A stretch of 64,000 nucleotides of DNA from Actinomycetes bacterium (GTDB lineage: Bacteria; Auribacterota; JAJCYG01): NCBI GenBank assembly GCA_029263055.1, contig JAJCYG010000058.1, positions 3,587-67,586 on the forward strand, given 5' to 3'. Under the pieces are notes generated by a model, which was not told the origin of the DNA, made no database searches, and saw only the letters and a program-made list of their open reading frames with translations. The position numbers and the translations under genes were made by a program. Numbering within the stretch: position 1 is the stretch's first letter; the number at the start of each line of letters is the position of its first letter. Positions 1-64,000 of this stretch are shown here, in pieces.

Positions 1-3000
1 TAAAAGTAAAGGGGCTCACAACAAAACTCATAATTACATAGAGGTAGAACATTGAAGACAAAACAACTCCTCCACCCGTATTAAAGAACATCAAACTCAA
101 CACCGTTGGAACAGCCCATATCAGCACAGCTATAACTTCAAAAGGAACTTTCCTTCCGGTAACGTGCCAGAGAAATACTGACAAAAGCACAAGAGCTGGA
201 GCAATTAACAAATAAGGTGACAGTGGGGCAAGAGGAAGCAAGGCAAATAACGGCAGAGAAACAAGTAGCCCTAAACCAAAAATCCCTGTTAATGTCTCCC
301 ACGTATAAGACTCTGTTCCTTGATCTTTAGCGGCTGTAACCCAAGCACCAGCCTCTTTTAATCCTTTTCTTAATCCTTCAGATTGATTCGCAATTAGAGT
401 GGTCCAATAAAAGAAGCCCCCTTCTAAGAAAAGAAACTTTAACCATTTTAAGGTTCCATCAAAATAACCATTCCTCTCCCAAAATTGAGCCAGTGAGAAG
501 ATACCAATCGCTTGAGACATACCCCAACCCGCAATAATCATATAAGAAGGAAGCACAGTAAAAGGGTTGGCTCCAATAACCAAAGCACCAACAATAAACG
601 TTATAATGGCAGGAATACTAAAGTAATGAACAATCCCATAAAAAGCTAAGTTAAAGAGAAGGTCAAACTTATAGGCAAATGAGACATGAGGACTCGCCAT
701 TAAGAGTTCAAAAGCACGACTCGCTTGAAGTTCTCCACGAGCAGCTCCTTGTGCCCATTTTGCAGGTGGCGTTGCATACATTGAGAGTAAGGTCTCTTCC
801 CCTTCTCCAAATTGAAGGCGATCTTCATAGCCTCCATGGCCCCCATTAGCAATAATAGTGGCATAGCCTAATAAGTCTTCTGAAATATGAGAAGGTTGAA
901 TTCCATCATAATCCATCAAAAGTTTAGTGCGGAAAATTCCGTTATGCCCATAAAAACCAACCGCACCTACTTTACTTTTTAAGCGAAGCAAACCACCCCA
1001 AAAACTATTAACCGCTTCAGTCGCCACACGAGTTTGACGGTTATATGGTTCATTAAAAATATACTGACGAAATTGCAACACACCCAATTTAGGATCTTTA
1101 TTAAAACGATCTAAAACTTGAAGCAGCTTACGGCCATCTTCTAAACGAATCTCAGTATCTCCATCAAAGAACATCACCGTGTCCCCACGCACATATGGCA
1201 TGGCAACAGCTAAAGCCTTTGCTTTAACACTTCCTCCACGCTTACCAGCTCCTTCACCTAAGTCCATACTTCCATAAACCCAAGCAAAGTTAATATCATG
1301 AACCAGAACATGGCCTAATTGAGCACGAGTTATATGCTGTTCAAATCTATTTAAAGCTTCCTCATCTATTTGTTTCTCAAGTTTTTTAATAAGAGAATCC
1401 CAAACATCACGCAAACGGATTTCAATTGCTTCGGCTTGAATTTCTTTGTTAAAAGCAGAGCCAGCAAAACCATCCTCTGTAAGAATGCCATTTTCAACCC
1501 ACTGCTGCTTCACTTCATCAATCAGTTCTGACTTGCCAATCAAATTTAGCGCCTCTTGCATATTTGTCCAAAGATCTGCGGCGAAATCCCATTGCCTCCC
1601 TCCATGTGGATTTGGCAGATTCGGATCTTGATCCAAAGGTTTTTTAAAGAAGGAGTTTAAACTGGCCCCACCCACAGACCATAAGATTTGAAATTTTTCT
1701 TTAGCTTTTGCTTCGACCATCTTTTTCTGTTCTCGAGTCAACTGATCTAAAGAAGTTTCTCCCGGTAAAAAATCAAACATAGCTGCTTCCATATACGCTT
1801 GTTTCACGCGTAAGAAACCAGTATAGGTTGTCTCTAACATTTGCAAACGATCGTTAGCCCAATCTTCAATCTTTCGAGTTAGAATAAGAGCTTGCGCTTT
1901 TTCTTCTTCAGACTCTCCTTCAAACGGAGGCAAACTCACACCATAAGGTCGCTCCATATAACCGTTAAGAAGACTCATTTGAGCAGGTGTAGCCCAGCCA
2001 TTTTCTTCAGCCTGATCTAATAAGTTAGAAAACTCTCCCCGATACCCCCCTGTCACTAATTTAAAGAGGCGGCTCTCACCCGAAGAACCATCTATCATGT
2101 TTAAAGCCGTCCAACTATGGCGAAAATTATCAATACTTGGAATCAAAAGAGTTAGCGATGGAAGGTTTTCCCACTTGGGTCTATCAGGAAGTTTGTTTTT
2201 TCTTAAATGGGCATTGGCCCAGAATTTTATTCGATCACGGGCTTCTTTATTTACAATGTCAACCAAGGCTTGAGCTTTAATCGCATCATCTGAGTTCAGT
2301 AATTTATCTTTTTCCTCAGAGGTCAACTTATAAGAGGTATACATATCTTTAATTAAAGAGTTATATTCCCACTCAACACGTTTAAGCTTATCAGGGTCAT
2401 CACTAAACTCTTCTTTTAACATTGACCACATCTCGTTTAACGCACCTGCTTTGGTAAAACGATTTAGAGCAAACCCACCAAACAATATGGCTCCATAAGC
2501 ATATAACGTATATTGGCCATATTGCCAAACTAAGCCTAAAATTCCTGATGTTGTTAGACTTTGCGAAAGACCCCAAATAGTTGAAACATATGCCAATCCA
2601 ACGACAACTAAAGACAAAGCTAAAAATGTAACACCTATTTTTAAAATGGAAGGCCGCTCTGTTGTTTTTATTCGAGCTTGACGCTCTGAAAGATCCATAA
2701 TACCAAAGGCCGAAACCAAACCACCCAAAGTCCAAGTTGAAGCAAAATAACTTAAGATTAAAAAGAAATAAGCGAGTAAAGCAGAAACACCAAATAAAAT
2801 AGCACCAGAAATAACAGAAACCATACTGTCCTGATAGATTAATTCTAAATAAGGAACGACTCCAGCTAACCAAACCGGCATAGCCACTCCAAAGTTCCAA
2901 AGGACCCAAATAGCAATCGAGCTAATCCAGAAAAGAAGGCCGGCTGCAGAAGTCTCACCTTTAACTCGAGCGGAAAGAGCTAAACGAACCAGCAAATTCA

Positions 3001-6000
3001 AACCTAAACCAGCAACCATACCTAAAAGGAGGGAAGAAATAACAGGAAAAGCAAACACCCCAAGCGCAATAACGGCAGCAACACTTCCTAGAGCAACAAT
3101 GAAAAAGTTTCCTGTTTTTGAAAGAGGGAGAAGCGTTTTATTAAAATCAAGTAAAATGGTTCGAGTATAGACAATCCAATTAGCAAGAGGAACTCGTTCA
3201 CCAATAAACTTAAGCCCTTTGATCAACTGAGGGAAGCGAGCACTTGCTTTGACTGTTCTTGGTTTTAAATTAGGATTAAAGGCAACGTCTGCTTTACCTA
3301 AAGCGGCTTGAATAGAGTGAACCAGTTCATTTACTATCGCATAACGAGGAAGTTTACTTCCTTTTGCAATTGCTCCTTCAATCTCTTTTTGAATTCCTTT
3401 TACGGCATCCTCGTTCATATCAGGATTAAGACTTTTAATTTCTCCGATCATTTTTTTAATCCTTTTAGAATCAAGATTAGGACGACGGATTTCAAAGATT
3501 AATTCAACAATTCCCCTCACATCAGGATGAGCAATTTGTATCGGTTCAATAAGAACAGCTATTTCTTCAGCAAGGTTCCTATCTAATCTAAGGGAATATT
3601 GCTCAATACTGTTTGGATCAAGATTGAGGTCCTTTGGATCAATGCCAATATCTGAAACTAACTCTTTAATTTTATCTGGATCTAGTCCTTGTTCTTCTAA
3701 CTCAAGTTGTTTTTTATTTCTATCTCGAAAATACCGAAAAAGAATAGAGACATCTTCAGGCATGAACACATTTCTACGAAGCAAAGAAGCGGCTTTATCG
3801 CCTGCCATGACCTTTGGAATAATTGATTGAGTCTGCATCATCATATAAAAAACATTACGGTAAGCTAAAAGTTTTTTGGCAAAGACAGCACTCTTATCTG
3901 CAAAAGCCAGTATTTCTTCATTGGTTAAGGCAGCGCGCTCACCTAAAAGAACCCGCTTTTCTTCATCAATGGCTGCAGTAAAAAGCATAGCTTCATCAGT
4001 TAAGTATTCAGCCATTTGAGTTGATCCAAAATGGCCTAAGAAACGCATAATGGCAAAACGCACTACATAACGCTGTAAGAGAACAGGTTTTTGCCCTCCT
4101 AAGATATCAATTAAAACTTTTTTCTCTCCATTTTCTTCATATCCATTCCGATTCCAACGGACCCAGGCATCATTTTTAAAGAAGAGGGTCATACCTTCTA
4201 CTTCATTATCTCCTAAACCAATTTCGCGAACCCACCGTTCCATTTCAGGTATCAAGGTTGCTTTAGTTACATCCTCCGGACGAATTCTCTCATCAGGAAT
4301 GACACGTTGTGCTGGCTCTTCTTTTGGCTTGGATGTTTTTGCGAGCAAGCTAAATAAAGCTCCAAGCGCAGCAATCACACCCGCAATCAAATAACCGATC
4401 CAATCTAAAATAGAGGTTTCCTGTTTTGGTGAAATTGATTGGTCCCAAGGACGGTCGTATTTTTCCCAATTGTCGGCTAATTCATCGAGATCATTTTGAA
4501 CTGAAGCTTGATACTCATCCCAAGGAATAGGTAAAGGATAACTGTCTAAACTATATTCACTTGAAGTTCCATCCGCATTAAAACGAAACACTCGCTCTGT
4601 TCCATCTTCCATATCTTTTTCCCAAAGAATCAACCCCCCATCTTCTTGGCGAACCCCTTGATACAAACGGCGCACTTGACCGCCTTTATGACCCAATTCA
4701 GGATTGTCATTTTCATAAACTAAAAAGCGCGGAATATTTAATGAATTAAAATAGGTCCGTCCTTTCCAAGTTGTTTGAAATTTATCTGAAGAGACGTCGG
4801 CAAAAACATAAACACGGTAACGTTGTCCATCAGATCTAATCGCTTCATCATAGTTAATATGTTCTCCACCTTGAAAGCGCCACACTCTAAAATGCTTGGT
4901 TCCATAGGCATCTTCAAATAAAAAGTCAGTTGTTCCAACAATGGCACCACGAGAATCTTTTAAATAACTAAAACGCCCTTCACGGCCTGCTACTTCAGGC
5001 GGCAACGTCTCTTCAGTAAAAAAGTTACCCACCTCATATCCATCCGTTAAATGAGATTGAACTAATTCATAGTCACCCGCTCCACTAAACTCTCCACTAA
5101 TTGCGATCACAGGAAGGCTTGATGTCGCACCTTGCAACATCACGTTTGAAAAACGGACTTCGTCTCCTGTCGCATTCCCAACGCCATTACCATATCGAAT
5201 TCCTATTTGAATCAAATGAGAGGTATCAACATTGTGGTTGGCAGCAAGATCTGATAAGGAGACTGTTACTCGGTGCCAAGCACGTCCTTCGCTATCGCGA
5301 CCTGCTTCTGGAAGCTCTGAAATAGTATACGGATCTGTAATGTGGGTGGCTCGATTAACATGACCACTTTTATCTGTAAAGGTAATAGCAAAGCGTTCAT
5401 TTCCAGTATTGCCACGAACAAAGAAAGACAATGTTTCATAACCTGAGACATCATAGTGGGTGATATCTTGAGCTGGTTTCAAAGGACGTACATAAGAATA
5501 AGTTTGACCCAAGTTCATTCTAAACCAAGCATAGTCGTCTGAAAGCTCTAAACTTCTGACCATAGGTTGTAATAATTTAGTTGCTGGGCGCCCTCCAACA
5601 AACTGATAGACACCCTGATTCCTTAAACGAAAGACTCGGTCTCCAAGCTCATTATGGACCGTCGATCCATTTTGCATTTCTAAAACAGGTGAATCAAAAT
5701 TTTGTTGCAAATCATAAAATAAAACGCGACGCGTGTTACTCTGCGCATCAGTCACTTCTTGGCGTACTTGTGTCGTTGACTCTGTCTGACCTGCTGTTGT
5801 AACGGCCGTTGAAATAATCCCATCAGGATGAGCTTTCAAATAAGCTGGATCGTCTGTTGTTGTGACTGCATTTGTTATTTGAAAAGGGTTCTCAGTATTT
5901 CCATATTGGTTCACTGTGGTTCTAGTTTCAATTAAAGTGTATTGATTCTGTTGATTAGGCAAAGAAGAATAGGTCTTTGACTGCACTTGAATCAAACGAC

Positions 6001-9000
6001 CATAAGCATCATACACTGAAATTTTCAGTGGCAATCCGCGCAAATCCCTGCTTTGCACTTCAGACTGAATCACTTGAATACGCCCATTAGGTAAGTAGCT
6101 CTGCGCAAAAACTGAAACCACATTATTAACGGTTGTGGCACCCGATGTATTACCTTGGTATTGAATTTGACCTTGAGCATTGACTCGAATACGAGTTCCA
6201 TCCATTTGCATAGGGAAAAGACGGTTTAAACCATTTTGCTGAGTGAGTAAAATAGAATGGCCTTGGGCACCTGTCTCGTAAAGAGGACGTTCTGCAGGAG
6301 AACCATCATAATGTACCACCACTTCATTTCGATAAACACGTTGGAGCAACATCCCTCGAGTACGCACTTCAATTTTTGTTGCCCTACCTACCGTAGAACG
6401 TTCTGTAATTTCAATACTTCCATCAGACAAAACGCGATGACTGTATGTGGCGATCACATTATCAACACCATTAACTCTTGTTCCACGCGCTCTTAATCGA
6501 TCTTGTTTATAAACTGGAAGGGAAATACCTAATTGAGAATTATATTCATAAACTAAAGTTGTATAAGTATCGCTTTCTTCTATTAAACGGCCTAAAGAGT
6601 TTAGTTTTCGGGTTGATTGTTTTTGAGTTAATACATTTCTAATCTGAAGAACCATCTCTCCGTTTGGAAGAAAGGTTGCTGTACTGGTTTCAAAACGGAT
6701 ACCCCCTGATGCATTCGCAGGATCAACATCAATAAAAGTGGTTCGGCCTGTCTCCCGACCTTGTGTATTATAAGTAACCGCTGTACGGGATTGATAACGA
6801 ATCACATCTGAAGCGTTAATACTACCTGTATTAACCTCAACTACGCGGTCTAATCGGGTGTCACGAATGTCAGTTTTAGCGGTACGATTCAATTCATTTA
6901 TTTCTGTAACAGAAAGGCGATGATTGGCTGCATCATAATTAAAACGGTAAGTACTCACCACTCTATTCAATTGAGCACTACGTGTCTCTTCAGGAATCTC
7001 AAATCCATTTCGAATCACATATGTTGTGGTAAGATCACCCACTTGACGGCTTTTTAAATAGCCTAAGCTATTACGTACTTCAACAACCGTTAAACCGGCA
7101 TTATCTAAACCTGTAGAAGTAATGTTCCCATTTGTGGCAACAGTTGTTCCACTGTAAACGATTAAAACATGATCATGACCATTTCGTGTGGTGCCTCTTC
7201 TTCCTGTTCGGTCAATGACTATTGTTGGACGACTCAATTGTAACGCTGAATCATAAACATAAATTGTTTCTGTTTCTCTAGAGTATTCACGCACCACATG
7301 CCCTAATGCATCTAAAAGCTGCAAGCTTTTAGCTCCTGTAATGCTCGTTACTTCAATAGCGCTCCAACCTTGTCGGCTATTCAAATCCCAAGTGTTCATA
7401 TCAACACCCCAACGAAAAAGCTGATCGCGGTCTGTCACAACTTCTGTGCGCATTTTAACCTGAGAGGTTGCTGTGCGAGCACCGGTAGTTGAATCAACAT
7501 TGATATAAACAACACCTCCTGTTGACACTCTTACAGTACGACTATTAAGTGTTAGATCGATATATTGCAATTCTTCGCGTTCTTGAATCTCAACTTGTAA
7601 TGCTGTTTGAACAGCAGCTTGGGAGTAATCAAAATTTTGAGTCGTATCAAAACCAGAACGGTTAAATGTTCCTGTTAGTCGAACTAAAACATCTCCCTCT
7701 GCGTTCAATGTCTCTTGAGTCACACGACCTGTCATCCAATCAAAGGTCCATTTTGTGTTGCCATTGTTAGTGACATAAAATGTTTGAGTCACATTATCAA
7801 CTGAGGAATAAACAAGTGCTCCGTTACGATCAACACCCGTTGGAACAATCAATGTGCGGCCTTGAGGAGTTGCTGTATCGTTTGAGCGCACATATAAAGG
7901 ATGGGTCAAGCCATGTGAAGGGTGATAATAAATATCGATTTTCTTATTTGTGTCAACTTGACGAACCACGCGATTATCGCGAAGGTATTCTTGAGTGACT
8001 AAGGTTGGATTAAAAATATTAGCTTTATTAACAATCACATCGCCTGTAGCGGCATCCCGTCGATTTGCTGGATTAGCGTCCAACCAATAACGGTTCATTC
8101 TTTCTGAATGCCAGTAAGGAGGACCTCTTCTTAAGTTAGCTTCCACAAATTCTAAGTCACGGTTAAATTGATTGAGCTCTTCTAAACGTTGTTCAAGACG
8201 CGTTCTATATTGCTGAGCCATTCCATCACCAAAAACTAAGGTGACATAAACAGTGGTTCCATTCGACTGAACATATTCAATGTTGGCATATTGATTGCGA
8301 ATCGCTTCTGCCATCTTTAAAGGATCGGTGCGCAACCAATTCATCACTTCAGTCACTTTCATTTCTCCCAAATTAAGACCAAAGAGCTCTCCGACAACTA
8401 ATCCATTTGGAACCAACTTTCCATTTTGATCTGTCATAATCACCCCTGAAAGGTGATGCATTTGCTGAAGTCTTAGAATATTAGATAAAGTTCCTGCATC
8501 AGCTCTTTCTAACGCTACCTGCTCTAACGCTCCACTCAAACCATGCTCAATAATGATGCGTGTTCTCACATTATGAACCGTTCCATCTTGTTGGACAAAC
8601 GGAACGTCTGTTTCAAACCAACCACGCGCTAAAATACGATGCTGCTCATGCGCACTAAAGACAGGGTTCCCATTTGCATCGACTCGTTCAAACTGAGCCA
8701 CTAAAAAGTCGAGCATGGCATTGGCGCCACTCATATCAGGAATTTTAGTTCCAGGGTTTGCAGGATCATCTATTAAAGGACGCCCTAAAATCACATGCTG
8801 CATTGATGTACTCGTTGAATTAAGAGCATTTCCTCGTATGTCTAAAGGTTGACCCGTAGAGCTCACAAATCGAATCGCCCCTCGCTCAGCCACTTGTGCT
8901 TCCACAGCAGCACGCTGACCTTGCAAACGATAACTCGCAACACTTTGATCAATTTCGTCATAACTTGAAATCAAGGTCCACGTGTAAACTTGTCCACCCT

Positions 9001-12000
9001 GCTCATATGAAAAAGCATTAATTCGTTGGTCATAGAATAAAAATGTTTTGCCTTGAGCCAACGCAACCTCAGCGGTTGTAGGACGCAAGTGTTGATTTTG
9101 TGGAAGAGCTTGTTGAGCTGGCGTCATTCCATTCCAACCTGTTACTCTAGTTAACGCGGTTAAAATCGCTTGCACATCTTCGCTTGGACGATCACTTGTT
9201 TCATTAACAAAGATTTTGCCTTTACCCATTTCCACTTCAACAGCTGCTCTAGAACCAAGAGAAACTTGATTGGTTTGGGACCAAGACGGAACTTCTCGCA
9301 CAGCTGCTGGATAACCATTATAAAGAGTAGAAGGATTCCCACTTGTAAGACGTGAGGTATACCAAAACTGGCCATCAATTTGATAAGGATTATAATGACG
9401 TTGAGCCATTCCAAACATCGCAGTTGATGCCACTGAAGCAGGCGCATCTAAAACTCGTTTGTCTGAAAAAGAGTAATACCGAATACCGGTTGTTGTCGCA
9501 ATTGGCATCGCCATTCCACCACTTGAAGAGCGAACCGCTAAACGCTGTATCGATGCTTCTAAAGTATCTGCACTCCTTCTCCAAGAAGAAGACCAAGAGT
9601 CCCTTGCTGCTGCACGATCAGAAGCACTAAGCCGAGTGTCATTAGCCACGACATTCATCAAATAACCTTCATAAGCACGCATCGCTAATAAAACATAAGA
9701 AGAAGATTCCACAAAAACCGCCCGTGTCCGTTCCGTGCCATTACCAATCGCCACACGCCCTTCTCGATTTGTTGAATCAAAACCGGTCACAGATTGTCCA
9801 TTATGAAGAACTGAAACAAAAGCGCCGGTGGCAGGATCCATTAAACGTCTTAATATCTTCGCTCCAAGATAAGGGCCACCACCAAAAAAGAGCTTATTCT
9901 CATTTTTTGAATCTCTCATATGTTCTAAAATTTCAGGGCCAATCGCAGTTAGAGCAATGGCTTGAACATCTGTGGCATAACCCTCGTTGGCAACAATAAT
10001 TCCATTTCTCTTATTTGTACCTGCATAAAAATAATGTTCATCCGCATCCCACATTTTATTTGATAAAAAACGTAATACTGAAAGAGCCGCATCACGATAC
10101 TTACTCTCTTCAGTGACTGTATGCATATTTGAAAAGAGGCGAAAAGCTCCCATCATCTCTTCTGTGGAACTGACTCCATTTGCTTTATCTTGCCAAATCA
10201 CCCCTTGCCAATTTTCATCCTCTGTTTCCATACGTTGAATCAAGCCATCAGCAATATTGCGCATTTCACTTAATGCATGCGCAGCATTTGTATTTGTCAT
10301 TAAATCATCTAAATTTCCATTTTCAGCATCCCATAAAAGACGGTTTCGCTCATCCCTAACATCTTCTAAATCATTAATCCAGTCAGGGCCTAATTGATCC
10401 ATATAATCGTCAATATCGCCGCTATAAATATTACTTCGGAGATTTGCTAGATTATCACCACTCTGATAGTTTTCTTGATAAGAACGCAATATATTAGGAT
10501 GGCGCTGAAACATTGATTGCATATAAGCTAATCCAATAAACGCATTCGGCCCCACATGAAATTGTCTCTCTGCAATATCATTGGTTCCTACGTTGATCGC
10601 ATTTGCATATAAAGGATTACTTGTTTCATCTGTAGAGACTTCATTTCGTTTGAGTCCACCTCTCAACCGATAGATTGACTCCATCACACGATTCCCCATA
10701 TGCCCATCATTTAAAGATTGAAAAAACATAGAACGAATCGCTTGGTCATACGTTGAACCCCATGCTTGCCAATTAGCGGTTTGAGGTCCAGCTTGATTCG
10801 GAGCAAACATAAAACTAGGAACCAAGTCATTCGCCCCATTGCGTGTTGCCCGCAAAAAAGTTCCCATTTGAAGCGGATTGACTCCGACGCCATTTGTTGG
10901 ATCAAAGCGATAATAGCGACCTGGAGTGACTTGTAAAATAGCTCCTCCGTTACGCCCCATTAAACGGTGATAAGCATCATAGTTATCAATCTTTTCTTGA
11001 ATGTCGTGCAGGTTTTCTTGTAATGCTTTAAGCCCTGGCACCCAAATAAATTCAATGCCATTGTCCCCCATAATTCCATATACAGGAACCATGGAATGAC
11101 TTTCTGTTTGTTGACGTGCATCACGGTCTGATTCTGGAATCGGAATGTGCGCATACCCTAAAAGAACTTTTTGTCGATCTAAAACATTTGCCTGTTGTTT
11201 TGTTCTAATAGAGACAACATTGCCTCCGACAAAAGTACGGCCCAATTGCTCAAACAAACCTTGACTACTGTCAGTGCGAGCCAACACACCATAGTTTCGT
11301 AACCCCTCGACATAAGTTGTGTTGTCTCGAATCGATCCAAAAATTTGTAATGGAAAACCAAACAAGTTAACAACCCAAGCTCCAGCTTGCCAAACATCTG
11401 GGGCTTCACGGTAAACAGGGCGATCTAAGCCTGGCACCAATCGACTTGCTGATTTAATGATCGAAGCCAAACTAGGACCAATTCCAATAGGTAAAGGCAT
11501 ACTTTCAAAAACACCTTTTGTGGTACTCACTTCACGAAAGACCCGGGCAAAACTTGTTAAATAAAGAAATCCGGCTGTGGTAGGTGTTGGCATCACAGAA
11601 TCCCCACCAATATCTCCCACAAAAAACTTTGAAATTAAATCTGAAAAAGAAGAAGTATCTCTCGCAAATTCTCCAGCTTGGCCGCCACTTCCATCTGGTC
11701 GCAAACGAGCTAATTTAAAGTTAGAGTCATTACTTGTATTTGAAAGAAGAACTAAGTTCACCATTAAAGAAGAGAAAAAATCAATACGTGCTGTCACTTC
11801 ACGGTGACGGTGCCAATCAGTATGAAACAAGGTCACAACAACTTGATCTAATTCATCTTGAGTCACGGTTGTTCTTGGATTGTTATTACTGTCATAACCT
11901 GTAAATTCTTTTTCATAGACCGCAGCAGCCATGGCATAAATAAACTGATGAATCTCTTGAGCATCGGTTGGTGTCATACTTAAATTAATTGTAGAAAGAA

Positions 12001-15000
12001 CTCTATCTGGGATTCCTGAAATACCGGTTGCTCCACGTGTTTCATTAATTTTATCTAAAAGCGTTCTAGCTTCAGTTCGAACACGCGTTTCAGCTTCTTC
12101 CATGGTTTCATCATCTTGTTTGTTCACATTAATGACAGGCAATGGGGTTGGTAAATTCTGACTTTGAACAAAAATTTGATAGGCTGCTCGAATTCCTGTT
12201 GGAATGGCACGGTTGATATACAAACCACTTCCAGTTGGATCAACAAAAAGAGTCACATTAAAAACAGTTGAAATAGTAGAGACCACTAATTCGCCATAAA
12301 GGTTTTCTAAATTCTTTTCAGCATCCATGAGTTCAACTAAAGTGCGAAAAGCTCCTACTCGGTTTTCAACCAATTCTCGGCGCAAAATATTACGACCAAA
12401 AATAATTTGATTACCAAGCTCAGCTTCAGTAAAAAGCCCACGATCCCCACTATAACTAGCATCACTCACTTTAGAGTTAGCGGTCGCAACCGTTGTATTA
12501 ATAATACGCATCACTCGTTGAGGATTGGAATTGACTTCATTTGATTTTAAACGGCGCCAACTGCTCCCTTCTCGTACAAAAAAACCAACCAATTGTTTTT
12601 CAGGAACTTCAACGGTATCTCCATTTTCATTCACTTGGCTCAACATATTGAGCTGACCACTTGAATTACGCACATTCATATAAATTTCAGGATAACCATA
12701 TTGGTCCACAACCGGTTCATACATAGGATCACGATCTGAAGCATCACGCATTGAATTTGGTAACCATGACTCAGGGTCGGGTTGAATCTGACGGGTCTCT
12801 GTTCGAAGATCACGCTCTTCATGCACATTGGCCAAGCCACTCATCCGGCCATTTGTCATGGTCACTTCAGCAAAGGCATAGTAATTATGATTTTTTTGAA
12901 AATTAGGAACCAGTGTGGCCATATCCCCTGTTCGAACTCGTTCTTGAAGTTGAGACAAGGACATGCTGCGGGGAATTCCACGGCTAAGGACTTCACGAAT
13001 ATTAAACTCTGACATCCGCTCGGCTCTGTATGCTTGAGCATTACGCAGATTAGCTTGAATCGCATAATCGCCTGACATCACAAGAATTTCTTCATTTAAA
13101 ACAGGATCGTTATACCAGACTTGAAAAGGAATATTGTTTTGACTCATATGCCTCAACTCAGCTGGGTTTGTGATCTGCTCTCCTGCTGCTTCTCGATTAG
13201 GCCGCTCCACCTCAGGATAACGACGATAAACAAATCGGTTTTGAGGAATGCTTGCCATTAAATCAGAGGTTTCTTGAAAACTGTTTGTAATTTGGCGACC
13301 ACCCGGAAGGTTGATGTGGGTCACAGGCTCATAGCGATGTCCCTCTCCCATGCGAACAAGTCGATGAGCCACACGTGATAAATCAGTACGCAATGTTTGA
13401 CGGCGTAACGCCACTTGATAATCTTCTACAGCCAAACGCGCACGATCTTGACGGGCCTTCACACCAAATTCAAAAATAAGACTTTGGTCACTTCCTCTCC
13501 AATCTGTTCTTGCAAAGAAAGCAGGACGGGCTTGTTCTCCCATCACAAAGGTTAATTTTTCTCCTGAGGCAGCTCGGTTTATGGCACCACCAAAACCAAG
13601 TAAATCAAAAATAACATTCCCCTCATTATCATAAACATTTACCTGGCCAGGATTCGTTTGATACCAATTTTGAAAGTCTTGAGGCGAGCTAAAAACCAAC
13701 GTCTCAAATTTATTTGTGACAGTATTAAAACGATAAACCGTACTTTGATACGTTTGCGGAAGAACAGCTGTGGTGATTGGTTGACCATTACGAATATGCG
13801 TCGCAATTTCAGCACGATTGGTAATCACATTACCACGCGCATCTCGAACTTCTAAAATTTCAGCATGATCAAAAAGCCAATCTTCTAGATTGGCCAACGT
13901 GGCAAAAGCCATTGTTTCATATGTGTTGGTTGAAGGATTATAAAAGGTAACCGCGTCTCCATGGGTCCGAGTAGGAACAACCACTGTTTCAGCACCAGCC
14001 ATCACACTTGATTGAGAACGATCCATTAACACACCAAAGTAAGTTGTATTAAGTTGATTAAAGGTCGCACGCATTCGCGTCGAAGCATCCATGGATTGGC
14101 CTAAAAGATCGATTTTTAAACGCTCGGCTGCTTGTAAATCTCCAAGTCCTTCCCGCGTTTCTGTAATCTGCCGAAGCTGATCTCTAACAATGTTATCAAT
14201 ATCAGCTTGAACCGTTGCCGCAATAGGAGGAGCCGTTGTTGGACCCACTTGAGGTTGAACCGGTTGCTGTGGTTGAGCAGGCTGTTGCCCTGGTGGAGTC
14301 TGCTTTGGTCCCACTTCAGGTTTGTCACCAGGTTTATCATCAGGCGCATCTTGCCCCATAGCCATTGGCGCAAAAATACCAACTAAAGCCAAACCTAATA
14401 AGGCTGTACTTAAAACACGAGAGTGAACACTAAAGTAACGAAACATGCCAAAAACGCCACCACTCACACGCCCTTTAGCCATTCCAAAAAAGAATTCTTT
14501 AATACTTCCTAAGAAACCCCACTGCCTCTTTTGAACTTCATGAGAAATTAATGATTTTAAATGACCGTCAAAAAGAGGGTTCTCTTCAACCAGCTTGTTT
14601 AATCGAACCTTTAAGATTTGTTGTTTCGCAGATAACCCGCGAGCAATCGCTCGATCATATTCTTTAAAAATAGTGATGACTTCAGCTTCTAACTTATTAG
14701 CACGCGCTTGTTTTTCTTTTAAATACTCTCCCGCCAAACGAATTACTTTTTCATTCAACGTTTCAAGATCAAAGTTTTCTGCTCGAATAAAAAGAGTTCC
14801 GCCCCATTCGCCCACTCCATTCTCACCAAAACTTAACGTTTCTGCACGTGGGTCTGAGCTTGAAATAATTTGTAATTTGAGCTCTGGATCTTCTGGCAGA
14901 TAAGGCGATTCCATTGCCCAAAAAGGATAGGTTGTCACCATGTCTTGAAGAGATTGCTCACGTACTTCTTTGGCTCGTCTATTAATCTTACGTGTTGCTT

Positions 15001-18000
15001 TTCTCACACGACTTGAAAAACCAGTCACACCTTCTAAGATCGCCATCGGAAACAACACTTGATCTGCAGGTAAAATCGTCTTTTCATCAATTTCAATCGA
15101 CTGCATCAAGTAAGCAAATAACGTTCTTTGTATTTCAACTTCTGAAGCATTTTTTCGAACCAAATCTCTAAGCAGATCCACAAACTCCAAACGCAATGTT
15201 TGAAAATGTTTTTCAATTTTAGCCGCATTAGAATTTTCGGGCGAAACCACAGGGCGCATATAAGCACGCCAAAACTTTTCAATCCCTTCAAAATCACCCA
15301 CACCCTGAGAGAGTTGAATAACCATAATCGCTTCAACACGTTTGTCGGTAAGCTCTTTTCCGGCAATATTATTCTTAATGCGAATTTGATTTAATTGATA
15401 GACAGCCACAACGCGTTGTAAAAAGAGCTTTGCTTCTTGGGCATTTTCTTGATCTGTTTCGTATTGTAGATTGCGCACATAATAGTCGAGAAGGTCTGAA
15501 GCATTTTCTTCACCAAATGGGAGCGTCACATCAAACCAAGGATAAGCTGTTTGCACTTCTTCTACTAAACCTGGATCAACTAAAGAAAGAAGTGTTCGAA
15601 TCGTATCTAAATCATCCAGCTTCTCTGATTCAACAGCTTCATTGTATGTCTTTAAAAAATTGTCTGATTCAAAGATCTCAATATTTTTTCTGGCCTCTTG
15701 GAACATTCCATAAAGAACACCCGCAATATATTGAGCCCGGCTCACAGCTTTACCACGATCACTCTGTGACAAGGTCAAAGCACGCTCTTGGCGCCAACGA
15801 ATAAAACGAATAAATAATCCTGAAAGTCCTACAGCTAAAAGAGCTGAATAATAGATCAAACCAAAATCAGGGGTACCGGTAGCACCCAATGTAAAAGGGA
15901 GCAGGACAAACGCTAATAACGTAGAGGCAAGCTGAACCACAGCAGGCGTCTTCAACGGAGGAAGCTTAGGCAAAGAAGTGCTTCTTGCTCGGCGCAAATC
16001 ACGTTGCGTTTCTGCCACTTCAGTCACTAAGCGCTGAAAAGTGTCATCCCCCTCTTCTCTACCCGACTGAGAAAGACTAATCACATCCCAGTCAATACCA
16101 CGTAAAAAATCGTGAGCAGGCTCTAAATCATTCAGTCCAAATCCATTGACAGAAGCATTCCTTGCTTTTGGCAAATCTGTTTCAATTTTTGATAATGCAT
16201 TATTCCAATCAACCTCTTCTATTGGAGTTAATTTGGGTGCTTCAGGTTGTTTAAATACTTTGGCTATTTTAGCCTGCTTTGCATCTTCTATTCTTTTAAC
16301 AAAGTCAGCTTGATCTGCCAGACGTTGCTCTTCGCGTTCTTTAGCCTGTTCAGCTCGAACATCTTCAGCAATGGCTTCTTTCTTTGCCGTTAATGCTGCA
16401 GCATTTTCTCGACGGGTACGTGCCAATCGGGCCCGGTTTTTTGCTTCCCACTTTAGCTGAGCTAAATTACGCGCCACACTTGCTTCTTCTTTAAGGTCAC
16501 GCTCATTACCGTAAACAAATTGCAAGCCATCAATGGAACGGCTGGCAACCGCACTCTTAAAGGCTTGTTTTCCTTTTGCCACTAAAAGAGCCACTCGTTT
16601 CTCATCTGCAGTTGTAGATTTTGAATGTAGTAGAAAGCCTGCAGGATAGTGAGTGGCTGAGATTTTTCTAAAATAAGCGTCCCAATAACGACGCACTTTG
16701 TAAGGAAGGTTCACACCGGCCTCGTTAATGACGGCGTCTATTTCTAATTGAAGAGCCAGTTCAATGGCTGAAGCATCTTTGCCTTTTTCTTGAAGCAAAT
16801 AAGCTTGATAACCTAAATATTCTAAGATCAATCGCACGGTGTCTGCTTCACGTATCTGTGCACGCACTTCAGGGTTATTTCCTAAGATCACATCTGAAAA
16901 AAGATATGAAGGGGTGGCTAAACGGTTTCCGGTTCCAACTAAGTAGCGTTCTAAAGGAGATAAGCTTGGGGTCATTAACGAAGCATACAAATCTTCGTCC
17001 ATGGCTTCGGTTAAGCGAGGGGCAATCACAAGGTGTGAGGTTTCAATTGCTTCAAGTTGTTGTCTTAAACCATCAGTATGAAAACCACCTGTAATTAAAA
17101 CCGCAATTTTTTTGTTCTGATCTTTTAAAGCTTGTAAGGTATTTTCAATTAAAGCCACATCTCGTTTTTGAGCCACTTCATAAAACCGGTTAGCAGCCTT
17201 AAGAGAACGTGCAATTGATTTATCTTTAATAAACTTGAGAATAGCTGTTTTTTGCTGATTAAACTCTTCGAGTTGGGAGCGGGTCACTTCTAATTGGCTC
17301 ATGGCGTGAACCAGTGCCAACCATTCTGACTCTTGTTGTACTTGCTTTTGCTCATCGGTTATTAAAGTAGCGGCCTTTACTTCTTCAGATAAGGCTTTTA
17401 ATTCAATCATGGCCACTTCAGTACGCAGTTCTTTTTGTAATTCTAAAAATTGAACTAATGTTTCAAGGTGCTGAAAACGGCCATTGATTTTATAAAGATG
17501 AGAGAGACTTAAAAGACGTGAATGATATTCTAATGATTCAATCTTACCCAAACGAAACTCTAACGACATTTTAATAAGCTGCCCAAGGTCTTCTTTAACC
17601 AAACGTTTCTGTAGCTTTTCTAATAAAACATCTCGTTCTCGGGCCACTCCTTTAGGACTAATGGTTTTTTGCATTTCTAAGGCTCTGGCTAAAACATTCA
17701 GTTCAGGATACGCTTGCGCATCTAAAGAGACTTCTAACTCAAGCCACTCTAAGTATTGAACCAAGGAAAGCTCTTGCTCGTAAAGGCGATGTGTTTGGCG
17801 ATCAAAAGCTAAAAACGCTTCAGGCAGCACCATCTCTTTAAGCATTTTATTATCTGCAATCTTTTTGTCTAATACAGGAGCGGACCGTTTACGGGCTTGA
17901 GCCATTTTAAGATGAGCTTGAATATTTTGGTTATACAGGCCCGCTGTTTCCACACCATAAAGCACAGTTGCAGTTGTTCGGTTCATGGCAAAAAACTCAG

Positions 18001-18481
18001 CGGCGTTTACTTTCCCCTCTTTTAAATAAGATAGGGAGACTACTTCTTTAGCTTTCGCATCTGAAAATTGACGAAAGTAACTTGGGTCAACCTTGCCTTG
18101 TGCCCCTTCTAAACAAAGCAACACATCATTGGCATGACCATTAAAGCCCATATCAAAAAGACGATTTAAAATTTTATCAATGTTTTGTTGTGCCGCAAAG
18201 TTGGCATGGGAATCTTGGATATGAATGACATAAGGTTTTGATTGATTTTGATCAGTGCTCGTCGATAAATAAGCTTGCTTGAGTTGACCTAGTTCAGGTG
18301 GAAGGTCAAATCCTTTGAGAGGTTCAAAAAGAGAAATTTCGTTTGTTATAGGGGTTTTGATTGAAGGGCTGAATTGAGTGATTCCTTGTGCTTGGACTGC
18401 TTCTGCATAAAGAAAAGAGAGAGAAATAGCAACGGCTACAACTCGCACCCCAAACCTTTGTCTTCGAACTTCATGAAACAT
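1..18481 (-). CDS. Giant multidomain membrane protein, >6160 aa, 3' end outside window: signal peptide, ChaN/TIKI-like module, (alpha/alpha)6 glycosidase-like domain, YD-like repeats, CBM-like domain, FKS/GT48-like glucan synthase
   Basis: ATG at 18481 with GGAGG RBS, reading MFHEVRRQRFGVRVVAVAISLSFLYAEAVQAQ. The same frame was open in every segment I translated down to position 2 (..LSSMFYLYVIMSFVVSPFTF). It is absent from the ORF track, consistent with no in-frame stop in the window. Motifs: IQDSHANFAAQ (~18210), ITGGFHTDG (~17085), STYDQA (~10750), DVSGYETLSFFVRG (~5430), IEDWANDRLQML (~1850), FFDGD (~1165), FYGHNG (~945), ISEDL (~880). Confidence 0.92.
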   Translation of the reverse strand, partial: MFHEVRRQRFGVRVVAVAISLSFLYAEAVQAQGITQFSPSIKTPITNEISLFEPLKGFDLPPELGQLKQAYLSTSTDQNQSKPYVIHIQDSHANFAAQQNIDKILNRLFDMGFNGHANDVLLCLEGAQGKVDPSYFRQFSDAKAKEVVSLSYLKEGKVNAAEFFAMNRTTATVLYGVETAGLYNQNIQAHLKMAQARKRSAPVLDKKIADNKMLKEMVLPEAFLAFDRQTHRLYEQELSLVQYLEWLELEVSLDAQAYPELNVLARALEMQKTISPKGVARERDVLLEKLQKRLVKEDLGQLIKMSLEFRLGKIESLEYHSRLLSLSHLYKINGRFQHLETLVQFLELQKELRTEVAMIELKALSEEVKAATLITDEQKQVQQESEWLALVHAMSQLEVTRSQLEEFNQQKTAILKFIKDKSIARSLKAANRFYEVAQKRDVALIENTLQALKDQNKKIAVLITGGFHTDGLRQQLEAIETSHLVIAPRLTEAMDEDLYASLMTPSLSPLERYLVGTGNRLATPSYLFSDVILGNNPEVRAQIREADTVRLILEYLGYQAYLLQEKGKDASAIELALQLEIDAVINEAGVNLPYKVRRYWDAYFRKISATHYPAGFLLHSKSTTADEKRVALLVAKGKQAFKSAVASRSIDGLQFVYGNERDLKEEASVARNLAQLKWEAKNRARLARTRRENAAALTAKKEAIAEDVRAEQAKEREEQRLADQADFVKRIEDAKQAKIAKVFKQPEAPKLTPIEEVDWNNALSKIETDLPKARNASVNGFGLNDLEPAHDFLRGIDWDVISLSQSGREEGDDTFQRLVTEVAETQRDLRRARSTSLPKLPPLKTPAVVQLASTLLAFVLLPFTLGATGTPDFGLIYYSALLAVGLSGLFIRFIRWRQERALTLSQSDRGKAVSRAQYIAGVLYGMFQEARKNIEIFESDNFLKTYNEAVESEKLDDLDTIRTLLSLVDPGLVEEVQTAYPWFDVTLPFGEENASDLLDYYVRNLQYETDQENAQEAKLFLQRVVAVYQLNQIRIKNNIAGKELTDKRVEAIMVIQLSQGVGDFEGIEKFWRAYMRPVVSPENSNAAKIEKHFQTLRLEFVDLLRDLVRKNASEVEIQRTLFAYLMQSIEIDEKTILPADQVLFPMAILEGVTGFSSRVRKATRKINRRAKEVREQSLQDMVTTYPFWAMESPYLPEDPELKLQIISSSDPRAETLSFGENGVGEWGGTLFIRAENFDLETLNEKVIRLAGEYLKEKQARANKLEAEVITIFKEYDRAIARGLSAKQQILKVRLNKLVEENPLFDGHLKSLISHEVQKRQWGFLGSIKEFFFGMAKGRVSGGVFGMFRYFSVHSRVLSTALLGLALVGIFAPMAMGQDAPDDKPGDKPEVGPKQTPPGQQPAQPQQPVQPQVGPTTAPPIAATVQADIDNIVRDQLRQITETREGLGDLQAAERLKIDLLGQSMDASTRMRATFNQLNTTYFGVLMDRSQSSVMAGAETVVVPTRTHGDAVTFYNPSTNTYETMAFATLANLEDWLFDHAEILEVRDARGNVITNRAEIATHIRNGQPITTAVLPQTYQSTVYRFNTVTNKFETLVFSSPQDFQNWYQTNPGQVNVYDNEGNVIFDLLGFGGAINRAASGEKLTFVMGEQARPAFFARTDWRGSDQSLIFEFGVKARQDRARLAVEDYQVALRRQTLRTDLSRVAHRLVRMGEGHRYEPVTHINLPGGRQITNSFQETSDLMASIPQNRFVYRRYPEVERPNREAAGEQITNPAELRHMSQNNIPFQVWYNDPVLNEEILVMSGDYAIQANLRNAQAYRAERMSEFNIREVLSRGIPRSMSLSQLQERVRTGDMATLVPNFQKNHNYYAFAEVTMTNGRMSGLANVHEERDLRTETRQIQPDPESWLPNSMRDASDRDPMYEPVVDQYGYPEIYMNVRNSSGQLNMLSQVNENGDTVEVPEKQLVGFFVREGSSWRRLKSNEVNSNPQRVMRIINTTVATANSKVSDASYSGDRGLFTEAELGNQIIFGRNILRRELVENRVGAFRTLVELMDAEKNLENLYGELVVSTISTVFNVTLFVDPTGSGLYINRAIPTGIRAAYQIFVQSQNLPTPLPVINVNKQDDETMEEAETRVRTEARTLLDKINETRGATGISGIPDRVLSTINLSMTPTDAQEIHQFIYAMAAAVYEKEFTGYDSNNNPRTTVTQDELDQVVVTLFHTDWHRHREVTARIDFFSSLMVNLVLLSNTSNDSNFKLARLRPDGSGGQAGEFARDTSSFSDLISKFFVGDIGGDSVMPTPTTAGFLYLTSFARVFREVSTTKGVFESMPLPIGIGPSLASIIKSASRLVPGLDRPVYREAPDVWQAGAWVVNLFGFPLQIFGSIRDNTTYVEGLRNYGVLARTDSSQGLFEQLGRTFVGGNVVSIRTKQQANVLDRQKVLLGYAHIPIPESDRDARQQTESHSMVPVYGIMGDNGIEFIWVPGLKALQENLHDIQEKIDNYDAYHRLMGRNGGAILQVTPGRYYRFDPTNGVGVNPLQMGTFLRATRNGANDLVPSFMFAPNQAGPQTANWQAWGSTYDQAIRSMFFQSLNDGHMGNRVMESIYRLRGGLKRNEVSTDETSNPLYANAINVGTNDIAERQFHVGPNAFIGLAYMQSMFQRHPNILRSYQENYQSGDNLANLRSNIYSGDIDDYMDQLGPDWINDLEDVRDERNRLLWDAENGNLDDLMTNTNAAHALSEMRNIADGLIQRMETEDENWQGVIWQDKANGVSSTEEMMGAFRLFSNMHTVTEESKYRDAALSVLRFLSNKMWDADEHYFYAGTNKRNGIIVANEGYATDVQAIALTAIGPEILEHMRDSKNENKLFFGGGPYLGAKILRRLMDPATGAFVSVLHNGQSVTGFDSTNREGRVAIGNGTERTRAVFVESSSYVLLAMRAYEGYLMNVVANDTRLSASDRAAARDSWSSSWRRSADTLEASIQRLAVRSSSGGMAMPIATTTGIRYYSFSDKRVLDAPASVASTAMFGMAQRHYNPYQIDGQFWYTSRLTSGNPSTLYNGYPAAVREVPSWSQTNQVSLGSRAAVEVEMGKGKIFVNETSDRPSEDVQAILTALTRVTGWNGMTPAQQALPQNQHLRPTTAEVALAQGKTFLFYDQRINAFSYEQGGQVYTWTLISSYDEIDQSVASYRLQGQRAAVEAQVAERGAIRFVSSTGQPLDIRGNALNSTSTSMQHVILGRPLIDDPANPGTKIPDMSGANAMLDFLVAQFERVDANGNPVFSAHEQHRILARGWFETDVPFVQQDGTVHNVRTRIIIEHGLSGALEQVALERADAGTLSNILRLQQMHHLSGVIMTDQNGKLVPNGLVVGELFGLNLGEMKVTEVMNWLRTDPLKMAEAIRNQYANIEYVQSNGTTVYVTLVFGDGMAQQYRTRLEQRLEELNQFNRDLEFVEANLRRGPPYWHSERMNRYWLDANPANRRDAATGDVIVNKANIFNPTLVTQEYLRDNRVVRQVDTNKKIDIYYHPSHGLTHPLYVRSNDTATPQGRTLIVPTGVDRNGALVYSSVDNVTQTFYVTNNGNTKWTFDWMTGRVTQETLNAEGDVLVRLTGTFNRSGFDTTQNFDYSQAAVQTALQVEIQEREELQYIDLTLNSRTVRVSTGGVVYINVDSTTGARTATSQVKMRTEVVTDRDQLFRWGVDMNTWDLNSRQGWSAIEVTSITGAKSLQLLDALGHVVREYSRETETIYVYDSALQLSRPTIVIDRTGRRGTTRNGHDHVLIVYSGTTVATNGNITSTGLDNAGLTVVEVRNSLGYLKSRQVGDLTTTYVIRNGFEIPEETRSAQLNRVVSTYRFNYDAANHRLSVTEINELNRTAKTDIRDTRLDRVVEVNTGSINASDVIRYQSRTAVTYNTQGRETGRTTFIDVDPANASGGIRFETSTATFLPNGEMVLQIRNVLTQKQSTRKLNSLGRLIEESDTYTTLVYEYNSQLGISLPVYKQDRLRARGTRVNGVDNVIATYSHRVLSDGSIEITERSTVGRATKIEVRTRGMLLQRVYRNEVVVHYDGSPAERPLYETGAQGHSILLTQQNGLNRLFPMQMDGTRIRVNAQGQIQYQGNTSGATTVNNVVSVFAQSYLPNGRIQVIQSEVQSRDLRGLPLKISVYDAYGRLIQVQSKTYSSLPNQQNQYTLIETRTTVNQYGNTENPFQITNAVTTTDDPAYLKAHPDGIISTAVTTAGQTESTTQVRQEVTDAQSNTRRVLFYDLQQNFDSPVLEMQNGSTVHNELGDRVFRLRNQGVYQFVGGRPATKLLQPMVRSLELSDDYAWFRMNLGQTYSYVRPLKPAQDITHYDVSGYETLSFFVRGNTGNERFAITFTDKSGHVNRATHITDPYTISELPEAGRDSEGRAWHRVTVSLSDLAANHNVDTSHLIQIGIRYGNGVGNATGDEVRFSNVMLQGATSSLPVIAISGEFSGAGDYELVQSHLTDGYEVGNFFTEETLPPEVAGREGRFSYLKDSRGAIVGTTDFLFEDAYGTKHFRVWRFQGGEHINYDEAIRSDGQRYRVYVFADVSSDKFQTTWKGRTYFNSLNIPRFLVYENDNPELGHKGGQVRRLYQGVRQEDGGLILWEKDMEDGTERVFRFNADGTSSEYSLDSYPLPIPWDEYQASVQNDLDELADNWEKYDRPWDQSISPKQETSILDWIGYLIAGVIAALGALFSLLAKTSKPKEEPAQRVIPDERIRPEDVTKATLIPEMERWVREIGLGDNEVEGMTLFFKNDAWVRWNRNGYEENGEKKVLIDILGGQKPVLLQRYVVRFAIMRFLGHFGSTQMAEYLTDEAMLFTAAIDEEKRVLLGERAALTNEEILAFADKSAVFAKKLLAYRNVFYMMMQTQSIIPKVMAGDKAASLLRRNVFMPEDVSILFRYFRDRNKKQLELEEQGLDPDKIKELVSDIGIDPKDLNLDPNSIEQYSLRLDRNLAEEIAVLIEPIQIAHPDVRGIVELIFEIRRPNLDSKRIKKMIGEIKSLNPDMNEDAVKGIQKEIEGAIAKGSKLPRYAIVNELVHSIQAALGKADVAFNPNLKPRTVKASARFPQLIKGLKFIGERVPLANWIVYTRTILLDFNKTLLPLSKTGNFFIVALGSVAAVIALGVFAFPVISSLLLGMVAGLGLNLLVRLALSARVKGETSAAGLLFWISSIAIWVLWNFGVAMPVWLAGVVPYLELIYQDSMVSVISGAILFGVSALLAYFFLILSYFASTWTLGGLVSAFGIMDLSERQARIKTTERPSILKIGVTFLALSLVVVGLAYVSTIWGLSQSLTTSGILGLVWQYGQYTLYAYGAILFGGFALNRFTKAGALNEMWSMLKEEFSDDPDKLKRVEWEYNSLIKDMYTSYKLTSEEKDKLLNSDDAIKAQALVDIVNKEARDRIKFWANAHLRKNKLPDRPKWENLPSLTLLIPSIDNFRHSWTALNMIDGSSGESRLFKLVTGGYRGEFSNLLDQAEENGWATPAQMSLLNGYMERPYGVSLPPFEGESEEEKAQALILTRKIEDWANDRLQMLETTYTGFLRVKQAYMEAAMFDFLPGETSLDQLTREQKKMVEAKAKEKFQILWSVGGASLNSFFKKPLDQDPNLPNPHGGRQWDFAADLWTNMQEALNLIGKSELIDEVKQQWVENGILTEDGFAGSAFNKEIQAEAIEIRLRDVWDSLIKKLEKQIDEEALNRFEQHITRAQLGHVLVHDINFAWVYGSMDLGEGAGKRGGSVKAKALAVAMPYVRGDTVMFFDGDTEIRLEDGRKLLQVLDRFNKDPKLGVLQFRQYIFNEPYNRQTRVATEAVNSFWGGLLRLKSKVGAVGFYGHNGIFRTKLLMDYDGIQPSHISEDLLGYATIIANGGHGGYEDRLQFGEGEETLLSMYATPPAKWAQGAARGELQASRAFELLMASPHVSFAYKFDLLFNLAFYGIVHYFSIPAIITFIVGALVIGANPFTVLPSYMIIAGWGMSQAIGIFSLAQFWERNGYFDGTLKWLKFLFLEGGFFYWTTLIANQSEGLRKGLKEAGAWVTAAKDQGTESYTWETLTGIFGLGLLVSLPLFALLPLAPLSPYLLIAPALVLLSVFLWHVTGRKVPFEVIAVLIWAVPTVLSLMFFNTGGGVVLSSMFYLYVIMSFVVSPFTF

Positions 18482-18533
18482 CTGTACACCCTCCAAAGTC
18501 TCTCGGATTTCTCAAGTTGCACCTGCTCTGATG

Positions 18534-18562
18534 AAAAAACCGAACTGCTGTAGGCAGCTCGG
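18534..18562 (-). terminator. Intrinsic terminator (riboswitch expression platform)
   Basis: Minus strand CCGAGCUGC-CUACA-GCAGUUCGG-UUUUUU. The 5' arm is the 3' strand of the aptamer. Confidence 0.85.
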
Positions 18563-18636
18563 CTATCCTAAAAACCTTAACAAGGATCCGTTGCTTTGCG
18601 TCCCAGAGTTACCTCTGGTTTGCCACTTTCTACTTA
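18549..18636 (-). ncRNA. c-di-GMP-I (GEMM-I) riboswitch aptamer
   Basis: GUAG..GGCAAACCAGAG-GUAA-CUCUGGGACGCAAAGCAACGGAUCCU..AGGAUAGCCGAGCUGCCUAC matches the GEMM consensus (GGCAAA, GNRA loop, GGGACGCAAAGC, GCCGRGYUGCC). It lies in the 5' leader of the 18481 ORF. Confidence 0.93.
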
Positions 18637-18643
18637 CACTATT

Positions 18644-18672
18644 ATGATAACAGGAAAAGCTGGCTTTGTCAA
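18644..18672 (-). promoter_or_regulatory. sigma70-type promoter
   Basis: TTGACA-17 bp-TATCAT with TG extended -10, immediately upstream of the riboswitch. Confidence 0.75.
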
Positions 18673-18782
18673 GGTGAGCAGGGCATTTTAGTGCTTAAAA
18701 AGAGTCGGTTTGCTCTTTCTAACTCATTCAAAATGCTGAGGTTAGATGGATATACCTATATTTAGGAACGGTCTTATTCTAA

Positions 18783-21700
18783 CTATATAGCGGTGTCAAA
18801 GGCTCTATCTGATTGAACCTGAGTGAGTTGTGAGAAGCCTTCTTCTTCTACTAGAGTGGCAAAACGATCTCTCATGGAAGAAATTTGACCTTGAGTCACA
18901 GAGCTAAGAATCAACATAGGCAAAACAAAGTCATTCTTAGGTTTAATCTCATCTGGAAGTTTGATTGCAGCCACACCCGCACCGACATCACTTAATTCAG
19001 ACCGGTAAAGCACATGAATCAAGTGGTGGTAAAGAGCAGGATCTTGACGGGAAAGCTGTTTTAATAGTGTTTCAGCCCGAGGCATGGTATCAAGCAACTC
19101 TTGATAACCCCGCACAAAGCGTTCAAATAGAGGCTGATAACGGGTAAATTGAAGCAGTTCTCGATATTGCTGACGTAATTTTTTCAACTCTTCTCTTTTA
19201 AATTCATCTGACAAAATCTCAACAACTCTAGAAGCCCCTTTTGAATAAGAAATGTCATCTTTGCCAATGCCAAAATCTGAATAAGCATGATGAATCACAA
19301 TTTCTTCTCCCTTTTTAGGAATACGCGCCCCTAATTCACGGTCTAAATAAATACCGGTTAAATTATAAATTTTCTCAACTAATCGAAGGCGCTCAGTTTC
19401 AAGTTTGGTGTAGATTTTAGCAGGATCAAAAATTTCACGCGAAGAAACCTCTTCTAAGAATGCAGCCACACCACCAAGAGAGCCTTCTTCTTTACCTGCC
19501 ATCAGAGCTCGTAGCACTTTTGCTGCTTCTTTCATACTACTTGAGTCTGTTTTAAAGCCTAACTTGTCATCAATCTCTTTCTTCACACCTAAATCATGAG
19601 CCACACGGTTAAAACGTTCTAATTCACTTTCTCGTTCCAACATCGAAGTTAAAACATAAAAGAGTTCGTTATAATTTAAGCGTCCTGTCTCTTTATATAA
19701 TTTAAGCTCTCGCTTCCATTTCTCTGCTTTCTCTAACAAATCTCTACGAGAAATTTCAAGTTCTGAGTTAACCGCTAATTCAACTTGAATGGTTTCTGAC
19801 TTGGCCTCAATATTTCCGTTATAGACTAAAAAGAAATCGCCACCTGACATAAACTTATCATCGCCAAGTGATTTAAAATCAACGTCACTAAAGCTTGGAT
19901 CAATTTCCGTTAACTGGCCTTGAAACTCTGAAACCAACTGTTTTCGAATTCTAGCCAATGTTTCCGGACGTGTGTTTTTAGCCGCGCCCCCTTTTTTGCG
20001 CCAAACATGATCGAGTTTATCTGCATTTTGTTTGATCACACTCTCCATTAACACGCGGTAGGCGCGCTCCATGTTTTCGAAAAGCTTTCCTGCCTTGCGC
20101 TCATCTCCACGTGGGATCATTTTTCTTTGATCTGAATCTTTAACAGATAAAACCGAAGTTAAAAAATTTAGTTTGATTCGTGGGTCAAGTTGACCACGTA
20201 TAGGCTCTTCATTAGCCCCTTTTTCTCGCACGTCTGTAGAACGAAACACTTTACCTCTCACGTTAGCAAGGATAGAGCGAACCGCTCCTTTTAACACCTT
20301 AATCTCTTCAGACTCATTTAAACCATTCCCTGTTTCTACAGGCATCCAAAGATAAATAGAATCTGGGGGCCCTCTAAAAGTAAAAATCGGGGCGTTCCAA
20401 CCATGAAAAAATTCGTCTCCTCTTTGACGTTCGGCTAATTCTCTGTTTAATTTTTCAACTTGCTCCCACACATAAGTTAAAATCGCAGAAATCACATCAT
20501 CGGTTCCGCCATGAGTTAAAACTTCATTAAGAAACTTTGTGTTCACTCCCATCAATTGTGGACTAATCACACGAAACTTCTTAAACATCTCTTCTCGTAC
20601 TTTTTGACGAATAAAAGTCGCATCTTCTTCATCTTCTTCATCTAAGTCATAATTGTCTTTAAGAATTTGCCCACGCATTTCTTCTTCGTATTTAAGAACT
20701 TCAGCTTTAATCGTATCACTTATATAGCCAATATCAATTTGAACCAAATAACCTGAAGTTCTTACATTGGTAATCGTATTCTGAATCGCCGACTTTTTAT
20801 TGGGCATACGAAAAAAACGACCATCTTGCTGACCAAAAACAAGGCTAGAGCCTCTTGTTTGTGCTTGGGCCAGTATATAGTCTTCGTTATTTAAGACTTC
20901 TAACTTTTCGTCATTACGATGTCTGTTTTGATTTAAGGGATCGGCATCTGGATGAAGTAAGGCCACAGCATCTTTACCACTTTCAGATAAAGTTTGCGAA
21001 GCAATTTCATTACGCAAGACCCACTGCTCTAAAATATTTGGCGCGGTTCGTTTTACACTCCCATTCATATCTCTTAAGGTTTCTTTAAAAGAAGAGGCCA
21101 CACCAGTCAATGTTGAAGAATCTAAAACACCGGCATAATAAGCATGAGGTTTAAAGTCAACAAAGTGTTCTGGATATTCTTGCTGTACCTCAAAAAAAGT
21201 TTGATCTAAGTCATCTTCATTTTCATAAACCAAGAAATATTGCTCTGAGTGTTGAACCACGTTCACTCCTTTTTCTCGAAGCAACCGTAATATTCCGGGG
21301 TTATTATTTTGAACTTCTTCTTCATAATACTCTCCTTCAAAAAGGAGACGGCGCACTTCATCATCTTTAGGGTTTTCTTTACCCATTGTTTTAATACGAG
21401 AATCCCCATCTAACTGCAAAACACCTAATTGATATTTTCCTTTGATTAGACGGCGCAGATAAGTTTGAATTTGAAACATGACTTGTTCAACCACTTCAGG
21501 ATCAGATGTGGGTAAAACAACAACTCTCTCATCGCCACCATTCACATAACTAAATCCGCTATAAGCTTTATTTCCTATTTGGCGAACCACATTATTTAAA
21601 ATACGTTGCATGGCATTGTCAAAATCAGCTAAAAAAACATCCATAATTTCATTGGTATAAATCCAATTACGAAGTTTTAAATTGTTCACATCAATAAAGA

Positions 21701-22040
21701 TCAAATAAAAATCATCTAATTCGCCAGAAGGATCCATTCCAAGACGAATCAACTCACGCGCTTTTTCTTCTCCTGTCGTAATATCATATGCTGTTCGAAC
21801 CGATTTTCCTTTTAAGAGATCATCGTAAAAACTGTCAGGAACAGATAATTGATCGGCAAGCGAAGGAAGAAACATATCTTGTAAAGATTCTTGTTGGGCA
21901 ACAGCAGGCAAATCAGAAAAGGGCGCAAGAAAGCTGTTTTGCTTAATAGAACTTGCTGGCAAGCTCCAAGAAAGTAAAACAGCTAAACATAGGCTAAAAA
22001 GCCTATATAAAGAGATGTGTTTTGTTGAGTCCCGTTTCAT
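18783..22040 (-). CDS. Signal-peptide-bearing protein with two GGDEF-like domains (putative diguanylate cyclase-like), 1085 aa
   Basis: N-terminal hydrophobic stretch LFSLCLAVLLSWSLPA. Domain 1: FYLIFIDVNNLKLRN..MDVFL..NGGDERVVVLP. Degenerate domain 2: LVQIDIG..TKFLNEVLTHGGTDDVI..FRGPPDSIYLWMP. GAGG RBS upstream. Confidence 0.8.
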   Translation of the reverse strand: MKRDSTKHISLYRLFSLCLAVLLSWSLPASSIKQNSFLAPFSDLPAVAQQESLQDMFLPSLADQLSVPDSFYDDLLKGKSVRTAYDITTGEEKARELIRLGMDPSGELDDFYLIFIDVNNLKLRNWIYTNEIMDVFLADFDNAMQRILNNVVRQIGNKAYSGFSYVNGGDERVVVLPTSDPEVVEQVMFQIQTYLRRLIKGKYQLGVLQLDGDSRIKTMGKENPKDDEVRRLLFEGEYYEEEVQNNNPGILRLLREKGVNVVQHSEQYFLVYENEDDLDQTFFEVQQEYPEHFVDFKPHAYYAGVLDSSTLTGVASSFKETLRDMNGSVKRTAPNILEQWVLRNEIASQTLSESGKDAVALLHPDADPLNQNRHRNDEKLEVLNNEDYILAQAQTRGSSLVFGQQDGRFFRMPNKKSAIQNTITNVRTSGYLVQIDIGYISDTIKAEVLKYEEEMRGQILKDNYDLDEEDEEDATFIRQKVREEMFKKFRVISPQLMGVNTKFLNEVLTHGGTDDVISAILTYVWEQVEKLNRELAERQRGDEFFHGWNAPIFTFRGPPDSIYLWMPVETGNGLNESEEIKVLKGAVRSILANVRGKVFRSTDVREKGANEEPIRGQLDPRIKLNFLTSVLSVKDSDQRKMIPRGDERKAGKLFENMERAYRVLMESVIKQNADKLDHVWRKKGGAAKNTRPETLARIRKQLVSEFQGQLTEIDPSFSDVDFKSLGDDKFMSGGDFFLVYNGNIEAKSETIQVELAVNSELEISRRDLLEKAEKWKRELKLYKETGRLNYNELFYVLTSMLERESELERFNRVAHDLGVKKEIDDKLGFKTDSSSMKEAAKVLRALMAGKEEGSLGGVAAFLEEVSSREIFDPAKIYTKLETERLRLVEKIYNLTGIYLDRELGARIPKKGEEIVIHHAYSDFGIGKDDISYSKGASRVVEILSDEFKREELKKLRQQYRELLQFTRYQPLFERFVRGYQELLDTMPRAETLLKQLSRQDPALYHHLIHVLYRSELSDVGAGVAAIKLPDEIKPKNDFVLPMLILSSVTQGQISSMRDRFATLVEEEGFSQLTQVQSDRAFDTAI

Positions 22041-22076
22041 TAAAACCTCTAAATCCCGTCATAAAAATTAAATACA

Positions 22077-22104
22077 AATATACATGATTTTCAGGATTTG
22101 TCAA
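22077..22104 (-). promoter_or_regulatory. Possible sigma70-type promoter of the GGDEF-like gene
   Basis: CCTTGACAAA as in the other two promoters, then 16 bp and TATATT. Confidence 0.5.
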
Positions 22105-22126
22105 GGGACACTATATCTTGTATGTC

Positions 22127-25100
22127 CTAAATAGCGTGGTCAAAAGGGTCTACAAGAGGAATTAAAGGTAGATTAGTTTCAGCGTCGGGGCTATTTTTAT
22201 CGACGATAAAAAGAACTTTTGGGGCGATTGAAAAGACCTGTAATTGGCGCACTGCAGGATGTTCCCAGTTTCTATCCAAATATTGCCTTAGTCGAAGGGG
22301 TGAAACAGAATCAGCCACAACCACGTAATTGGCCAAATCTTTTTGATAAGCTGAAAGCTGGGCCCACTTTGAAAGAGGAATCCAAATCAGAGACGCCTCT
22401 TCTTTTTCAGACAACAAGCGGGCAAAATCTGTTGTCACATCTGCGATTTGAGCACTTCCATCAAAAGCGTCTCTCAATATCTCTTCAAGATCGGAATCAA
22501 AAATCACGTTCCATTCAGGTGAAGGAACAAGAGACTGGTAATTACGCTGAGTTTGACGCATTTCAAGTTCTAACTCAATAGCGTACGGAATGAGTGCCAC
22601 TCTTGCTTGATATTCTTTCCAGTCAATATTCAGTAAATAGTTCATGCCATGTTCAGGATCAGAATCCCATACAACCATAAACTGTCCCCATTTCTCTCTT
22701 ATTCTTCCCCATTGCGTGGCCTCTTCTGAAACAAAAAAGTCGAGTGATGAACCTAAGATGGAAGTAACTTGATTCACTTGATCTGGATCTTGAACTAATT
22801 GATCAAGCTGCTCCACCACTTCTTTTAAAAATTCAGAAAAACGTTCTTGAGGCACCCAATCTTTCCAATCTTGAGGAGGAACAATCGATTTTTTAACTTG
22901 ATTGAGTCTAGACTCAAAGCGGAACATTTCTTTTAAATACTCATTAGTCCCGGTTTGGCGGTATTGCTCCCAGGCCTCGTCATCTTTGCGCGAAAGTGCG
23001 GACTTCAATTGTTGGAGCGCGACTTTCATGGCAGTTAAAACCATATCTCGGTCATTCCTTGAATCATTCAAAAGTTTTTCTACTGAATCAACGTAAGGAA
23101 AGCGAGTGTCTGGAAAATAACGTGTGATCAAAAATTGAATTTTGCTCCATTCTAAATGGAGAAGAAAGTGGTCAAGAAAATCAGCATCTTGGTAAAGAAA
23201 CTGATACTGAATACGGAAAAGAACTTCTTGGGCTTGCACCCAATCCTTATCTTGTAGTTGAAAACTCTGGCGCAAACCATTTTTAGCAGACACAGCTTCT
23301 AGGTCGAGAGAATCGTCTAGATCAGATTGAGCCAAAACCGAAGTCCACTGTAACAATTCTATTTGGTCTAATTGAGTGGGAACCCACAAAACATCCATAT
23401 TCAAATCAAGAGTGGGTTCGGGCAAAGAGACCACACCCAAACTTAAGGAACCATCATCAGGGGCTGCTTGGGTTAGCAACCTCTCTTGCTCACTTAACTG
23501 CCCAAACAGCGGGGAATCTATATCAACAGGTGATCGAATACCATCGCGATTATTAGCTTGAATAACCCAACTGACAAGGGTTTTAGCGCGGCTCACATCC
23601 GCTGCTTCAAAAAGAGACCCTTCAATCGTTTGATGCTCTTGAAAATAAAGCAACAACTCATGTGCTTTTTTCAAGGCTAAGAACTCGGTATAATGCGTGC
23701 TAATTTGTTTCATTATACCCATAGTCGAACTATCTAGGTGACGCTTACGAACCAGCTTTGGAACCACACTCGTCAAAAACTCATAAATAGAAGCAATGCT
23801 TTGTCCATCTTCTTGGAGCAAGTTAATACCACTACGAAAAAGTTCTAACTGATTAAGGAAAAGCCCTTTTTGGCCCAACTCATTAGCCAGTTGCCCTGAA
23901 AATTCATCAAACGCATTACGGATGGTAAAAAAATCTAACGGAACAAGTAGCTCCCTCTGATCCAGTTTCTTTTGAAGGGCTCGAATGCGACGAACCTCCC
24001 CTGTTATTTCCATGCGACGCTCATATCTTGCTTCATAAGTATAGACCAAATAGTTTAAGAGATTTTTTTGTTCGACAATTAAGCCCTCTCTTTCAGTCAT
24101 CTCTCCTCTAGAGTTATCTTGAACATAACTCTCAACAGCAGCAACCAAGGGAACACTTATTTGAGTTTGAATGCCTTCTCTTAATTTTAATTCTCTCTTA
24201 ACAATCATCATTTCAGAAAGAATCGCAATTTGTTCACCAAGAACAGTCTCACTTATAGGCTCAAACTCGAGCAAGATCAACTTTAGTTCTAATAAAACCT
24301 CTCTTGAAACATCTTCTGTTAAACTCTGGTTTAACACATCCTTAAAAAGAGTCTCTTCATCCCAATCCCAATTAGGTTCAAAAGGGTCTTCGGCTAAATC
24401 AATATAAGGCAGAGAAAAATCATCAAGAAGAGTGGGTGAGTTTGGATCGCCATTTAATCGACTCTGGACCAAAGATAACAGTTGGCCCACTAAAGGCTCT
24501 ATCTTTCTTTTTTGAGTCCGCTCTTTATGCTTTGCACTGATTCTTTGCTCAAATTCAAGAAAATAAGCTTCCATTTCAGGCACATCTAAAAAGCCAAGTT
24601 CTCGCACAGCTTTAGCTGCTATCTGGGCCTCTGTCGCATCATCAGCAAGCTCTTTACGCCCTTTTTCTCTCTCTTTTTTAATTAAGGCATCTACCTCTGC
24701 CCGTTTATCGATAAAAGTTACCTCAGAAGCATTAACGTCCCACTCGTCCATTATAGCGGCAAACTTGGCTTCAAACTTTTTAGACGGATAAGAATTAAGC
24801 ACTTCTTTTTCATAAAGCGACTCAGCTAACTGGGCCCGATCATAAAGCTCAATAAATTCACGTCTTAACTCAACAAAACGCTCTGCTCGCTTCGAATAGT
24901 CCTGAATTTCATCCAGTTTTGATAACTGCTGCAGTAAAAGAAGTATCTTCCAATCAAAGAGAGAAACTTTTTCTTCTAAATCTTGTTCTTGATTCATTGT
25001 TAAACTATCAAACGCATCATCAAATGAGGCATCAGAATCACTACTTAATGTTGTCACCTCTAGTTTAAGACGACTGAGTCGACCCGTATCTTGGTGCATT

Positions 25101-28100
25101 TTTCCCTTACCCGAAAGACCCCTTAAAATAAGTCGCGCTTTTTCTTCAACCGTTTCAGCCGTTGCTTCTTGATCAAAAAGACTATTTAGTTCATCACTAT
25201 ACTGCGACCAATTTCCTTGAGTCTGTTGCGACAAAACCAAATCAAAGTAATCTAGTCGAGCTTGAGGAAACTGTTTTCGTTTTCCTTTTGATTGAATATT
25301 GGCTAATCGAGCTTGAATAAAATCTTCGCTAATCGCCTTTTTATCTTCATATTGCGCTTCTAACCAAACTCTTTTTTGTTCTAATTCTTCTTGGGTTAAA
25401 GAAACCGTAACCCCATAAGTCTCTGCAGCTTCTCTATACTCTCTTTTTAAGGCGGCTACTTTTTCTCGAAGGACTTTGACCTGATCAGGCTCAATTGCTG
25501 GAGTCAATTCATCAACAATATGCTGAAACCGAGTGGCTGTCAGAACGGGTTCCCACACAAAATCAAAAAAGCTCGTTGTTGCAAGTGTCTTTTGGTGAAA
25601 AGCAACATCGCCTGTTTCCTCTAGATAAGCTTCTTGTACTTCTTCCATTTGCTTAATAATTTGTTGAATACGCGCTTCTTTTGAAGGGCGACCTAATCGA
25701 ACCCGCAAAACACCTAAGCTGGTCACTTCTGTTTCGTAGTCGAGAAGAGAGCGGTAATATTTATAACCTTCTGGTATTTGACTTAAAATATGGGGGATAC
25801 TAAATGCGGTAAAATTTAATTCTGGATCACGGATATTTTCTGTTGAAGGCTTGGAACTTTTAAGTAACGCATAATAAAGATAACCGGTAATCACTCGAGA
25901 AAAACCAAATTCTTTTCTTCTCACACCGGCCATTCCATTCTGAATACCAAATCGACCAAACTCCCGATCAATCATAAATGGAACAATATTAAAAAGAGCT
26001 TTCATTAGTTTTTCTAAAACATCTTGCTCTTGTTCAGCATCTAACTCATCTAAAGTGAGTCCTGAAAAAGCAACACTGTTGTCATGAATAATGGCTGCTA
26101 AATCAATTAGTTTTTCTCCTCGAGCCAAACCATCTTCATGTGTTTGGGTCCATTCATCATAAATTTTGTTCCAAATTAAACTCACATGATGTTCCCATTT
26201 GGCATATGAAATGCGATCTGCTTCTGGAACATTTTCATCAAAGAAAAGTCTGTCCATTTCTGCCACTTCATTGATTAATTCTTTTAAGTTTTTTTCTGTA
26301 GAATCGCCTTCCTGAGAAGAAAAAGTGAGTGTTTGTTCTTTTAAGACATCTTGTAAGGCAGATTCAAAACGGCCTAGAAGCGCTGTTAACAAAAGAGGAT
26401 CTATCTCATGGGCCAAAGAGACCAATCTTTTTTCTGTTTCAGCATCAAACTTATCTTCTGGTTTCACTTTTGGATGAGACTGATTCCCTAACACCTGAGA
26501 AAGAGCACTCATTAGAGACCCATATTCATCAAGTAGACCCTCTTCTTCTAACCACATTAAAAGAGGCGCACCAGAGGCTTCTGCAATCTTCTCAGATAAA
26601 CGCTTTTTTAAAAATGTAAGATCAGACTCTAAATCAGAAGATTGTTTGACCACATTTTCAAAAAGGCCTGACCACACTCCAGAAAGCTCTTGTTCTTCTT
26701 GCTCGATCCACGGATACGCACGACTCCTTAATTCATAAAAAGAATTTCGAACGAGAATCGCTTCGCTATATTTAATACCAGAAACCAATGTTGCTTTTTT
26801 CTTTTGCCATTGAAACCAAGCTTTTCGCTCATCAATTTTGATCTTAAGTTTATTTAAGAACGAAAGGTAATTGGCTTGAAGGGTTAATTCATTTGACTCC
26901 CCTTTTGTTAGTCGAGCATGTTTTTCAATCCAAGCCGTAAGACCCTTTACCCTCTTTTCAACTTCATGAAGTTCTGTTTCAACTTCAATCTTTTCAATGC
27001 CTTTACCTAATCGGTCAATTTGAGGAACTGTTTTTGGCAAATAATGACGTAAGGCTAAATATAAAGTACTACGTAACATGATATAAAAGTCTTTGTACGG
27101 AGCCTTCTTTTTTTCAGTTAAGTTTGACAATAATTCAACAAATTCACCTAATTCTTGAACCTCTTGTCGAGAAACTCTCCCTTTTTCCTTATCATCAAGA
27201 AACTTTTTCTGAAGAGCTTCTAAATCAAACGTTCCAGCAAACGCTTCCCACTTCACTAAAATAGTAGAGGCTGAAGTTACGTCATCATTTAGAAAATCTT
27301 CTAAATCACGAATTAAAAGACCCAGTCCTTCGTACTCGGGATTTTGTTCTGAGAGGGTTGAATAAATTTTTTGAGCAAGAGTAAGAGCCTCTTGATATTC
27401 GAGCAATATTATTTTGTGTGTGACCACACTCAATGAAGAGGTAAGGTCAAGAACGTCTTCAGGTTCAAACTGATCTTGCAACCGAACCGCATCTTCTTCT
27501 GCAGCACGAAAACGCTTAGCAAAGTCTCGCTCTAAAGTACGAGTACGCCCATGATCAGGCGCTGTTTCATTTTTTCTTTGACGGCGAGCGATAATTTCTT
27601 GAAGGTCTGTATTTGAATCACTAGTACTGGCTGATACTGTTGGAGGTGGATCAGCAATAGCCTCTAAGAGCGGCGCCTGATCAACAGGCTTATCAGCCAC
27701 AGCATCAGGAAGTGGAGAGGCTTCAGCAGGAGCAATCGTTTCAGCGATAACAGGCTCAACAAAAGCCTCTGACTCAGCGCTAACGGGTTCAGAAAGTACA
27801 GGCTCTTCTGTTGGGAGTAATAAAAAGGGTTGAGAGGTTGCAGGCTCAGCCGTTGGAGTAGAACCAAAATAAGGGACCCAGCTTGGCACCCAGCTCCGAT
27901 CAGAAACCACTAAATGGGGTGCGACTTTAAATGAGACGCCCGTTTTATCATCATCAGGAAGCTTTCGTCGAACGTGATCCGCATCTTGTTGGCGGGCTTG
28001 GGCTTGTTGTAAAACAAATTCTAAAGAACCGGTTGCAATTCCCGCTTCAATTTCAGCGTGAGTTAAGGGATCATGAATTCCATCACTCGAAAGAAAAAGA

Positions 28101-31100
28101 GTCGATCCAGCAGGAGCACTAGTCACGGTAAAAATAGGTTTTGAACGATGGTAAGGCTCTTTAGGATTAAACACAGTCATCGCATTGTTGACGGTATTTC
28201 GAAATTTAAATAGCCAGCCCACTCCAGCTTCTTCAATGACCTCAGCCGTGTCTACTTCTGAGAGAATTTTTTGACTATTATTACCATCCCCTTTTAAAGA
28301 AGCTTTAACTTCCTTTAAAGTAAAAACCTTTTCGGTTTCCTCTTTTTTAGGCAAAAGATTATCAAGTGTTAAAAACTGTAATTGGTTTTTTCTAGATTTT
28401 GGGTTGTAAAGATAAGCACGGCTATCAGCAATACTGAGCACAAAAACACGCGCTTCTCGTTTTTTAGGATCAGGAATGGAAACAGCGACAGTTAATGTTG
28501 TGCCTCCCGCACTCAGCTCTTCATCTATTTGTTTTTGAGCCGCATAAAATGCTTCTCTCAGCAGAGCTAACACTTGGCCATCTATCATCTCTAAACTAAA
28601 GAAAGGAGCCACAGCCTGAAATTGATCGCGTGCTATTTTAGACGCAGCAGCCCCATTGGCAACGCCCCCCATTCCATCAAAGAGACCGGTGTATTGAATT
28701 CCGTCAGAAAGTTCTTCAACAAAAACAGTATCCTCATTCACGCCACCTTGGTCACGGTGATAATCGCCTATTACAGTAAAAGCTGAAATCGTTTGAGGTG
28801 TTGAAGCAGGCTCGAGTACTGCAGGTGGAACAAATTCTAGCTGAGCAACAGCAACAGGTTCTTGTTGTACAGGTGCAGCTGCAGGTTCAAGTGATGGAGC
28901 AGGTATTGGCTCTGGTTTTGGGAGCTCAACAGCAGGAGCAACTATTTCAACATGATAAACAATACCACCCTTTGCCTTATGTTCTGGAGTAATCGTCACT
29001 CCATTTTCGGTAAGAGGCTCATCCCTGTCTGGCAACAAGAGAGTCTGTTCTGACCATTGGGTGTCTCTTCGATCAGAACGGATCCTCTTAAGCAGCCCCT
29101 CTTGATCTGGTTTTAAATCTGTAAGAGCAACTAAACGTTGTTCTTTTAAGCGTTCTGTTATATCCGTTAATGAAGCACCTAATCCAGAAGGAGAAAAAAC
29201 AAAACGAGCTTTATCTGGCCCGATCCTTGGAGCAGCCACAACACCTCGCTCTGAAGAAGCAGCTGAAATCAACCTGACAGCAAAAGGAAGCCTGGAAAAG
29301 AACCTGGCTAAAAGCTTAGATTTTTGATCTCGAGGAACACCTTTTTTAGCCATTTCTATAAACTCAGGCAGCGCCGCAGAAGATAGATTTTTATGTTTTG
29401 AATCCATGAACCCTGCCATTTCTTTGTTGCCTCGAAGCACAAAGACCTGGCTAGGGAAAAGTAGCTGTAATTTCAAAATTTGGTAAAGAAGTCTTTGATC
29501 TAAATAAACCGTTTTTGTGGTCTTATCCTCTCGGTCGACCAAGTCTAGTCCTAAATACGTTTCAACACCCTCAGGAAGATCGCTTCCCTCTTTATAAGCG
29601 GCTCCTGTTGACTTTTTCTTAATAACAGAGCCATTCATTGAATCGCCTAAAAAGACAAGCCGCACCGTTCTATCTTTAAGTCGTTGAATCAGTTCATCGG
29701 TAATAAAAGAATTCATAAAATCAGAGCTCGATTCAGAAACAAAAAGAGTCTCAACATCATCTTTAAATTCAAGATACTTTGGTTTCACCTTATTACTGAT
29801 CTTAAATTCTTTAGAAAAAGGAGATTCTTTAAGCAGAGATAACGTTGCTTCTAAAGAAAGAGGTTCATCTCTTTTATAAAGGATATAAGCTCGAAGTGAA
29901 CCCACCTTATCTTTACCGGTACGTGCTTTTATAATAGTAGGAATAAAACGTTTGAGTTCTTTATCTGAAATTTTTTCTAATGTCTCTTCAGGAAAAACAG
30001 ACAGCATTTCCAGCTGCTCATATAAAGAGAGACCTTGAAGCCATAAGGCCACATCCCCAGGTTGCGAAGTAGGGTTCACTCGAGATTCTAATCTCCAAAA
30101 AACTTGTTTTCTTTCTTCGACGGGGAGTAAATCTAAGTAACTCTGTTTAAATGAAAAGTTCTTTTCAGCAAATAAGTCAACCAATTCATCTAACTCAAAC
30201 AAAGCTTCTTCTTCAAAATGATACAGTAGTAAAGCCCTTAATATTTTTCTTGAATAAGCCGCTTCAGAAAGAATGGTTGTTCCACTTGTTTTAAGATTAT
30301 CATGTCCATTTACACGCACCAAATAACGGTGATGCCAGAAAAAGAGATAACGCAAAAACCCAGTGGTTCCCTCTTTTTGTAAAACCGATCGCTGCCTTCC
30401 CGTGTAAGAAGTGGGTGCTTCATTCTCAGACTCTTTACCTGCATAAGCCAATAACTTATCCACAAATTTTTTCAGTTTTTTAGGATCCACTGGTTTGTCA
30501 GAACCTATTTTGCTCCAAAAGGGGATTGAATTAATCAAAAGTTTTCTAAAGTCGTAAAGATCGACGCCCTCTTTTTCTAAAGTCTTAAAAAGATCTTCTC
30601 GATCATCACCCAAAAGGGCTTTATGATAAAAACGTATTTTTTCAAAATCAGTCAACACCTCTTCAAAGGCAAGGTCCTCATCTGGACTAGAAAACCAAGA
30701 CTGGTCGTTATTGTCGCGATCCCACTCCATCATAAAGTGAAAAAGTTCTTCAAATAATTCTATTTGGGCTAATCCCGTGCTCTCTAAAAGGGATGTGTCA
30801 AAAACAATCTCTAAAGTATCCCTATTGATATAGGCAAAACGACTCTCTCCATCTGTTTCAATAAAACGAAGTGGAGCAGGGTCCCCTTCACCCAATTCAA
30901 TATCAGCAAACCACGGAAAACGTTCTTTTAAACGCTTTTCAGCTCCAACATATGCCCCTTCAAATCGATCGGCAATGTCAGGATCCCGCGTCTTTAAAAA
31001 TTCCAGCATTTCAGAAAAAGATCGTGCAACCCCATCAGGTCTATTCGAATATTTTTTAAGTCTTGAGAAAAAGCCCTTCTTTTGTTCGGGAAGGGTAACC

Positions 31101-33004
31101 GGTGTTTTAACAATCCCACTTCCTAATGCCGGAGCAATTGAAACATTTAGACCCGCAAAAGTAGTGGTTCCCTCTGTATACGGAACACTCTCTTTACCAA
31201 TAGAGATCACATACTGATCTTGACCCAGGTGAAGAATAAAATTGTATCGGTTGTTTTTTAAGTGAGTCACCACTTCAGCACGTACAGGAGCAAAAACATC
31301 TTCAAAGCGAGCCGCACCCACCTGAGGGACTTCGCTTTGCCAACGCAAAACCAAAGTAGCAAATTCTGTTTTTGCTTTGCCGGCCATCTCCCCAAAATAA
31401 TCCTCAATCGTTGCCATTAACTCGTCAACCTCATTAGGAAACACGGTACTTTGAGCTAAAGGTTGAGCGTTTTTTTGAATCCAGCTAGCAACAATAGAAA
31501 CAAACGTGAGTGAATAAATCTCAGCTGAGAACTGTTGGTTTATTGGCAGGCTATTATTTAATTCAAATAGAGTCGCAATAGCCAATCGATTGCCTTGACT
31601 CTCATTTAATCGTTTTAAATAAAGCGCCTGATCAGGAGCCATATTAAATTGAGGTGTGAGCAATAAATGCGATTGCTTTTGTTTCTTTAAATTTTGAATC
31701 AAGCCTTCTGCATGAAAACCACCCGAAATCAACACCACTTGGTAGTTTGGCTTATCTTTCATTAAAGAAAGCGTGTTCTTTAATAACTCTTTGTCCCGTT
31801 TCAGAGCCAATCCATAAAACTGTTTTGCCCAATCAAGACGCTCTTTAGAAAAAGAAGCTTGATGCTCCCAATAAAAACGGAGCTCTTTTCGGCTACATTC
31901 TAGTTGAACCATTTTTTGAGTGATTTGAGACACTTTGGTTTCAAACAATAAGGCGCGAACAGCTTCAGAAGAAGAAAAACGTTGCTCAATTGTCTCTTCC
32001 ATTTGGTTCAACACTTTATCTAACTCTAAAGGAGAGACCTGTTCATGGTCTTTAAGCAACGCAATATACTGCTTTAAATGAGGAAACTTATTCAGGTCAG
32101 AAACCGATTCAGACAATGAGAGATAATACTCTAGCGGAGTTGTAAGACCCTTTTGAAAAGCAATCTGAGAACGCAACAATTTAGAAAAAAGCTCAACATC
32201 TTTTTGAGCACTCTTTAGTAAAGAAGAAACCTCTTTTTTAAGGGATGTGGCATGCACTTGAGCAGCGAGTTGTTCCACACGCCATGCTTGTTCAAACAAA
32301 GAAGGCAAGCTCTGCTTTAAATCATGACGAAACGTGTCAGAAAGAAACGGCGCATAAGAAATAAATGAAAGCGTTCCTTTGTGAAATGCTTCTTTCTTTA
32401 AAACAAACTGATAGTGGTTTTTTGAAAAAAGTTTGGCCCGTTTTTGATCAAGCCTCTTCCACTCTTTGTCTAACTGAGGAAGCAGAACTTTAGCTTTTTC
32501 TTTAGCTTGCAGATAAGCTTCTCTATTTTTTTCATAAAGTTTTTTTGATTCCACTCCATAAAGCAACGTCTTATTTTCAGAAAAAAGAGAAAAATATTCT
32601 CCGGCACTGAGACGGGCTTCTTTTAAATAATGGTCTGCCACTTGTTGTTTGTCTTGCTCATTTGGGATGGCATTGATCAGCACAGGAGAAACCGGGCCTT
32701 GAGCCCCTTCAAGAGCAATTAAAAGCGGTTTGTTAGATTGACGCTCCACTTCATTTAAAATAGAGACTATTTTCTGTTGAGCAGCAATATTGGCATGAGA
32801 GTCAGAAATCAACACAAGAGAGGGGTTACCATACTGATGGGCGGTTTGTACCAGTCCCATCTGAGAAGAAAGGTCAAATTGCTCCACCCAGTTTTCAGAT
32901 AAAACTCCGGCTCGAGGCAATAAAATCTGAGCCGAAACAGCATCTGTCCAAACAAAGACAGAAAGCATGATCAAAGCAATTATTTTTTTAAATCGTTTAT
33001 TCAT
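22127..33004 (-). CDS. Giant protein, ~3625 aa: signal peptide, ChaN/TIKI-like module, degenerate PPP-like metallophosphoesterase, PP2C phosphatase, long helical region
   Basis: ORF track gives 22127..33046; start moved to ATG 33004 (MNKRFKKIIALIMLSVFVWTDAVSAQ), which gives a clean signal peptide. Motifs: ISDSHAN, LEGAQG, SGGFH, LVFLGDS..VLRGNKE, NEDT..LFDGMGG..GGTT..ADSRAY..SSDGIHD..DDKT. Confidence 0.92.
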   Translation of the reverse strand: MNKRFKKIIALIMLSVFVWTDAVSAQILLPRAGVLSENWVEQFDLSSQMGLVQTAHQYGNPSLVLISDSHANIAAQQKIVSILNEVERQSNKPLLIALEGAQGPVSPVLINAIPNEQDKQQVADHYLKEARLSAGEYFSLFSENKTLLYGVESKKLYEKNREAYLQAKEKAKVLLPQLDKEWKRLDQKRAKLFSKNHYQFVLKKEAFHKGTLSFISYAPFLSDTFRHDLKQSLPSLFEQAWRVEQLAAQVHATSLKKEVSSLLKSAQKDVELFSKLLRSQIAFQKGLTTPLEYYLSLSESVSDLNKFPHLKQYIALLKDHEQVSPLELDKVLNQMEETIEQRFSSSEAVRALLFETKVSQITQKMVQLECSRKELRFYWEHQASFSKERLDWAKQFYGLALKRDKELLKNTLSLMKDKPNYQVVLISGGFHAEGLIQNLKKQKQSHLLLTPQFNMAPDQALYLKRLNESQGNRLAIATLFELNNSLPINQQFSAEIYSLTFVSIVASWIQKNAQPLAQSTVFPNEVDELMATIEDYFGEMAGKAKTEFATLVLRWQSEVPQVGAARFEDVFAPVRAEVVTHLKNNRYNFILHLGQDQYVISIGKESVPYTEGTTTFAGLNVSIAPALGSGIVKTPVTLPEQKKGFFSRLKKYSNRPDGVARSFSEMLEFLKTRDPDIADRFEGAYVGAEKRLKERFPWFADIELGEGDPAPLRFIETDGESRFAYINRDTLEIVFDTSLLESTGLAQIELFEELFHFMMEWDRDNNDQSWFSSPDEDLAFEEVLTDFEKIRFYHKALLGDDREDLFKTLEKEGVDLYDFRKLLINSIPFWSKIGSDKPVDPKKLKKFVDKLLAYAGKESENEAPTSYTGRQRSVLQKEGTTGFLRYLFFWHHRYLVRVNGHDNLKTSGTTILSEAAYSRKILRALLLYHFEEEALFELDELVDLFAEKNFSFKQSYLDLLPVEERKQVFWRLESRVNPTSQPGDVALWLQGLSLYEQLEMLSVFPEETLEKISDKELKRFIPTIIKARTGKDKVGSLRAYILYKRDEPLSLEATLSLLKESPFSKEFKISNKVKPKYLEFKDDVETLFVSESSSDFMNSFITDELIQRLKDRTVRLVFLGDSMNGSVIKKKSTGAAYKEGSDLPEGVETYLGLDLVDREDKTTKTVYLDQRLLYQILKLQLLFPSQVFVLRGNKEMAGFMDSKHKNLSSAALPEFIEMAKKGVPRDQKSKLLARFFSRLPFAVRLISAASSERGVVAAPRIGPDKARFVFSPSGLGASLTDITERLKEQRLVALTDLKPDQEGLLKRIRSDRRDTQWSEQTLLLPDRDEPLTENGVTITPEHKAKGGIVYHVEIVAPAVELPKPEPIPAPSLEPAAAPVQQEPVAVAQLEFVPPAVLEPASTPQTISAFTVIGDYHRDQGGVNEDTVFVEELSDGIQYTGLFDGMGGVANGAAASKIARDQFQAVAPFFSLEMIDGQVLALLREAFYAAQKQIDEELSAGGTTLTVAVSIPDPKKREARVFVLSIADSRAYLYNPKSRKNQLQFLTLDNLLPKKEETEKVFTLKEVKASLKGDGNNSQKILSEVDTAEVIEEAGVGWLFKFRNTVNNAMTVFNPKEPYHRSKPIFTVTSAPAGSTLFLSSDGIHDPLTHAEIEAGIATGSLEFVLQQAQARQQDADHVRRKLPDDDKTGVSFKVAPHLVVSDRSWVPSWVPYFGSTPTAEPATSQPFLLLPTEEPVLSEPVSAESEAFVEPVIAETIAPAEASPLPDAVADKPVDQAPLLEAIADPPPTVSASTSDSNTDLQEIIARRQRKNETAPDHGRTRTLERDFAKRFRAAEEDAVRLQDQFEPEDVLDLTSSLSVVTHKIILLEYQEALTLAQKIYSTLSEQNPEYEGLGLLIRDLEDFLNDDVTSASTILVKWEAFAGTFDLEALQKKFLDDKEKGRVSRQEVQELGEFVELLSNLTEKKKAPYKDFYIMLRSTLYLALRHYLPKTVPQIDRLGKGIEKIEVETELHEVEKRVKGLTAWIEKHARLTKGESNELTLQANYLSFLNKLKIKIDERKAWFQWQKKKATLVSGIKYSEAILVRNSFYELRSRAYPWIEQEEQELSGVWSGLFENVVKQSSDLESDLTFLKKRLSEKIAEASGAPLLMWLEEEGLLDEYGSLMSALSQVLGNQSHPKVKPEDKFDAETEKRLVSLAHEIDPLLLTALLGRFESALQDVLKEQTLTFSSQEGDSTEKNLKELINEVAEMDRLFFDENVPEADRISYAKWEHHVSLIWNKIYDEWTQTHEDGLARGEKLIDLAAIIHDNSVAFSGLTLDELDAEQEQDVLEKLMKALFNIVPFMIDREFGRFGIQNGMAGVRRKEFGFSRVITGYLYYALLKSSKPSTENIRDPELNFTAFSIPHILSQIPEGYKYYRSLLDYETEVTSLGVLRVRLGRPSKEARIQQIIKQMEEVQEAYLEETGDVAFHQKTLATTSFFDFVWEPVLTATRFQHIVDELTPAIEPDQVKVLREKVAALKREYREAAETYGVTVSLTQEELEQKRVWLEAQYEDKKAISEDFIQARLANIQSKGKRKQFPQARLDYFDLVLSQQTQGNWSQYSDELNSLFDQEATAETVEEKARLILRGLSGKGKMHQDTGRLSRLKLEVTTLSSDSDASFDDAFDSLTMNQEQDLEEKVSLFDWKILLLLQQLSKLDEIQDYSKRAERFVELRREFIELYDRAQLAESLYEKEVLNSYPSKKFEAKFAAIMDEWDVNASEVTFIDKRAEVDALIKKEREKGRKELADDATEAQIAAKAVRELGFLDVPEMEAYFLEFEQRISAKHKERTQKRKIEPLVGQLLSLVQSRLNGDPNSPTLLDDFSLPYIDLAEDPFEPNWDWDEETLFKDVLNQSLTEDVSREVLLELKLILLEFEPISETVLGEQIAILSEMMIVKRELKLREGIQTQISVPLVAAVESYVQDNSRGEMTEREGLIVEQKNLLNYLVYTYEARYERRMEITGEVRRIRALQKKLDQRELLVPLDFFTIRNAFDEFSGQLANELGQKGLFLNQLELFRSGINLLQEDGQSIASIYEFLTSVVPKLVRKRHLDSSTMGIMKQISTHYTEFLALKKAHELLLYFQEHQTIEGSLFEAADVSRAKTLVSWVIQANNRDGIRSPVDIDSPLFGQLSEQERLLTQAAPDDGSLSLGVVSLPEPTLDLNMDVLWVPTQLDQIELLQWTSVLAQSDLDDSLDLEAVSAKNGLRQSFQLQDKDWVQAQEVLFRIQYQFLYQDADFLDHFLLHLEWSKIQFLITRYFPDTRFPYVDSVEKLLNDSRNDRDMVLTAMKVALQQLKSALSRKDDEAWEQYRQTGTNEYLKEMFRFESRLNQVKKSIVPPQDWKDWVPQERFSEFLKEVVEQLDQLVQDPDQVNQVTSILGSSLDFFVSEEATQWGRIREKWGQFMVVWDSDPEHGMNYLLNIDWKEYQARVALIPYAIELELEMRQTQRNYQSLVPSPEWNVIFDSDLEEILRDAFDGSAQIADVTTDFARLLSEKEEASLIWIPLSKWAQLSAYQKDLANYVVVADSVSPLRLRQYLDRNWEHPAVRQLQVFSIAPKVLFIVDKNSPDAETNLPLIPLVDPFDHAI

Positions 33005-33031
33005 ATTCACGTCCACATCACACAAAAAAGT

Positions 33032-33116
33032 AAAAAAGGGGGCCACGGCACACTTGGCGGGACCGGGACTCTAATTGCTCCACAACCAAAGTGAAAGCCA
33101 ATGACCCTCTTTTTTT
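33032..33116. other. Long imperfect hairpin flanked by A/T tracts (bidirectional terminator/attenuator or small structured RNA)
   Basis: Minus strand AAAAAAAGAGGGUCAU..GUGGCCCCCUUUUUU outer stem, inner GGC/GCC and CACUUUGG/CCAAGUG stems. It fills the GC-rich gap between two giant genes. Confidence 0.55.
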
Positions 33117-33127
33117 AAAGAGTACTA

Positions 33128-36100
33128 CTAAGCTGCTACCCCAAAGTTTTGTTCAGATTGTTGTTCTTGCTGCGCACCTTCTAACATTTCTTCCAACTCA
33201 GAAGGAGCTTGTTCAGGAACCAAGTGTCGAAGCACTTCTTCAATCACCATTTGGTTCATCAACTGATCACCAAAATCACTGTTTGAATATTGCGTCACTT
33301 CAAAAACCATCCAAGCACTTTCTCTAAGAGCTGTTAAGGTTCTTGTTGTTCCTGCATAGATGTTTTCTGTATCTTCTAACTGAGCACTTAAACGATCTGC
33401 ATCATTTTCTGAGCCCACAATAATCGCAACCAATAAGTTTGGCACATCAGCCAATTGATTTTGAATTTGTTCAATCTGCGAAGATTCAAGACCTTCAAGA
33501 TTTAACACCAATAAAGCCTTAGAATTTTTCATTGTCTCTTTAACTAATTCTAATTCTCTATCCAAACGTTGTTCTGTCTTTGCTTTTTCTTCTAAGAAAG
33601 AGCGGACTAAAGCATGCTCACGCTCATCAAGCGACAGCTCCGCTGAAAGAGTCTTAGAATAAGTTTGGTACATTTCATAAAAGCGTTCAAGCTCAGACTG
33701 AGACAAGGTGGTTAAGGTTAATTCGGTATACTCCCCACCCATCAACTTATTAAGGTGACTCAACTTCCATATAAAATTTTTCACTTCAGCTTCTGCAGGC
33801 ATTCTTTCATACGCTGGAGTGAGCTGTTGAACTAAGCGAGGATTTTTTCCCTCTTTTTGAGAACCGACTAAAACACCCTGCAACATTTTCTTAAGTGCTG
33901 CCTTTGGATCGCCTGATTCATAAGCCAACATCGCTTTTAAGTCTAGACCTAAACCTGACTTCATACTGCGTTGGCCTGATTTTTCCGCTTTTTCAGTTTC
34001 TGATTTTTTAATTATTGCTTGCGCACGTTTTAATTGTTTTTGAAGCTCATCATTTTTCTTTTGGTGCAGCTCTTTACTAAATGTGTTGAGCAAAAACTTA
34101 ATGGTTGATACGACTGCTCGAGCCGCATTTACTTGAGCTTCTCCAGTGGTCTTATCCATAGCCTGTAACTGTCTCACTCGTTTGACAGAAGCTAAGGCAA
34201 AAATTTCAATTCGCATGTCTGGATTTTCTTGGACCAATGTTTTCAAACCTTCTGAGCTTTCACTGTTCATGGCTTCGCCAAACTGATTTTGGAAAATTCT
34301 TGCTGCTTCTTTAGAATCTGTTGCCACTTTTGAAAAACCATCTTTCAAAGCAGTCCGCTCTTGACCCCGTTTGTTGGGCTGAGGTTTTGCTGCTGGTTTA
34401 GTTGTTGGAGGTTCAACTCGATCCACCTTTGCAGGAACATCTTTTTTCGGTTTACCCACTGGTTTAGTTGTTGGTTTTGTGCCTGGTTTTGGATCTGCTG
34501 CAGATTTTTTCTCAGCCTGAGCTGGTTTACCTGCCCCTTTATTTCCTGAAGGCGGATCTGCTTGCTTATCTAAAGCAGCTAATTCAGCTTCAACTTGAGC
34601 AGGTGTCAACACAATGGTCACCCGACGCAAGTCAGAAAGATTATCCACAACCACATCTCTTGAATGAGTCGATGAGACAATCAAAACAATTCGATTTCTT
34701 CCACTTCTATTAACGGTATCAGCTAATGCACGAAAGCGTGGAACCAAACGCTCGATTTTTGCCATTAAACCAGCAGCTTGTAAACGTTGAAGCTCTGCCT
34801 CAGGCACATTCGTACGAAGCTCAATTCCACGTGGCGCTGTGGCTGAACCTGCACCCCGTTGATGTTGGTAACGTTCATTAAAGGCTTCAACAGAATTAAC
34901 TGATTGAACAGCTGGTAATGCAGCCACTTGTTCTTGAACCCAACCATCTGTCACATCAATATAAGTACGAACTATATCTGCGACCGCACGCACATTTGGA
35001 GTCACTGTCGCGTCCCCTTTGATCACACGAACAATAACCACACTATTTGGATGCAGTGAATTTTGAGCAGCCAATTCTCGTAAACGAGGAACCAAACGCT
35101 GAAGGCCATCGACAAAATTATTTGGTCCAACCATTTGATGGGCCACAGCCACATCTCGATCAACCCGTAAGTTAATGCCCCGTTCTCCAACAACTTGTCT
35201 TGAAGCATCTCGTTGATGACGGTTACGCTGATTAAAGGCTGCGATCGTATCTCGACCGAGTTGAATTCGGCTTAATGACATCAAATGATCCACAGGTAAA
35301 ACCATTTCAATACGGCCACTTGGAGCCACACGAAACTCAACAGGATCATCTGCATTGCCTGGGACAATGCGAATTTGGATTGGATTATTTTCATCGATTT
35401 GTTGTAATCGGAACCACTCTCTTGTTTCTTCTAATAGCCGTTCTTTTGTGATTTCTATTTGATTGACAACACCTGAATCACTTGAAATGTCATATTGATC
35501 CACCACATCTGGCTCAACTAAAAGAGTAAAATTAGGATCTATTTGATTAAACAGTTGAACAGCCATTAAATCACTCACTAGGCTTTGAGCATCTTCGACA
35601 AAACGGGTCACGCTTTGTTGAAAAGCAAGGTGAGTCACTTGAGCCATTAATATTTCACGGCCATTTTGTTCTAAACGTGGCAGCAACTGCTCTTCTCCTC
35701 GAGGAACCACTAAGCCTGTTACATTGCGAGCCTCGAAATCTTCGATCAATCGAATCAAGCCAGCTAAAACAGAGTGCTCTCTTTTTTGATCGAGCGAATC
35801 TAATTCAATCAACCGCTCAACTAGTTCAGAGTCATCTAAATGAAGCGTTCCTGTAAGCTCTCCAGGATAACGGCTTGAAATTTCTTGAGCCACTTCTAAT
35901 AAAATAGTGTGGTTCATAAATTCTCTTAAAGAAAGTTTTGGATATCCCACCACAAAACTTGCTTCTTGAAAAAGGCGCATGGCTTCAGCAAACTGTTGGT
36001 CAAAAGTAGCAGCTGGATTCGCTGTTGACCATTCTCGGTAAAGAGGCGCAATCATGCTTTCCAAGCTAGGTGAAGCTTGGCCATCAACCCGTTCTGTTTT

Positions 36101-39100
36101 CAATTCTTGCAACTGAGGCACCAAGCCCATTCGCAATATTTCAGTATAGCGAGTGGCAAACTGTTGTGCGGCTTCCGGAGTGGTACCACGGCCGTGCAAA
36201 CGACGTGCAGAATCAAGCTGCGTGGTTCCAATCAAATCATTGAGTAAAACCACTTTTGGAAAAGCAGTTGGATGGGTTCTCATTAATTGAGCCATCTGAC
36301 TTGCATCTGTTAAGACAATCAAGTGTGCGTTTTCAATTGAGGCACTGGAAACAGCAATACCTGCTGGATTTTGCGCTGCCACACCAAGTCGGCCCATCAA
36401 AGCCGTTTCATCTGCACTATGACTTAAGCTACGACCCGTAAGTGTTATTCCATTTACAGTCACCCAATCATTCAAATGACTGCGCGTTAATTCCTGTTCT
36501 AATAACCCTTCAGTAAGCGTTCCTGTAATCGACTTGTCGCCGTAAACAACGACAACATTGACCCCGTTTTGGATATCTGTTGGAACCAAACTCCATAATT
36601 TTTGAAGAGGTAAAGCACGCAAATGTTCTTGAGTGAGATCAAGTTGTAATCGAATTAAAGCATCTTCTGCTTCAACCATATTTTGCATTACATGAGGAGC
36701 TAATGTTTCATTGCTTTGACGATAACGGCTATAAGCATCGACTAATTCAGCCAACGAGGTATTGCTTGTGGTAAAACCAAGTCGTTGTAATAAGTTGCGC
36801 AAAGTAGTCAAACTACCCAAACGACGTTGGCGATAAGACTCCATGTCACGCACCAATCTCAAGTTTAGAGTAAGTGGATCGCGTGTGGTGACACCTGCAC
36901 TCAAAAAGACTTTAACTCGGTTTAAGGCATGTTCCACATCACGGTTTTGACTGCTTGGATTTTGTCTGACAGCCTCAATATAAGCTGTGGTGGCACGAAT
37001 CAAAGCCTCATCTAAAGGATAGTCTACCGGCGTGGCATCTGCAGCCAAATTCCCATTAGCAATTAAAGCTGTTCTTAAATGTTGAAAGCGTGTTTGCATT
37101 AAACCGGTTCTTAAAATACGCAACACATTGGCTGAACGAGCCATTCTATTGGCTTCTGAATCAACGTTAGCCAAGACAGCCCATCTTGCCAAGCTTAACC
37201 CTTGGATCTGAACACCATTTAAACGAGTTTGCAAAGAACTCAATGCTGGCTCAAGCTCTGCGCGAATAGCTGCATCAATATTTGCAGGTAAATTCACTTC
37301 CACACCTGTTACTGCGTGAGTCACAGGATCAACAGTCAAACGAAGACTCAACTGAATTTGGACTAAGCCATCAGAAAGAGACATCCAATTAGGGATGTTT
37401 CCTGTTTGATCACGCAAGTCACGCGCATATTGAAAAATATTTTCTTGAAATTGTGAGCTTGCAAATTGATCGATACTTGGTGCTTTAGTTAGATTCAGCA
37501 CTAATTCAACCTGAGTTACCTCACCTGCAGTATTAGCAGTCATTGGTTTCAATTCTAATTGAGTGTTGGCTGTACTAAAAGAAGTGTTGGCAAAAACATG
37601 GTTCACATTTTCTCGAACCACTTGAGTCACCTCTGCACGACCCCGGTTTGTTTGAACCGAAGGCAATGGAGCGGTTGCTGAAGTAGCAAGGTTAACTCCA
37701 TTTAAAAATAAAGAAGCTAATGCCGAAGAACCAATGTGCAAACGACGCGCGCTACGGTGTGTTAATGGGTCTTCAGCCAACACTTCAGGAATCCCTTGTC
37801 CACCCAAAGAAGCTTGTCGTGAAGCAGCGGTTAAAAACTCTTGAGCTTCTGCTGCTTTTTCAGGAGTCAACAATTGATAAGCACGTAAGAAAAAGTAATA
37901 ATTCAAAGTGTCTTGAGTTGAAACCACACGCGTTCCATACCCAGCCACATTCCAATGAATCAACCCAGCTTCATCAAGCCTTTCTAAATAAGCTGTTTTA
38001 TCCCCTTGAACATCAGCCAACAATCGGGTCACCACTTCTCGGTCACCTGCATAAGAACCAAGGCTACGTAAGCGCCCTTCTTCTAAAGACAACCCTTCAA
38101 AACGAGCATCATATTGAGAAACCAAACGACGTGTTTCAATAATACGACGCGCTTGTTGCACCATTCGAGTTAAATCAGCTTCTGTTAAACTAGATCCCCA
38201 AGCCGCGTTCACTTGTCTTAATCCAAGCGTACGAATCAACATAAAGGTATGGGTAATGGTTTCAATAGAAGCAGTGCTTTTGATTTGAAAATTATTTTCA
38301 AAAACAGCATTCTTTAAATTAACTAAGGCAATATTTGAAGCAGGTAATGCTTGAGCTCCCACAGTTCCTGGAGCCCCTCTAAACCAAGTCATCATTTCAA
38401 CCAATTTAGTCCGCACAGCAGGATTGGTTGAAACCGCTTCAGTCACCATGAGTCGTTCTAAAGAAGCCATAAAATCAGTCATTGGCAATCTTTGAATACG
38501 AGGCTGTCCTAACAATTGATGTGCAGATCTTAATGCTTGAATACGAGCCGCCTCTGAAGCAGCGTCTACAGTCGCTCCAGAAGTGACTTGGCTCAATTGA
38601 TGCGTTAAATAATAAATATAAGGAAGGGAACGTGTATCTCCTATTTGGCTCACCATAAAGACAAGAGCTTCCAATAACTCACTGTTTGATTTTACACTTT
38701 GAACATATTGGCCATTCAAACGAATCGCATCTGTACTTTGCAAATCATACACAGAGTTAAAGAGATTAAACTCACCTGTCTCTTTGACATCCATTAAAAA
38801 GCGATAGGCTAAAAAGTTTGAATAAGAACGAGCATGTTCAAATTGACCTTCACGCACTTTCCACTGAATCATTTGAGCCACATCAGATAAGTAAACATAT
38901 GGATCACCCTCAAAAGAACGTGGCAAGGCAATTTGTTGTCCATTAAATTCCCGACGAATATAAGGGTCATTTAAAACAACATAGTTTAAAGGAACATGTT
39001 TATTGTTTAAAAAACGATCATAATCAGCTTCAACAACTGGACGATTCGGTTGATCCAACCGTTCATTAACCTGATTCATTTTTCCTAATAAGTTTCGATA

Positions 39101-42100
39101 ATTTCGAATAGCTCGATAAGCAGGATTTCCTGGCAATGTTTCTTTGCCTCCTTGTGTGGAACCTGTTAAAGCAAAGAAGAAAGCCTCTTCATGGCCATAA
39201 GAAAGTGTTTCTGTGATCTTTAAACGATCAATATAAGATTGCCATTGCGCCCGTGCTTGAAGATTAGCCCCTTCTGAATCTAGATGGAGCATGTAACGAC
39301 GGCCCATGTCTCGCTCAATAATAAGACTGTTTCGAACCCCTTCAGCTCGCTCAACAAAACCCCATAATTGCAAGCCTGCGTGATCGCGTAAGCCTTGCAT
39401 GATCTGCGCAAAGTTCTCAACCACACCGAGTCTTTCAACACGTTGTTCCATCTCTTGAATCAATGTATTTAAAAATGGAGTCTTACGCATTTTTTCAGCT
39501 AAGATCGCAAAACGGGCTTCAAATTCTCCAATTAAGGTTGCGGCGCGGCTTTCATATTGTTGTTGCTGACGACGGACAGCAGGATCATTTGCATCCAACT
39601 CACCTCGACGTAATTGCTCACGAAATTCATCAAATTGTACCTGAGTAATGGTCCAGTCACGAAAGACACGCATGATTCCATGCTCCCCTTGCATTAATGC
39701 AAGTGCTTCGGTAGCTTGTTTACGCGCCACACCATCTAAAGAAGTGTCATTTTGTTTTTCACGCAATAATTCTTGTAAAATCCACAGGATAGAAGTTTGG
39801 CTATCTGCTTGAGGCACCAGACCTTGAACAAATCCTGGCATTAAGTTTCTAAAAGCACTTGATGGATTTAAAACCAAGGCGGTTTTTTGTTCTTCAATGG
39901 CAGCAATACGAGTGTCATAACTCAGATACTTTGTATAAACTTGTCTTAGAACTTGCATGGCTTGAAAAGATTGCACAGGGATGAAACCATTTCCACCTAA
40001 TGCATCGACAATCGTTGCTTGACGCAAACGAGTCAATAATTGATAACGGTTACGTCTTTCTTCATCGCCCACATAACCCCCATTACGATCTCCCTCAGCA
40101 ATAAAATCACGGTTCTGAGTAAAGATTTGCTGTAAATCTTGTCTAAAGAAGACTAAGGCTTGACCAATCAATCGTTGAGCCCCAACAGGATGTTGTTGCA
40201 ACCTAGTTCGAGCAGCTGCATCAGCTGGAAAAATCAAGCGTAATGCTTGATCATAAATCCGTGCGTGACGTGCCATTGGAATTGCATTTACAAAGCGAGC
40301 CTTCTCTTGTGTTAAATCACGAATCTGCTGATCTAAAAACTCAAAAGTGACTAATATGTCCGGGCGGTTAGGTTCTGCATTACGCTGAGTACGAAAACGC
40401 TGTGATAAAATTAAAGCCCGGTCGCGAGCCACGTTCATATAAAAAGGTGCCAAGACTTGTTCAAAAAAGTAATCGTCATGGATCGATTGGATTTCTGCTT
40501 GGGCTTGAGTGCCACTGTGGGTCCGAGCCAAAATCTCGGTCACATCAATTCCAGCTCCAGAGCTTGGGTTCTTCACATCCTCGTGTGTCACTAAACTAAT
40601 AATTTCAGCCCCTTTAGCATTTAAAGTCGCGCGAATCGATTGAATTTCTCGGGATGTGGCTAAGGCTTGAGCCATACTACGGTGAAGCTTCATTGCGTCT
40701 GTGTATGAAAGAACCCGACTTTGAGCTCGGCGCGAAATATTAAACTGTAAGTTCACATAGTATTGAACCAAAAGCTCTTTGTAAGTCGCAACAGATGCTG
40801 TGTATTCTCGAAGGCGTTCGCGCGCCTGATTCAGTAATTCAATTTGTCTGGAACGAGTCGCTAAAGAAGTAGGATCTTGCTCCGCGTTCAAGCGTGCAAT
40901 TTCAGTTGTGATCACCGTATTTAAACTTGCCATGATCTGTTCTTGTGGAAACGATAATGTGGCTGCAAATGCCGAGACATCTTCAACTCCATTAGCTCGG
41001 AAAAAAGCTTGAGCTTCACGTTGGAATTGATTTGGATCCACACCTGAAGTTCTAAAAAGTTGTTGTTCTAATTCAGACAAACGAAGCAAAGAACGATTAA
41101 ACATTTCATTTGAAGTGACTTGAGCATCTGGCGAAGCATTGTTTAATCGGTTTGATGCAGCCGCCACTTCACGACGAGCTAAATCAACTGAAGAAGCCAA
41201 TGAGTTGGGTTCGACTGAAGAAAAATCTCCTTCTAAAGCCCGTTCTAATTGAAGATCAACTAGCTGACGTTGCAAATCACCACGGATAGCCGTCAAACCA
41301 CGATACGTTGTGGCTCCGTCTTGAAATCCTTGGTTTAAATCTTGTTGAAATTGTTGCACTAAAGGCCAAGTGTGATCATTATCGATTAATCGATTAAAAA
41401 GCTCAGCATATTGGCGTTGTAATGCAGCCATTTGAGCATTGATATCACTTTGAGACAAGGTGTTTGCCACTTCACGTGAAGAACGGTTTTGAGTTTGATA
41501 AGCAAGTTGATATTTTAAACGAAGAATGGTTTGTCGTTGTTGATAAAAAGCAGCCAAATCATCACTTAGTTCAACCACTCTTGGTCGAGTCAAAGGAGCC
41601 AGAAAGCCACGTGTTAAACCATTCAAAGATTGAGACAAGCGTTGTAACGAAAGATCAAAAAGAGTCGCTTCTTCTTTAGGTTGATCAAGACGCAAGAGCT
41701 GACTTTGCCCTTGTTGCGCTTGAATTCGAGCAATATTACGTTGAATGCGTGTTATTTCATTTCGTTGGCGCGTAATATAGGCCCCTTCTTCAGAAGGATT
41801 GTCTTCATTGGCTTCAATCACAGCAGCCATTTCATCATGTGTGGCTAAATGGATAAAAGAACCCATGGCTCGATGCATTATTGCTTGAATACGCTCCATT
41901 CGCTGAACGGTTCTAAAATAGTGAACCACTCGGTCTTCATTCATACGACGGATTAAGTCAGTATAAGTTGATTGTTGTGCTAAACGCGTTGCGTTTTCCT
42001 GACTCAAATCAAAGAGGTTGGTTAAAAAAGCACGACGACCCCCAACAGTATTCATATTCATTGGCGATGTTTTGGCATAACGCTCGTAACGCAAAATAAA

Positions 42101-45100
42101 AGCACGTGCATTTTCAGTTGTGAAGCCATATGTGTTTATTAATTCATTCCAAATAGGGCTTTGGGTCAACTCTGTAGGCGCTTGTTGAAACTGATTACGG
42201 ACCGCTGCAGCTTGATGGTAGGCATCAATAAACCGAACCAATCGTGTTAAAGCTGTACGAGGCGCATTTCCTTTTCCTCCACGTGTGCCATATGTAGAAT
42301 CAGCTAATAAAGATTCCACTAAACTTTTATCAGAAAGAATCGAAATAAAACGATCACGTAGTGCATCTGTCCAGATCAAATCCATTTGAGTAAATCGAGG
42401 ACGAAAACTATTCCATTGTTGCACACGAAATCGACCTTGAACCACTTGGTCAGCTTGTTCAATTTCAGGTGTGGAGCCTGGCAACAGAGAATCTTCATTT
42501 AATGTACGCAAGCTTCGAACATTTCTCATTTCGCCAGCCACCGCAAGAGCACGTTGAGATTCAGAAGGGTTGTCATCAGAATGTCTGTCAATAAATTGAT
42601 AAAAACGATTGTACAATGCTGCGGCTTCAGTATTAATCACTCCTTGGATTCGCTCTCTTAGTTCTTCATCTGCATCAGACTCATTTTCCGGTGCTTCTGT
42701 TGCGGCTAAACGAGCTTCATCTAAACGTAAAGCACGGTTGTAGTCTCTAAACTCTCTATCTAATGTTCTATTATTGTTAAAAGAGGTTCTTCGAGCACGT
42801 AACAATGTTTCAAACTCGGTTATTTTTTCATTCACCAATTCTTGTAAAATATTTGCCTGCAAAGGATCGCGTTGACGTAAAGCATCAATGGCAGGTTGAA
42901 CAGATGTGCGCAATCGTCTGGACCAACCTTCGCCTGTTCGAGGATGTCTAAATAAATTATTGAATGCAGTATCTGTAATTTCAAAAGAACCACTTCTACT
43001 TCCGGTTAAACGATAAAGTTCTTCTTGACTCCTTGTGTCTTGAGCATCATAAAGAGCCACTAATTCGTGAGCCATGTTATGAGAGCGAGTGTTGATGCTG
43101 CTCATAATCCCATCATGCCAATCTTCAACAGCAGGAGTTGTTGCCACTAAAGCAACGCGACGGGCTAATTTGTTCCAATGAAGCTGACGATGCAGCGCTA
43201 TCGGACGACGCATTAAGATTCTCATTTCTCCTTCTATGTGGCCCATGGTGCGACGTAAATCGCGAATCGTTAGGTTGAATTGATTACGAATTTCAACCGA
43301 TGGACGCGCTGTAAAATAAGCCATCAACTGTTGAGCAGAAGCGATGTTAGCTTCATACCCTTCAATTTCACGACGGCCTAACTCAATTTGATAAGTGGCT
43401 GTTTGGGTTCCTGAAATATCAAAGTAACCTGAACGCATTCCAAGCTCAAATAAAGAACTTCCCATTGGAGAGGCTTGCAACCGCTCACTCAAACTTTCTG
43501 AACCCGGTTCAGCGCTTCTTCTTGAACTGCGCTGTAAAAAATCAGCAATATTCACACCATAGTTTTCCAACACACCGGCTGCAACTGTAAAGCGCATAAA
43601 CGCATTAATTTGAGCACGACGAGCATTGGCTAACGCTTGAACAGCCCGTTGACGATCTTGAAGTGAGCCAATCCCATTTCGGTGTTCAGCATTTAAAGCG
43701 TTAAGCAATGCTTGGTTGGTTGTGATTAAGTTTTTGTTTGCATGAAATTCCATATTCGCACGAACTAAATCACGAAAGACTTGTTGTAAGTGAGCGCGAA
43801 TATCGTTCATGGATGTTCCAATTCGCGTCGCCTCTTGAGCTAAATAAGTTCGCTCAATCGCATCATCAATTTCAGAAATAAAGAGGTAGTCAAGCCCAAT
43901 TTCTAAGAACGCTTGTAATGTAGGATTACCATCAGAATTAGAAAAGTTAAAATTGTTCACACCCGCACCGCCACCTAAGCGCATGTTGCGTAAAAAGATA
44001 TATTCAAACGTATTATTACCCCATGGCTGAAGATTCAAACGCTCTATTTCTTGACGTGCGGCATCTGTGGTTGGGTCTTGCCCCGTTAAAACAAACTGCA
44101 TCACTTCAGAATGAGTTCCCAATGTGGTTAAAAGGTCACTGGTACGCAACAAATTGGCTTCGGCTTCATTTAAAGCCTCTATATCTAAATTAGATGAGCT
44201 CAACAAAGCTTGAAACTCAGTGGGTAACACGCGACGACCATTGTAACGATGTAATCCCAAACGCTCGATGCCTGTCACAGTTAAAGTGTCTTGACTATTA
44301 AGACCCACATTTAATTTTAAAAGATTGAGTCCATCTTGATTGCGTTGACGCAACTGATTAAGTTGTTGTTCTTTAATACTAAAGATATTAAGACTTTCTT
44401 GAACTTCTGCATTCTCTTGCACAAAATTGTTTAAATTTTCAAGCAATGTTTGCGCTGCTACTCGACGAGCAGGTTCAGCAAACTCACCAAATCCACCTAA
44501 ATTAACCATTGAAGTAATATGAGCAGGATTGGTTGTGTTTAAAAACCTGTGAATTTGGAGACTACTTAACTTTGTTAAAGCTAAAGTCAAGTAAGGAGCC
44601 GGAGTTTGAGGCCCATTAAATGCAGTGGCAATCATATCCATAATACGACGTTTTTCATCGCGATTAAACTCTGGAGCAGCTTGCCCATGTACAAATTGAT
44701 TAACCTGATCAAGAATAGCTTGGTTGGTCGCATCTCCACCTGCAGAAAGACGACTAAAGTTACGCGCTGCAAGCATCAATTCTAATGTGCCATCATATTC
44801 AATCTCTAGAATATCTCTTAAAATGCTCAAGTCATCATCAGCTAAAATACGATTTCCTCGTCCTGCAAGACCAGCCCATGCAGAGACAATGCCTCGAGTG
44901 GAACCGACTCGAACAACCGTGTCAGTTAAAGAATTGTGATACCCTTTTAATGTTTCAGTTAAAACATAAAGTTGATCCCCACTCACTGCCACACCCATTA
45001 GATCTTGCATAATACGAAGCCGCTCTTGAGCTTCAGTGCGAGCCTTTAATTCTAACGCGCGAACATAATCCAAGTAAGCTTGCAACACAGTTGCGCGAAC

Positions 45101-48100
45101 CGAAGCAGAAGGATTAAGGTGAAAAAGAACACGCGCCATTCCTTCATGGGTAACAATGTTGCTGCCATTATTCGGACGATTTTCAAATTGACGACCCGTA
45201 TATTCTAATTGATATCCATCAAAACGAATTAAACGATTTAAAATACCAGCACTATCTAATGCTGTTTGCAAAGCAGTTTGCTTTTGTTGCAAATTACTTT
45301 GAGCTGATTGCATAATGCTCGAATGAGTCATGGCTGCTTCAAGATAAGTTTGATTTGACGAATAATTACGTACTTGAGCCGGTGTGGTTGAATGTGTTGC
45401 CGAAGTGACATTAGGCACCTCGTGATACAACGCTGTGATTTGAGCCAAGCCCAAATTCATTAAGGCTTCTCTGTCTGCGCTTACAGCTCTTAAATAACGA
45501 CGACGTGCGTCAAAAAACAAACGCTGGTTGGTCACACTTGTATCACCACGAACTCGAGTCCAAGCTTGTTCAGCTTGTAGTAATTCTTGACCCGTGGTTC
45601 GTTTACGCTCTGTAGCTCTTCGTAGTGCCGCAGCAGCTTCTGTACGACTACGAATAGCACGCGCGCTATCTTGACCCGGAGTCACACTTAAACGTGAACT
45701 TGAAGAATAAAAACGGTCTCTAGATCGACGGCGGCTTGATTCATCTCGGCTAAAAAGAGCAGCTAAATCAATTCCAGCAATAAGTTGATGCTCATCTCCA
45801 TTTCCATTAAAGGAGCGTGCGTAAGTGTATTCAGCAAAAAGAACACCATTGTTTAAAAAAGTCCCTGAAATAGAATTACGTTCTTCACGCAAACGACGTT
45901 CAGCCGCTATACGCGCTTCTTGAGCTCGACGCAACTCTGTTTGAGCACTTCTTCCAGCTCGAACCAAATCAGCAAACTGAGCCACCAATGTGTTCATGTT
46001 TGATTCATTAAGCGTCATATTAATATTTAATTGCAAAGCCCGAGGATTCATCCCAAGTTCAATCGCTAATTGGCGTGTGAGGCGTTCTAAAGTAAAAAGA
46101 GTTTCATTTCGGTTTTGAGTTGCAGCCAATAGGTCTGCTTGAATACGGGCTCTCATCCCTGGAAGGGACTGAAACTGATTTAACAGTTGAAGCAATTCAG
46201 TTGTTGCTTGAGTAGGATTGTCTTGATTCACACGAAATTGGCGATTTGTTCCACCAGTTGTTGGCACCACCAAGGCTTGGTTTAAAACAATAATGCGAAT
46301 CAAAGTCTCAATTCCACGCTTGCGAAGATTAAACTGAGCCACTGCTTTTTGAGCGGTATGCTCTCTGATTTCTGCAGTGTGAAGCGCTTGTTGCTCATCA
46401 ATTAAGGTGTTAATTCTCACTTCAGCACGAGCACCCACATACCACTGTCCATTGCTAAAACGACCTGGCACATTGTTAGAGTTGCCTGTAAAGTTTTGGT
46501 AACGCGCTCCAGCAAGACCTTGCAAACTAAAGCGATCAAAAACCCAAAGCCCCCCAGTTGTATCAAGCATGGTTTGGGCTAATTGTATTTCTGAGTCTCT
46601 AAATAAGATTTCAGGATGGTTTTGAATCATCCGGTTTGGTATATCTCGAAACACATCAGTTAAATTTTGAACCTGGCCATTCCATGTATCAGGAACTAAG
46701 TTTTGCCCTCTTTGAGCCCCTAATGTTTCTCGCATCCAACGTTGACGCACACTCGCAGAATCCATGGCATTAGCTTGCAATCTTAAAGCAGCCATTAACT
46801 CACGCAGGTTTTCTGTTGTTGGATGGTTTTGATAAGCACGGCGCAATGCAGGAATATCAACGGTTCGCATTCTACCTGCTGCATCACCTAAATGTTGCAA
46901 CAATGTGGCGAAACGTTGTTGGGTTTCAACTTGGGCACGATAAACTTGTTCGGTTCGCAATTTTTCATCATGTAAAATGCGAAGTTGTTCGCGCGAATTC
47001 AAGTCACTTAAGGCAACTTGACGGCGAATATTACGACCGGTTTGAGTGTCAAAAATAGTCCAAATCAAGCGGGCATCAGCAGTTAATGTGTTGGTTGAAT
47101 CAACAAAATCATGCGCATAAGAAAAATTAACCAACACGCGTGGAACCAATGACAATGCAGACCAATGCTCTCCCATTTCTGTATGAAAAATAGAAGTGGA
47201 AGCGGCTGAACGAAGTCCTGCTTGAATTTGTTCTCCGCGATTTTGAGCTCGAAGTAAGTCAAGGTTTTGTCCGCGGGAAGCAGTAAGAGTTTCGCGACTA
47301 ATACCGGCATGCTCCAACATTCTGGTTAACGCCCCATTTTGAAGTTGAGCCACAGTAGAACGGATTTGATCGATTTCAATTCCGAGATCATTAAATCTAA
47401 GAGATTGATTTGAAGGTATATTTAAAATACGCCGTAATGTTGCTTCTGCTTGAAACACTTCACTGCGAAAAACAATTAGATTTAATTCTTCTCGTGAAAT
47501 CTCTGTACGAACAAGTGCCACATCAGAAGCACTGGCTCGGCCTTCTCTATATTTAGTTTCTGTTTCACTCAACACCAAGCGAAGCCCTTCAATATGTGCT
47601 CGACCCAATTCTACCTTTTGACGAGAAAAAAGAACATCTGATGCCGCAATAAAACGTTCCATTAAAACTTGTTGAGCTGCTTGGTGAACAGCATGTTCTT
47701 GTTCTTGAACAGCACGGTTAACTTGAGAAGCTTCGATTAAATCTTGAACCGATAAACTTACCGAAGCACGTGCTCCAACCGTTAAATCTGTTTCGCGTGG
47801 GCTAGAGTCTGTTGCTGTCCCCTCTGTGGCAAAATCACTGGCACCTAAAACAGCAGCCACTCTTGGTGCAAATCGACGGTAACGACTTGTTCGTTGCAAA
47901 CGTGCCCGTTCCAAACCTGCTTGAGCTGCCACAACACGACTATCTTGCATCACCCCTGTAGCTAAATTATCTGTTGTCACTAAAAAGGATGTTCCTGAAA
48001 CAGCGGGCACCACACCCCCACTTGTTCGGCCTGAACCAGGAAGCGGAACCACACGTCGTGTGGAATGCGAATCCAATCCAGCTAACACAGCATCAATGGT

Positions 48101-51100
48101 GCCAATGCGGTCACGCAATCCAATCTCACGCACATCACGAAAATAAGAGGTTTGAGAAGCCGCTCGAACATTAAGAATGTCTGAAATCGCAACAGGCAAA
48201 CGGCGTAACAAACGATTGACTAAATAATCTTGAAAGTTAAAACTTGCTGCTCGAGTATCTCTCTCTGTTCGAATCCACTCAGCTAAAGTTGATTGGTCGA
48301 GACCAGCTAATGTTTGTAAATCTGTTCTAATCGTTTCTCCTAAAGTATTTAACGTGGTCTCTTTTTGCCTGTGAAGAGTACGGAGGTTTGCCAAACGACT
48401 TAATCCATCAGCCCGGCGTTCTGTTAAAGTAAAACGAATCAATTCAGAAACATAACGCTCTCGAGCCAAGTCAGCTTCTCCAACAACCTGTTCGTAACGT
48501 TCTAATTGCACTAACAAACGATCAACCACTACTCGGATCGGCGCGCCTGAAGCATGGCGGTGAGACAGGCGCTGCAAATATTCTCTTAAGCGACTTAATT
48601 GACGAAACCATGTTTGATCTGCTTGAATCGCCCGTTGGGTCAAACGATGGACTAATTGACGTTGTTGCAAACGGCGACCCTGTAACATACTGATTTCTTC
48701 ATCATACTTATCACCTGCGCTCAAACGTAATCGAGCTAAAATTTGTGGCTGAGTAGCACGCACTTTTTCTTGCGCACGGGCCACACCCTCTTCAGCCAAA
48801 CGAAGTTCATCAAGTTCATCTAACGTTGCTCGTAAATAAGCTAAATAGTTTTGCGCTCTGGCTAAACGAGTTGATCCTTGTACAAAAGCAGGGATCACAA
48901 GTTCTGATAAAGGAATCCGTAAAATGTCTTCTGAACCTCCGCTTGACAAATCTGCAATCAATTGTGCGATCCCTCGAATGCGAATTTCAATATCATCCTC
49001 TTCACGCTGGCGAATAATACGAGCAAACCCTGAAACGCCATCATAGCCATGAATGTTTCCTAAACGAACTGAAAGACGCAATTGAACTTGAGTCCTCTCA
49101 TTAAGAGCAGCTGGTAATTCACTTCGAATTTGTGTAGATAGAGCTTGATATCCTTGTCGAGCCAACACTCCCTCAGCCAACACTTCATCAAGCATGCGTT
49201 GATTTAAAACAGATTCTTGTAAAAAGTTAGCAGGAAGCTTAATGGTTTGCCCTTCACCATTTACAACCCCAGTATCTTTAAGCTGCTGCAAAAGTGCTAA
49301 AGCTCGTGTACGAGAAAGTACAGGGCGACGGCTAATTTCAGAAACCAAATCAGCATTACTTACTTCACCTCGAATGTTTAAAACAGCAAGCACTCGATTA
49401 ACAGTGGCTTGATCACGGTTAAGGTATTGAATTTCATTTCTAAAGAGTCGATACACTTGGCTACGAATACCAGCAAATTCTACTGCGCGGTGATTGCCAA
49501 ATTCTCGGCGTAGCACTTGTTCAAAAAGAGACCAATCAATTCGGTCTTGGCTCAAATCAGAGATAACTTCAGCGCGACGATTGGTTTGAAATTGAGCACG
49601 TGGTGCTTGACGATTTGGTGCATAAATTAAAGAGTGAGCATAAGACAAATCAAGATCATGAGTCATTTCAGTATAATAACGGGCCGTGTAATCTGTTGAA
49701 AGAGTGCCTGCTTGAAGTTGACGAATAAAAGGAAGTCCTTGAACTAAATGACGTTTAACCTCAGCCCATGAAAGGGAGGATCCAGCTTCGAGGCGTTCCA
49801 CAACCGCTTTTAAATTGTCTAAAGAGGCGGTTCCATTTCCTGTCCATATTGTTCTCCCAAGAGGATTGTTGCGAGCTGATTGAATCGCTGTGAGCAAACG
49901 CTCTTTATTGGCATCGGCATCAACTTGGCTTCCTGAAACAGAGGTATACTGAGTTAAGATTTGCGTGTAAAGATCTTCTGCTTCCATTATCTGTTCAATC
50001 CAAATTGGATTGTATGAGAATGAATAAGCTAAACCAGAGACATCTCCCAAACCAGCAAGAAGCTCGCTTGCGTTATACTGACGCGCCCGTTCACTTGCTG
50101 CGTTCATACGAATATGAAGCAAGTTATAGTGCTGAGCTAATTCACGAATTTGAAGTTCATTTGAATCTTTGACTTGAGTCAAGTGGGCTAACCAACGTTG
50201 TGCTTCTGTTAGTAAACGTTGCTCACGTCTTAATGCTGTATCAGCACGGGCAATTTCTCGATCAACTTGTTGAGTAAAGAGATCAGCATCATCAGAAGCA
50301 AGGCGTTCAATTTGGGCTAATTGCAAACCTCCTTGAATGGCACCAATCACAGGTTTATCTTGCACGCCCTGAGAGACTAATTCTCCTTGACTAGCCAAAT
50401 ATGATTCGAGTTGAACCCAACTGCCACGATTTTGAACAGCTAAATCTCTTAATCGATTAACCAAACGAGTAACCGCCTCTAAAGAAGGATCATTTAAACT
50501 TAACCCTTGATTGCGAAGTTGTGTTTCAAACAAACCAATCACATTGCTCACTTCATCGTAATCAACTTTTAACTGACCAATTTGTTGAATAAAGGCTTGA
50601 AAAGAACGGGCATTAAATGAGGTGCTGCTATTCACATTTGTGGCCAGTTGCTCATAAGCCAGAATCGCTTGAATCTCTTTTTGACGGAGCTGATTTAAAT
50701 GATTGATCAAACGAGTCACATCCACATTACGTGTACTAGCAAACTGCATGGCTGTTAAGGCCTCAACTTTGCTTAGTTGCAAAGTACGTCTTCGAGCTTC
50801 AATAATGCTCGTACGCCCTTGTCGGTCTTGCACCATTAAACCTGCTTCATGAATAGCTTGATTCAAACGGGCTGTAGACCCTCTCAATCCAATCAAGCGA
50901 ATACTGGTTTGTTGTAAATCATTAAGAGACTGATTGGCAAGTTGAAGTTCTAATTGGCGTAGATCAGCATCTTCATCTGATTTTCGAATCGGGTTCACAC
51001 GGTTCAGCTGAGCCACTAAAGCACGCAAGCGTTGTGGCAACCAACTAGGTCCTTGATTGCTTAAAAGACCTGACCAAAATAAGGATGATGACAAAAATAA

Positions 51101-54100
51101 AAATGCCGAAAACACCAATCGACGTAGCCAAGGCTGAATATGTTTTTCTTCAAAACGCTTGAATCGTTCTCCTGCTGTTCTAAAAGCAGGGGTTTTAACC
51201 GATGAATCAAAAAAGAAAATGCTGATTCCCAAAAGAACCGCTCCTGCACCTAAAGCAATCAAGCCTGGCAAACCAATTTGCGGAATAAAAGGCCCTACCG
51301 CTCCAATCAAAAGTAAAAGGACAGGAACCACAGGGTTTAAAAAGACCCTTTTAACCGCGTTATATATCAAGAGCTTGAAACTTCCCACCATTGAAGAGGT
51401 CTTTGCCACAATTTCACGGGAGAAAATAATCGGCGAAACAATCATCCCTAAACCAATAAAAAGGTTCATTCCCAAAACAGCCCATAACACTAAATTGTTC
51501 ATTGGAATGGTTCCAATCAAAACCCCATAGCCAATCGAACCAATCAGCCCTAATCCCATAAGCTGTGTGTAAATAATGCTTTTGGAGTAGATTGAAACAA
51601 GAATCTCTCTAAAGGTTTTACTCTCAACATTGACATTTGCTTTCACTCCAGTATGACTAGCTCGCTTAACCGAACCAAACATTTGTCCTGTAGCCCCAAA
51701 CATTTGCGAAGGCATTTGAGCTGTGTAATACCAAGTTAAAAAGAGATAGGCCAAAGGCATTAAAATAGGTGCGAGCAAAATAACGCCTAAAATAACCACA
51801 TAACGAAGCTGCTTATGAGCCAAATATTTTTTCAAAAATTTAGCCGGCGCATATTCGCCACGCTTGTCATCTGGACTGATTCTAAAAAAAGATGTCATGC
51901 GACTCACTTTTTCATTAGCAAATGATTCTAAGTTAATTGCATTTGGCGCTAATGAAGCAATGATTCCAAACGGAAGCAACATAAGCGGCATGGCTGTGTA
52001 AACATTAGAAATACCTAAATTCCAAATCCAAATATTGGCAAATGTTAAAATCATTAAAGGAAGCAAAATCACAAAACCAAATAAATTTGAGGCAAATTGA
52101 ACTTTAGCTGTCCAAGGAACCCGTGGGTTTTTAAAGAAAGAAAGCATGTCTTCAGTAAAAAGACCGCGTGCTTTAGACGCCCCAACTAAAACTCGGTGAA
52201 ATGTTCTTATACCAGGCCATGTTTTAACAGCATTTTTAACTTTTTGCGGGATCACCCCACCTAATGAAAAATAAACAATGCCACCGATCACAAAAGTAAA
52301 ACCAAAGAAAAGAGCAAGCTCTACAGGAAAAGCCCCTAACCCGGCTAAAAAACCATTCCAAAAAGGTTCAAATAAAGTGACACCGGCAATTTTAGGACTC
52401 CAACCTGTTGCGGCAATTGTAATAGCAGTGAGAGGCAACAAGTAGCGAACTTTAAAAACACCCAGCAAACGAGATGGATTTTTCAAGGTTTCAATGGTTT
52501 GAGAAAAACCAACATAAAAAATAATGTAAATAGGAACAGCAACCACTAAGGCCAACAAGAGTAACTGCACAACTTCCAAACCAAAGACTGAAGTCAAAGC
52601 AGGGTTGCTAATAATCTCCCATGAAGGGAGCCAATCTAAAGCATTGGTGATCACAGCACCCATATTTGTCAGGACTTGTTCCATTCCTGGAAAGGGACCA
52701 AATAAATCCACTACCACTGAACGAAACCCAGAGATCACATTTTCTGAGATCAACGAAGAATAATTATTAGAAACAAGAATTAAAGCTGCAGAAGCTGTTA
52801 AAAAGAATCCATTCCAAAAACGTCCACCCCATGTTTTAAACCCTTGATAAGAACTTGCTCGCACAGCTTCTAAGGCTTCAATCAAAACCTGCCAGCGGAC
52901 AACCTTTGCCCCAGCACTCACTAAGTTTGTAAATGTTCCTTGAGTTCCAACAGCTGCTTTAAGTACTTTTTTCGAAGGATCAATCTTATCTTCTAATGTA
53001 TAACTATTAAAGAGAGCGGCAATCACAACTAATGGAACAGCCGATCCCAGAGCAACAGCTGGTCCCACAGCACCTAAGTATTGAGCCACCAGTAGAGACA
53101 CAATGCCTGCTTTAGCCAAACTCGCAAAAAAGTTTCCTTCAGCCACTTCACGTGTTGAGTAATAACGAATCCATTCCCCAACAAAAGGAAGCTTAGATAA
53201 AACTTCGCTTACTTCACCACGCAACATCACAAAACGAACTGTTTTTAAACCCGCATAAACAACCAGAGCAAACTTAACTAATCCGTAAAGAGTCGGACCT
53301 AATAACTCGCGGACCAGACCAACAAACTCAAGATTAAAAAGAGCTTGGCCTAAGGATAAGGCAACTTGGTGCAGACCTAAGTTATAAAACAGCAATCCAA
53401 AACCAACAGCAATCCCAGTCAACAGCACAGAAGCAACAACCATTTGAAAAGCTTTCCACTTGCTTCCAGTATGACGTTTTTCCCAAATTTGTTTGGCTGT
53501 TTGCCACAACAGATTCATCACTAAAAGAGAGCCGACAAAAAGAAGCAAACCAAAAGGGCTGATTCCAAATTGTTGAAAATAGATTGAGATGGTACTGATT
53601 CCATAAGAAAGATCAGGAAAAGGAAAAGGCAATCCAAAGACAGTCCAGCCACGAATACCTGCTTGCATTAATAAAAAAGCAACCGTTCCAAAGACAGGCC
53701 ACGAATAAAGACGAGGCGCATTTTTAAATACTTCTGTTACTGTGTTTCCTAAAAGCTCCCAAGCCCCTTTAGCAAACTTCCATGTTCGAACAGAAGAGGT
53801 CACGTTAAAGTCAGGCACCACTCCTTCACTTGTTCCTTCATAACCAGTGGTGACAGTAATTGAATCAAACTTATGCCCGGTTACAGGATTAATCAACTCA
53901 GTTGACATCATTTGTTGCTGAGCATCTTCAGCAATAAAGGTACGACCTGAACGAGAATGCATCACATTGGTTAATGGACGCACTCCAAAACCTTGAGACC
54001 AAATTTTTTCTGAACCTGGAGAACCAATTCTCTTCTTCACATTACGGCGGTAATCCTTACCCCGTATGTGTGGATCAAAAGCTAAAGAAGCACGCAATGA

Positions 54101-57100
54101 AACACGGCTCACTAACTGGTTATGCCCATAAGCAAACGTCATGTCATTGGTTGGAACAATCTCTTTAGAAAAGATGCCGACTAAAGGCCCCACATTTCGA
54201 GTAACCATGTTCTCATCGCTGTTATTTGCTTCAGTGGTACTTTGAACAATGGCTAAGTTTGGATTTTCAAACATAAACTTAGCCATTTCCCAGGTCCCTT
54301 GTGTAGCAGCCCATGAAGATTTGTCATCAAACTGAAGGATTTTATTTAAACCCATATAATGCTCAGCAGGTTCGCCATTGACTTTGTTTGAAATCAAATC
54401 ACCCCAGCCCAACTCTTCATGCATAGTGTCATGAACTTGATCCCCTAAAAATCCGCGAATCCCTTGAGCATATAAAACTTCTCTAAAACGAGCGGTTACT
54501 TCTGACTCGGTTGGAGCACGGCGGAGAAAACTTGCATCGGTCCACACGTCATAATAAAGCTCCCATTCACGCACAGAAACGTTACTAGGAAACTGAGCTT
54601 TAAGAGGATCTGATTCAGCTAAATGTTGAGTTATAATCCGAATCAATTCTTTATGACGCGGACTTAAAGGAATCACAGAAAGATTTCCATCTGCTTGAGC
54701 CACTTCATTAACACGTTTGTTCAAGACATCTTCTTGATAGCGCAACACTGAAGCCATCTTTATTTCATTTAAGGATTGTTTATACTCTAAAACCAATTCA
54801 AGAATCTCTATTCCATCAGTCAGCTCTTCTTCACCAAGGAGTTGCACCTCAACTTCCCAGTCAGGATTAACAGATGGATCTGAGTCAATACCATTACTCT
54901 CTGCCACTAAAAGATTAAGCGCAAATTTTCTTGCCTCTTCCTTTTCATTCTCTGTTAGCTTATTTTCTATTTCAAAAATCTTTTCAACAGTGCTATAAGA
55001 AATAGAAAGGGCGCTCGCGATCGTTTTCATTATTTCTTCAGATCGAGTTAATGCCCGACCTTCTTCATCACGAATTTCTTCAGCAAACTCTTTTAAATTG
55101 TTTTCAACTCTATCAGTCATTTGAACAGATAAACCTAAGACCTCAGCTGCTGACATAAACGCCCATTTTTGTAGAGCTTGGCTACGTCCTAAAGCAAGGT
55201 CAATCAGGTCGTCTGCTTTTGCTTTAATCGCTTTAGAAAGATTTTCAACCTGCTCTTCCCAAACAGGGTGATCTGGAGCAAGAGGATCTATTGGCACCAA
55301 AGAACCAACAAAAGGAACAGAAGGAACACCACGGATCTCTGCTAATAAAGTCTCATTATCAGCATCATTACTAATCCCATTGATCTCTGCTAACAAATAA
55401 AACAATGCTTTTTTACGTGCTTTTTTATTTTCATTAGCACTAGAAGAGTCTTCACTTTGAACGATTAATCTAGCGGTTCTATAACTAACAGAAAGAGAGG
55501 TTGCAACAGTTTGAATAACCTTCTCTTCTTTTGTTAAACTTCGAGCATGGTGATGTTGAACCACTTTTTCTTGTAAAGCCAAGTCTTCTTCAATTTTTTG
55601 GCTCGCTTCAACAGACGTATTTAAAATTTCAGCCATGAAACGATGGCCTGCTTTTTGCTCCATCCAAGCAAAGACTATAGGGTGTATTTGGTTTTGATCT
55701 AAAAGCTCTTTCTTTACTTCACGGTAGGCATCGGTATAAGAGAGCCCCCCGTTTTTAGGGTCTATCTTCTTTAATATTTTTGTTTGGATTGTCCACACAG
55801 GTTCTGTTTTTAAGATCATCCACGCTTTATGACGATTTAAAACAGGGGCAAACGTATCGCCGAGCCTTTTAGAAAGCTTAACAACTTCTTCAAGCGCAAA
55901 ATCAATTTGAAATGGGACTGATTGGTTACTCGCTTTAGGAAACAAACCATGACGGCGATAAACCTTACCTTTATCTAAAACTTCACCATGCTTAGGACGA
56001 GACGTGTATTGAATTTTTTGTGTTTCATAAAAAGCAGTTCGCACATAAAGTTGTTGTAGATTTTCAAAATTCTCTTCAGTCACGCCTAATCGATACAGCG
56101 CTTCTCCAAAAAAATTATCATTAGTATTATCTTCATTATCCTTAGACATAAACTGAGTCACCCATTTGAATGAATTAAGAACAAGGGCGCTGTCAGCCAT
56201 CTCTAAGTTCATCCTACTAAGCTCACTCACCGCATCCGCATCAGCAACAGGCTCTAAATTTGATTCAATTTTGTTTCGATACGCTTTTACCAAAATAAGG
56301 TCCAGAACTTTATCTGTTAAGTCTCCTGTCCCTCTAAGACGATCTGTTTGCACCACATGCAAACGCTTTAAGGCTTCATCCATCACTTCATGGCGTGTCC
56401 ATGCCTTATTATGGCTTTGGTCTGCTTTCCATTTTTTTTCAGCATCAGCCACATCAAAAACTTTATTCACTTCAATCACTTCTTTTAAACTACGCAGACG
56501 ATCGCGGTATGGATTAAGGTCATCTAGTAAACCTTCCACCATTTCTAAAGCAGCTTCATAAGCAGATTGAAAACTCATTTTTGGATCTTTATATCTTAAT
56601 TCTTGAATCACAAAAGTAATAACATCTTGATAATCTAAAAGATCTTCCATAGGGCGAGGATCTGATAAAGGATTCACAGCATTGTGTCTAAGCACATCTT
56701 CTCTTAGTTCATTAAAGTAAGCTCCTGTCTTTTCTGCTTTAGGCTTTACTTTATCAGCCAACAAATACAAGTAGTCATCAGCACGCGCGATATTCACTCG
56801 ATGATCTAAACCACGGGTTGCCAGTTGTTCTTTATAATACCCAGCAGAACGTTGGTGCATTCGCAATCCCTTAATAATAATATGAATATCTTCATTATGG
56901 ACTGGGGTGAAAAGAGTCATGCCTTCAACCGTGGCATTATCAACTTTATTTTCTTCAACGCGGGTCACTTTTTGATTACGGCGATCAGAAGAGGTTCCAC
57001 GTGTTCTAGGACGAAACGTCCAAACAGAATGAATCCCTTTAGCAATGGCAAAGAAAGCTCCTACCACAACAGCCTGAGTTAAAGCAGTAGGCTCGGCAGC

Positions 57101-60100
57101 AAAGAAGCTGGCCCAATAAGAAATAAAATGGGTTCCATTAGCTAAAGTACTTAAAATTCCGAAAGAATCTGCGCCAAAACCATTAATCAACAACTGAGCG
57201 ATTTGAGGATAAAACCAGAACAGAGCAAGAGCAACAACCACAAAAGCTCCCCCTACATAAGCATTTCCCCAACGTTGTGCTTTTTCATCATTTCCACGAG
57301 TCGCCCAAACAGCTCGAATAAAAGGAAAAGCGATTATAAAAGATCCAATGATAAAGAGAAAATTTTGAGAGGCCAATGCCTGAGCAAGTGAAGCTAAAGC
57401 ATCTACGTGAGCATAAAAAGCGGTTCCAACGCCCCCTTGAACTAAAGGCTGAGCCACAACTCGAATCAAATCAGGCAATAATAAAAGGGCTGTTGAAAAC
57501 CCAATCAACTTAGCCCAAAATTCACCTTTGTTACGGCTTGGCATTTTATTAAAGACACGAATCACTCCACCCACCACAACAGCCAAAGTCAAACCTAATA
57601 ACATATAAAGGAAAGAACCAGGAAAAACAGTGGCTAAGACCACTCCAACAGCAAATGCTTCTGCTGTTAAATAAATGGAGGTTAAATTTGAACGAAGAAT
57701 ATTATTTTTAATCAAACGAGTTTCTGAAAAAAGTGGGAGCACAAAAATGAGTAGTGCGAAAAAAACCACAGGAAAAAAGAATGGCGAAGCAGCAACAGCA
57801 ATGCCTCCCATTAGCGCTAATTGATTAATAGTATAAGCTGAAACACCTACTCCGATTAGCGGAGAAAAAGCATCAATTATTTTTCGAACAACCTGTCTAA
57901 ATCGTGAGGCATCCCCCTCAGCTTCTCTTTTTAAACGTTGGCGTTCGGTTTCTAATTTACGGCCATCATTGATCACAATGGCTGTCACAATCCACATTGC
58001 AGCAAAGAAGAAAAGTGCTGAAGAAAGGTAAAACGACACACCATTAAAACTAGCTGTGACCATGGCTCCACTTTCAAAAAAACCTTCAACTAAGGGTGAA
58101 CCAATGGCGATGAGTCCAGCAATCACACGCCACAACAAACGAAGTGTATTTGGAATCACACCTGAATATTCTTCCTCGTCATCTTTATCTTTACCTGCTT
58201 GGTTTGCCGCTAATTGACGATCAGGTGTTTGCGGCCCAACTGGAGCAGCGGGTTGTGTCACTGCAGGAAGAGGTGTTGCTGGAGTCACTGCTTCCGCTGT
58301 AACAGTAGGTTCTTCAGGGCGTTGCCGCACTCTCTGAACAGGCTGAACACGAGCAGCAACAGGAGCACCACCCAAACCTTGCACAGCATCTAAATCAATA
58401 TCTGTAGGATCTGCTGATGGAACCGTTGAACCCTCTGGTGGAGCCTCAGCAATACCCATCTCTAAATCCCCATATTGAACAGCAGGAACTTGAGGCTTTT
58501 TAGTCAACAAATAAGGAGCTAAAAAAGCTGTTACAGGGTAAAGAGCGATTGTCTTTGAAATGGGGTTAGCAAAAAAGATCTCATAAAGTTCTAGTTGTGA
58601 ATATGAACTATCTTCACCATTGATTTGGTTTAAATAATGCATCAAACTTTCTGCTAAAGGAAATTCTTGAAGAAAAGAGTCTGAAGAAAAAGTAAAATTT
58701 TCTTCAATGAGACTAAATTGATTCTCATTTGAAATACGCCACTGCTCGTTTATGTCTTTGATGTGTCTTAAAACAGTATGAATCTCAATAATGGAAGGTC
58801 TGTTCTCTCCTGTTAATTGAGCCAATAAAAGGTCAACCTGTTTGACAAAAGCATCTGCTTGTATTTGGCGCAACTGCTCTTGATTAAATCTTAAACTAGG
58901 ATCTGTAATATCACCCGACTCCACTCGAGCCGCATAATCTCTGTCAACAAATTGAGTTTTAGTTAGAGAGAGTTTCATCCGTTCTAAAAGAGGGCGTAAC
59001 ATTTCAACAGCAACAGGCTTCACTTGAGGCAACGTTTGAATCGATTCCTTTGCCTGGCCATTAACCCAATCAGAAACATTATATTCTTCGCTTAAAGCTT
59101 CAGCCAATCGATCGGTTTGACGTGAAATAAAAACGTCATAGCCATATTGAGCACCGTAATGAGAAAACACAAGACTAAAAACTCGGTCAAGCCCTTCACG
59201 CACTTTAGCTTGTTCTTCAGTTTCTAGATCACTGATTTTAGATTCCAGTGTTTCAAAATAAAGAACGGTTTGTTCAGTATTAAAGGATTGCAGAAAAGAA
59301 GATAAGTTTTTTATTTTAGTTCTCAATCCAGAAACATCTTCTAAATTATTTCGAGCCAAAACCAAGCTACTTTGTACTAATTGGTTTTCTATGACTTGAT
59401 CCGCTGCTTCAGACCAACGCTGTAAACGAAATTGAAGCGTTGCTTGAATCAAAAGATCCACTCGATCAGCGGTTGAATCAACTAAAGCTAAGGCAGCTTC
59501 TTGAACTGGTTTAGGTGCTTGGCTAATAAGGGCTAATGCTTTTCTTAAATCTTTTTTATAAAGAATAGGGTTGGGTGCTGAAGCAAGCGAAATAAAATAA
59601 GACCGCAACTCAGAGAGCAATACTTCTTCCTCAGAAGGAGCTGTAGGAGCCACATCTCCTCCAAGCATTCCAACCACTTCAGCATCTTCTACTTTTTCAA
59701 CTTCAGCAGCTTGAGTTTCATCTTCTTCATATTCATCTTCTTGAGTCAGACCAAGAGCTAGCGGGTAAAAACCTAAAACAAGGTTGGCGCGCTGAACAAA
59801 TGTCTCTAGGGTATCTTCTCTTTCAATAAGATCAAAAATCCCAACTTGCTCTTGAGATTGAAACTTATCTTTAAAACGCTGAATCATCCCAAAATATTCT
59901 TCAGTTGATTTATCTGCGGCGACTTCATCCTTTATACGAGCTGCAATCGTAAGAGGCCCTCCTTTTCCATCCCCTGGATCTGTTTCTCCAGCAAAGTCTG
60001 TTTCAAGACGATGCGCAAAAGCATCTAATAGGGCAATAACCACACCTTTAATAATTTTATCGTCAGAAAGCACCTTCTTTGAATCAGCAACTACCAACTC

Positions 60101-62941
60101 ATTCAAAGAGAGGGATTCGGTTGCTCCTGACACTGTCACAGGAAGAATCCAAGATTGTTGCTCAACAGTAAGTGAAGAGTTTTGGTCAGTAATAATTTGA
60201 ATAAAACGATCGGTTTGCAAATCTAAAAATTGATCTAGATCGCTCTTGTTTAAAAGTGCTCCAAGTAAAAAGTCAATCTGGCCAAAAAAGGTGGGAGCAT
60301 CCTCTTCACTCAACCTGTATAAATTTTTATCGACAAAATGCTTTGCTTCACTCGTAGGATAAAACCTTAATTTAAGTAACGCCAGCTTAACCGCAGATAT
60401 TTGTCCCGCATCAAAATGAGGAGTCAAACTATCAAAAAGAGGTTCAGGATCATCAGCATTCCATAAGTCGCTATTCTCATCGGACAAGACAGCAACCATC
60501 AGACGTTTGACAATATTCAAATTAGAGTAGACACCTGATCCAGAATACTTTTCATTGATAGAATTTTTTAACTCTGAATCTAAAAGAAAAGAATAAGCTA
60601 ATGCTTTCTTTAAAACAGCGCGTTCAACTCTAGATGTTGGCTCATTTTCTTCAACACCTGGATTTAAAATTTTCTCGAGATCTCGGATAACCTTACTTTC
60701 TTCTGCTGTCAACAGGATTGCAACATGCGGTGGCTCAGAAGGTTCAACCTCTACAGCTGGTTGTTTACCCCGTTGGCTGTGAAGACTACGCTCTCTAAAA
60801 AGTTCTAGCGTTGTTTGAGGAACCTCATTTAAGCTCACTCCTTGTTGAAAAACCAATGTTTTGCCTAAAGCATCAAGCTCATACCGTTCTTCTCTATCCC
60901 CTAAAAGCATTGCATGATCTTTTGCCTTTTCAGCATCCACCACAAGCACTAAAAACGGAGTTCCATTTATATCTAAAACCGCACGAAAGCTTTCAGAACC
61001 CATATCTGAAAAAGCTTGAGCTTTAACAATTCCTACAGGCCCTTTCATTTGAATTGAACCAGAATCAAGAGCTTGATTTAATTCGTTTAAGTCTGAAAGA
61101 GTCACTCCGGTTAAAGCAGCCTTAACAATCGGTCCTAAAAAAGTAAGCTGCGTTCTAACCAAAGCAGCACTTAACATTGTTTGTTGTTGCATTGGGTTTG
61201 CTGCACTGGCTAATTCAATTCCCAAACGGTTCCCAGAACGAAGCAAATCACGCTCAAATGGAGTGCGTACATTAAGCATGCGCTTTAAATAAGAAGATTC
61301 ATCATAATGAACCATACGCGGGGCCACCACAGCATACGACAAATCTTTACCCGCAAAAATTTCCTTAACCCCATCCGTGTGAAAACCACCTGCGATCATC
61401 ACCACTAAAGCAGCATTTTCTTCATCCATTTTAGCCAACAAATTTTCAGCCATGGCTTGATCACGTTTAATCGCAATCTCATAAAAAGACTCTAATAAAG
61501 GCGTCTGCTCAAAAAGCAGATCTAACTTCATTAATGCTTCTTTTAAAGCTTCTACTTCAGCGGCCACATTGGGGCGTTCCCAAATAATGAGATTCAAGCT
61601 TTGAAGCAGGCTATTTAAACTAAGTTCTTCTTTTTGCGTTGCCCAAACAGCTAAATTTTCGCGGCTCATTTCAAGTTGAACTAATTTTTCAAGCAAGCTT
61701 AATTGCGACTCCAAACGATCGAGTTCTACTTGTGCCATATCTTGCAACCAAAGCTCTTGAATGTCGCGAGTCGCTTTTTCAATCTCAACATAAAGAACCG
61801 GGCCATCCATGTTGGCATGCATTTTAATGGAATCAACATAAAGAAAAAGATTAGGATAACGCTCACGTACAGCTTCTGGCGCCATGTAATTTTCTTCAAC
61901 AAACTGTTCAAGCAGTGTGTAAAAACTTAAAGCCGACACATGGTTTAATTGAAACTTCAAACTCTCTTGAACAAAAATAGCCAACTCTTCTTGAGTTAAC
62001 TTTGCTTGAAGTTCCTTCATTAAATAACGACGTTCTTTTTCAATCCGTTTGAAATCAATCTTATCTTCAAGGTGGAGCACAGCTAAAGCAGCTTCAATCA
62101 TAGGAAAATTAGTGTTTAGAGTGGCGCTCACTCCAGAAGCAATAGCAGCTTCTTCTAATTGAAAAAGGTATTTTTTAAATGTAAGGGTTCCGTCTTCATA
62201 CTGACGGTAACTATGAGTTAGATCTAAAAGCTCTTGTGGATAGACTTTCTTTTGAATGGAATAAAGTGACTCTTTAACACTCTTTAACGTGATTAAATTT
62301 TCAGTTTTAATGAATTGAACTTTTTTGAAAATATCTAAATTTTTAAGATAAAGCTCTGGGGTTTCAATTCCGTAAATCTCAAACGGTTGTTCAGACTCTA
62401 AAGCAAAAGCTTCTGCACCAGAAAGATAAGACTTACGCATAAAAAGATCTGAAACAATTTTTTGAACTTGAGGATCAGCATAACCAAACACAGATTGTGG
62501 ATTAACCTCTCCATGAGCCGCTTCAACTGCGATCAGAACTTTTCCAGGTAAGTTCTCTTTATCAGACAAGACTTGTTCTAGAATTTTAGCAATGTGGGAT
62601 TGAGCTTCAAAATTAGCATGCGAATCTTGAATTTGAATAATGGCTGGATTGGCTACTTTCCCTTTTTTGAGGTTAGCCACCACATCAACATCTTCATTAG
62701 AAAGATAAACCTCTTTTAACGAACCAAACTGCTCTGGAATACGAAGTGATTCAAGAAACTCATTGGCACTTGAAGAAATGGTTTTGACAGATTGATTCAG
62801 AGAGATGTTAGGTGCTGTTACAGGAACAGACCCAATCCCTTGAGCGCGGCCTGTGTCATTGCAAATAAACGTGAACGCAATCACGCTAGCAATCGACCGA
62901 ACCACATTCTTATATTTTTTGTTTCGAGTTAGTTTTAACAT
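33128..62941 (-). CDS. Giant multidomain membrane protein, ~9937 aa: signal peptide, ChaN/TIKI-like module, TM blocks, split GT2-like synthase, TolC/OEP-like repeats, degenerate (alpha/alpha)6 domain
   Basis: ORF track gives 33128..62998; start moved to ATG 62941 (MLKLTRNKKYKNVVRSIASVIAFTFICNDTGRAQ) because the upstream in-frame part overlaps the riboswitch terminator. Motifs: IQDSHANFEAQ, AGGFHTDG, FTPVHNED, FPKASN, QFDDKS, AIVQS, AYGHN, IAEDA, RTWKFAKG; KYREGRASASDVALVR..AEATLRRILNI. Confidence 0.93.
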   Translation of the reverse strand: MLKLTRNKKYKNVVRSIASVIAFTFICNDTGRAQGIGSVPVTAPNISLNQSVKTISSSANEFLESLRIPEQFGSLKEVYLSNEDVDVVANLKKGKVANPAIIQIQDSHANFEAQSHIAKILEQVLSDKENLPGKVLIAVEAAHGEVNPQSVFGYADPQVQKIVSDLFMRKSYLSGAEAFALESEQPFEIYGIETPELYLKNLDIFKKVQFIKTENLITLKSVKESLYSIQKKVYPQELLDLTHSYRQYEDGTLTFKKYLFQLEEAAIASGVSATLNTNFPMIEAALAVLHLEDKIDFKRIEKERRYLMKELQAKLTQEELAIFVQESLKFQLNHVSALSFYTLLEQFVEENYMAPEAVRERYPNLFLYVDSIKMHANMDGPVLYVEIEKATRDIQELWLQDMAQVELDRLESQLSLLEKLVQLEMSRENLAVWATQKEELSLNSLLQSLNLIIWERPNVAAEVEALKEALMKLDLLFEQTPLLESFYEIAIKRDQAMAENLLAKMDEENAALVVMIAGGFHTDGVKEIFAGKDLSYAVVAPRMVHYDESSYLKRMLNVRTPFERDLLRSGNRLGIELASAANPMQQQTMLSAALVRTQLTFLGPIVKAALTGVTLSDLNELNQALDSGSIQMKGPVGIVKAQAFSDMGSESFRAVLDINGTPFLVLVVDAEKAKDHAMLLGDREERYELDALGKTLVFQQGVSLNEVPQTTLELFRERSLHSQRGKQPAVEVEPSEPPHVAILLTAEESKVIRDLEKILNPGVEENEPTSRVERAVLKKALAYSFLLDSELKNSINEKYSGSGVYSNLNIVKRLMVAVLSDENSDLWNADDPEPLFDSLTPHFDAGQISAVKLALLKLRFYPTSEAKHFVDKNLYRLSEEDAPTFFGQIDFLLGALLNKSDLDQFLDLQTDRFIQIITDQNSSLTVEQQSWILPVTVSGATESLSLNELVVADSKKVLSDDKIIKGVVIALLDAFAHRLETDFAGETDPGDGKGGPLTIAARIKDEVAADKSTEEYFGMIQRFKDKFQSQEQVGIFDLIEREDTLETFVQRANLVLGFYPLALGLTQEDEYEEDETQAAEVEKVEDAEVVGMLGGDVAPTAPSEEEVLLSELRSYFISLASAPNPILYKKDLRKALALISQAPKPVQEAALALVDSTADRVDLLIQATLQFRLQRWSEAADQVIENQLVQSSLVLARNNLEDVSGLRTKIKNLSSFLQSFNTEQTVLYFETLESKISDLETEEQAKVREGLDRVFSLVFSHYGAQYGYDVFISRQTDRLAEALSEEYNVSDWVNGQAKESIQTLPQVKPVAVEMLRPLLERMKLSLTKTQFVDRDYAARVESGDITDPSLRFNQEQLRQIQADAFVKQVDLLLAQLTGENRPSIIEIHTVLRHIKDINEQWRISNENQFSLIEENFTFSSDSFLQEFPLAESLMHYLNQINGEDSSYSQLELYEIFFANPISKTIALYPVTAFLAPYLLTKKPQVPAVQYGDLEMGIAEAPPEGSTVPSADPTDIDLDAVQGLGGAPVAARVQPVQRVRQRPEEPTVTAEAVTPATPLPAVTQPAAPVGPQTPDRQLAANQAGKDKDDEEEYSGVIPNTLRLLWRVIAGLIAIGSPLVEGFFESGAMVTASFNGVSFYLSSALFFFAAMWIVTAIVINDGRKLETERQRLKREAEGDASRFRQVVRKIIDAFSPLIGVGVSAYTINQLALMGGIAVAASPFFFPVVFFALLIFVLPLFSETRLIKNNILRSNLTSIYLTAEAFAVGVVLATVFPGSFLYMLLGLTLAVVVGGVIRVFNKMPSRNKGEFWAKLIGFSTALLLLPDLIRVVAQPLVQGGVGTAFYAHVDALASLAQALASQNFLFIIGSFIIAFPFIRAVWATRGNDEKAQRWGNAYVGGAFVVVALALFWFYPQIAQLLINGFGADSFGILSTLANGTHFISYWASFFAAEPTALTQAVVVGAFFAIAKGIHSVWTFRPRTRGTSSDRRNQKVTRVEENKVDNATVEGMTLFTPVHNEDIHIIIKGLRMHQRSAGYYKEQLATRGLDHRVNIARADDYLYLLADKVKPKAEKTGAYFNELREDVLRHNAVNPLSDPRPMEDLLDYQDVITFVIQELRYKDPKMSFQSAYEAALEMVEGLLDDLNPYRDRLRSLKEVIEVNKVFDVADAEKKWKADQSHNKAWTRHEVMDEALKRLHVVQTDRLRGTGDLTDKVLDLILVKAYRNKIESNLEPVADADAVSELSRMNLEMADSALVLNSFKWVTQFMSKDNEDNTNDNFFGEALYRLGVTEENFENLQQLYVRTAFYETQKIQYTSRPKHGEVLDKGKVYRRHGLFPKASNQSVPFQIDFALEEVVKLSKRLGDTFAPVLNRHKAWMILKTEPVWTIQTKILKKIDPKNGGLSYTDAYREVKKELLDQNQIHPIVFAWMEQKAGHRFMAEILNTSVEASQKIEEDLALQEKVVQHHHARSLTKEEKVIQTVATSLSVSYRTARLIVQSEDSSSANENKKARKKALFYLLAEINGISNDADNETLLAEIRGVPSVPFVGSLVPIDPLAPDHPVWEEQVENLSKAIKAKADDLIDLALGRSQALQKWAFMSAAEVLGLSVQMTDRVENNLKEFAEEIRDEEGRALTRSEEIMKTIASALSISYSTVEKIFEIENKLTENEKEEARKFALNLLVAESNGIDSDPSVNPDWEVEVQLLGEEELTDGIEILELVLEYKQSLNEIKMASVLRYQEDVLNKRVNEVAQADGNLSVIPLSPRHKELIRIITQHLAESDPLKAQFPSNVSVREWELYYDVWTDASFLRRAPTESEVTARFREVLYAQGIRGFLGDQVHDTMHEELGWGDLISNKVNGEPAEHYMGLNKILQFDDKSSWAATQGTWEMAKFMFENPNLAIVQSTTEANNSDENMVTRNVGPLVGIFSKEIVPTNDMTFAYGHNQLVSRVSLRASLAFDPHIRGKDYRRNVKKRIGSPGSEKIWSQGFGVRPLTNVMHSRSGRTFIAEDAQQQMMSTELINPVTGHKFDSITVTTGYEGTSEGVVPDFNVTSSVRTWKFAKGAWELLGNTVTEVFKNAPRLYSWPVFGTVAFLLMQAGIRGWTVFGLPFPFPDLSYGISTISIYFQQFGISPFGLLLFVGSLLVMNLLWQTAKQIWEKRHTGSKWKAFQMVVASVLLTGIAVGFGLLFYNLGLHQVALSLGQALFNLEFVGLVRELLGPTLYGLVKFALVVYAGLKTVRFVMLRGEVSEVLSKLPFVGEWIRYYSTREVAEGNFFASLAKAGIVSLLVAQYLGAVGPAVALGSAVPLVVIAALFNSYTLEDKIDPSKKVLKAAVGTQGTFTNLVSAGAKVVRWQVLIEALEAVRASSYQGFKTWGGRFWNGFFLTASAALILVSNNYSSLISENVISGFRSVVVDLFGPFPGMEQVLTNMGAVITNALDWLPSWEIISNPALTSVFGLEVVQLLLLALVVAVPIYIIFYVGFSQTIETLKNPSRLLGVFKVRYLLPLTAITIAATGWSPKIAGVTLFEPFWNGFLAGLGAFPVELALFFGFTFVIGGIVYFSLGGVIPQKVKNAVKTWPGIRTFHRVLVGASKARGLFTEDMLSFFKNPRVPWTAKVQFASNLFGFVILLPLMILTFANIWIWNLGISNVYTAMPLMLLPFGIIASLAPNAINLESFANEKVSRMTSFFRISPDDKRGEYAPAKFLKKYLAHKQLRYVVILGVILLAPILMPLAYLFLTWYYTAQMPSQMFGATGQMFGSVKRASHTGVKANVNVESKTFREILVSIYSKSIIYTQLMGLGLIGSIGYGVLIGTIPMNNLVLWAVLGMNLFIGLGMIVSPIIFSREIVAKTSSMVGSFKLLIYNAVKRVFLNPVVPVLLLLIGAVGPFIPQIGLPGLIALGAGAVLLGISIFFFDSSVKTPAFRTAGERFKRFEEKHIQPWLRRLVFSAFLFLSSSLFWSGLLSNQGPSWLPQRLRALVAQLNRVNPIRKSDEDADLRQLELQLANQSLNDLQQTSIRLIGLRGSTARLNQAIHEAGLMVQDRQGRTSIIEARRRTLQLSKVEALTAMQFASTRNVDVTRLINHLNQLRQKEIQAILAYEQLATNVNSSTSFNARSFQAFIQQIGQLKVDYDEVSNVIGLFETQLRNQGLSLNDPSLEAVTRLVNRLRDLAVQNRGSWVQLESYLASQGELVSQGVQDKPVIGAIQGGLQLAQIERLASDDADLFTQQVDREIARADTALRREQRLLTEAQRWLAHLTQVKDSNELQIRELAQHYNLLHIRMNAASERARQYNASELLAGLGDVSGLAYSFSYNPIWIEQIMEAEDLYTQILTQYTSVSGSQVDADANKERLLTAIQSARNNPLGRTIWTGNGTASLDNLKAVVERLEAGSSLSWAEVKRHLVQGLPFIRQLQAGTLSTDYTARYYTEMTHDLDLSYAHSLIYAPNRQAPRAQFQTNRRAEVISDLSQDRIDWSLFEQVLRREFGNHRAVEFAGIRSQVYRLFRNEIQYLNRDQATVNRVLAVLNIRGEVSNADLVSEISRRPVLSRTRALALLQQLKDTGVVNGEGQTIKLPANFLQESVLNQRMLDEVLAEGVLARQGYQALSTQIRSELPAALNERTQVQLRLSVRLGNIHGYDGVSGFARIIRQREEDDIEIRIRGIAQLIADLSSGGSEDILRIPLSELVIPAFVQGSTRLARAQNYLAYLRATLDELDELRLAEEGVARAQEKVRATQPQILARLRLSAGDKYDEEISMLQGRRLQQRQLVHRLTQRAIQADQTWFRQLSRLREYLQRLSHRHASGAPIRVVVDRLLVQLERYEQVVGEADLARERYVSELIRFTLTERRADGLSRLANLRTLHRQKETTLNTLGETIRTDLQTLAGLDQSTLAEWIRTERDTRAASFNFQDYLVNRLLRRLPVAISDILNVRAASQTSYFRDVREIGLRDRIGTIDAVLAGLDSHSTRRVVPLPGSGRTSGGVVPAVSGTSFLVTTDNLATGVMQDSRVVAAQAGLERARLQRTSRYRRFAPRVAAVLGASDFATEGTATDSSPRETDLTVGARASVSLSVQDLIEASQVNRAVQEQEHAVHQAAQQVLMERFIAASDVLFSRQKVELGRAHIEGLRLVLSETETKYREGRASASDVALVRTEISREELNLIVFRSEVFQAEATLRRILNIPSNQSLRFNDLGIEIDQIRSTVAQLQNGALTRMLEHAGISRETLTASRGQNLDLLRAQNRGEQIQAGLRSAASTSIFHTEMGEHWSALSLVPRVLVNFSYAHDFVDSTNTLTADARLIWTIFDTQTGRNIRRQVALSDLNSREQLRILHDEKLRTEQVYRAQVETQQRFATLLQHLGDAAGRMRTVDIPALRRAYQNHPTTENLRELMAALRLQANAMDSASVRQRWMRETLGAQRGQNLVPDTWNGQVQNLTDVFRDIPNRMIQNHPEILFRDSEIQLAQTMLDTTGGLWVFDRFSLQGLAGARYQNFTGNSNNVPGRFSNGQWYVGARAEVRINTLIDEQQALHTAEIREHTAQKAVAQFNLRKRGIETLIRIIVLNQALVVPTTGGTNRQFRVNQDNPTQATTELLQLLNQFQSLPGMRARIQADLLAATQNRNETLFTLERLTRQLAIELGMNPRALQLNINMTLNESNMNTLVAQFADLVRAGRSAQTELRRAQEARIAAERRLREERNSISGTFLNNGVLFAEYTYARSFNGNGDEHQLIAGIDLAALFSRDESSRRRSRDRFYSSSSRLSVTPGQDSARAIRSRTEAAAALRRATERKRTTGQELLQAEQAWTRVRGDTSVTNQRLFFDARRRYLRAVSADREALMNLGLAQITALYHEVPNVTSATHSTTPAQVRNYSSNQTYLEAAMTHSSIMQSAQSNLQQKQTALQTALDSAGILNRLIRFDGYQLEYTGRQFENRPNNGSNIVTHEGMARVLFHLNPSASVRATVLQAYLDYVRALELKARTEAQERLRIMQDLMGVAVSGDQLYVLTETLKGYHNSLTDTVVRVGSTRGIVSAWAGLAGRGNRILADDDLSILRDILEIEYDGTLELMLAARNFSRLSAGGDATNQAILDQVNQFVHGQAAPEFNRDEKRRIMDMIATAFNGPQTPAPYLTLALTKLSSLQIHRFLNTTNPAHITSMVNLGGFGEFAEPARRVAAQTLLENLNNFVQENAEVQESLNIFSIKEQQLNQLRQRNQDGLNLLKLNVGLNSQDTLTVTGIERLGLHRYNGRRVLPTEFQALLSSSNLDIEALNEAEANLLRTSDLLTTLGTHSEVMQFVLTGQDPTTDAARQEIERLNLQPWGNNTFEYIFLRNMRLGGGAGVNNFNFSNSDGNPTLQAFLEIGLDYLFISEIDDAIERTYLAQEATRIGTSMNDIRAHLQQVFRDLVRANMEFHANKNLITTNQALLNALNAEHRNGIGSLQDRQRAVQALANARRAQINAFMRFTVAAGVLENYGVNIADFLQRSSRRSAEPGSESLSERLQASPMGSSLFELGMRSGYFDISGTQTATYQIELGRREIEGYEANIASAQQLMAYFTARPSVEIRNQFNLTIRDLRRTMGHIEGEMRILMRRPIALHRQLHWNKLARRVALVATTPAVEDWHDGIMSSINTRSHNMAHELVALYDAQDTRSQEELYRLTGSRSGSFEITDTAFNNLFRHPRTGEGWSRRLRTSVQPAIDALRQRDPLQANILQELVNEKITEFETLLRARRTSFNNNRTLDREFRDYNRALRLDEARLAATEAPENESDADEELRERIQGVINTEAAALYNRFYQFIDRHSDDNPSESQRALAVAGEMRNVRSLRTLNEDSLLPGSTPEIEQADQVVQGRFRVQQWNSFRPRFTQMDLIWTDALRDRFISILSDKSLVESLLADSTYGTRGGKGNAPRTALTRLVRFIDAYHQAAAVRNQFQQAPTELTQSPIWNELINTYGFTTENARAFILRYERYAKTSPMNMNTVGGRRAFLTNLFDLSQENATRLAQQSTYTDLIRRMNEDRVVHYFRTVQRMERIQAIMHRAMGSFIHLATHDEMAAVIEANEDNPSEEGAYITRQRNEITRIQRNIARIQAQQGQSQLLRLDQPKEEATLFDLSLQRLSQSLNGLTRGFLAPLTRPRVVELSDDLAAFYQQRQTILRLKYQLAYQTQNRSSREVANTLSQSDINAQMAALQRQYAELFNRLIDNDHTWPLVQQFQQDLNQGFQDGATTYRGLTAIRGDLQRQLVDLQLERALEGDFSSVEPNSLASSVDLARREVAAASNRLNNASPDAQVTSNEMFNRSLLRLSELEQQLFRTSGVDPNQFQREAQAFFRANGVEDVSAFAATLSFPQEQIMASLNTVITTEIARLNAEQDPTSLATRSRQIELLNQARERLREYTASVATYKELLVQYYVNLQFNISRRAQSRVLSYTDAMKLHRSMAQALATSREIQSIRATLNAKGAEIISLVTHEDVKNPSSGAGIDVTEILARTHSGTQAQAEIQSIHDDYFFEQVLAPFYMNVARDRALILSQRFRTQRNAEPNRPDILVTFEFLDQQIRDLTQEKARFVNAIPMARHARIYDQALRLIFPADAAARTRLQQHPVGAQRLIGQALVFFRQDLQQIFTQNRDFIAEGDRNGGYVGDEERRNRYQLLTRLRQATIVDALGGNGFIPVQSFQAMQVLRQVYTKYLSYDTRIAAIEEQKTALVLNPSSAFRNLMPGFVQGLVPQADSQTSILWILQELLREKQNDTSLDGVARKQATEALALMQGEHGIMRVFRDWTITQVQFDEFREQLRRGELDANDPAVRRQQQQYESRAATLIGEFEARFAILAEKMRKTPFLNTLIQEMEQRVERLGVVENFAQIMQGLRDHAGLQLWGFVERAEGVRNSLIIERDMGRRYMLHLDSEGANLQARAQWQSYIDRLKITETLSYGHEEAFFFALTGSTQGGKETLPGNPAYRAIRNYRNLLGKMNQVNERLDQPNRPVVEADYDRFLNNKHVPLNYVVLNDPYIRREFNGQQIALPRSFEGDPYVYLSDVAQMIQWKVREGQFEHARSYSNFLAYRFLMDVKETGEFNLFNSVYDLQSTDAIRLNGQYVQSVKSNSELLEALVFMVSQIGDTRSLPYIYYLTHQLSQVTSGATVDAASEAARIQALRSAHQLLGQPRIQRLPMTDFMASLERLMVTEAVSTNPAVRTKLVEMMTWFRGAPGTVGAQALPASNIALVNLKNAVFENNFQIKSTASIETITHTFMLIRTLGLRQVNAAWGSSLTEADLTRMVQQARRIIETRRLVSQYDARFEGLSLEEGRLRSLGSYAGDREVVTRLLADVQGDKTAYLERLDEAGLIHWNVAGYGTRVVSTQDTLNYYFFLRAYQLLTPEKAAEAQEFLTAASRQASLGGQGIPEVLAEDPLTHRSARRLHIGSSALASLFLNGVNLATSATAPLPSVQTNRGRAEVTQVVRENVNHVFANTSFSTANTQLELKPMTANTAGEVTQVELVLNLTKAPSIDQFASSQFQENIFQYARDLRDQTGNIPNWMSLSDGLVQIQLSLRLTVDPVTHAVTGVEVNLPANIDAAIRAELEPALSSLQTRLNGVQIQGLSLARWAVLANVDSEANRMARSANVLRILRTGLMQTRFQHLRTALIANGNLAADATPVDYPLDEALIRATTAYIEAVRQNPSSQNRDVEHALNRVKVFLSAGVTTRDPLTLNLRLVRDMESYRQRRLGSLTTLRNLLQRLGFTTSNTSLAELVDAYSRYRQSNETLAPHVMQNMVEAEDALIRLQLDLTQEHLRALPLQKLWSLVPTDIQNGVNVVVVYGDKSITGTLTEGLLEQELTRSHLNDWVTVNGITLTGRSLSHSADETALMGRLGVAAQNPAGIAVSSASIENAHLIVLTDASQMAQLMRTHPTAFPKVVLLNDLIGTTQLDSARRLHGRGTTPEAAQQFATRYTEILRMGLVPQLQELKTERVDGQASPSLESMIAPLYREWSTANPAATFDQQFAEAMRLFQEASFVVGYPKLSLREFMNHTILLEVAQEISSRYPGELTGTLHLDDSELVERLIELDSLDQKREHSVLAGLIRLIEDFEARNVTGLVVPRGEEQLLPRLEQNGREILMAQVTHLAFQQSVTRFVEDAQSLVSDLMAVQLFNQIDPNFTLLVEPDVVDQYDISSDSGVVNQIEITKERLLEETREWFRLQQIDENNPIQIRIVPGNADDPVEFRVAPSGRIEMVLPVDHLMSLSRIQLGRDTIAAFNQRNRHQRDASRQVVGERGINLRVDRDVAVAHQMVGPNNFVDGLQRLVPRLRELAAQNSLHPNSVVIVRVIKGDATVTPNVRAVADIVRTYIDVTDGWVQEQVAALPAVQSVNSVEAFNERYQHQRGAGSATAPRGIELRTNVPEAELQRLQAAGLMAKIERLVPRFRALADTVNRSGRNRIVLIVSSTHSRDVVVDNLSDLRRVTIVLTPAQVEAELAALDKQADPPSGNKGAGKPAQAEKKSAADPKPGTKPTTKPVGKPKKDVPAKVDRVEPPTTKPAAKPQPNKRGQERTALKDGFSKVATDSKEAARIFQNQFGEAMNSESSEGLKTLVQENPDMRIEIFALASVKRVRQLQAMDKTTGEAQVNAARAVVSTIKFLLNTFSKELHQKKNDELQKQLKRAQAIIKKSETEKAEKSGQRSMKSGLGLDLKAMLAYESGDPKAALKKMLQGVLVGSQKEGKNPRLVQQLTPAYERMPAEAEVKNFIWKLSHLNKLMGGEYTELTLTTLSQSELERFYEMYQTYSKTLSAELSLDEREHALVRSFLEEKAKTEQRLDRELELVKETMKNSKALLVLNLEGLESSQIEQIQNQLADVPNLLVAIIVGSENDADRLSAQLEDTENIYAGTTRTLTALRESAWMVFEVTQYSNSDFGDQLMNQMVIEEVLRHLVPEQAPSELEEMLEGAQQEQQSEQNFGVAA

Positions 62942-62977
62942 TTTTTTATCAACCTTACCCCTTAATCGAATTTGAAC

Positions 62978-63022
62978 AAAAAAATAGCCAAGTTGCATGC
63001 TTGATTAAAACTGCAACTCGGC
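62978..63022 (-). terminator. Intrinsic terminator (riboswitch expression platform)
   Basis: Minus strand GCCGAGUUGCA-loop-UGCAACUUGGC-UAUUUUUUU, overlapping the aptamer 3' strand. Confidence 0.8.
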
Positions 63023-63180
63023 CAACTCTCACAAAAACAATTTCAGTCATACTCACATCACAACTAGTGGGAGTTCTCCCACTACAACAATATAAGTACA
63101 ACTGGTGACACCGAAGTGTCGATTTTAAGAGTCCCGTAGCTTTGCGCCCCACAATTGCTTGAGGTTTGCCCTGTCTTAAA
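63005..63180 (-). ncRNA. c-di-GMP-I (GEMM-I) riboswitch with ~95-nt insertion in the second stem
   Basis: P1 UUAAGAC/GUUUUAA; AGGGCAAACCUCAA-GCAA-UUGUGGGGCGCAAAGCUACGGGACUCU..[insert]..AGAGUUGGCCGAGUUGC. It lies in the 5' leader of the 9.9-kaa ORF. Confidence 0.85.
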
Positions 63181-63239
63181 GCTAGCTGTCACTGATAGAG
63201 GAAATCCTGTGGATATACCTATATACAAGTGACGGGGTA

Positions 63240-63268
63240 AGAGTAGCAGTTTTCAATGGTTTTGTCAA
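63240..63268 (-). promoter_or_regulatory. sigma70-type promoter
   Basis: TTGACA-17 bp-TACTCT with TG extended -10, about 60 nt upstream of the riboswitch. Confidence 0.7.
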
Positions 63269-63412
63269 GGCCCAAGCCAATTAAATAAACTTAAATACGT
63301 AAGCCATTCAAAATAAAAGCTTTAAGAATGAAGAAAGTTCAACTTCTCCTCTCCTCAACCCTTCTCCCAAAACCCAAATCGTGCCAATTCTTATGAAATA
63401 ACCCACCCAAAC

Positions 63413-63459
63413 AAAGTTATCCACAACCCGGGGTCAGGTACCAGCCTGTGGATAACTTT
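63413..63459. repeat. 13-bp inverted repeat containing two perfect DnaA boxes
   Basis: AAAGTTATCCACA (TTATCCACA at 63417-63425) and TGTGGATAACTTT (TGTGGATAA at 63447-63455), 21 bp apart. Confidence 0.65.
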
Positions 63460-63465
63460 TGGCAC

Positions 63466-63509
63466 AAAAAAACCGCTGACCATGGATTAGACTCCATAGT
63501 CAGCGGTTT
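63466..63509 (-). terminator. Intrinsic terminator downstream of the GT4 gene
   Basis: Minus strand AAACCGCUGACUAUGGA-GUCUAA-UCCAUGGUCAGCGGUUUUUUU, about 35 nt after the stop codon. Confidence 0.88.
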
Positions 63510-63544
63510 GAATAAACTCCGATATAGGTATCGGTGGTTACTTT

Positions 63545-64000
63545 TTATTGGTCATATGCGTGATAAGGGCACTTAAAATCGTGGAATAAATCTAAGTACT
63601 CTTCTAAGAGACGAGTTTGCAAAAAGCGTTGGCGAACCGACTCTTGAGCCAGTTTTCCCATTTTTCGGCGTAATTTCTCATCTTTAACTAAGGTGACAAT
63701 GCACTCTGCGGTTTCTTGAATGGTTGAAACCAAAAAGCCATTGACCCGATCGTCAATTTGATAAGGGATCCCACCGGTACGGCCCCCAATCACAGGGGTT
63801 CCCTTCCACATGGCCTCAGTCACAGTAAGACCAAAACCTTCTTTAAGGGACTTTTGCAGCACCACATCAGCCTTATGTTGCAACGCATTGACAAGCTCAG
63901 TGTCTTCCACCGACATGATCATGATTTCATCATTCTGCTCATGCAAAATAGATTCAAAGACTTCCATCCCTTCAGGATCATCTGTGGCCACATTCCCTAA
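63545..64000 (-). CDS. treT: GT4 glycosyltransferase, trehalose synthase TreT-like, C-terminal part (5' end outside window)
   Basis: Frame open to the window edge (LGNVATDDPEG..). VNALQ..ADVVLQKSLKEGFGLTVTEAMWKGTPVIGG..GGIPYQI..GFLV is the TreT-like GT4 signature. Confidence 0.8.
   Translation of the reverse strand, partial: LGNVATDDPEGMEVFESILHEQNDEIMIMSVEDTELVNALQHKADVVLQKSLKEGFGLTVTEAMWKGTPVIGGRTGGIPYQIDDRVNGFLVSTIQETAECIVTLVKDEKLRRKMGKLAQESVRQRFLQTRLLEEYLDLFHDFKCPYHAYDQ

Follow-up and report, generated by a model that had tools for sequence, protein, structure and literature searches.

A class I c-di-GMP riboswitch candidate with a 99-nucleotide expansion of P1b upstream of a 9,937-codon gene

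Introduction

According to the original description of the GEMM RNAs, the first hairpin consists of stems of 2 bp and 6 bp that flank a 3-nt internal loop, and is capped by a GNRA tetraloop (Weinberg et al., 2007; PMC1950547). The AAA linker between the hairpins is described there as virtually invariant and the P2 stem as variable in length. The same paper reports terminators overlapping P2 in 78 of 322 GEMM RNAs, an arrangement in which the ligand was predicted to raise expression (Weinberg et al., 2007; PMC1950547).

The family is catalogued as GEMM-I (RF01051, clan CL00126), with Vc2 of Vibrio cholerae as its prototype. The ligand contacts are presumably G20, A47 and C92 in Vc2 numbering, and the letters in the name of the variant model c-di-GMP-I-GGC (RF03167) are taken here to denote the three ligand-contact positions. 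Literature searches found no paper on large P1b insertions, and none in which 'c-di-GMP riboswitch' and 'Omnitroph' both occur.

The locus described here lies on the minus strand of a 64-kb stretch of bacterial DNA (64,000 nucleotides, phylum Auribacterota), referred to below as the window; positions are those of the window unless another contig is named. The minus-strand leader of a 9,937-codon gene is likely to act as an ON switch of transcription, in the form of a class I c-di-GMP riboswitch with a neutral expansion of P1b. There is good in silico support for reading the leader as a riboswitch and an ON switch. The principal features are:

63005..63179, minus strand: c-di-GMP-I (GEMM-I) aptamer including the P1b insertion, from RF03167, the phylum model R1 and constrained folding
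33128..62941, minus strand: gene predicted to be regulated, 9,937 codons, ATG at 62941, from translation and its N-terminal family

The locus shares with GEMM-I the two-hairpin core, the position in the 5′ UTR, a GNRA-capped P1a containing a 3-nt internal loop, the AAA linker and a bulge near the base of P1b. It differs from RF01051 in that the P1b loop is about 100 nt long and three-way branched, instead of a few nucleotides, in that P1 is formed only in a shifted register, and in that the score falls below the cut-off. It thus belongs to a known RNA family, as a member of unusual appearance in a lineage rich in such expansions.

Family assignment

A permissive Infernal scan of 62850-63550 aligned the full RF03167 model (positions 1-80) to 63008-63179 on the minus strand with a score of 39.0 bits (E = 1.4e-7), leaving about 100 nt unaligned in the P1b loop. 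No other model of the clan reached a higher bit score there. An independent covariance model, R1, was built from 25 aptamers of other genomes, none of them from the source genome. Its positions 1-83 aligned to 63008-63179 with 46.8 bits (a rough E value of 2.8e-11) and a 94-nt loop insertion, and all 13 P1b pairs in this alignment are standard, with the distal strand used as the partner. R1 had two matches in the window, the present locus and a second, insert-less GEMM-I that scored 70.8 bits:

18549..18633, minus strand: second GEMM-I, without insert (RF03167 65.5 bits, R1 70.8 bits), with an overlapping terminator

A first-pass annotation of this DNA had proposed a c-di-GMP-I aptamer whose second stem carries, in its distal loop, a large structured insertion, and had warned that standard searches may miss it. 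The first proposal is supported by RF03167, by R1 and by folding. The warning was justified as well: an Rfam scan of the whole window at gathering thresholds reported the GEMM-I at 18549-18633 as the sole riboswitch. At 63005-63179 the scores stay under both Rfam cut-offs, with 39.0 against 59 bits for RF03167, and 34.6 against 35 bits for RF01051 in a short alignment.

The consensus of RF03167 reads CGCGAA where the locus has CGCAAA, with the A of the canonical class, so that the GGC label reflects score only and does not assign a subtype. CGCAAA is also found in every other phylum sequence printed, except for one (G007_C17), whose ACACAAAG keeps the linker A.

Structure of the aptamer core

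The strands that form the base of the aptamer and its first hairpin are:

63173..63179, minus strand: P1 5′ strand UUAAGAC, which pairs with GUUUUAA at 63011-63005 (seven standard pairs in the fold)
63149..63164, minus strand: P1a hairpin CCUCAA-GCAA-UUGUGG, closed by a GNRA tetraloop of the GYRA type and containing one U.U mismatch, from the RF03167 and R1 alignments

P1a is composed of GC/GC pairs, an AAA internal loop and a 6-bp stem that contains the U.U mismatch, which is the form of the GEMM first hairpin. In a paralogous leader of the same genome, described below, this hairpin reads CCUUAA-GCGA-UUAAGG, where C-G is replaced by U-A through changes on both sides, which are compensatory. 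The AAA linker is present at 63143-63141, in the context CGC-AAA-GCU. A tetraloop receptor in P1b was considered and dropped, the loop of P1a being GCAA and therefore of the GYRA type; with such loops, receptors are "almost never present" in the words of the original description (PMC1950547).

By alignment, the positions that would contact the ligand agree with the consensus: a G in AGGGC, an A that is the first of the linker, and a C in UUGC-A. In the register of the Rfam model all three P1 pairs are non-standard. The alternative is the 7-bp UUAAGAC/GUUUUAA helix, shifted by about 4 nt, which absorbs three junction nucleotides and by taking them might disturb the binding pocket. RNAalifold, applied to the phylum alignment, did not call P1 there either; in the paralog P1 appears, by eye from the sequence, in the canonical register. 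The earlier statement had P1 and the ligand-contact bases intact; the contact-aligned positions agree with it, and a P1 of 7 bp is obtained only in the shifted register.

The P1b insertion and the insert-less paralog

The second stem and its terminal loop are made up of the following elements:

63126..63141, minus strand: P1b 5′ strand AGCU-A-CGGGAC with the extension UCUUA, which forms 13 of 13 standard pairs with 63031-63015
63015..63031, minus strand: P1b 3′ (distal) strand UGAGAGUU-GG-CCG-AGUU, which equals the paralog strand GAGUUGGCCGAGUUGCA in 17 of 17 positions
63029..63127, minus strand: 99-nt insertion in the P1b terminal loop, where the paralog has the 8-nt loop CAUUAAAG
63107..63120, minus strand: insert hairpin A, GACAC-UUCG-GUGUC, seen in the sequence and in every fold
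63044..63104, minus strand: insert hairpin B, 61 nt with 17 + 8 pairs, from folds

The distal strand is followed at 63014-63012 by G, C (at the position of the ligand-pairing C) and A. Unconstrained folds, too, form P1b with the distal strand. For the 186-nt transcript of the aptamer domain, the constrained fold that uses the distal strand has an energy of −58.4 kcal/mol and the free minimum −60.9 kcal/mol (2.5 apart), and the latter already contains both insert hairpins as well as P1a and the distal-strand P1b. It had been proposed that the distal strand is the partner in P1b, and this fold, the 17/17 identity with the paralog and the 13/13 pairs in the R1 alignment bear this out.

The paralog lies at G000:C32:26871-26951 (minus strand) of the same genome. 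It is an insert-less GEMM-I of 81 nt; the gene behind it, a paralog of the giant gene, encodes 3,637 aa and has a listed identity of 45% over residues 75-602 (38% over 515 aa by tblastn). The 5′ half of its leader is 88% identical over 43 nt to that of the locus, and its 3′ strand, GAGUUGGCCGAGUUGCA, is identical to the distal strand. When the paralog contig is aligned to the window, the alignment skips exactly 63029-63127, with 8 letters between, so that a P1b loop of 8 nt stands against one of 99 nt. The paralog terminator has the same overlap with the aptamer and a U-tract (−19.8 kcal/mol). A global MAFFT alignment of the two leaders misplaced the 5′ half of the paralog inside the insert, and its 3′ part alone is usable.

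The paralog serves as a natural insert-less control for the score cost of the insert. It scores 51.2 bits with RF01051, above the cut-off, and 49.8 bits with RF03167, and we infer from this that the shortfall of the locus against the Rfam cut-offs is what a loop insertion of 94-99 nt would produce. The insert presumably arose after the unit of riboswitch and gene had diverged from its insert-less paralog, unless the paralog lost it. Such a pair, one member with the insert and the other without, amounts to a natural experiment on the role of expansions.

With respect to structure, the 110-nt domain at 63133-63024 has a folding energy of −43.5 kcal/mol (z = −6.36), and none of 200 shuffled sequences folded as well. 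It is a three-way junction of the P1b extension, the UUCG hairpin and the 61-nt hairpin. The two perfect hairpins named in the first-pass annotation are both present, the second of them, UAGUGGGAG-AA-CUCCCACUA at 63084-63065, being merely the perfect tip of hairpin B. On the 3′ side of hairpin B, AAAUUGUUUUUG at 63043-63032 is single-stranded. Hairpin B and three A residues are followed by UUGUUUUUG (63104-63032 region, minus strand), which resembles a weak terminator or pause site inside the aptamer.

The insert matched nothing in Rfam beyond noise and is present in a single copy, with no second one in the genome. A mobile-element origin was discarded, the best other match in the genome covering only 22 nt (E = 0.081), as was duplication from the aptamer 3′ strand and terminator, since 227 of 1000 shuffles did as well as its best local alignment (score 15). 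Searches for orthologues of the leader found none, and the insert structure is thus without covariation support. Against 60 genomes of the phylum, all of them related to the source genome at phylum level only, the 401-nt leader matched in conserved pieces of the core alone, and a plasmid collection gave no match. The N-terminal 700 aa of the giant protein had no close relative in metagenome and genome collections. The 17-nt 3′ strand occurs exactly at no fewer than 120 loci (>=120) in metagenome contigs, and among the matches listed none has a GEMM core upstream. Among sequencing runs, none of RNA is listed as containing the stretch. It occurs in two DNA runs from a single study; one is possibly its source, and the other is identical and shows no strain variation.

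Expanded GEMM-I aptamers in the phylum

In the 79 genomes of the phylum, RF03167 gave 100 matches at E ≤ 1e-4, distributed over 40 genomes. Long matches, spanning 126-245 nt, account for 22 of the 100 with the present locus included, and five of these long ones pass the 59-bit cut-off. The first-pass annotation had described a c-di-GMP-I variant; the insertion does not make it a special one, given comparable expansions in 22 of 100 phylum GEMM-I matches, five of them above the Rfam cut-off.

In the other 21 long sequences the extra nucleotides lie in the P1b loop in 15, form an extra hairpin between P1a and the linker in four, and do both in two. The 15 sequences with P1b-loop expansions include 11 that were classed by anchor distances and four that were classed by eye, the anchors having failed or been misplaced. 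When 14 of the enlarged P1b regions were folded, z ranged from −1.4 to −8.5, with 13 of the 14 at −2.3 or lower. These expansions add 50-165 nt to an intact core (for example at G043:C253, G014:C56 and G033:C58). They share no sequence with the insert of the present locus, and their architectures vary from single long hairpins to multi-branched forms. Conservation of P1b expansions across species and genera is seen elsewhere in the phylum (G043/G009; G027/G018). Most likely, the insertion is a lineage-typical and functionally tolerated expansion of a stem of variable length.

The additional hairpin between P1a and the linker was seen at G009:C7:7054-7185, G028:C19:11961-12092, G055:C17:3158-3298, G007:C341:587-772, G018:C73:18023-18237 and G043:C178:2473-2656. 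It is combined with a long P1b at two of these six loci.

A different view of the insert, compatible with the preferred explanation of the core, is that the 99-nt domain has been selected as a pause or timer, as a platform for protein binding or as a second sensor. Its exceptionally stable fold (z −6.36), the U-rich tract AAAUUGUUUUUG on the 3′ side of hairpin B, and the maintenance of P1b expansions across species and genera elsewhere in the phylum (G043/G009; G027/G018) all speak for selection. Nevertheless, the domain belongs to no Rfam family beyond noise, is unique to this locus and missing from the paralog, and has no relative that would show conservation, while the expansions of other genomes differ from it in sequence and architecture. 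A selected function of the insert is accordingly unlikely. Nothing was found to indicate the second input suggested earlier, there being no Rfam match beyond noise, no second genomic copy and no homologue, and the suggested kinetic tuning of folding has found no support so far.

An extension of this idea to the whole lineage, in which large P1b expansions are a selected adaptation of the phylum and of giant-gene-bearing neighbours and act as timer, pause or docking platform, is just as doubtful. If it were true, a self-folding domain, which at this locus has a strong hairpin and then a U-rich tract immediately ahead of the distal strand, would set the time at which the aptamer closes, and would shape the commitment to transcription of a 30-kb gene.

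Other explanations of the locus

It may also be asked whether the locus is a decaying relic with weakened c-di-GMP binding, whose erosion shows in the insertion, in the register shift of P1 and in the U.U mismatch; in that case termination in the leader would be constitutive or be overcome by another mechanism. Among the four GEMM-I of the genome the locus does have the lowest score, its scores are under both Rfam cut-offs, the canonical-register P1 is lost and P1a contains a mismatch. Yet the AAA linker and the contact-aligned positions agree with the consensus, and P1b has 13 standard pairs out of 13. About 10-12 bits of the deficit against a near-identical paralog are probably the alignment cost of the insertion, and a strong terminator in front of an intact frame of 9,937 codons would require a route for read-through. 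Decay of the aptamer is therefore improbable.

Least credible, and rejected on the evidence of the paralog (identical 3′ strand, overlapping terminator, 8-nt loop), which also settles the position of the insert, is a short aptamer of 84-89 nt (63180-63091), in which the proximal CCAGUUG-UA-CUUA supplies P1b and the P1 3′ strand, the UUCG hairpin forms the tip of P1b and the rest is expression platform. RF01051 does align to 63097-63180 with 34.6 bits, 0.4 under its cut-off, and RF03167 gives 33.1 bits if offered that stretch alone; however, the 5′ half, common to both forms, supplies most of this score, RF03167 prefers the long form (39.0 against 33.1 bits) despite the insertion, R1 independently selects the distal strand, and it is this strand that the paralog matches in 17 of 17 positions. 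In addition, the short form folds 22 kcal/mol worse (−36.2 against −58.4 kcal/mol), is not the minimum-energy fold at any of 26 transcript lengths taken every 6 nt, and finds no significant similarity between insert and 3′ region that would point to a duplicated strand (score 15; 227 of 1000 shuffles). A role for the short aptamer as a transient co-transcriptional intermediate was also discarded, as at none of the 26 lengths is it the minimum-energy fold.

Terminator overlap and the proposed switch

The long aptamer, with its P1b expansion, is followed by a terminator with which it shares a strand:

62978..63024, minus strand: predicted intrinsic terminator with a 17-pair stem and one bulge (63024-63008 with 63002-62985) and U7 at 62984-62978, from folding and a custom scan

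The 5′ arm of the terminator (63024-63008) is made of the P1b and P1 3′ strands of the aptamer, and in the custom scan the stem begins 17 nt inside the aptamer. The hairpin alone has an energy of −22.3 kcal/mol; a consensus terminator scan did not flag the terminator at 62978-63024. The same overlapping design is present at both other giant-gene riboswitches of the genome, the paralog and the one at 18549-18633. In a crude scan of the phylum leaders with enough downstream sequence, terminator-like sites were found in 35 of 46 and overlap with the aptamer in 10 of 46.

For the full leader the minimum-energy fold (−77.3 kcal/mol) includes the terminator, and the form with the aptamer (−63.9 kcal/mol) is 13.4 kcal/mol less stable. 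Given this difference, switching would have to be kinetic, which is the usual case. In the proposed mechanism the insert domain would return the distal 3′ strand to its P1b partner. With c-di-GMP bound, P1b and P1 would hold the shared strand, the terminator would be blocked and transcription would proceed into the giant gene; in the absence of ligand the terminator, which is far more stable, would form. The earlier prediction of an ON switch from terminator overlap is in agreement with this model, in which the aptamer's 3′ strand doubles as the 5′ arm of the terminator, as in the paralog; the arrangement is the one reported for 78 of 322 GEMM RNAs (PMC1950547).

In ligand-free folds UAGCUUU at 63184-63178, which begins shortly before P1 and runs into it, pairs with AAAGCUA at 63143-63137 (minus strand), which comprises the linker and the beginning of P1b. 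Such a helix, which the paralog lacks, could serve as an anti-aptamer and leave the distal strand available to the terminator.

The giant gene and its surroundings

A downstream transcript of about 30 kb had been predicted, and the gene at 33128-62941 agrees with this length. The listed open frame begins further upstream, at an ATG (62998) within the terminator. AAGGGG/AAGG sequences resembling Shine-Dalgarno sites are present at 62963-62953, and the N-terminus of the protein is signal-peptide-like. Transcription would start from a candidate promoter that a consensus promoter scan did not flag at 63240-63268:

63240..63268, minus strand: candidate promoter TTGACA, 17 nt, TACTCT (a weak −10), recognized by eye

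A strong terminator closes the gene upstream, which makes the giant gene a transcription unit of its own. This terminator is intrinsic, with 17 pairs, at 63470-63509 (minus strand), and the gene that it ends is a fragment of a group-1 glycosyltransferase at 63545-64000 (minus strand). A perfect 13-bp inverted repeat, AAAGTTATCCACA-N21-TGTGGATAACTTT, is located at 63411-63459, between that terminator and the riboswitch, and consists of two facing perfect DnaA-box 9-mers; it may be an operator of the giant-gene promoter. A third DnaA box, with one mismatch, lies within the leader at 63208-63216. Over the window as a whole DnaA boxes are not enriched (19 found, 15 ± 4 expected).

Three of the four GEMM-I riboswitches of the genome precede giant genes, of 9,937, more than 6,165 and 3,637 aa. 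The gene downstream of 18549-18633 is the one of more than 6,165 aa, and its N-terminal domain is related to that of the present gene (tblastn E = 1e-38). Both window riboswitches and the paralog thus precede members of one N-terminal domain family:

62941-61200, minus strand: N-terminal domain of the 9,937-codon gene, from similarity searches
18496-17000, minus strand: N-terminal domain of the gene downstream of the second GEMM-I, likewise
G000:C32:25122-26711: N-terminal domain of the paralog gene, likewise

This domain of about 500 aa (residues ~98-580), shared by the three giant genes, belongs to a family that has multiplied greatly in part of the phylum: 20 of 79 genomes carry many copies each, at the N-termini of open frames that reach 24,620 aa in length. 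A Pfam search with the domain gave nothing above cut-off, ChaN/Tiki reaching 23.2 bits against 27.7. The association of these riboswitches with giant genes points to c-di-GMP as a signal that licenses the expression of very costly surface or secreted giant proteins. In two preprints on giant genes (10.1101/2023.11.21.568195; 10.64898/2026.06.07.730766), as they appear in a search listing, the word 'riboswitch' does not occur.

The main value of the locus lies in this link between c-di-GMP and giant-gene expression and in the annotation gap that it exposes. Curated Rfam thresholds miss riboswitches with large insertions in variable stems, and c-di-GMP regulons are therefore under-counted in poorly studied phyla; a lineage-specific model recovers the locus cleanly.

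Candidatus Omnitrophota is the group in which atlas look-alikes of the N-terminal domain are most frequent, which is a lead only. Midway along the giant protein, residues ~4998-5174 of 9,937 (window ~47950-47420, minus strand) match the Pfam family OEP (outer membrane efflux protein, TolC-like) with 35.4 bits against a cut-off of 22.
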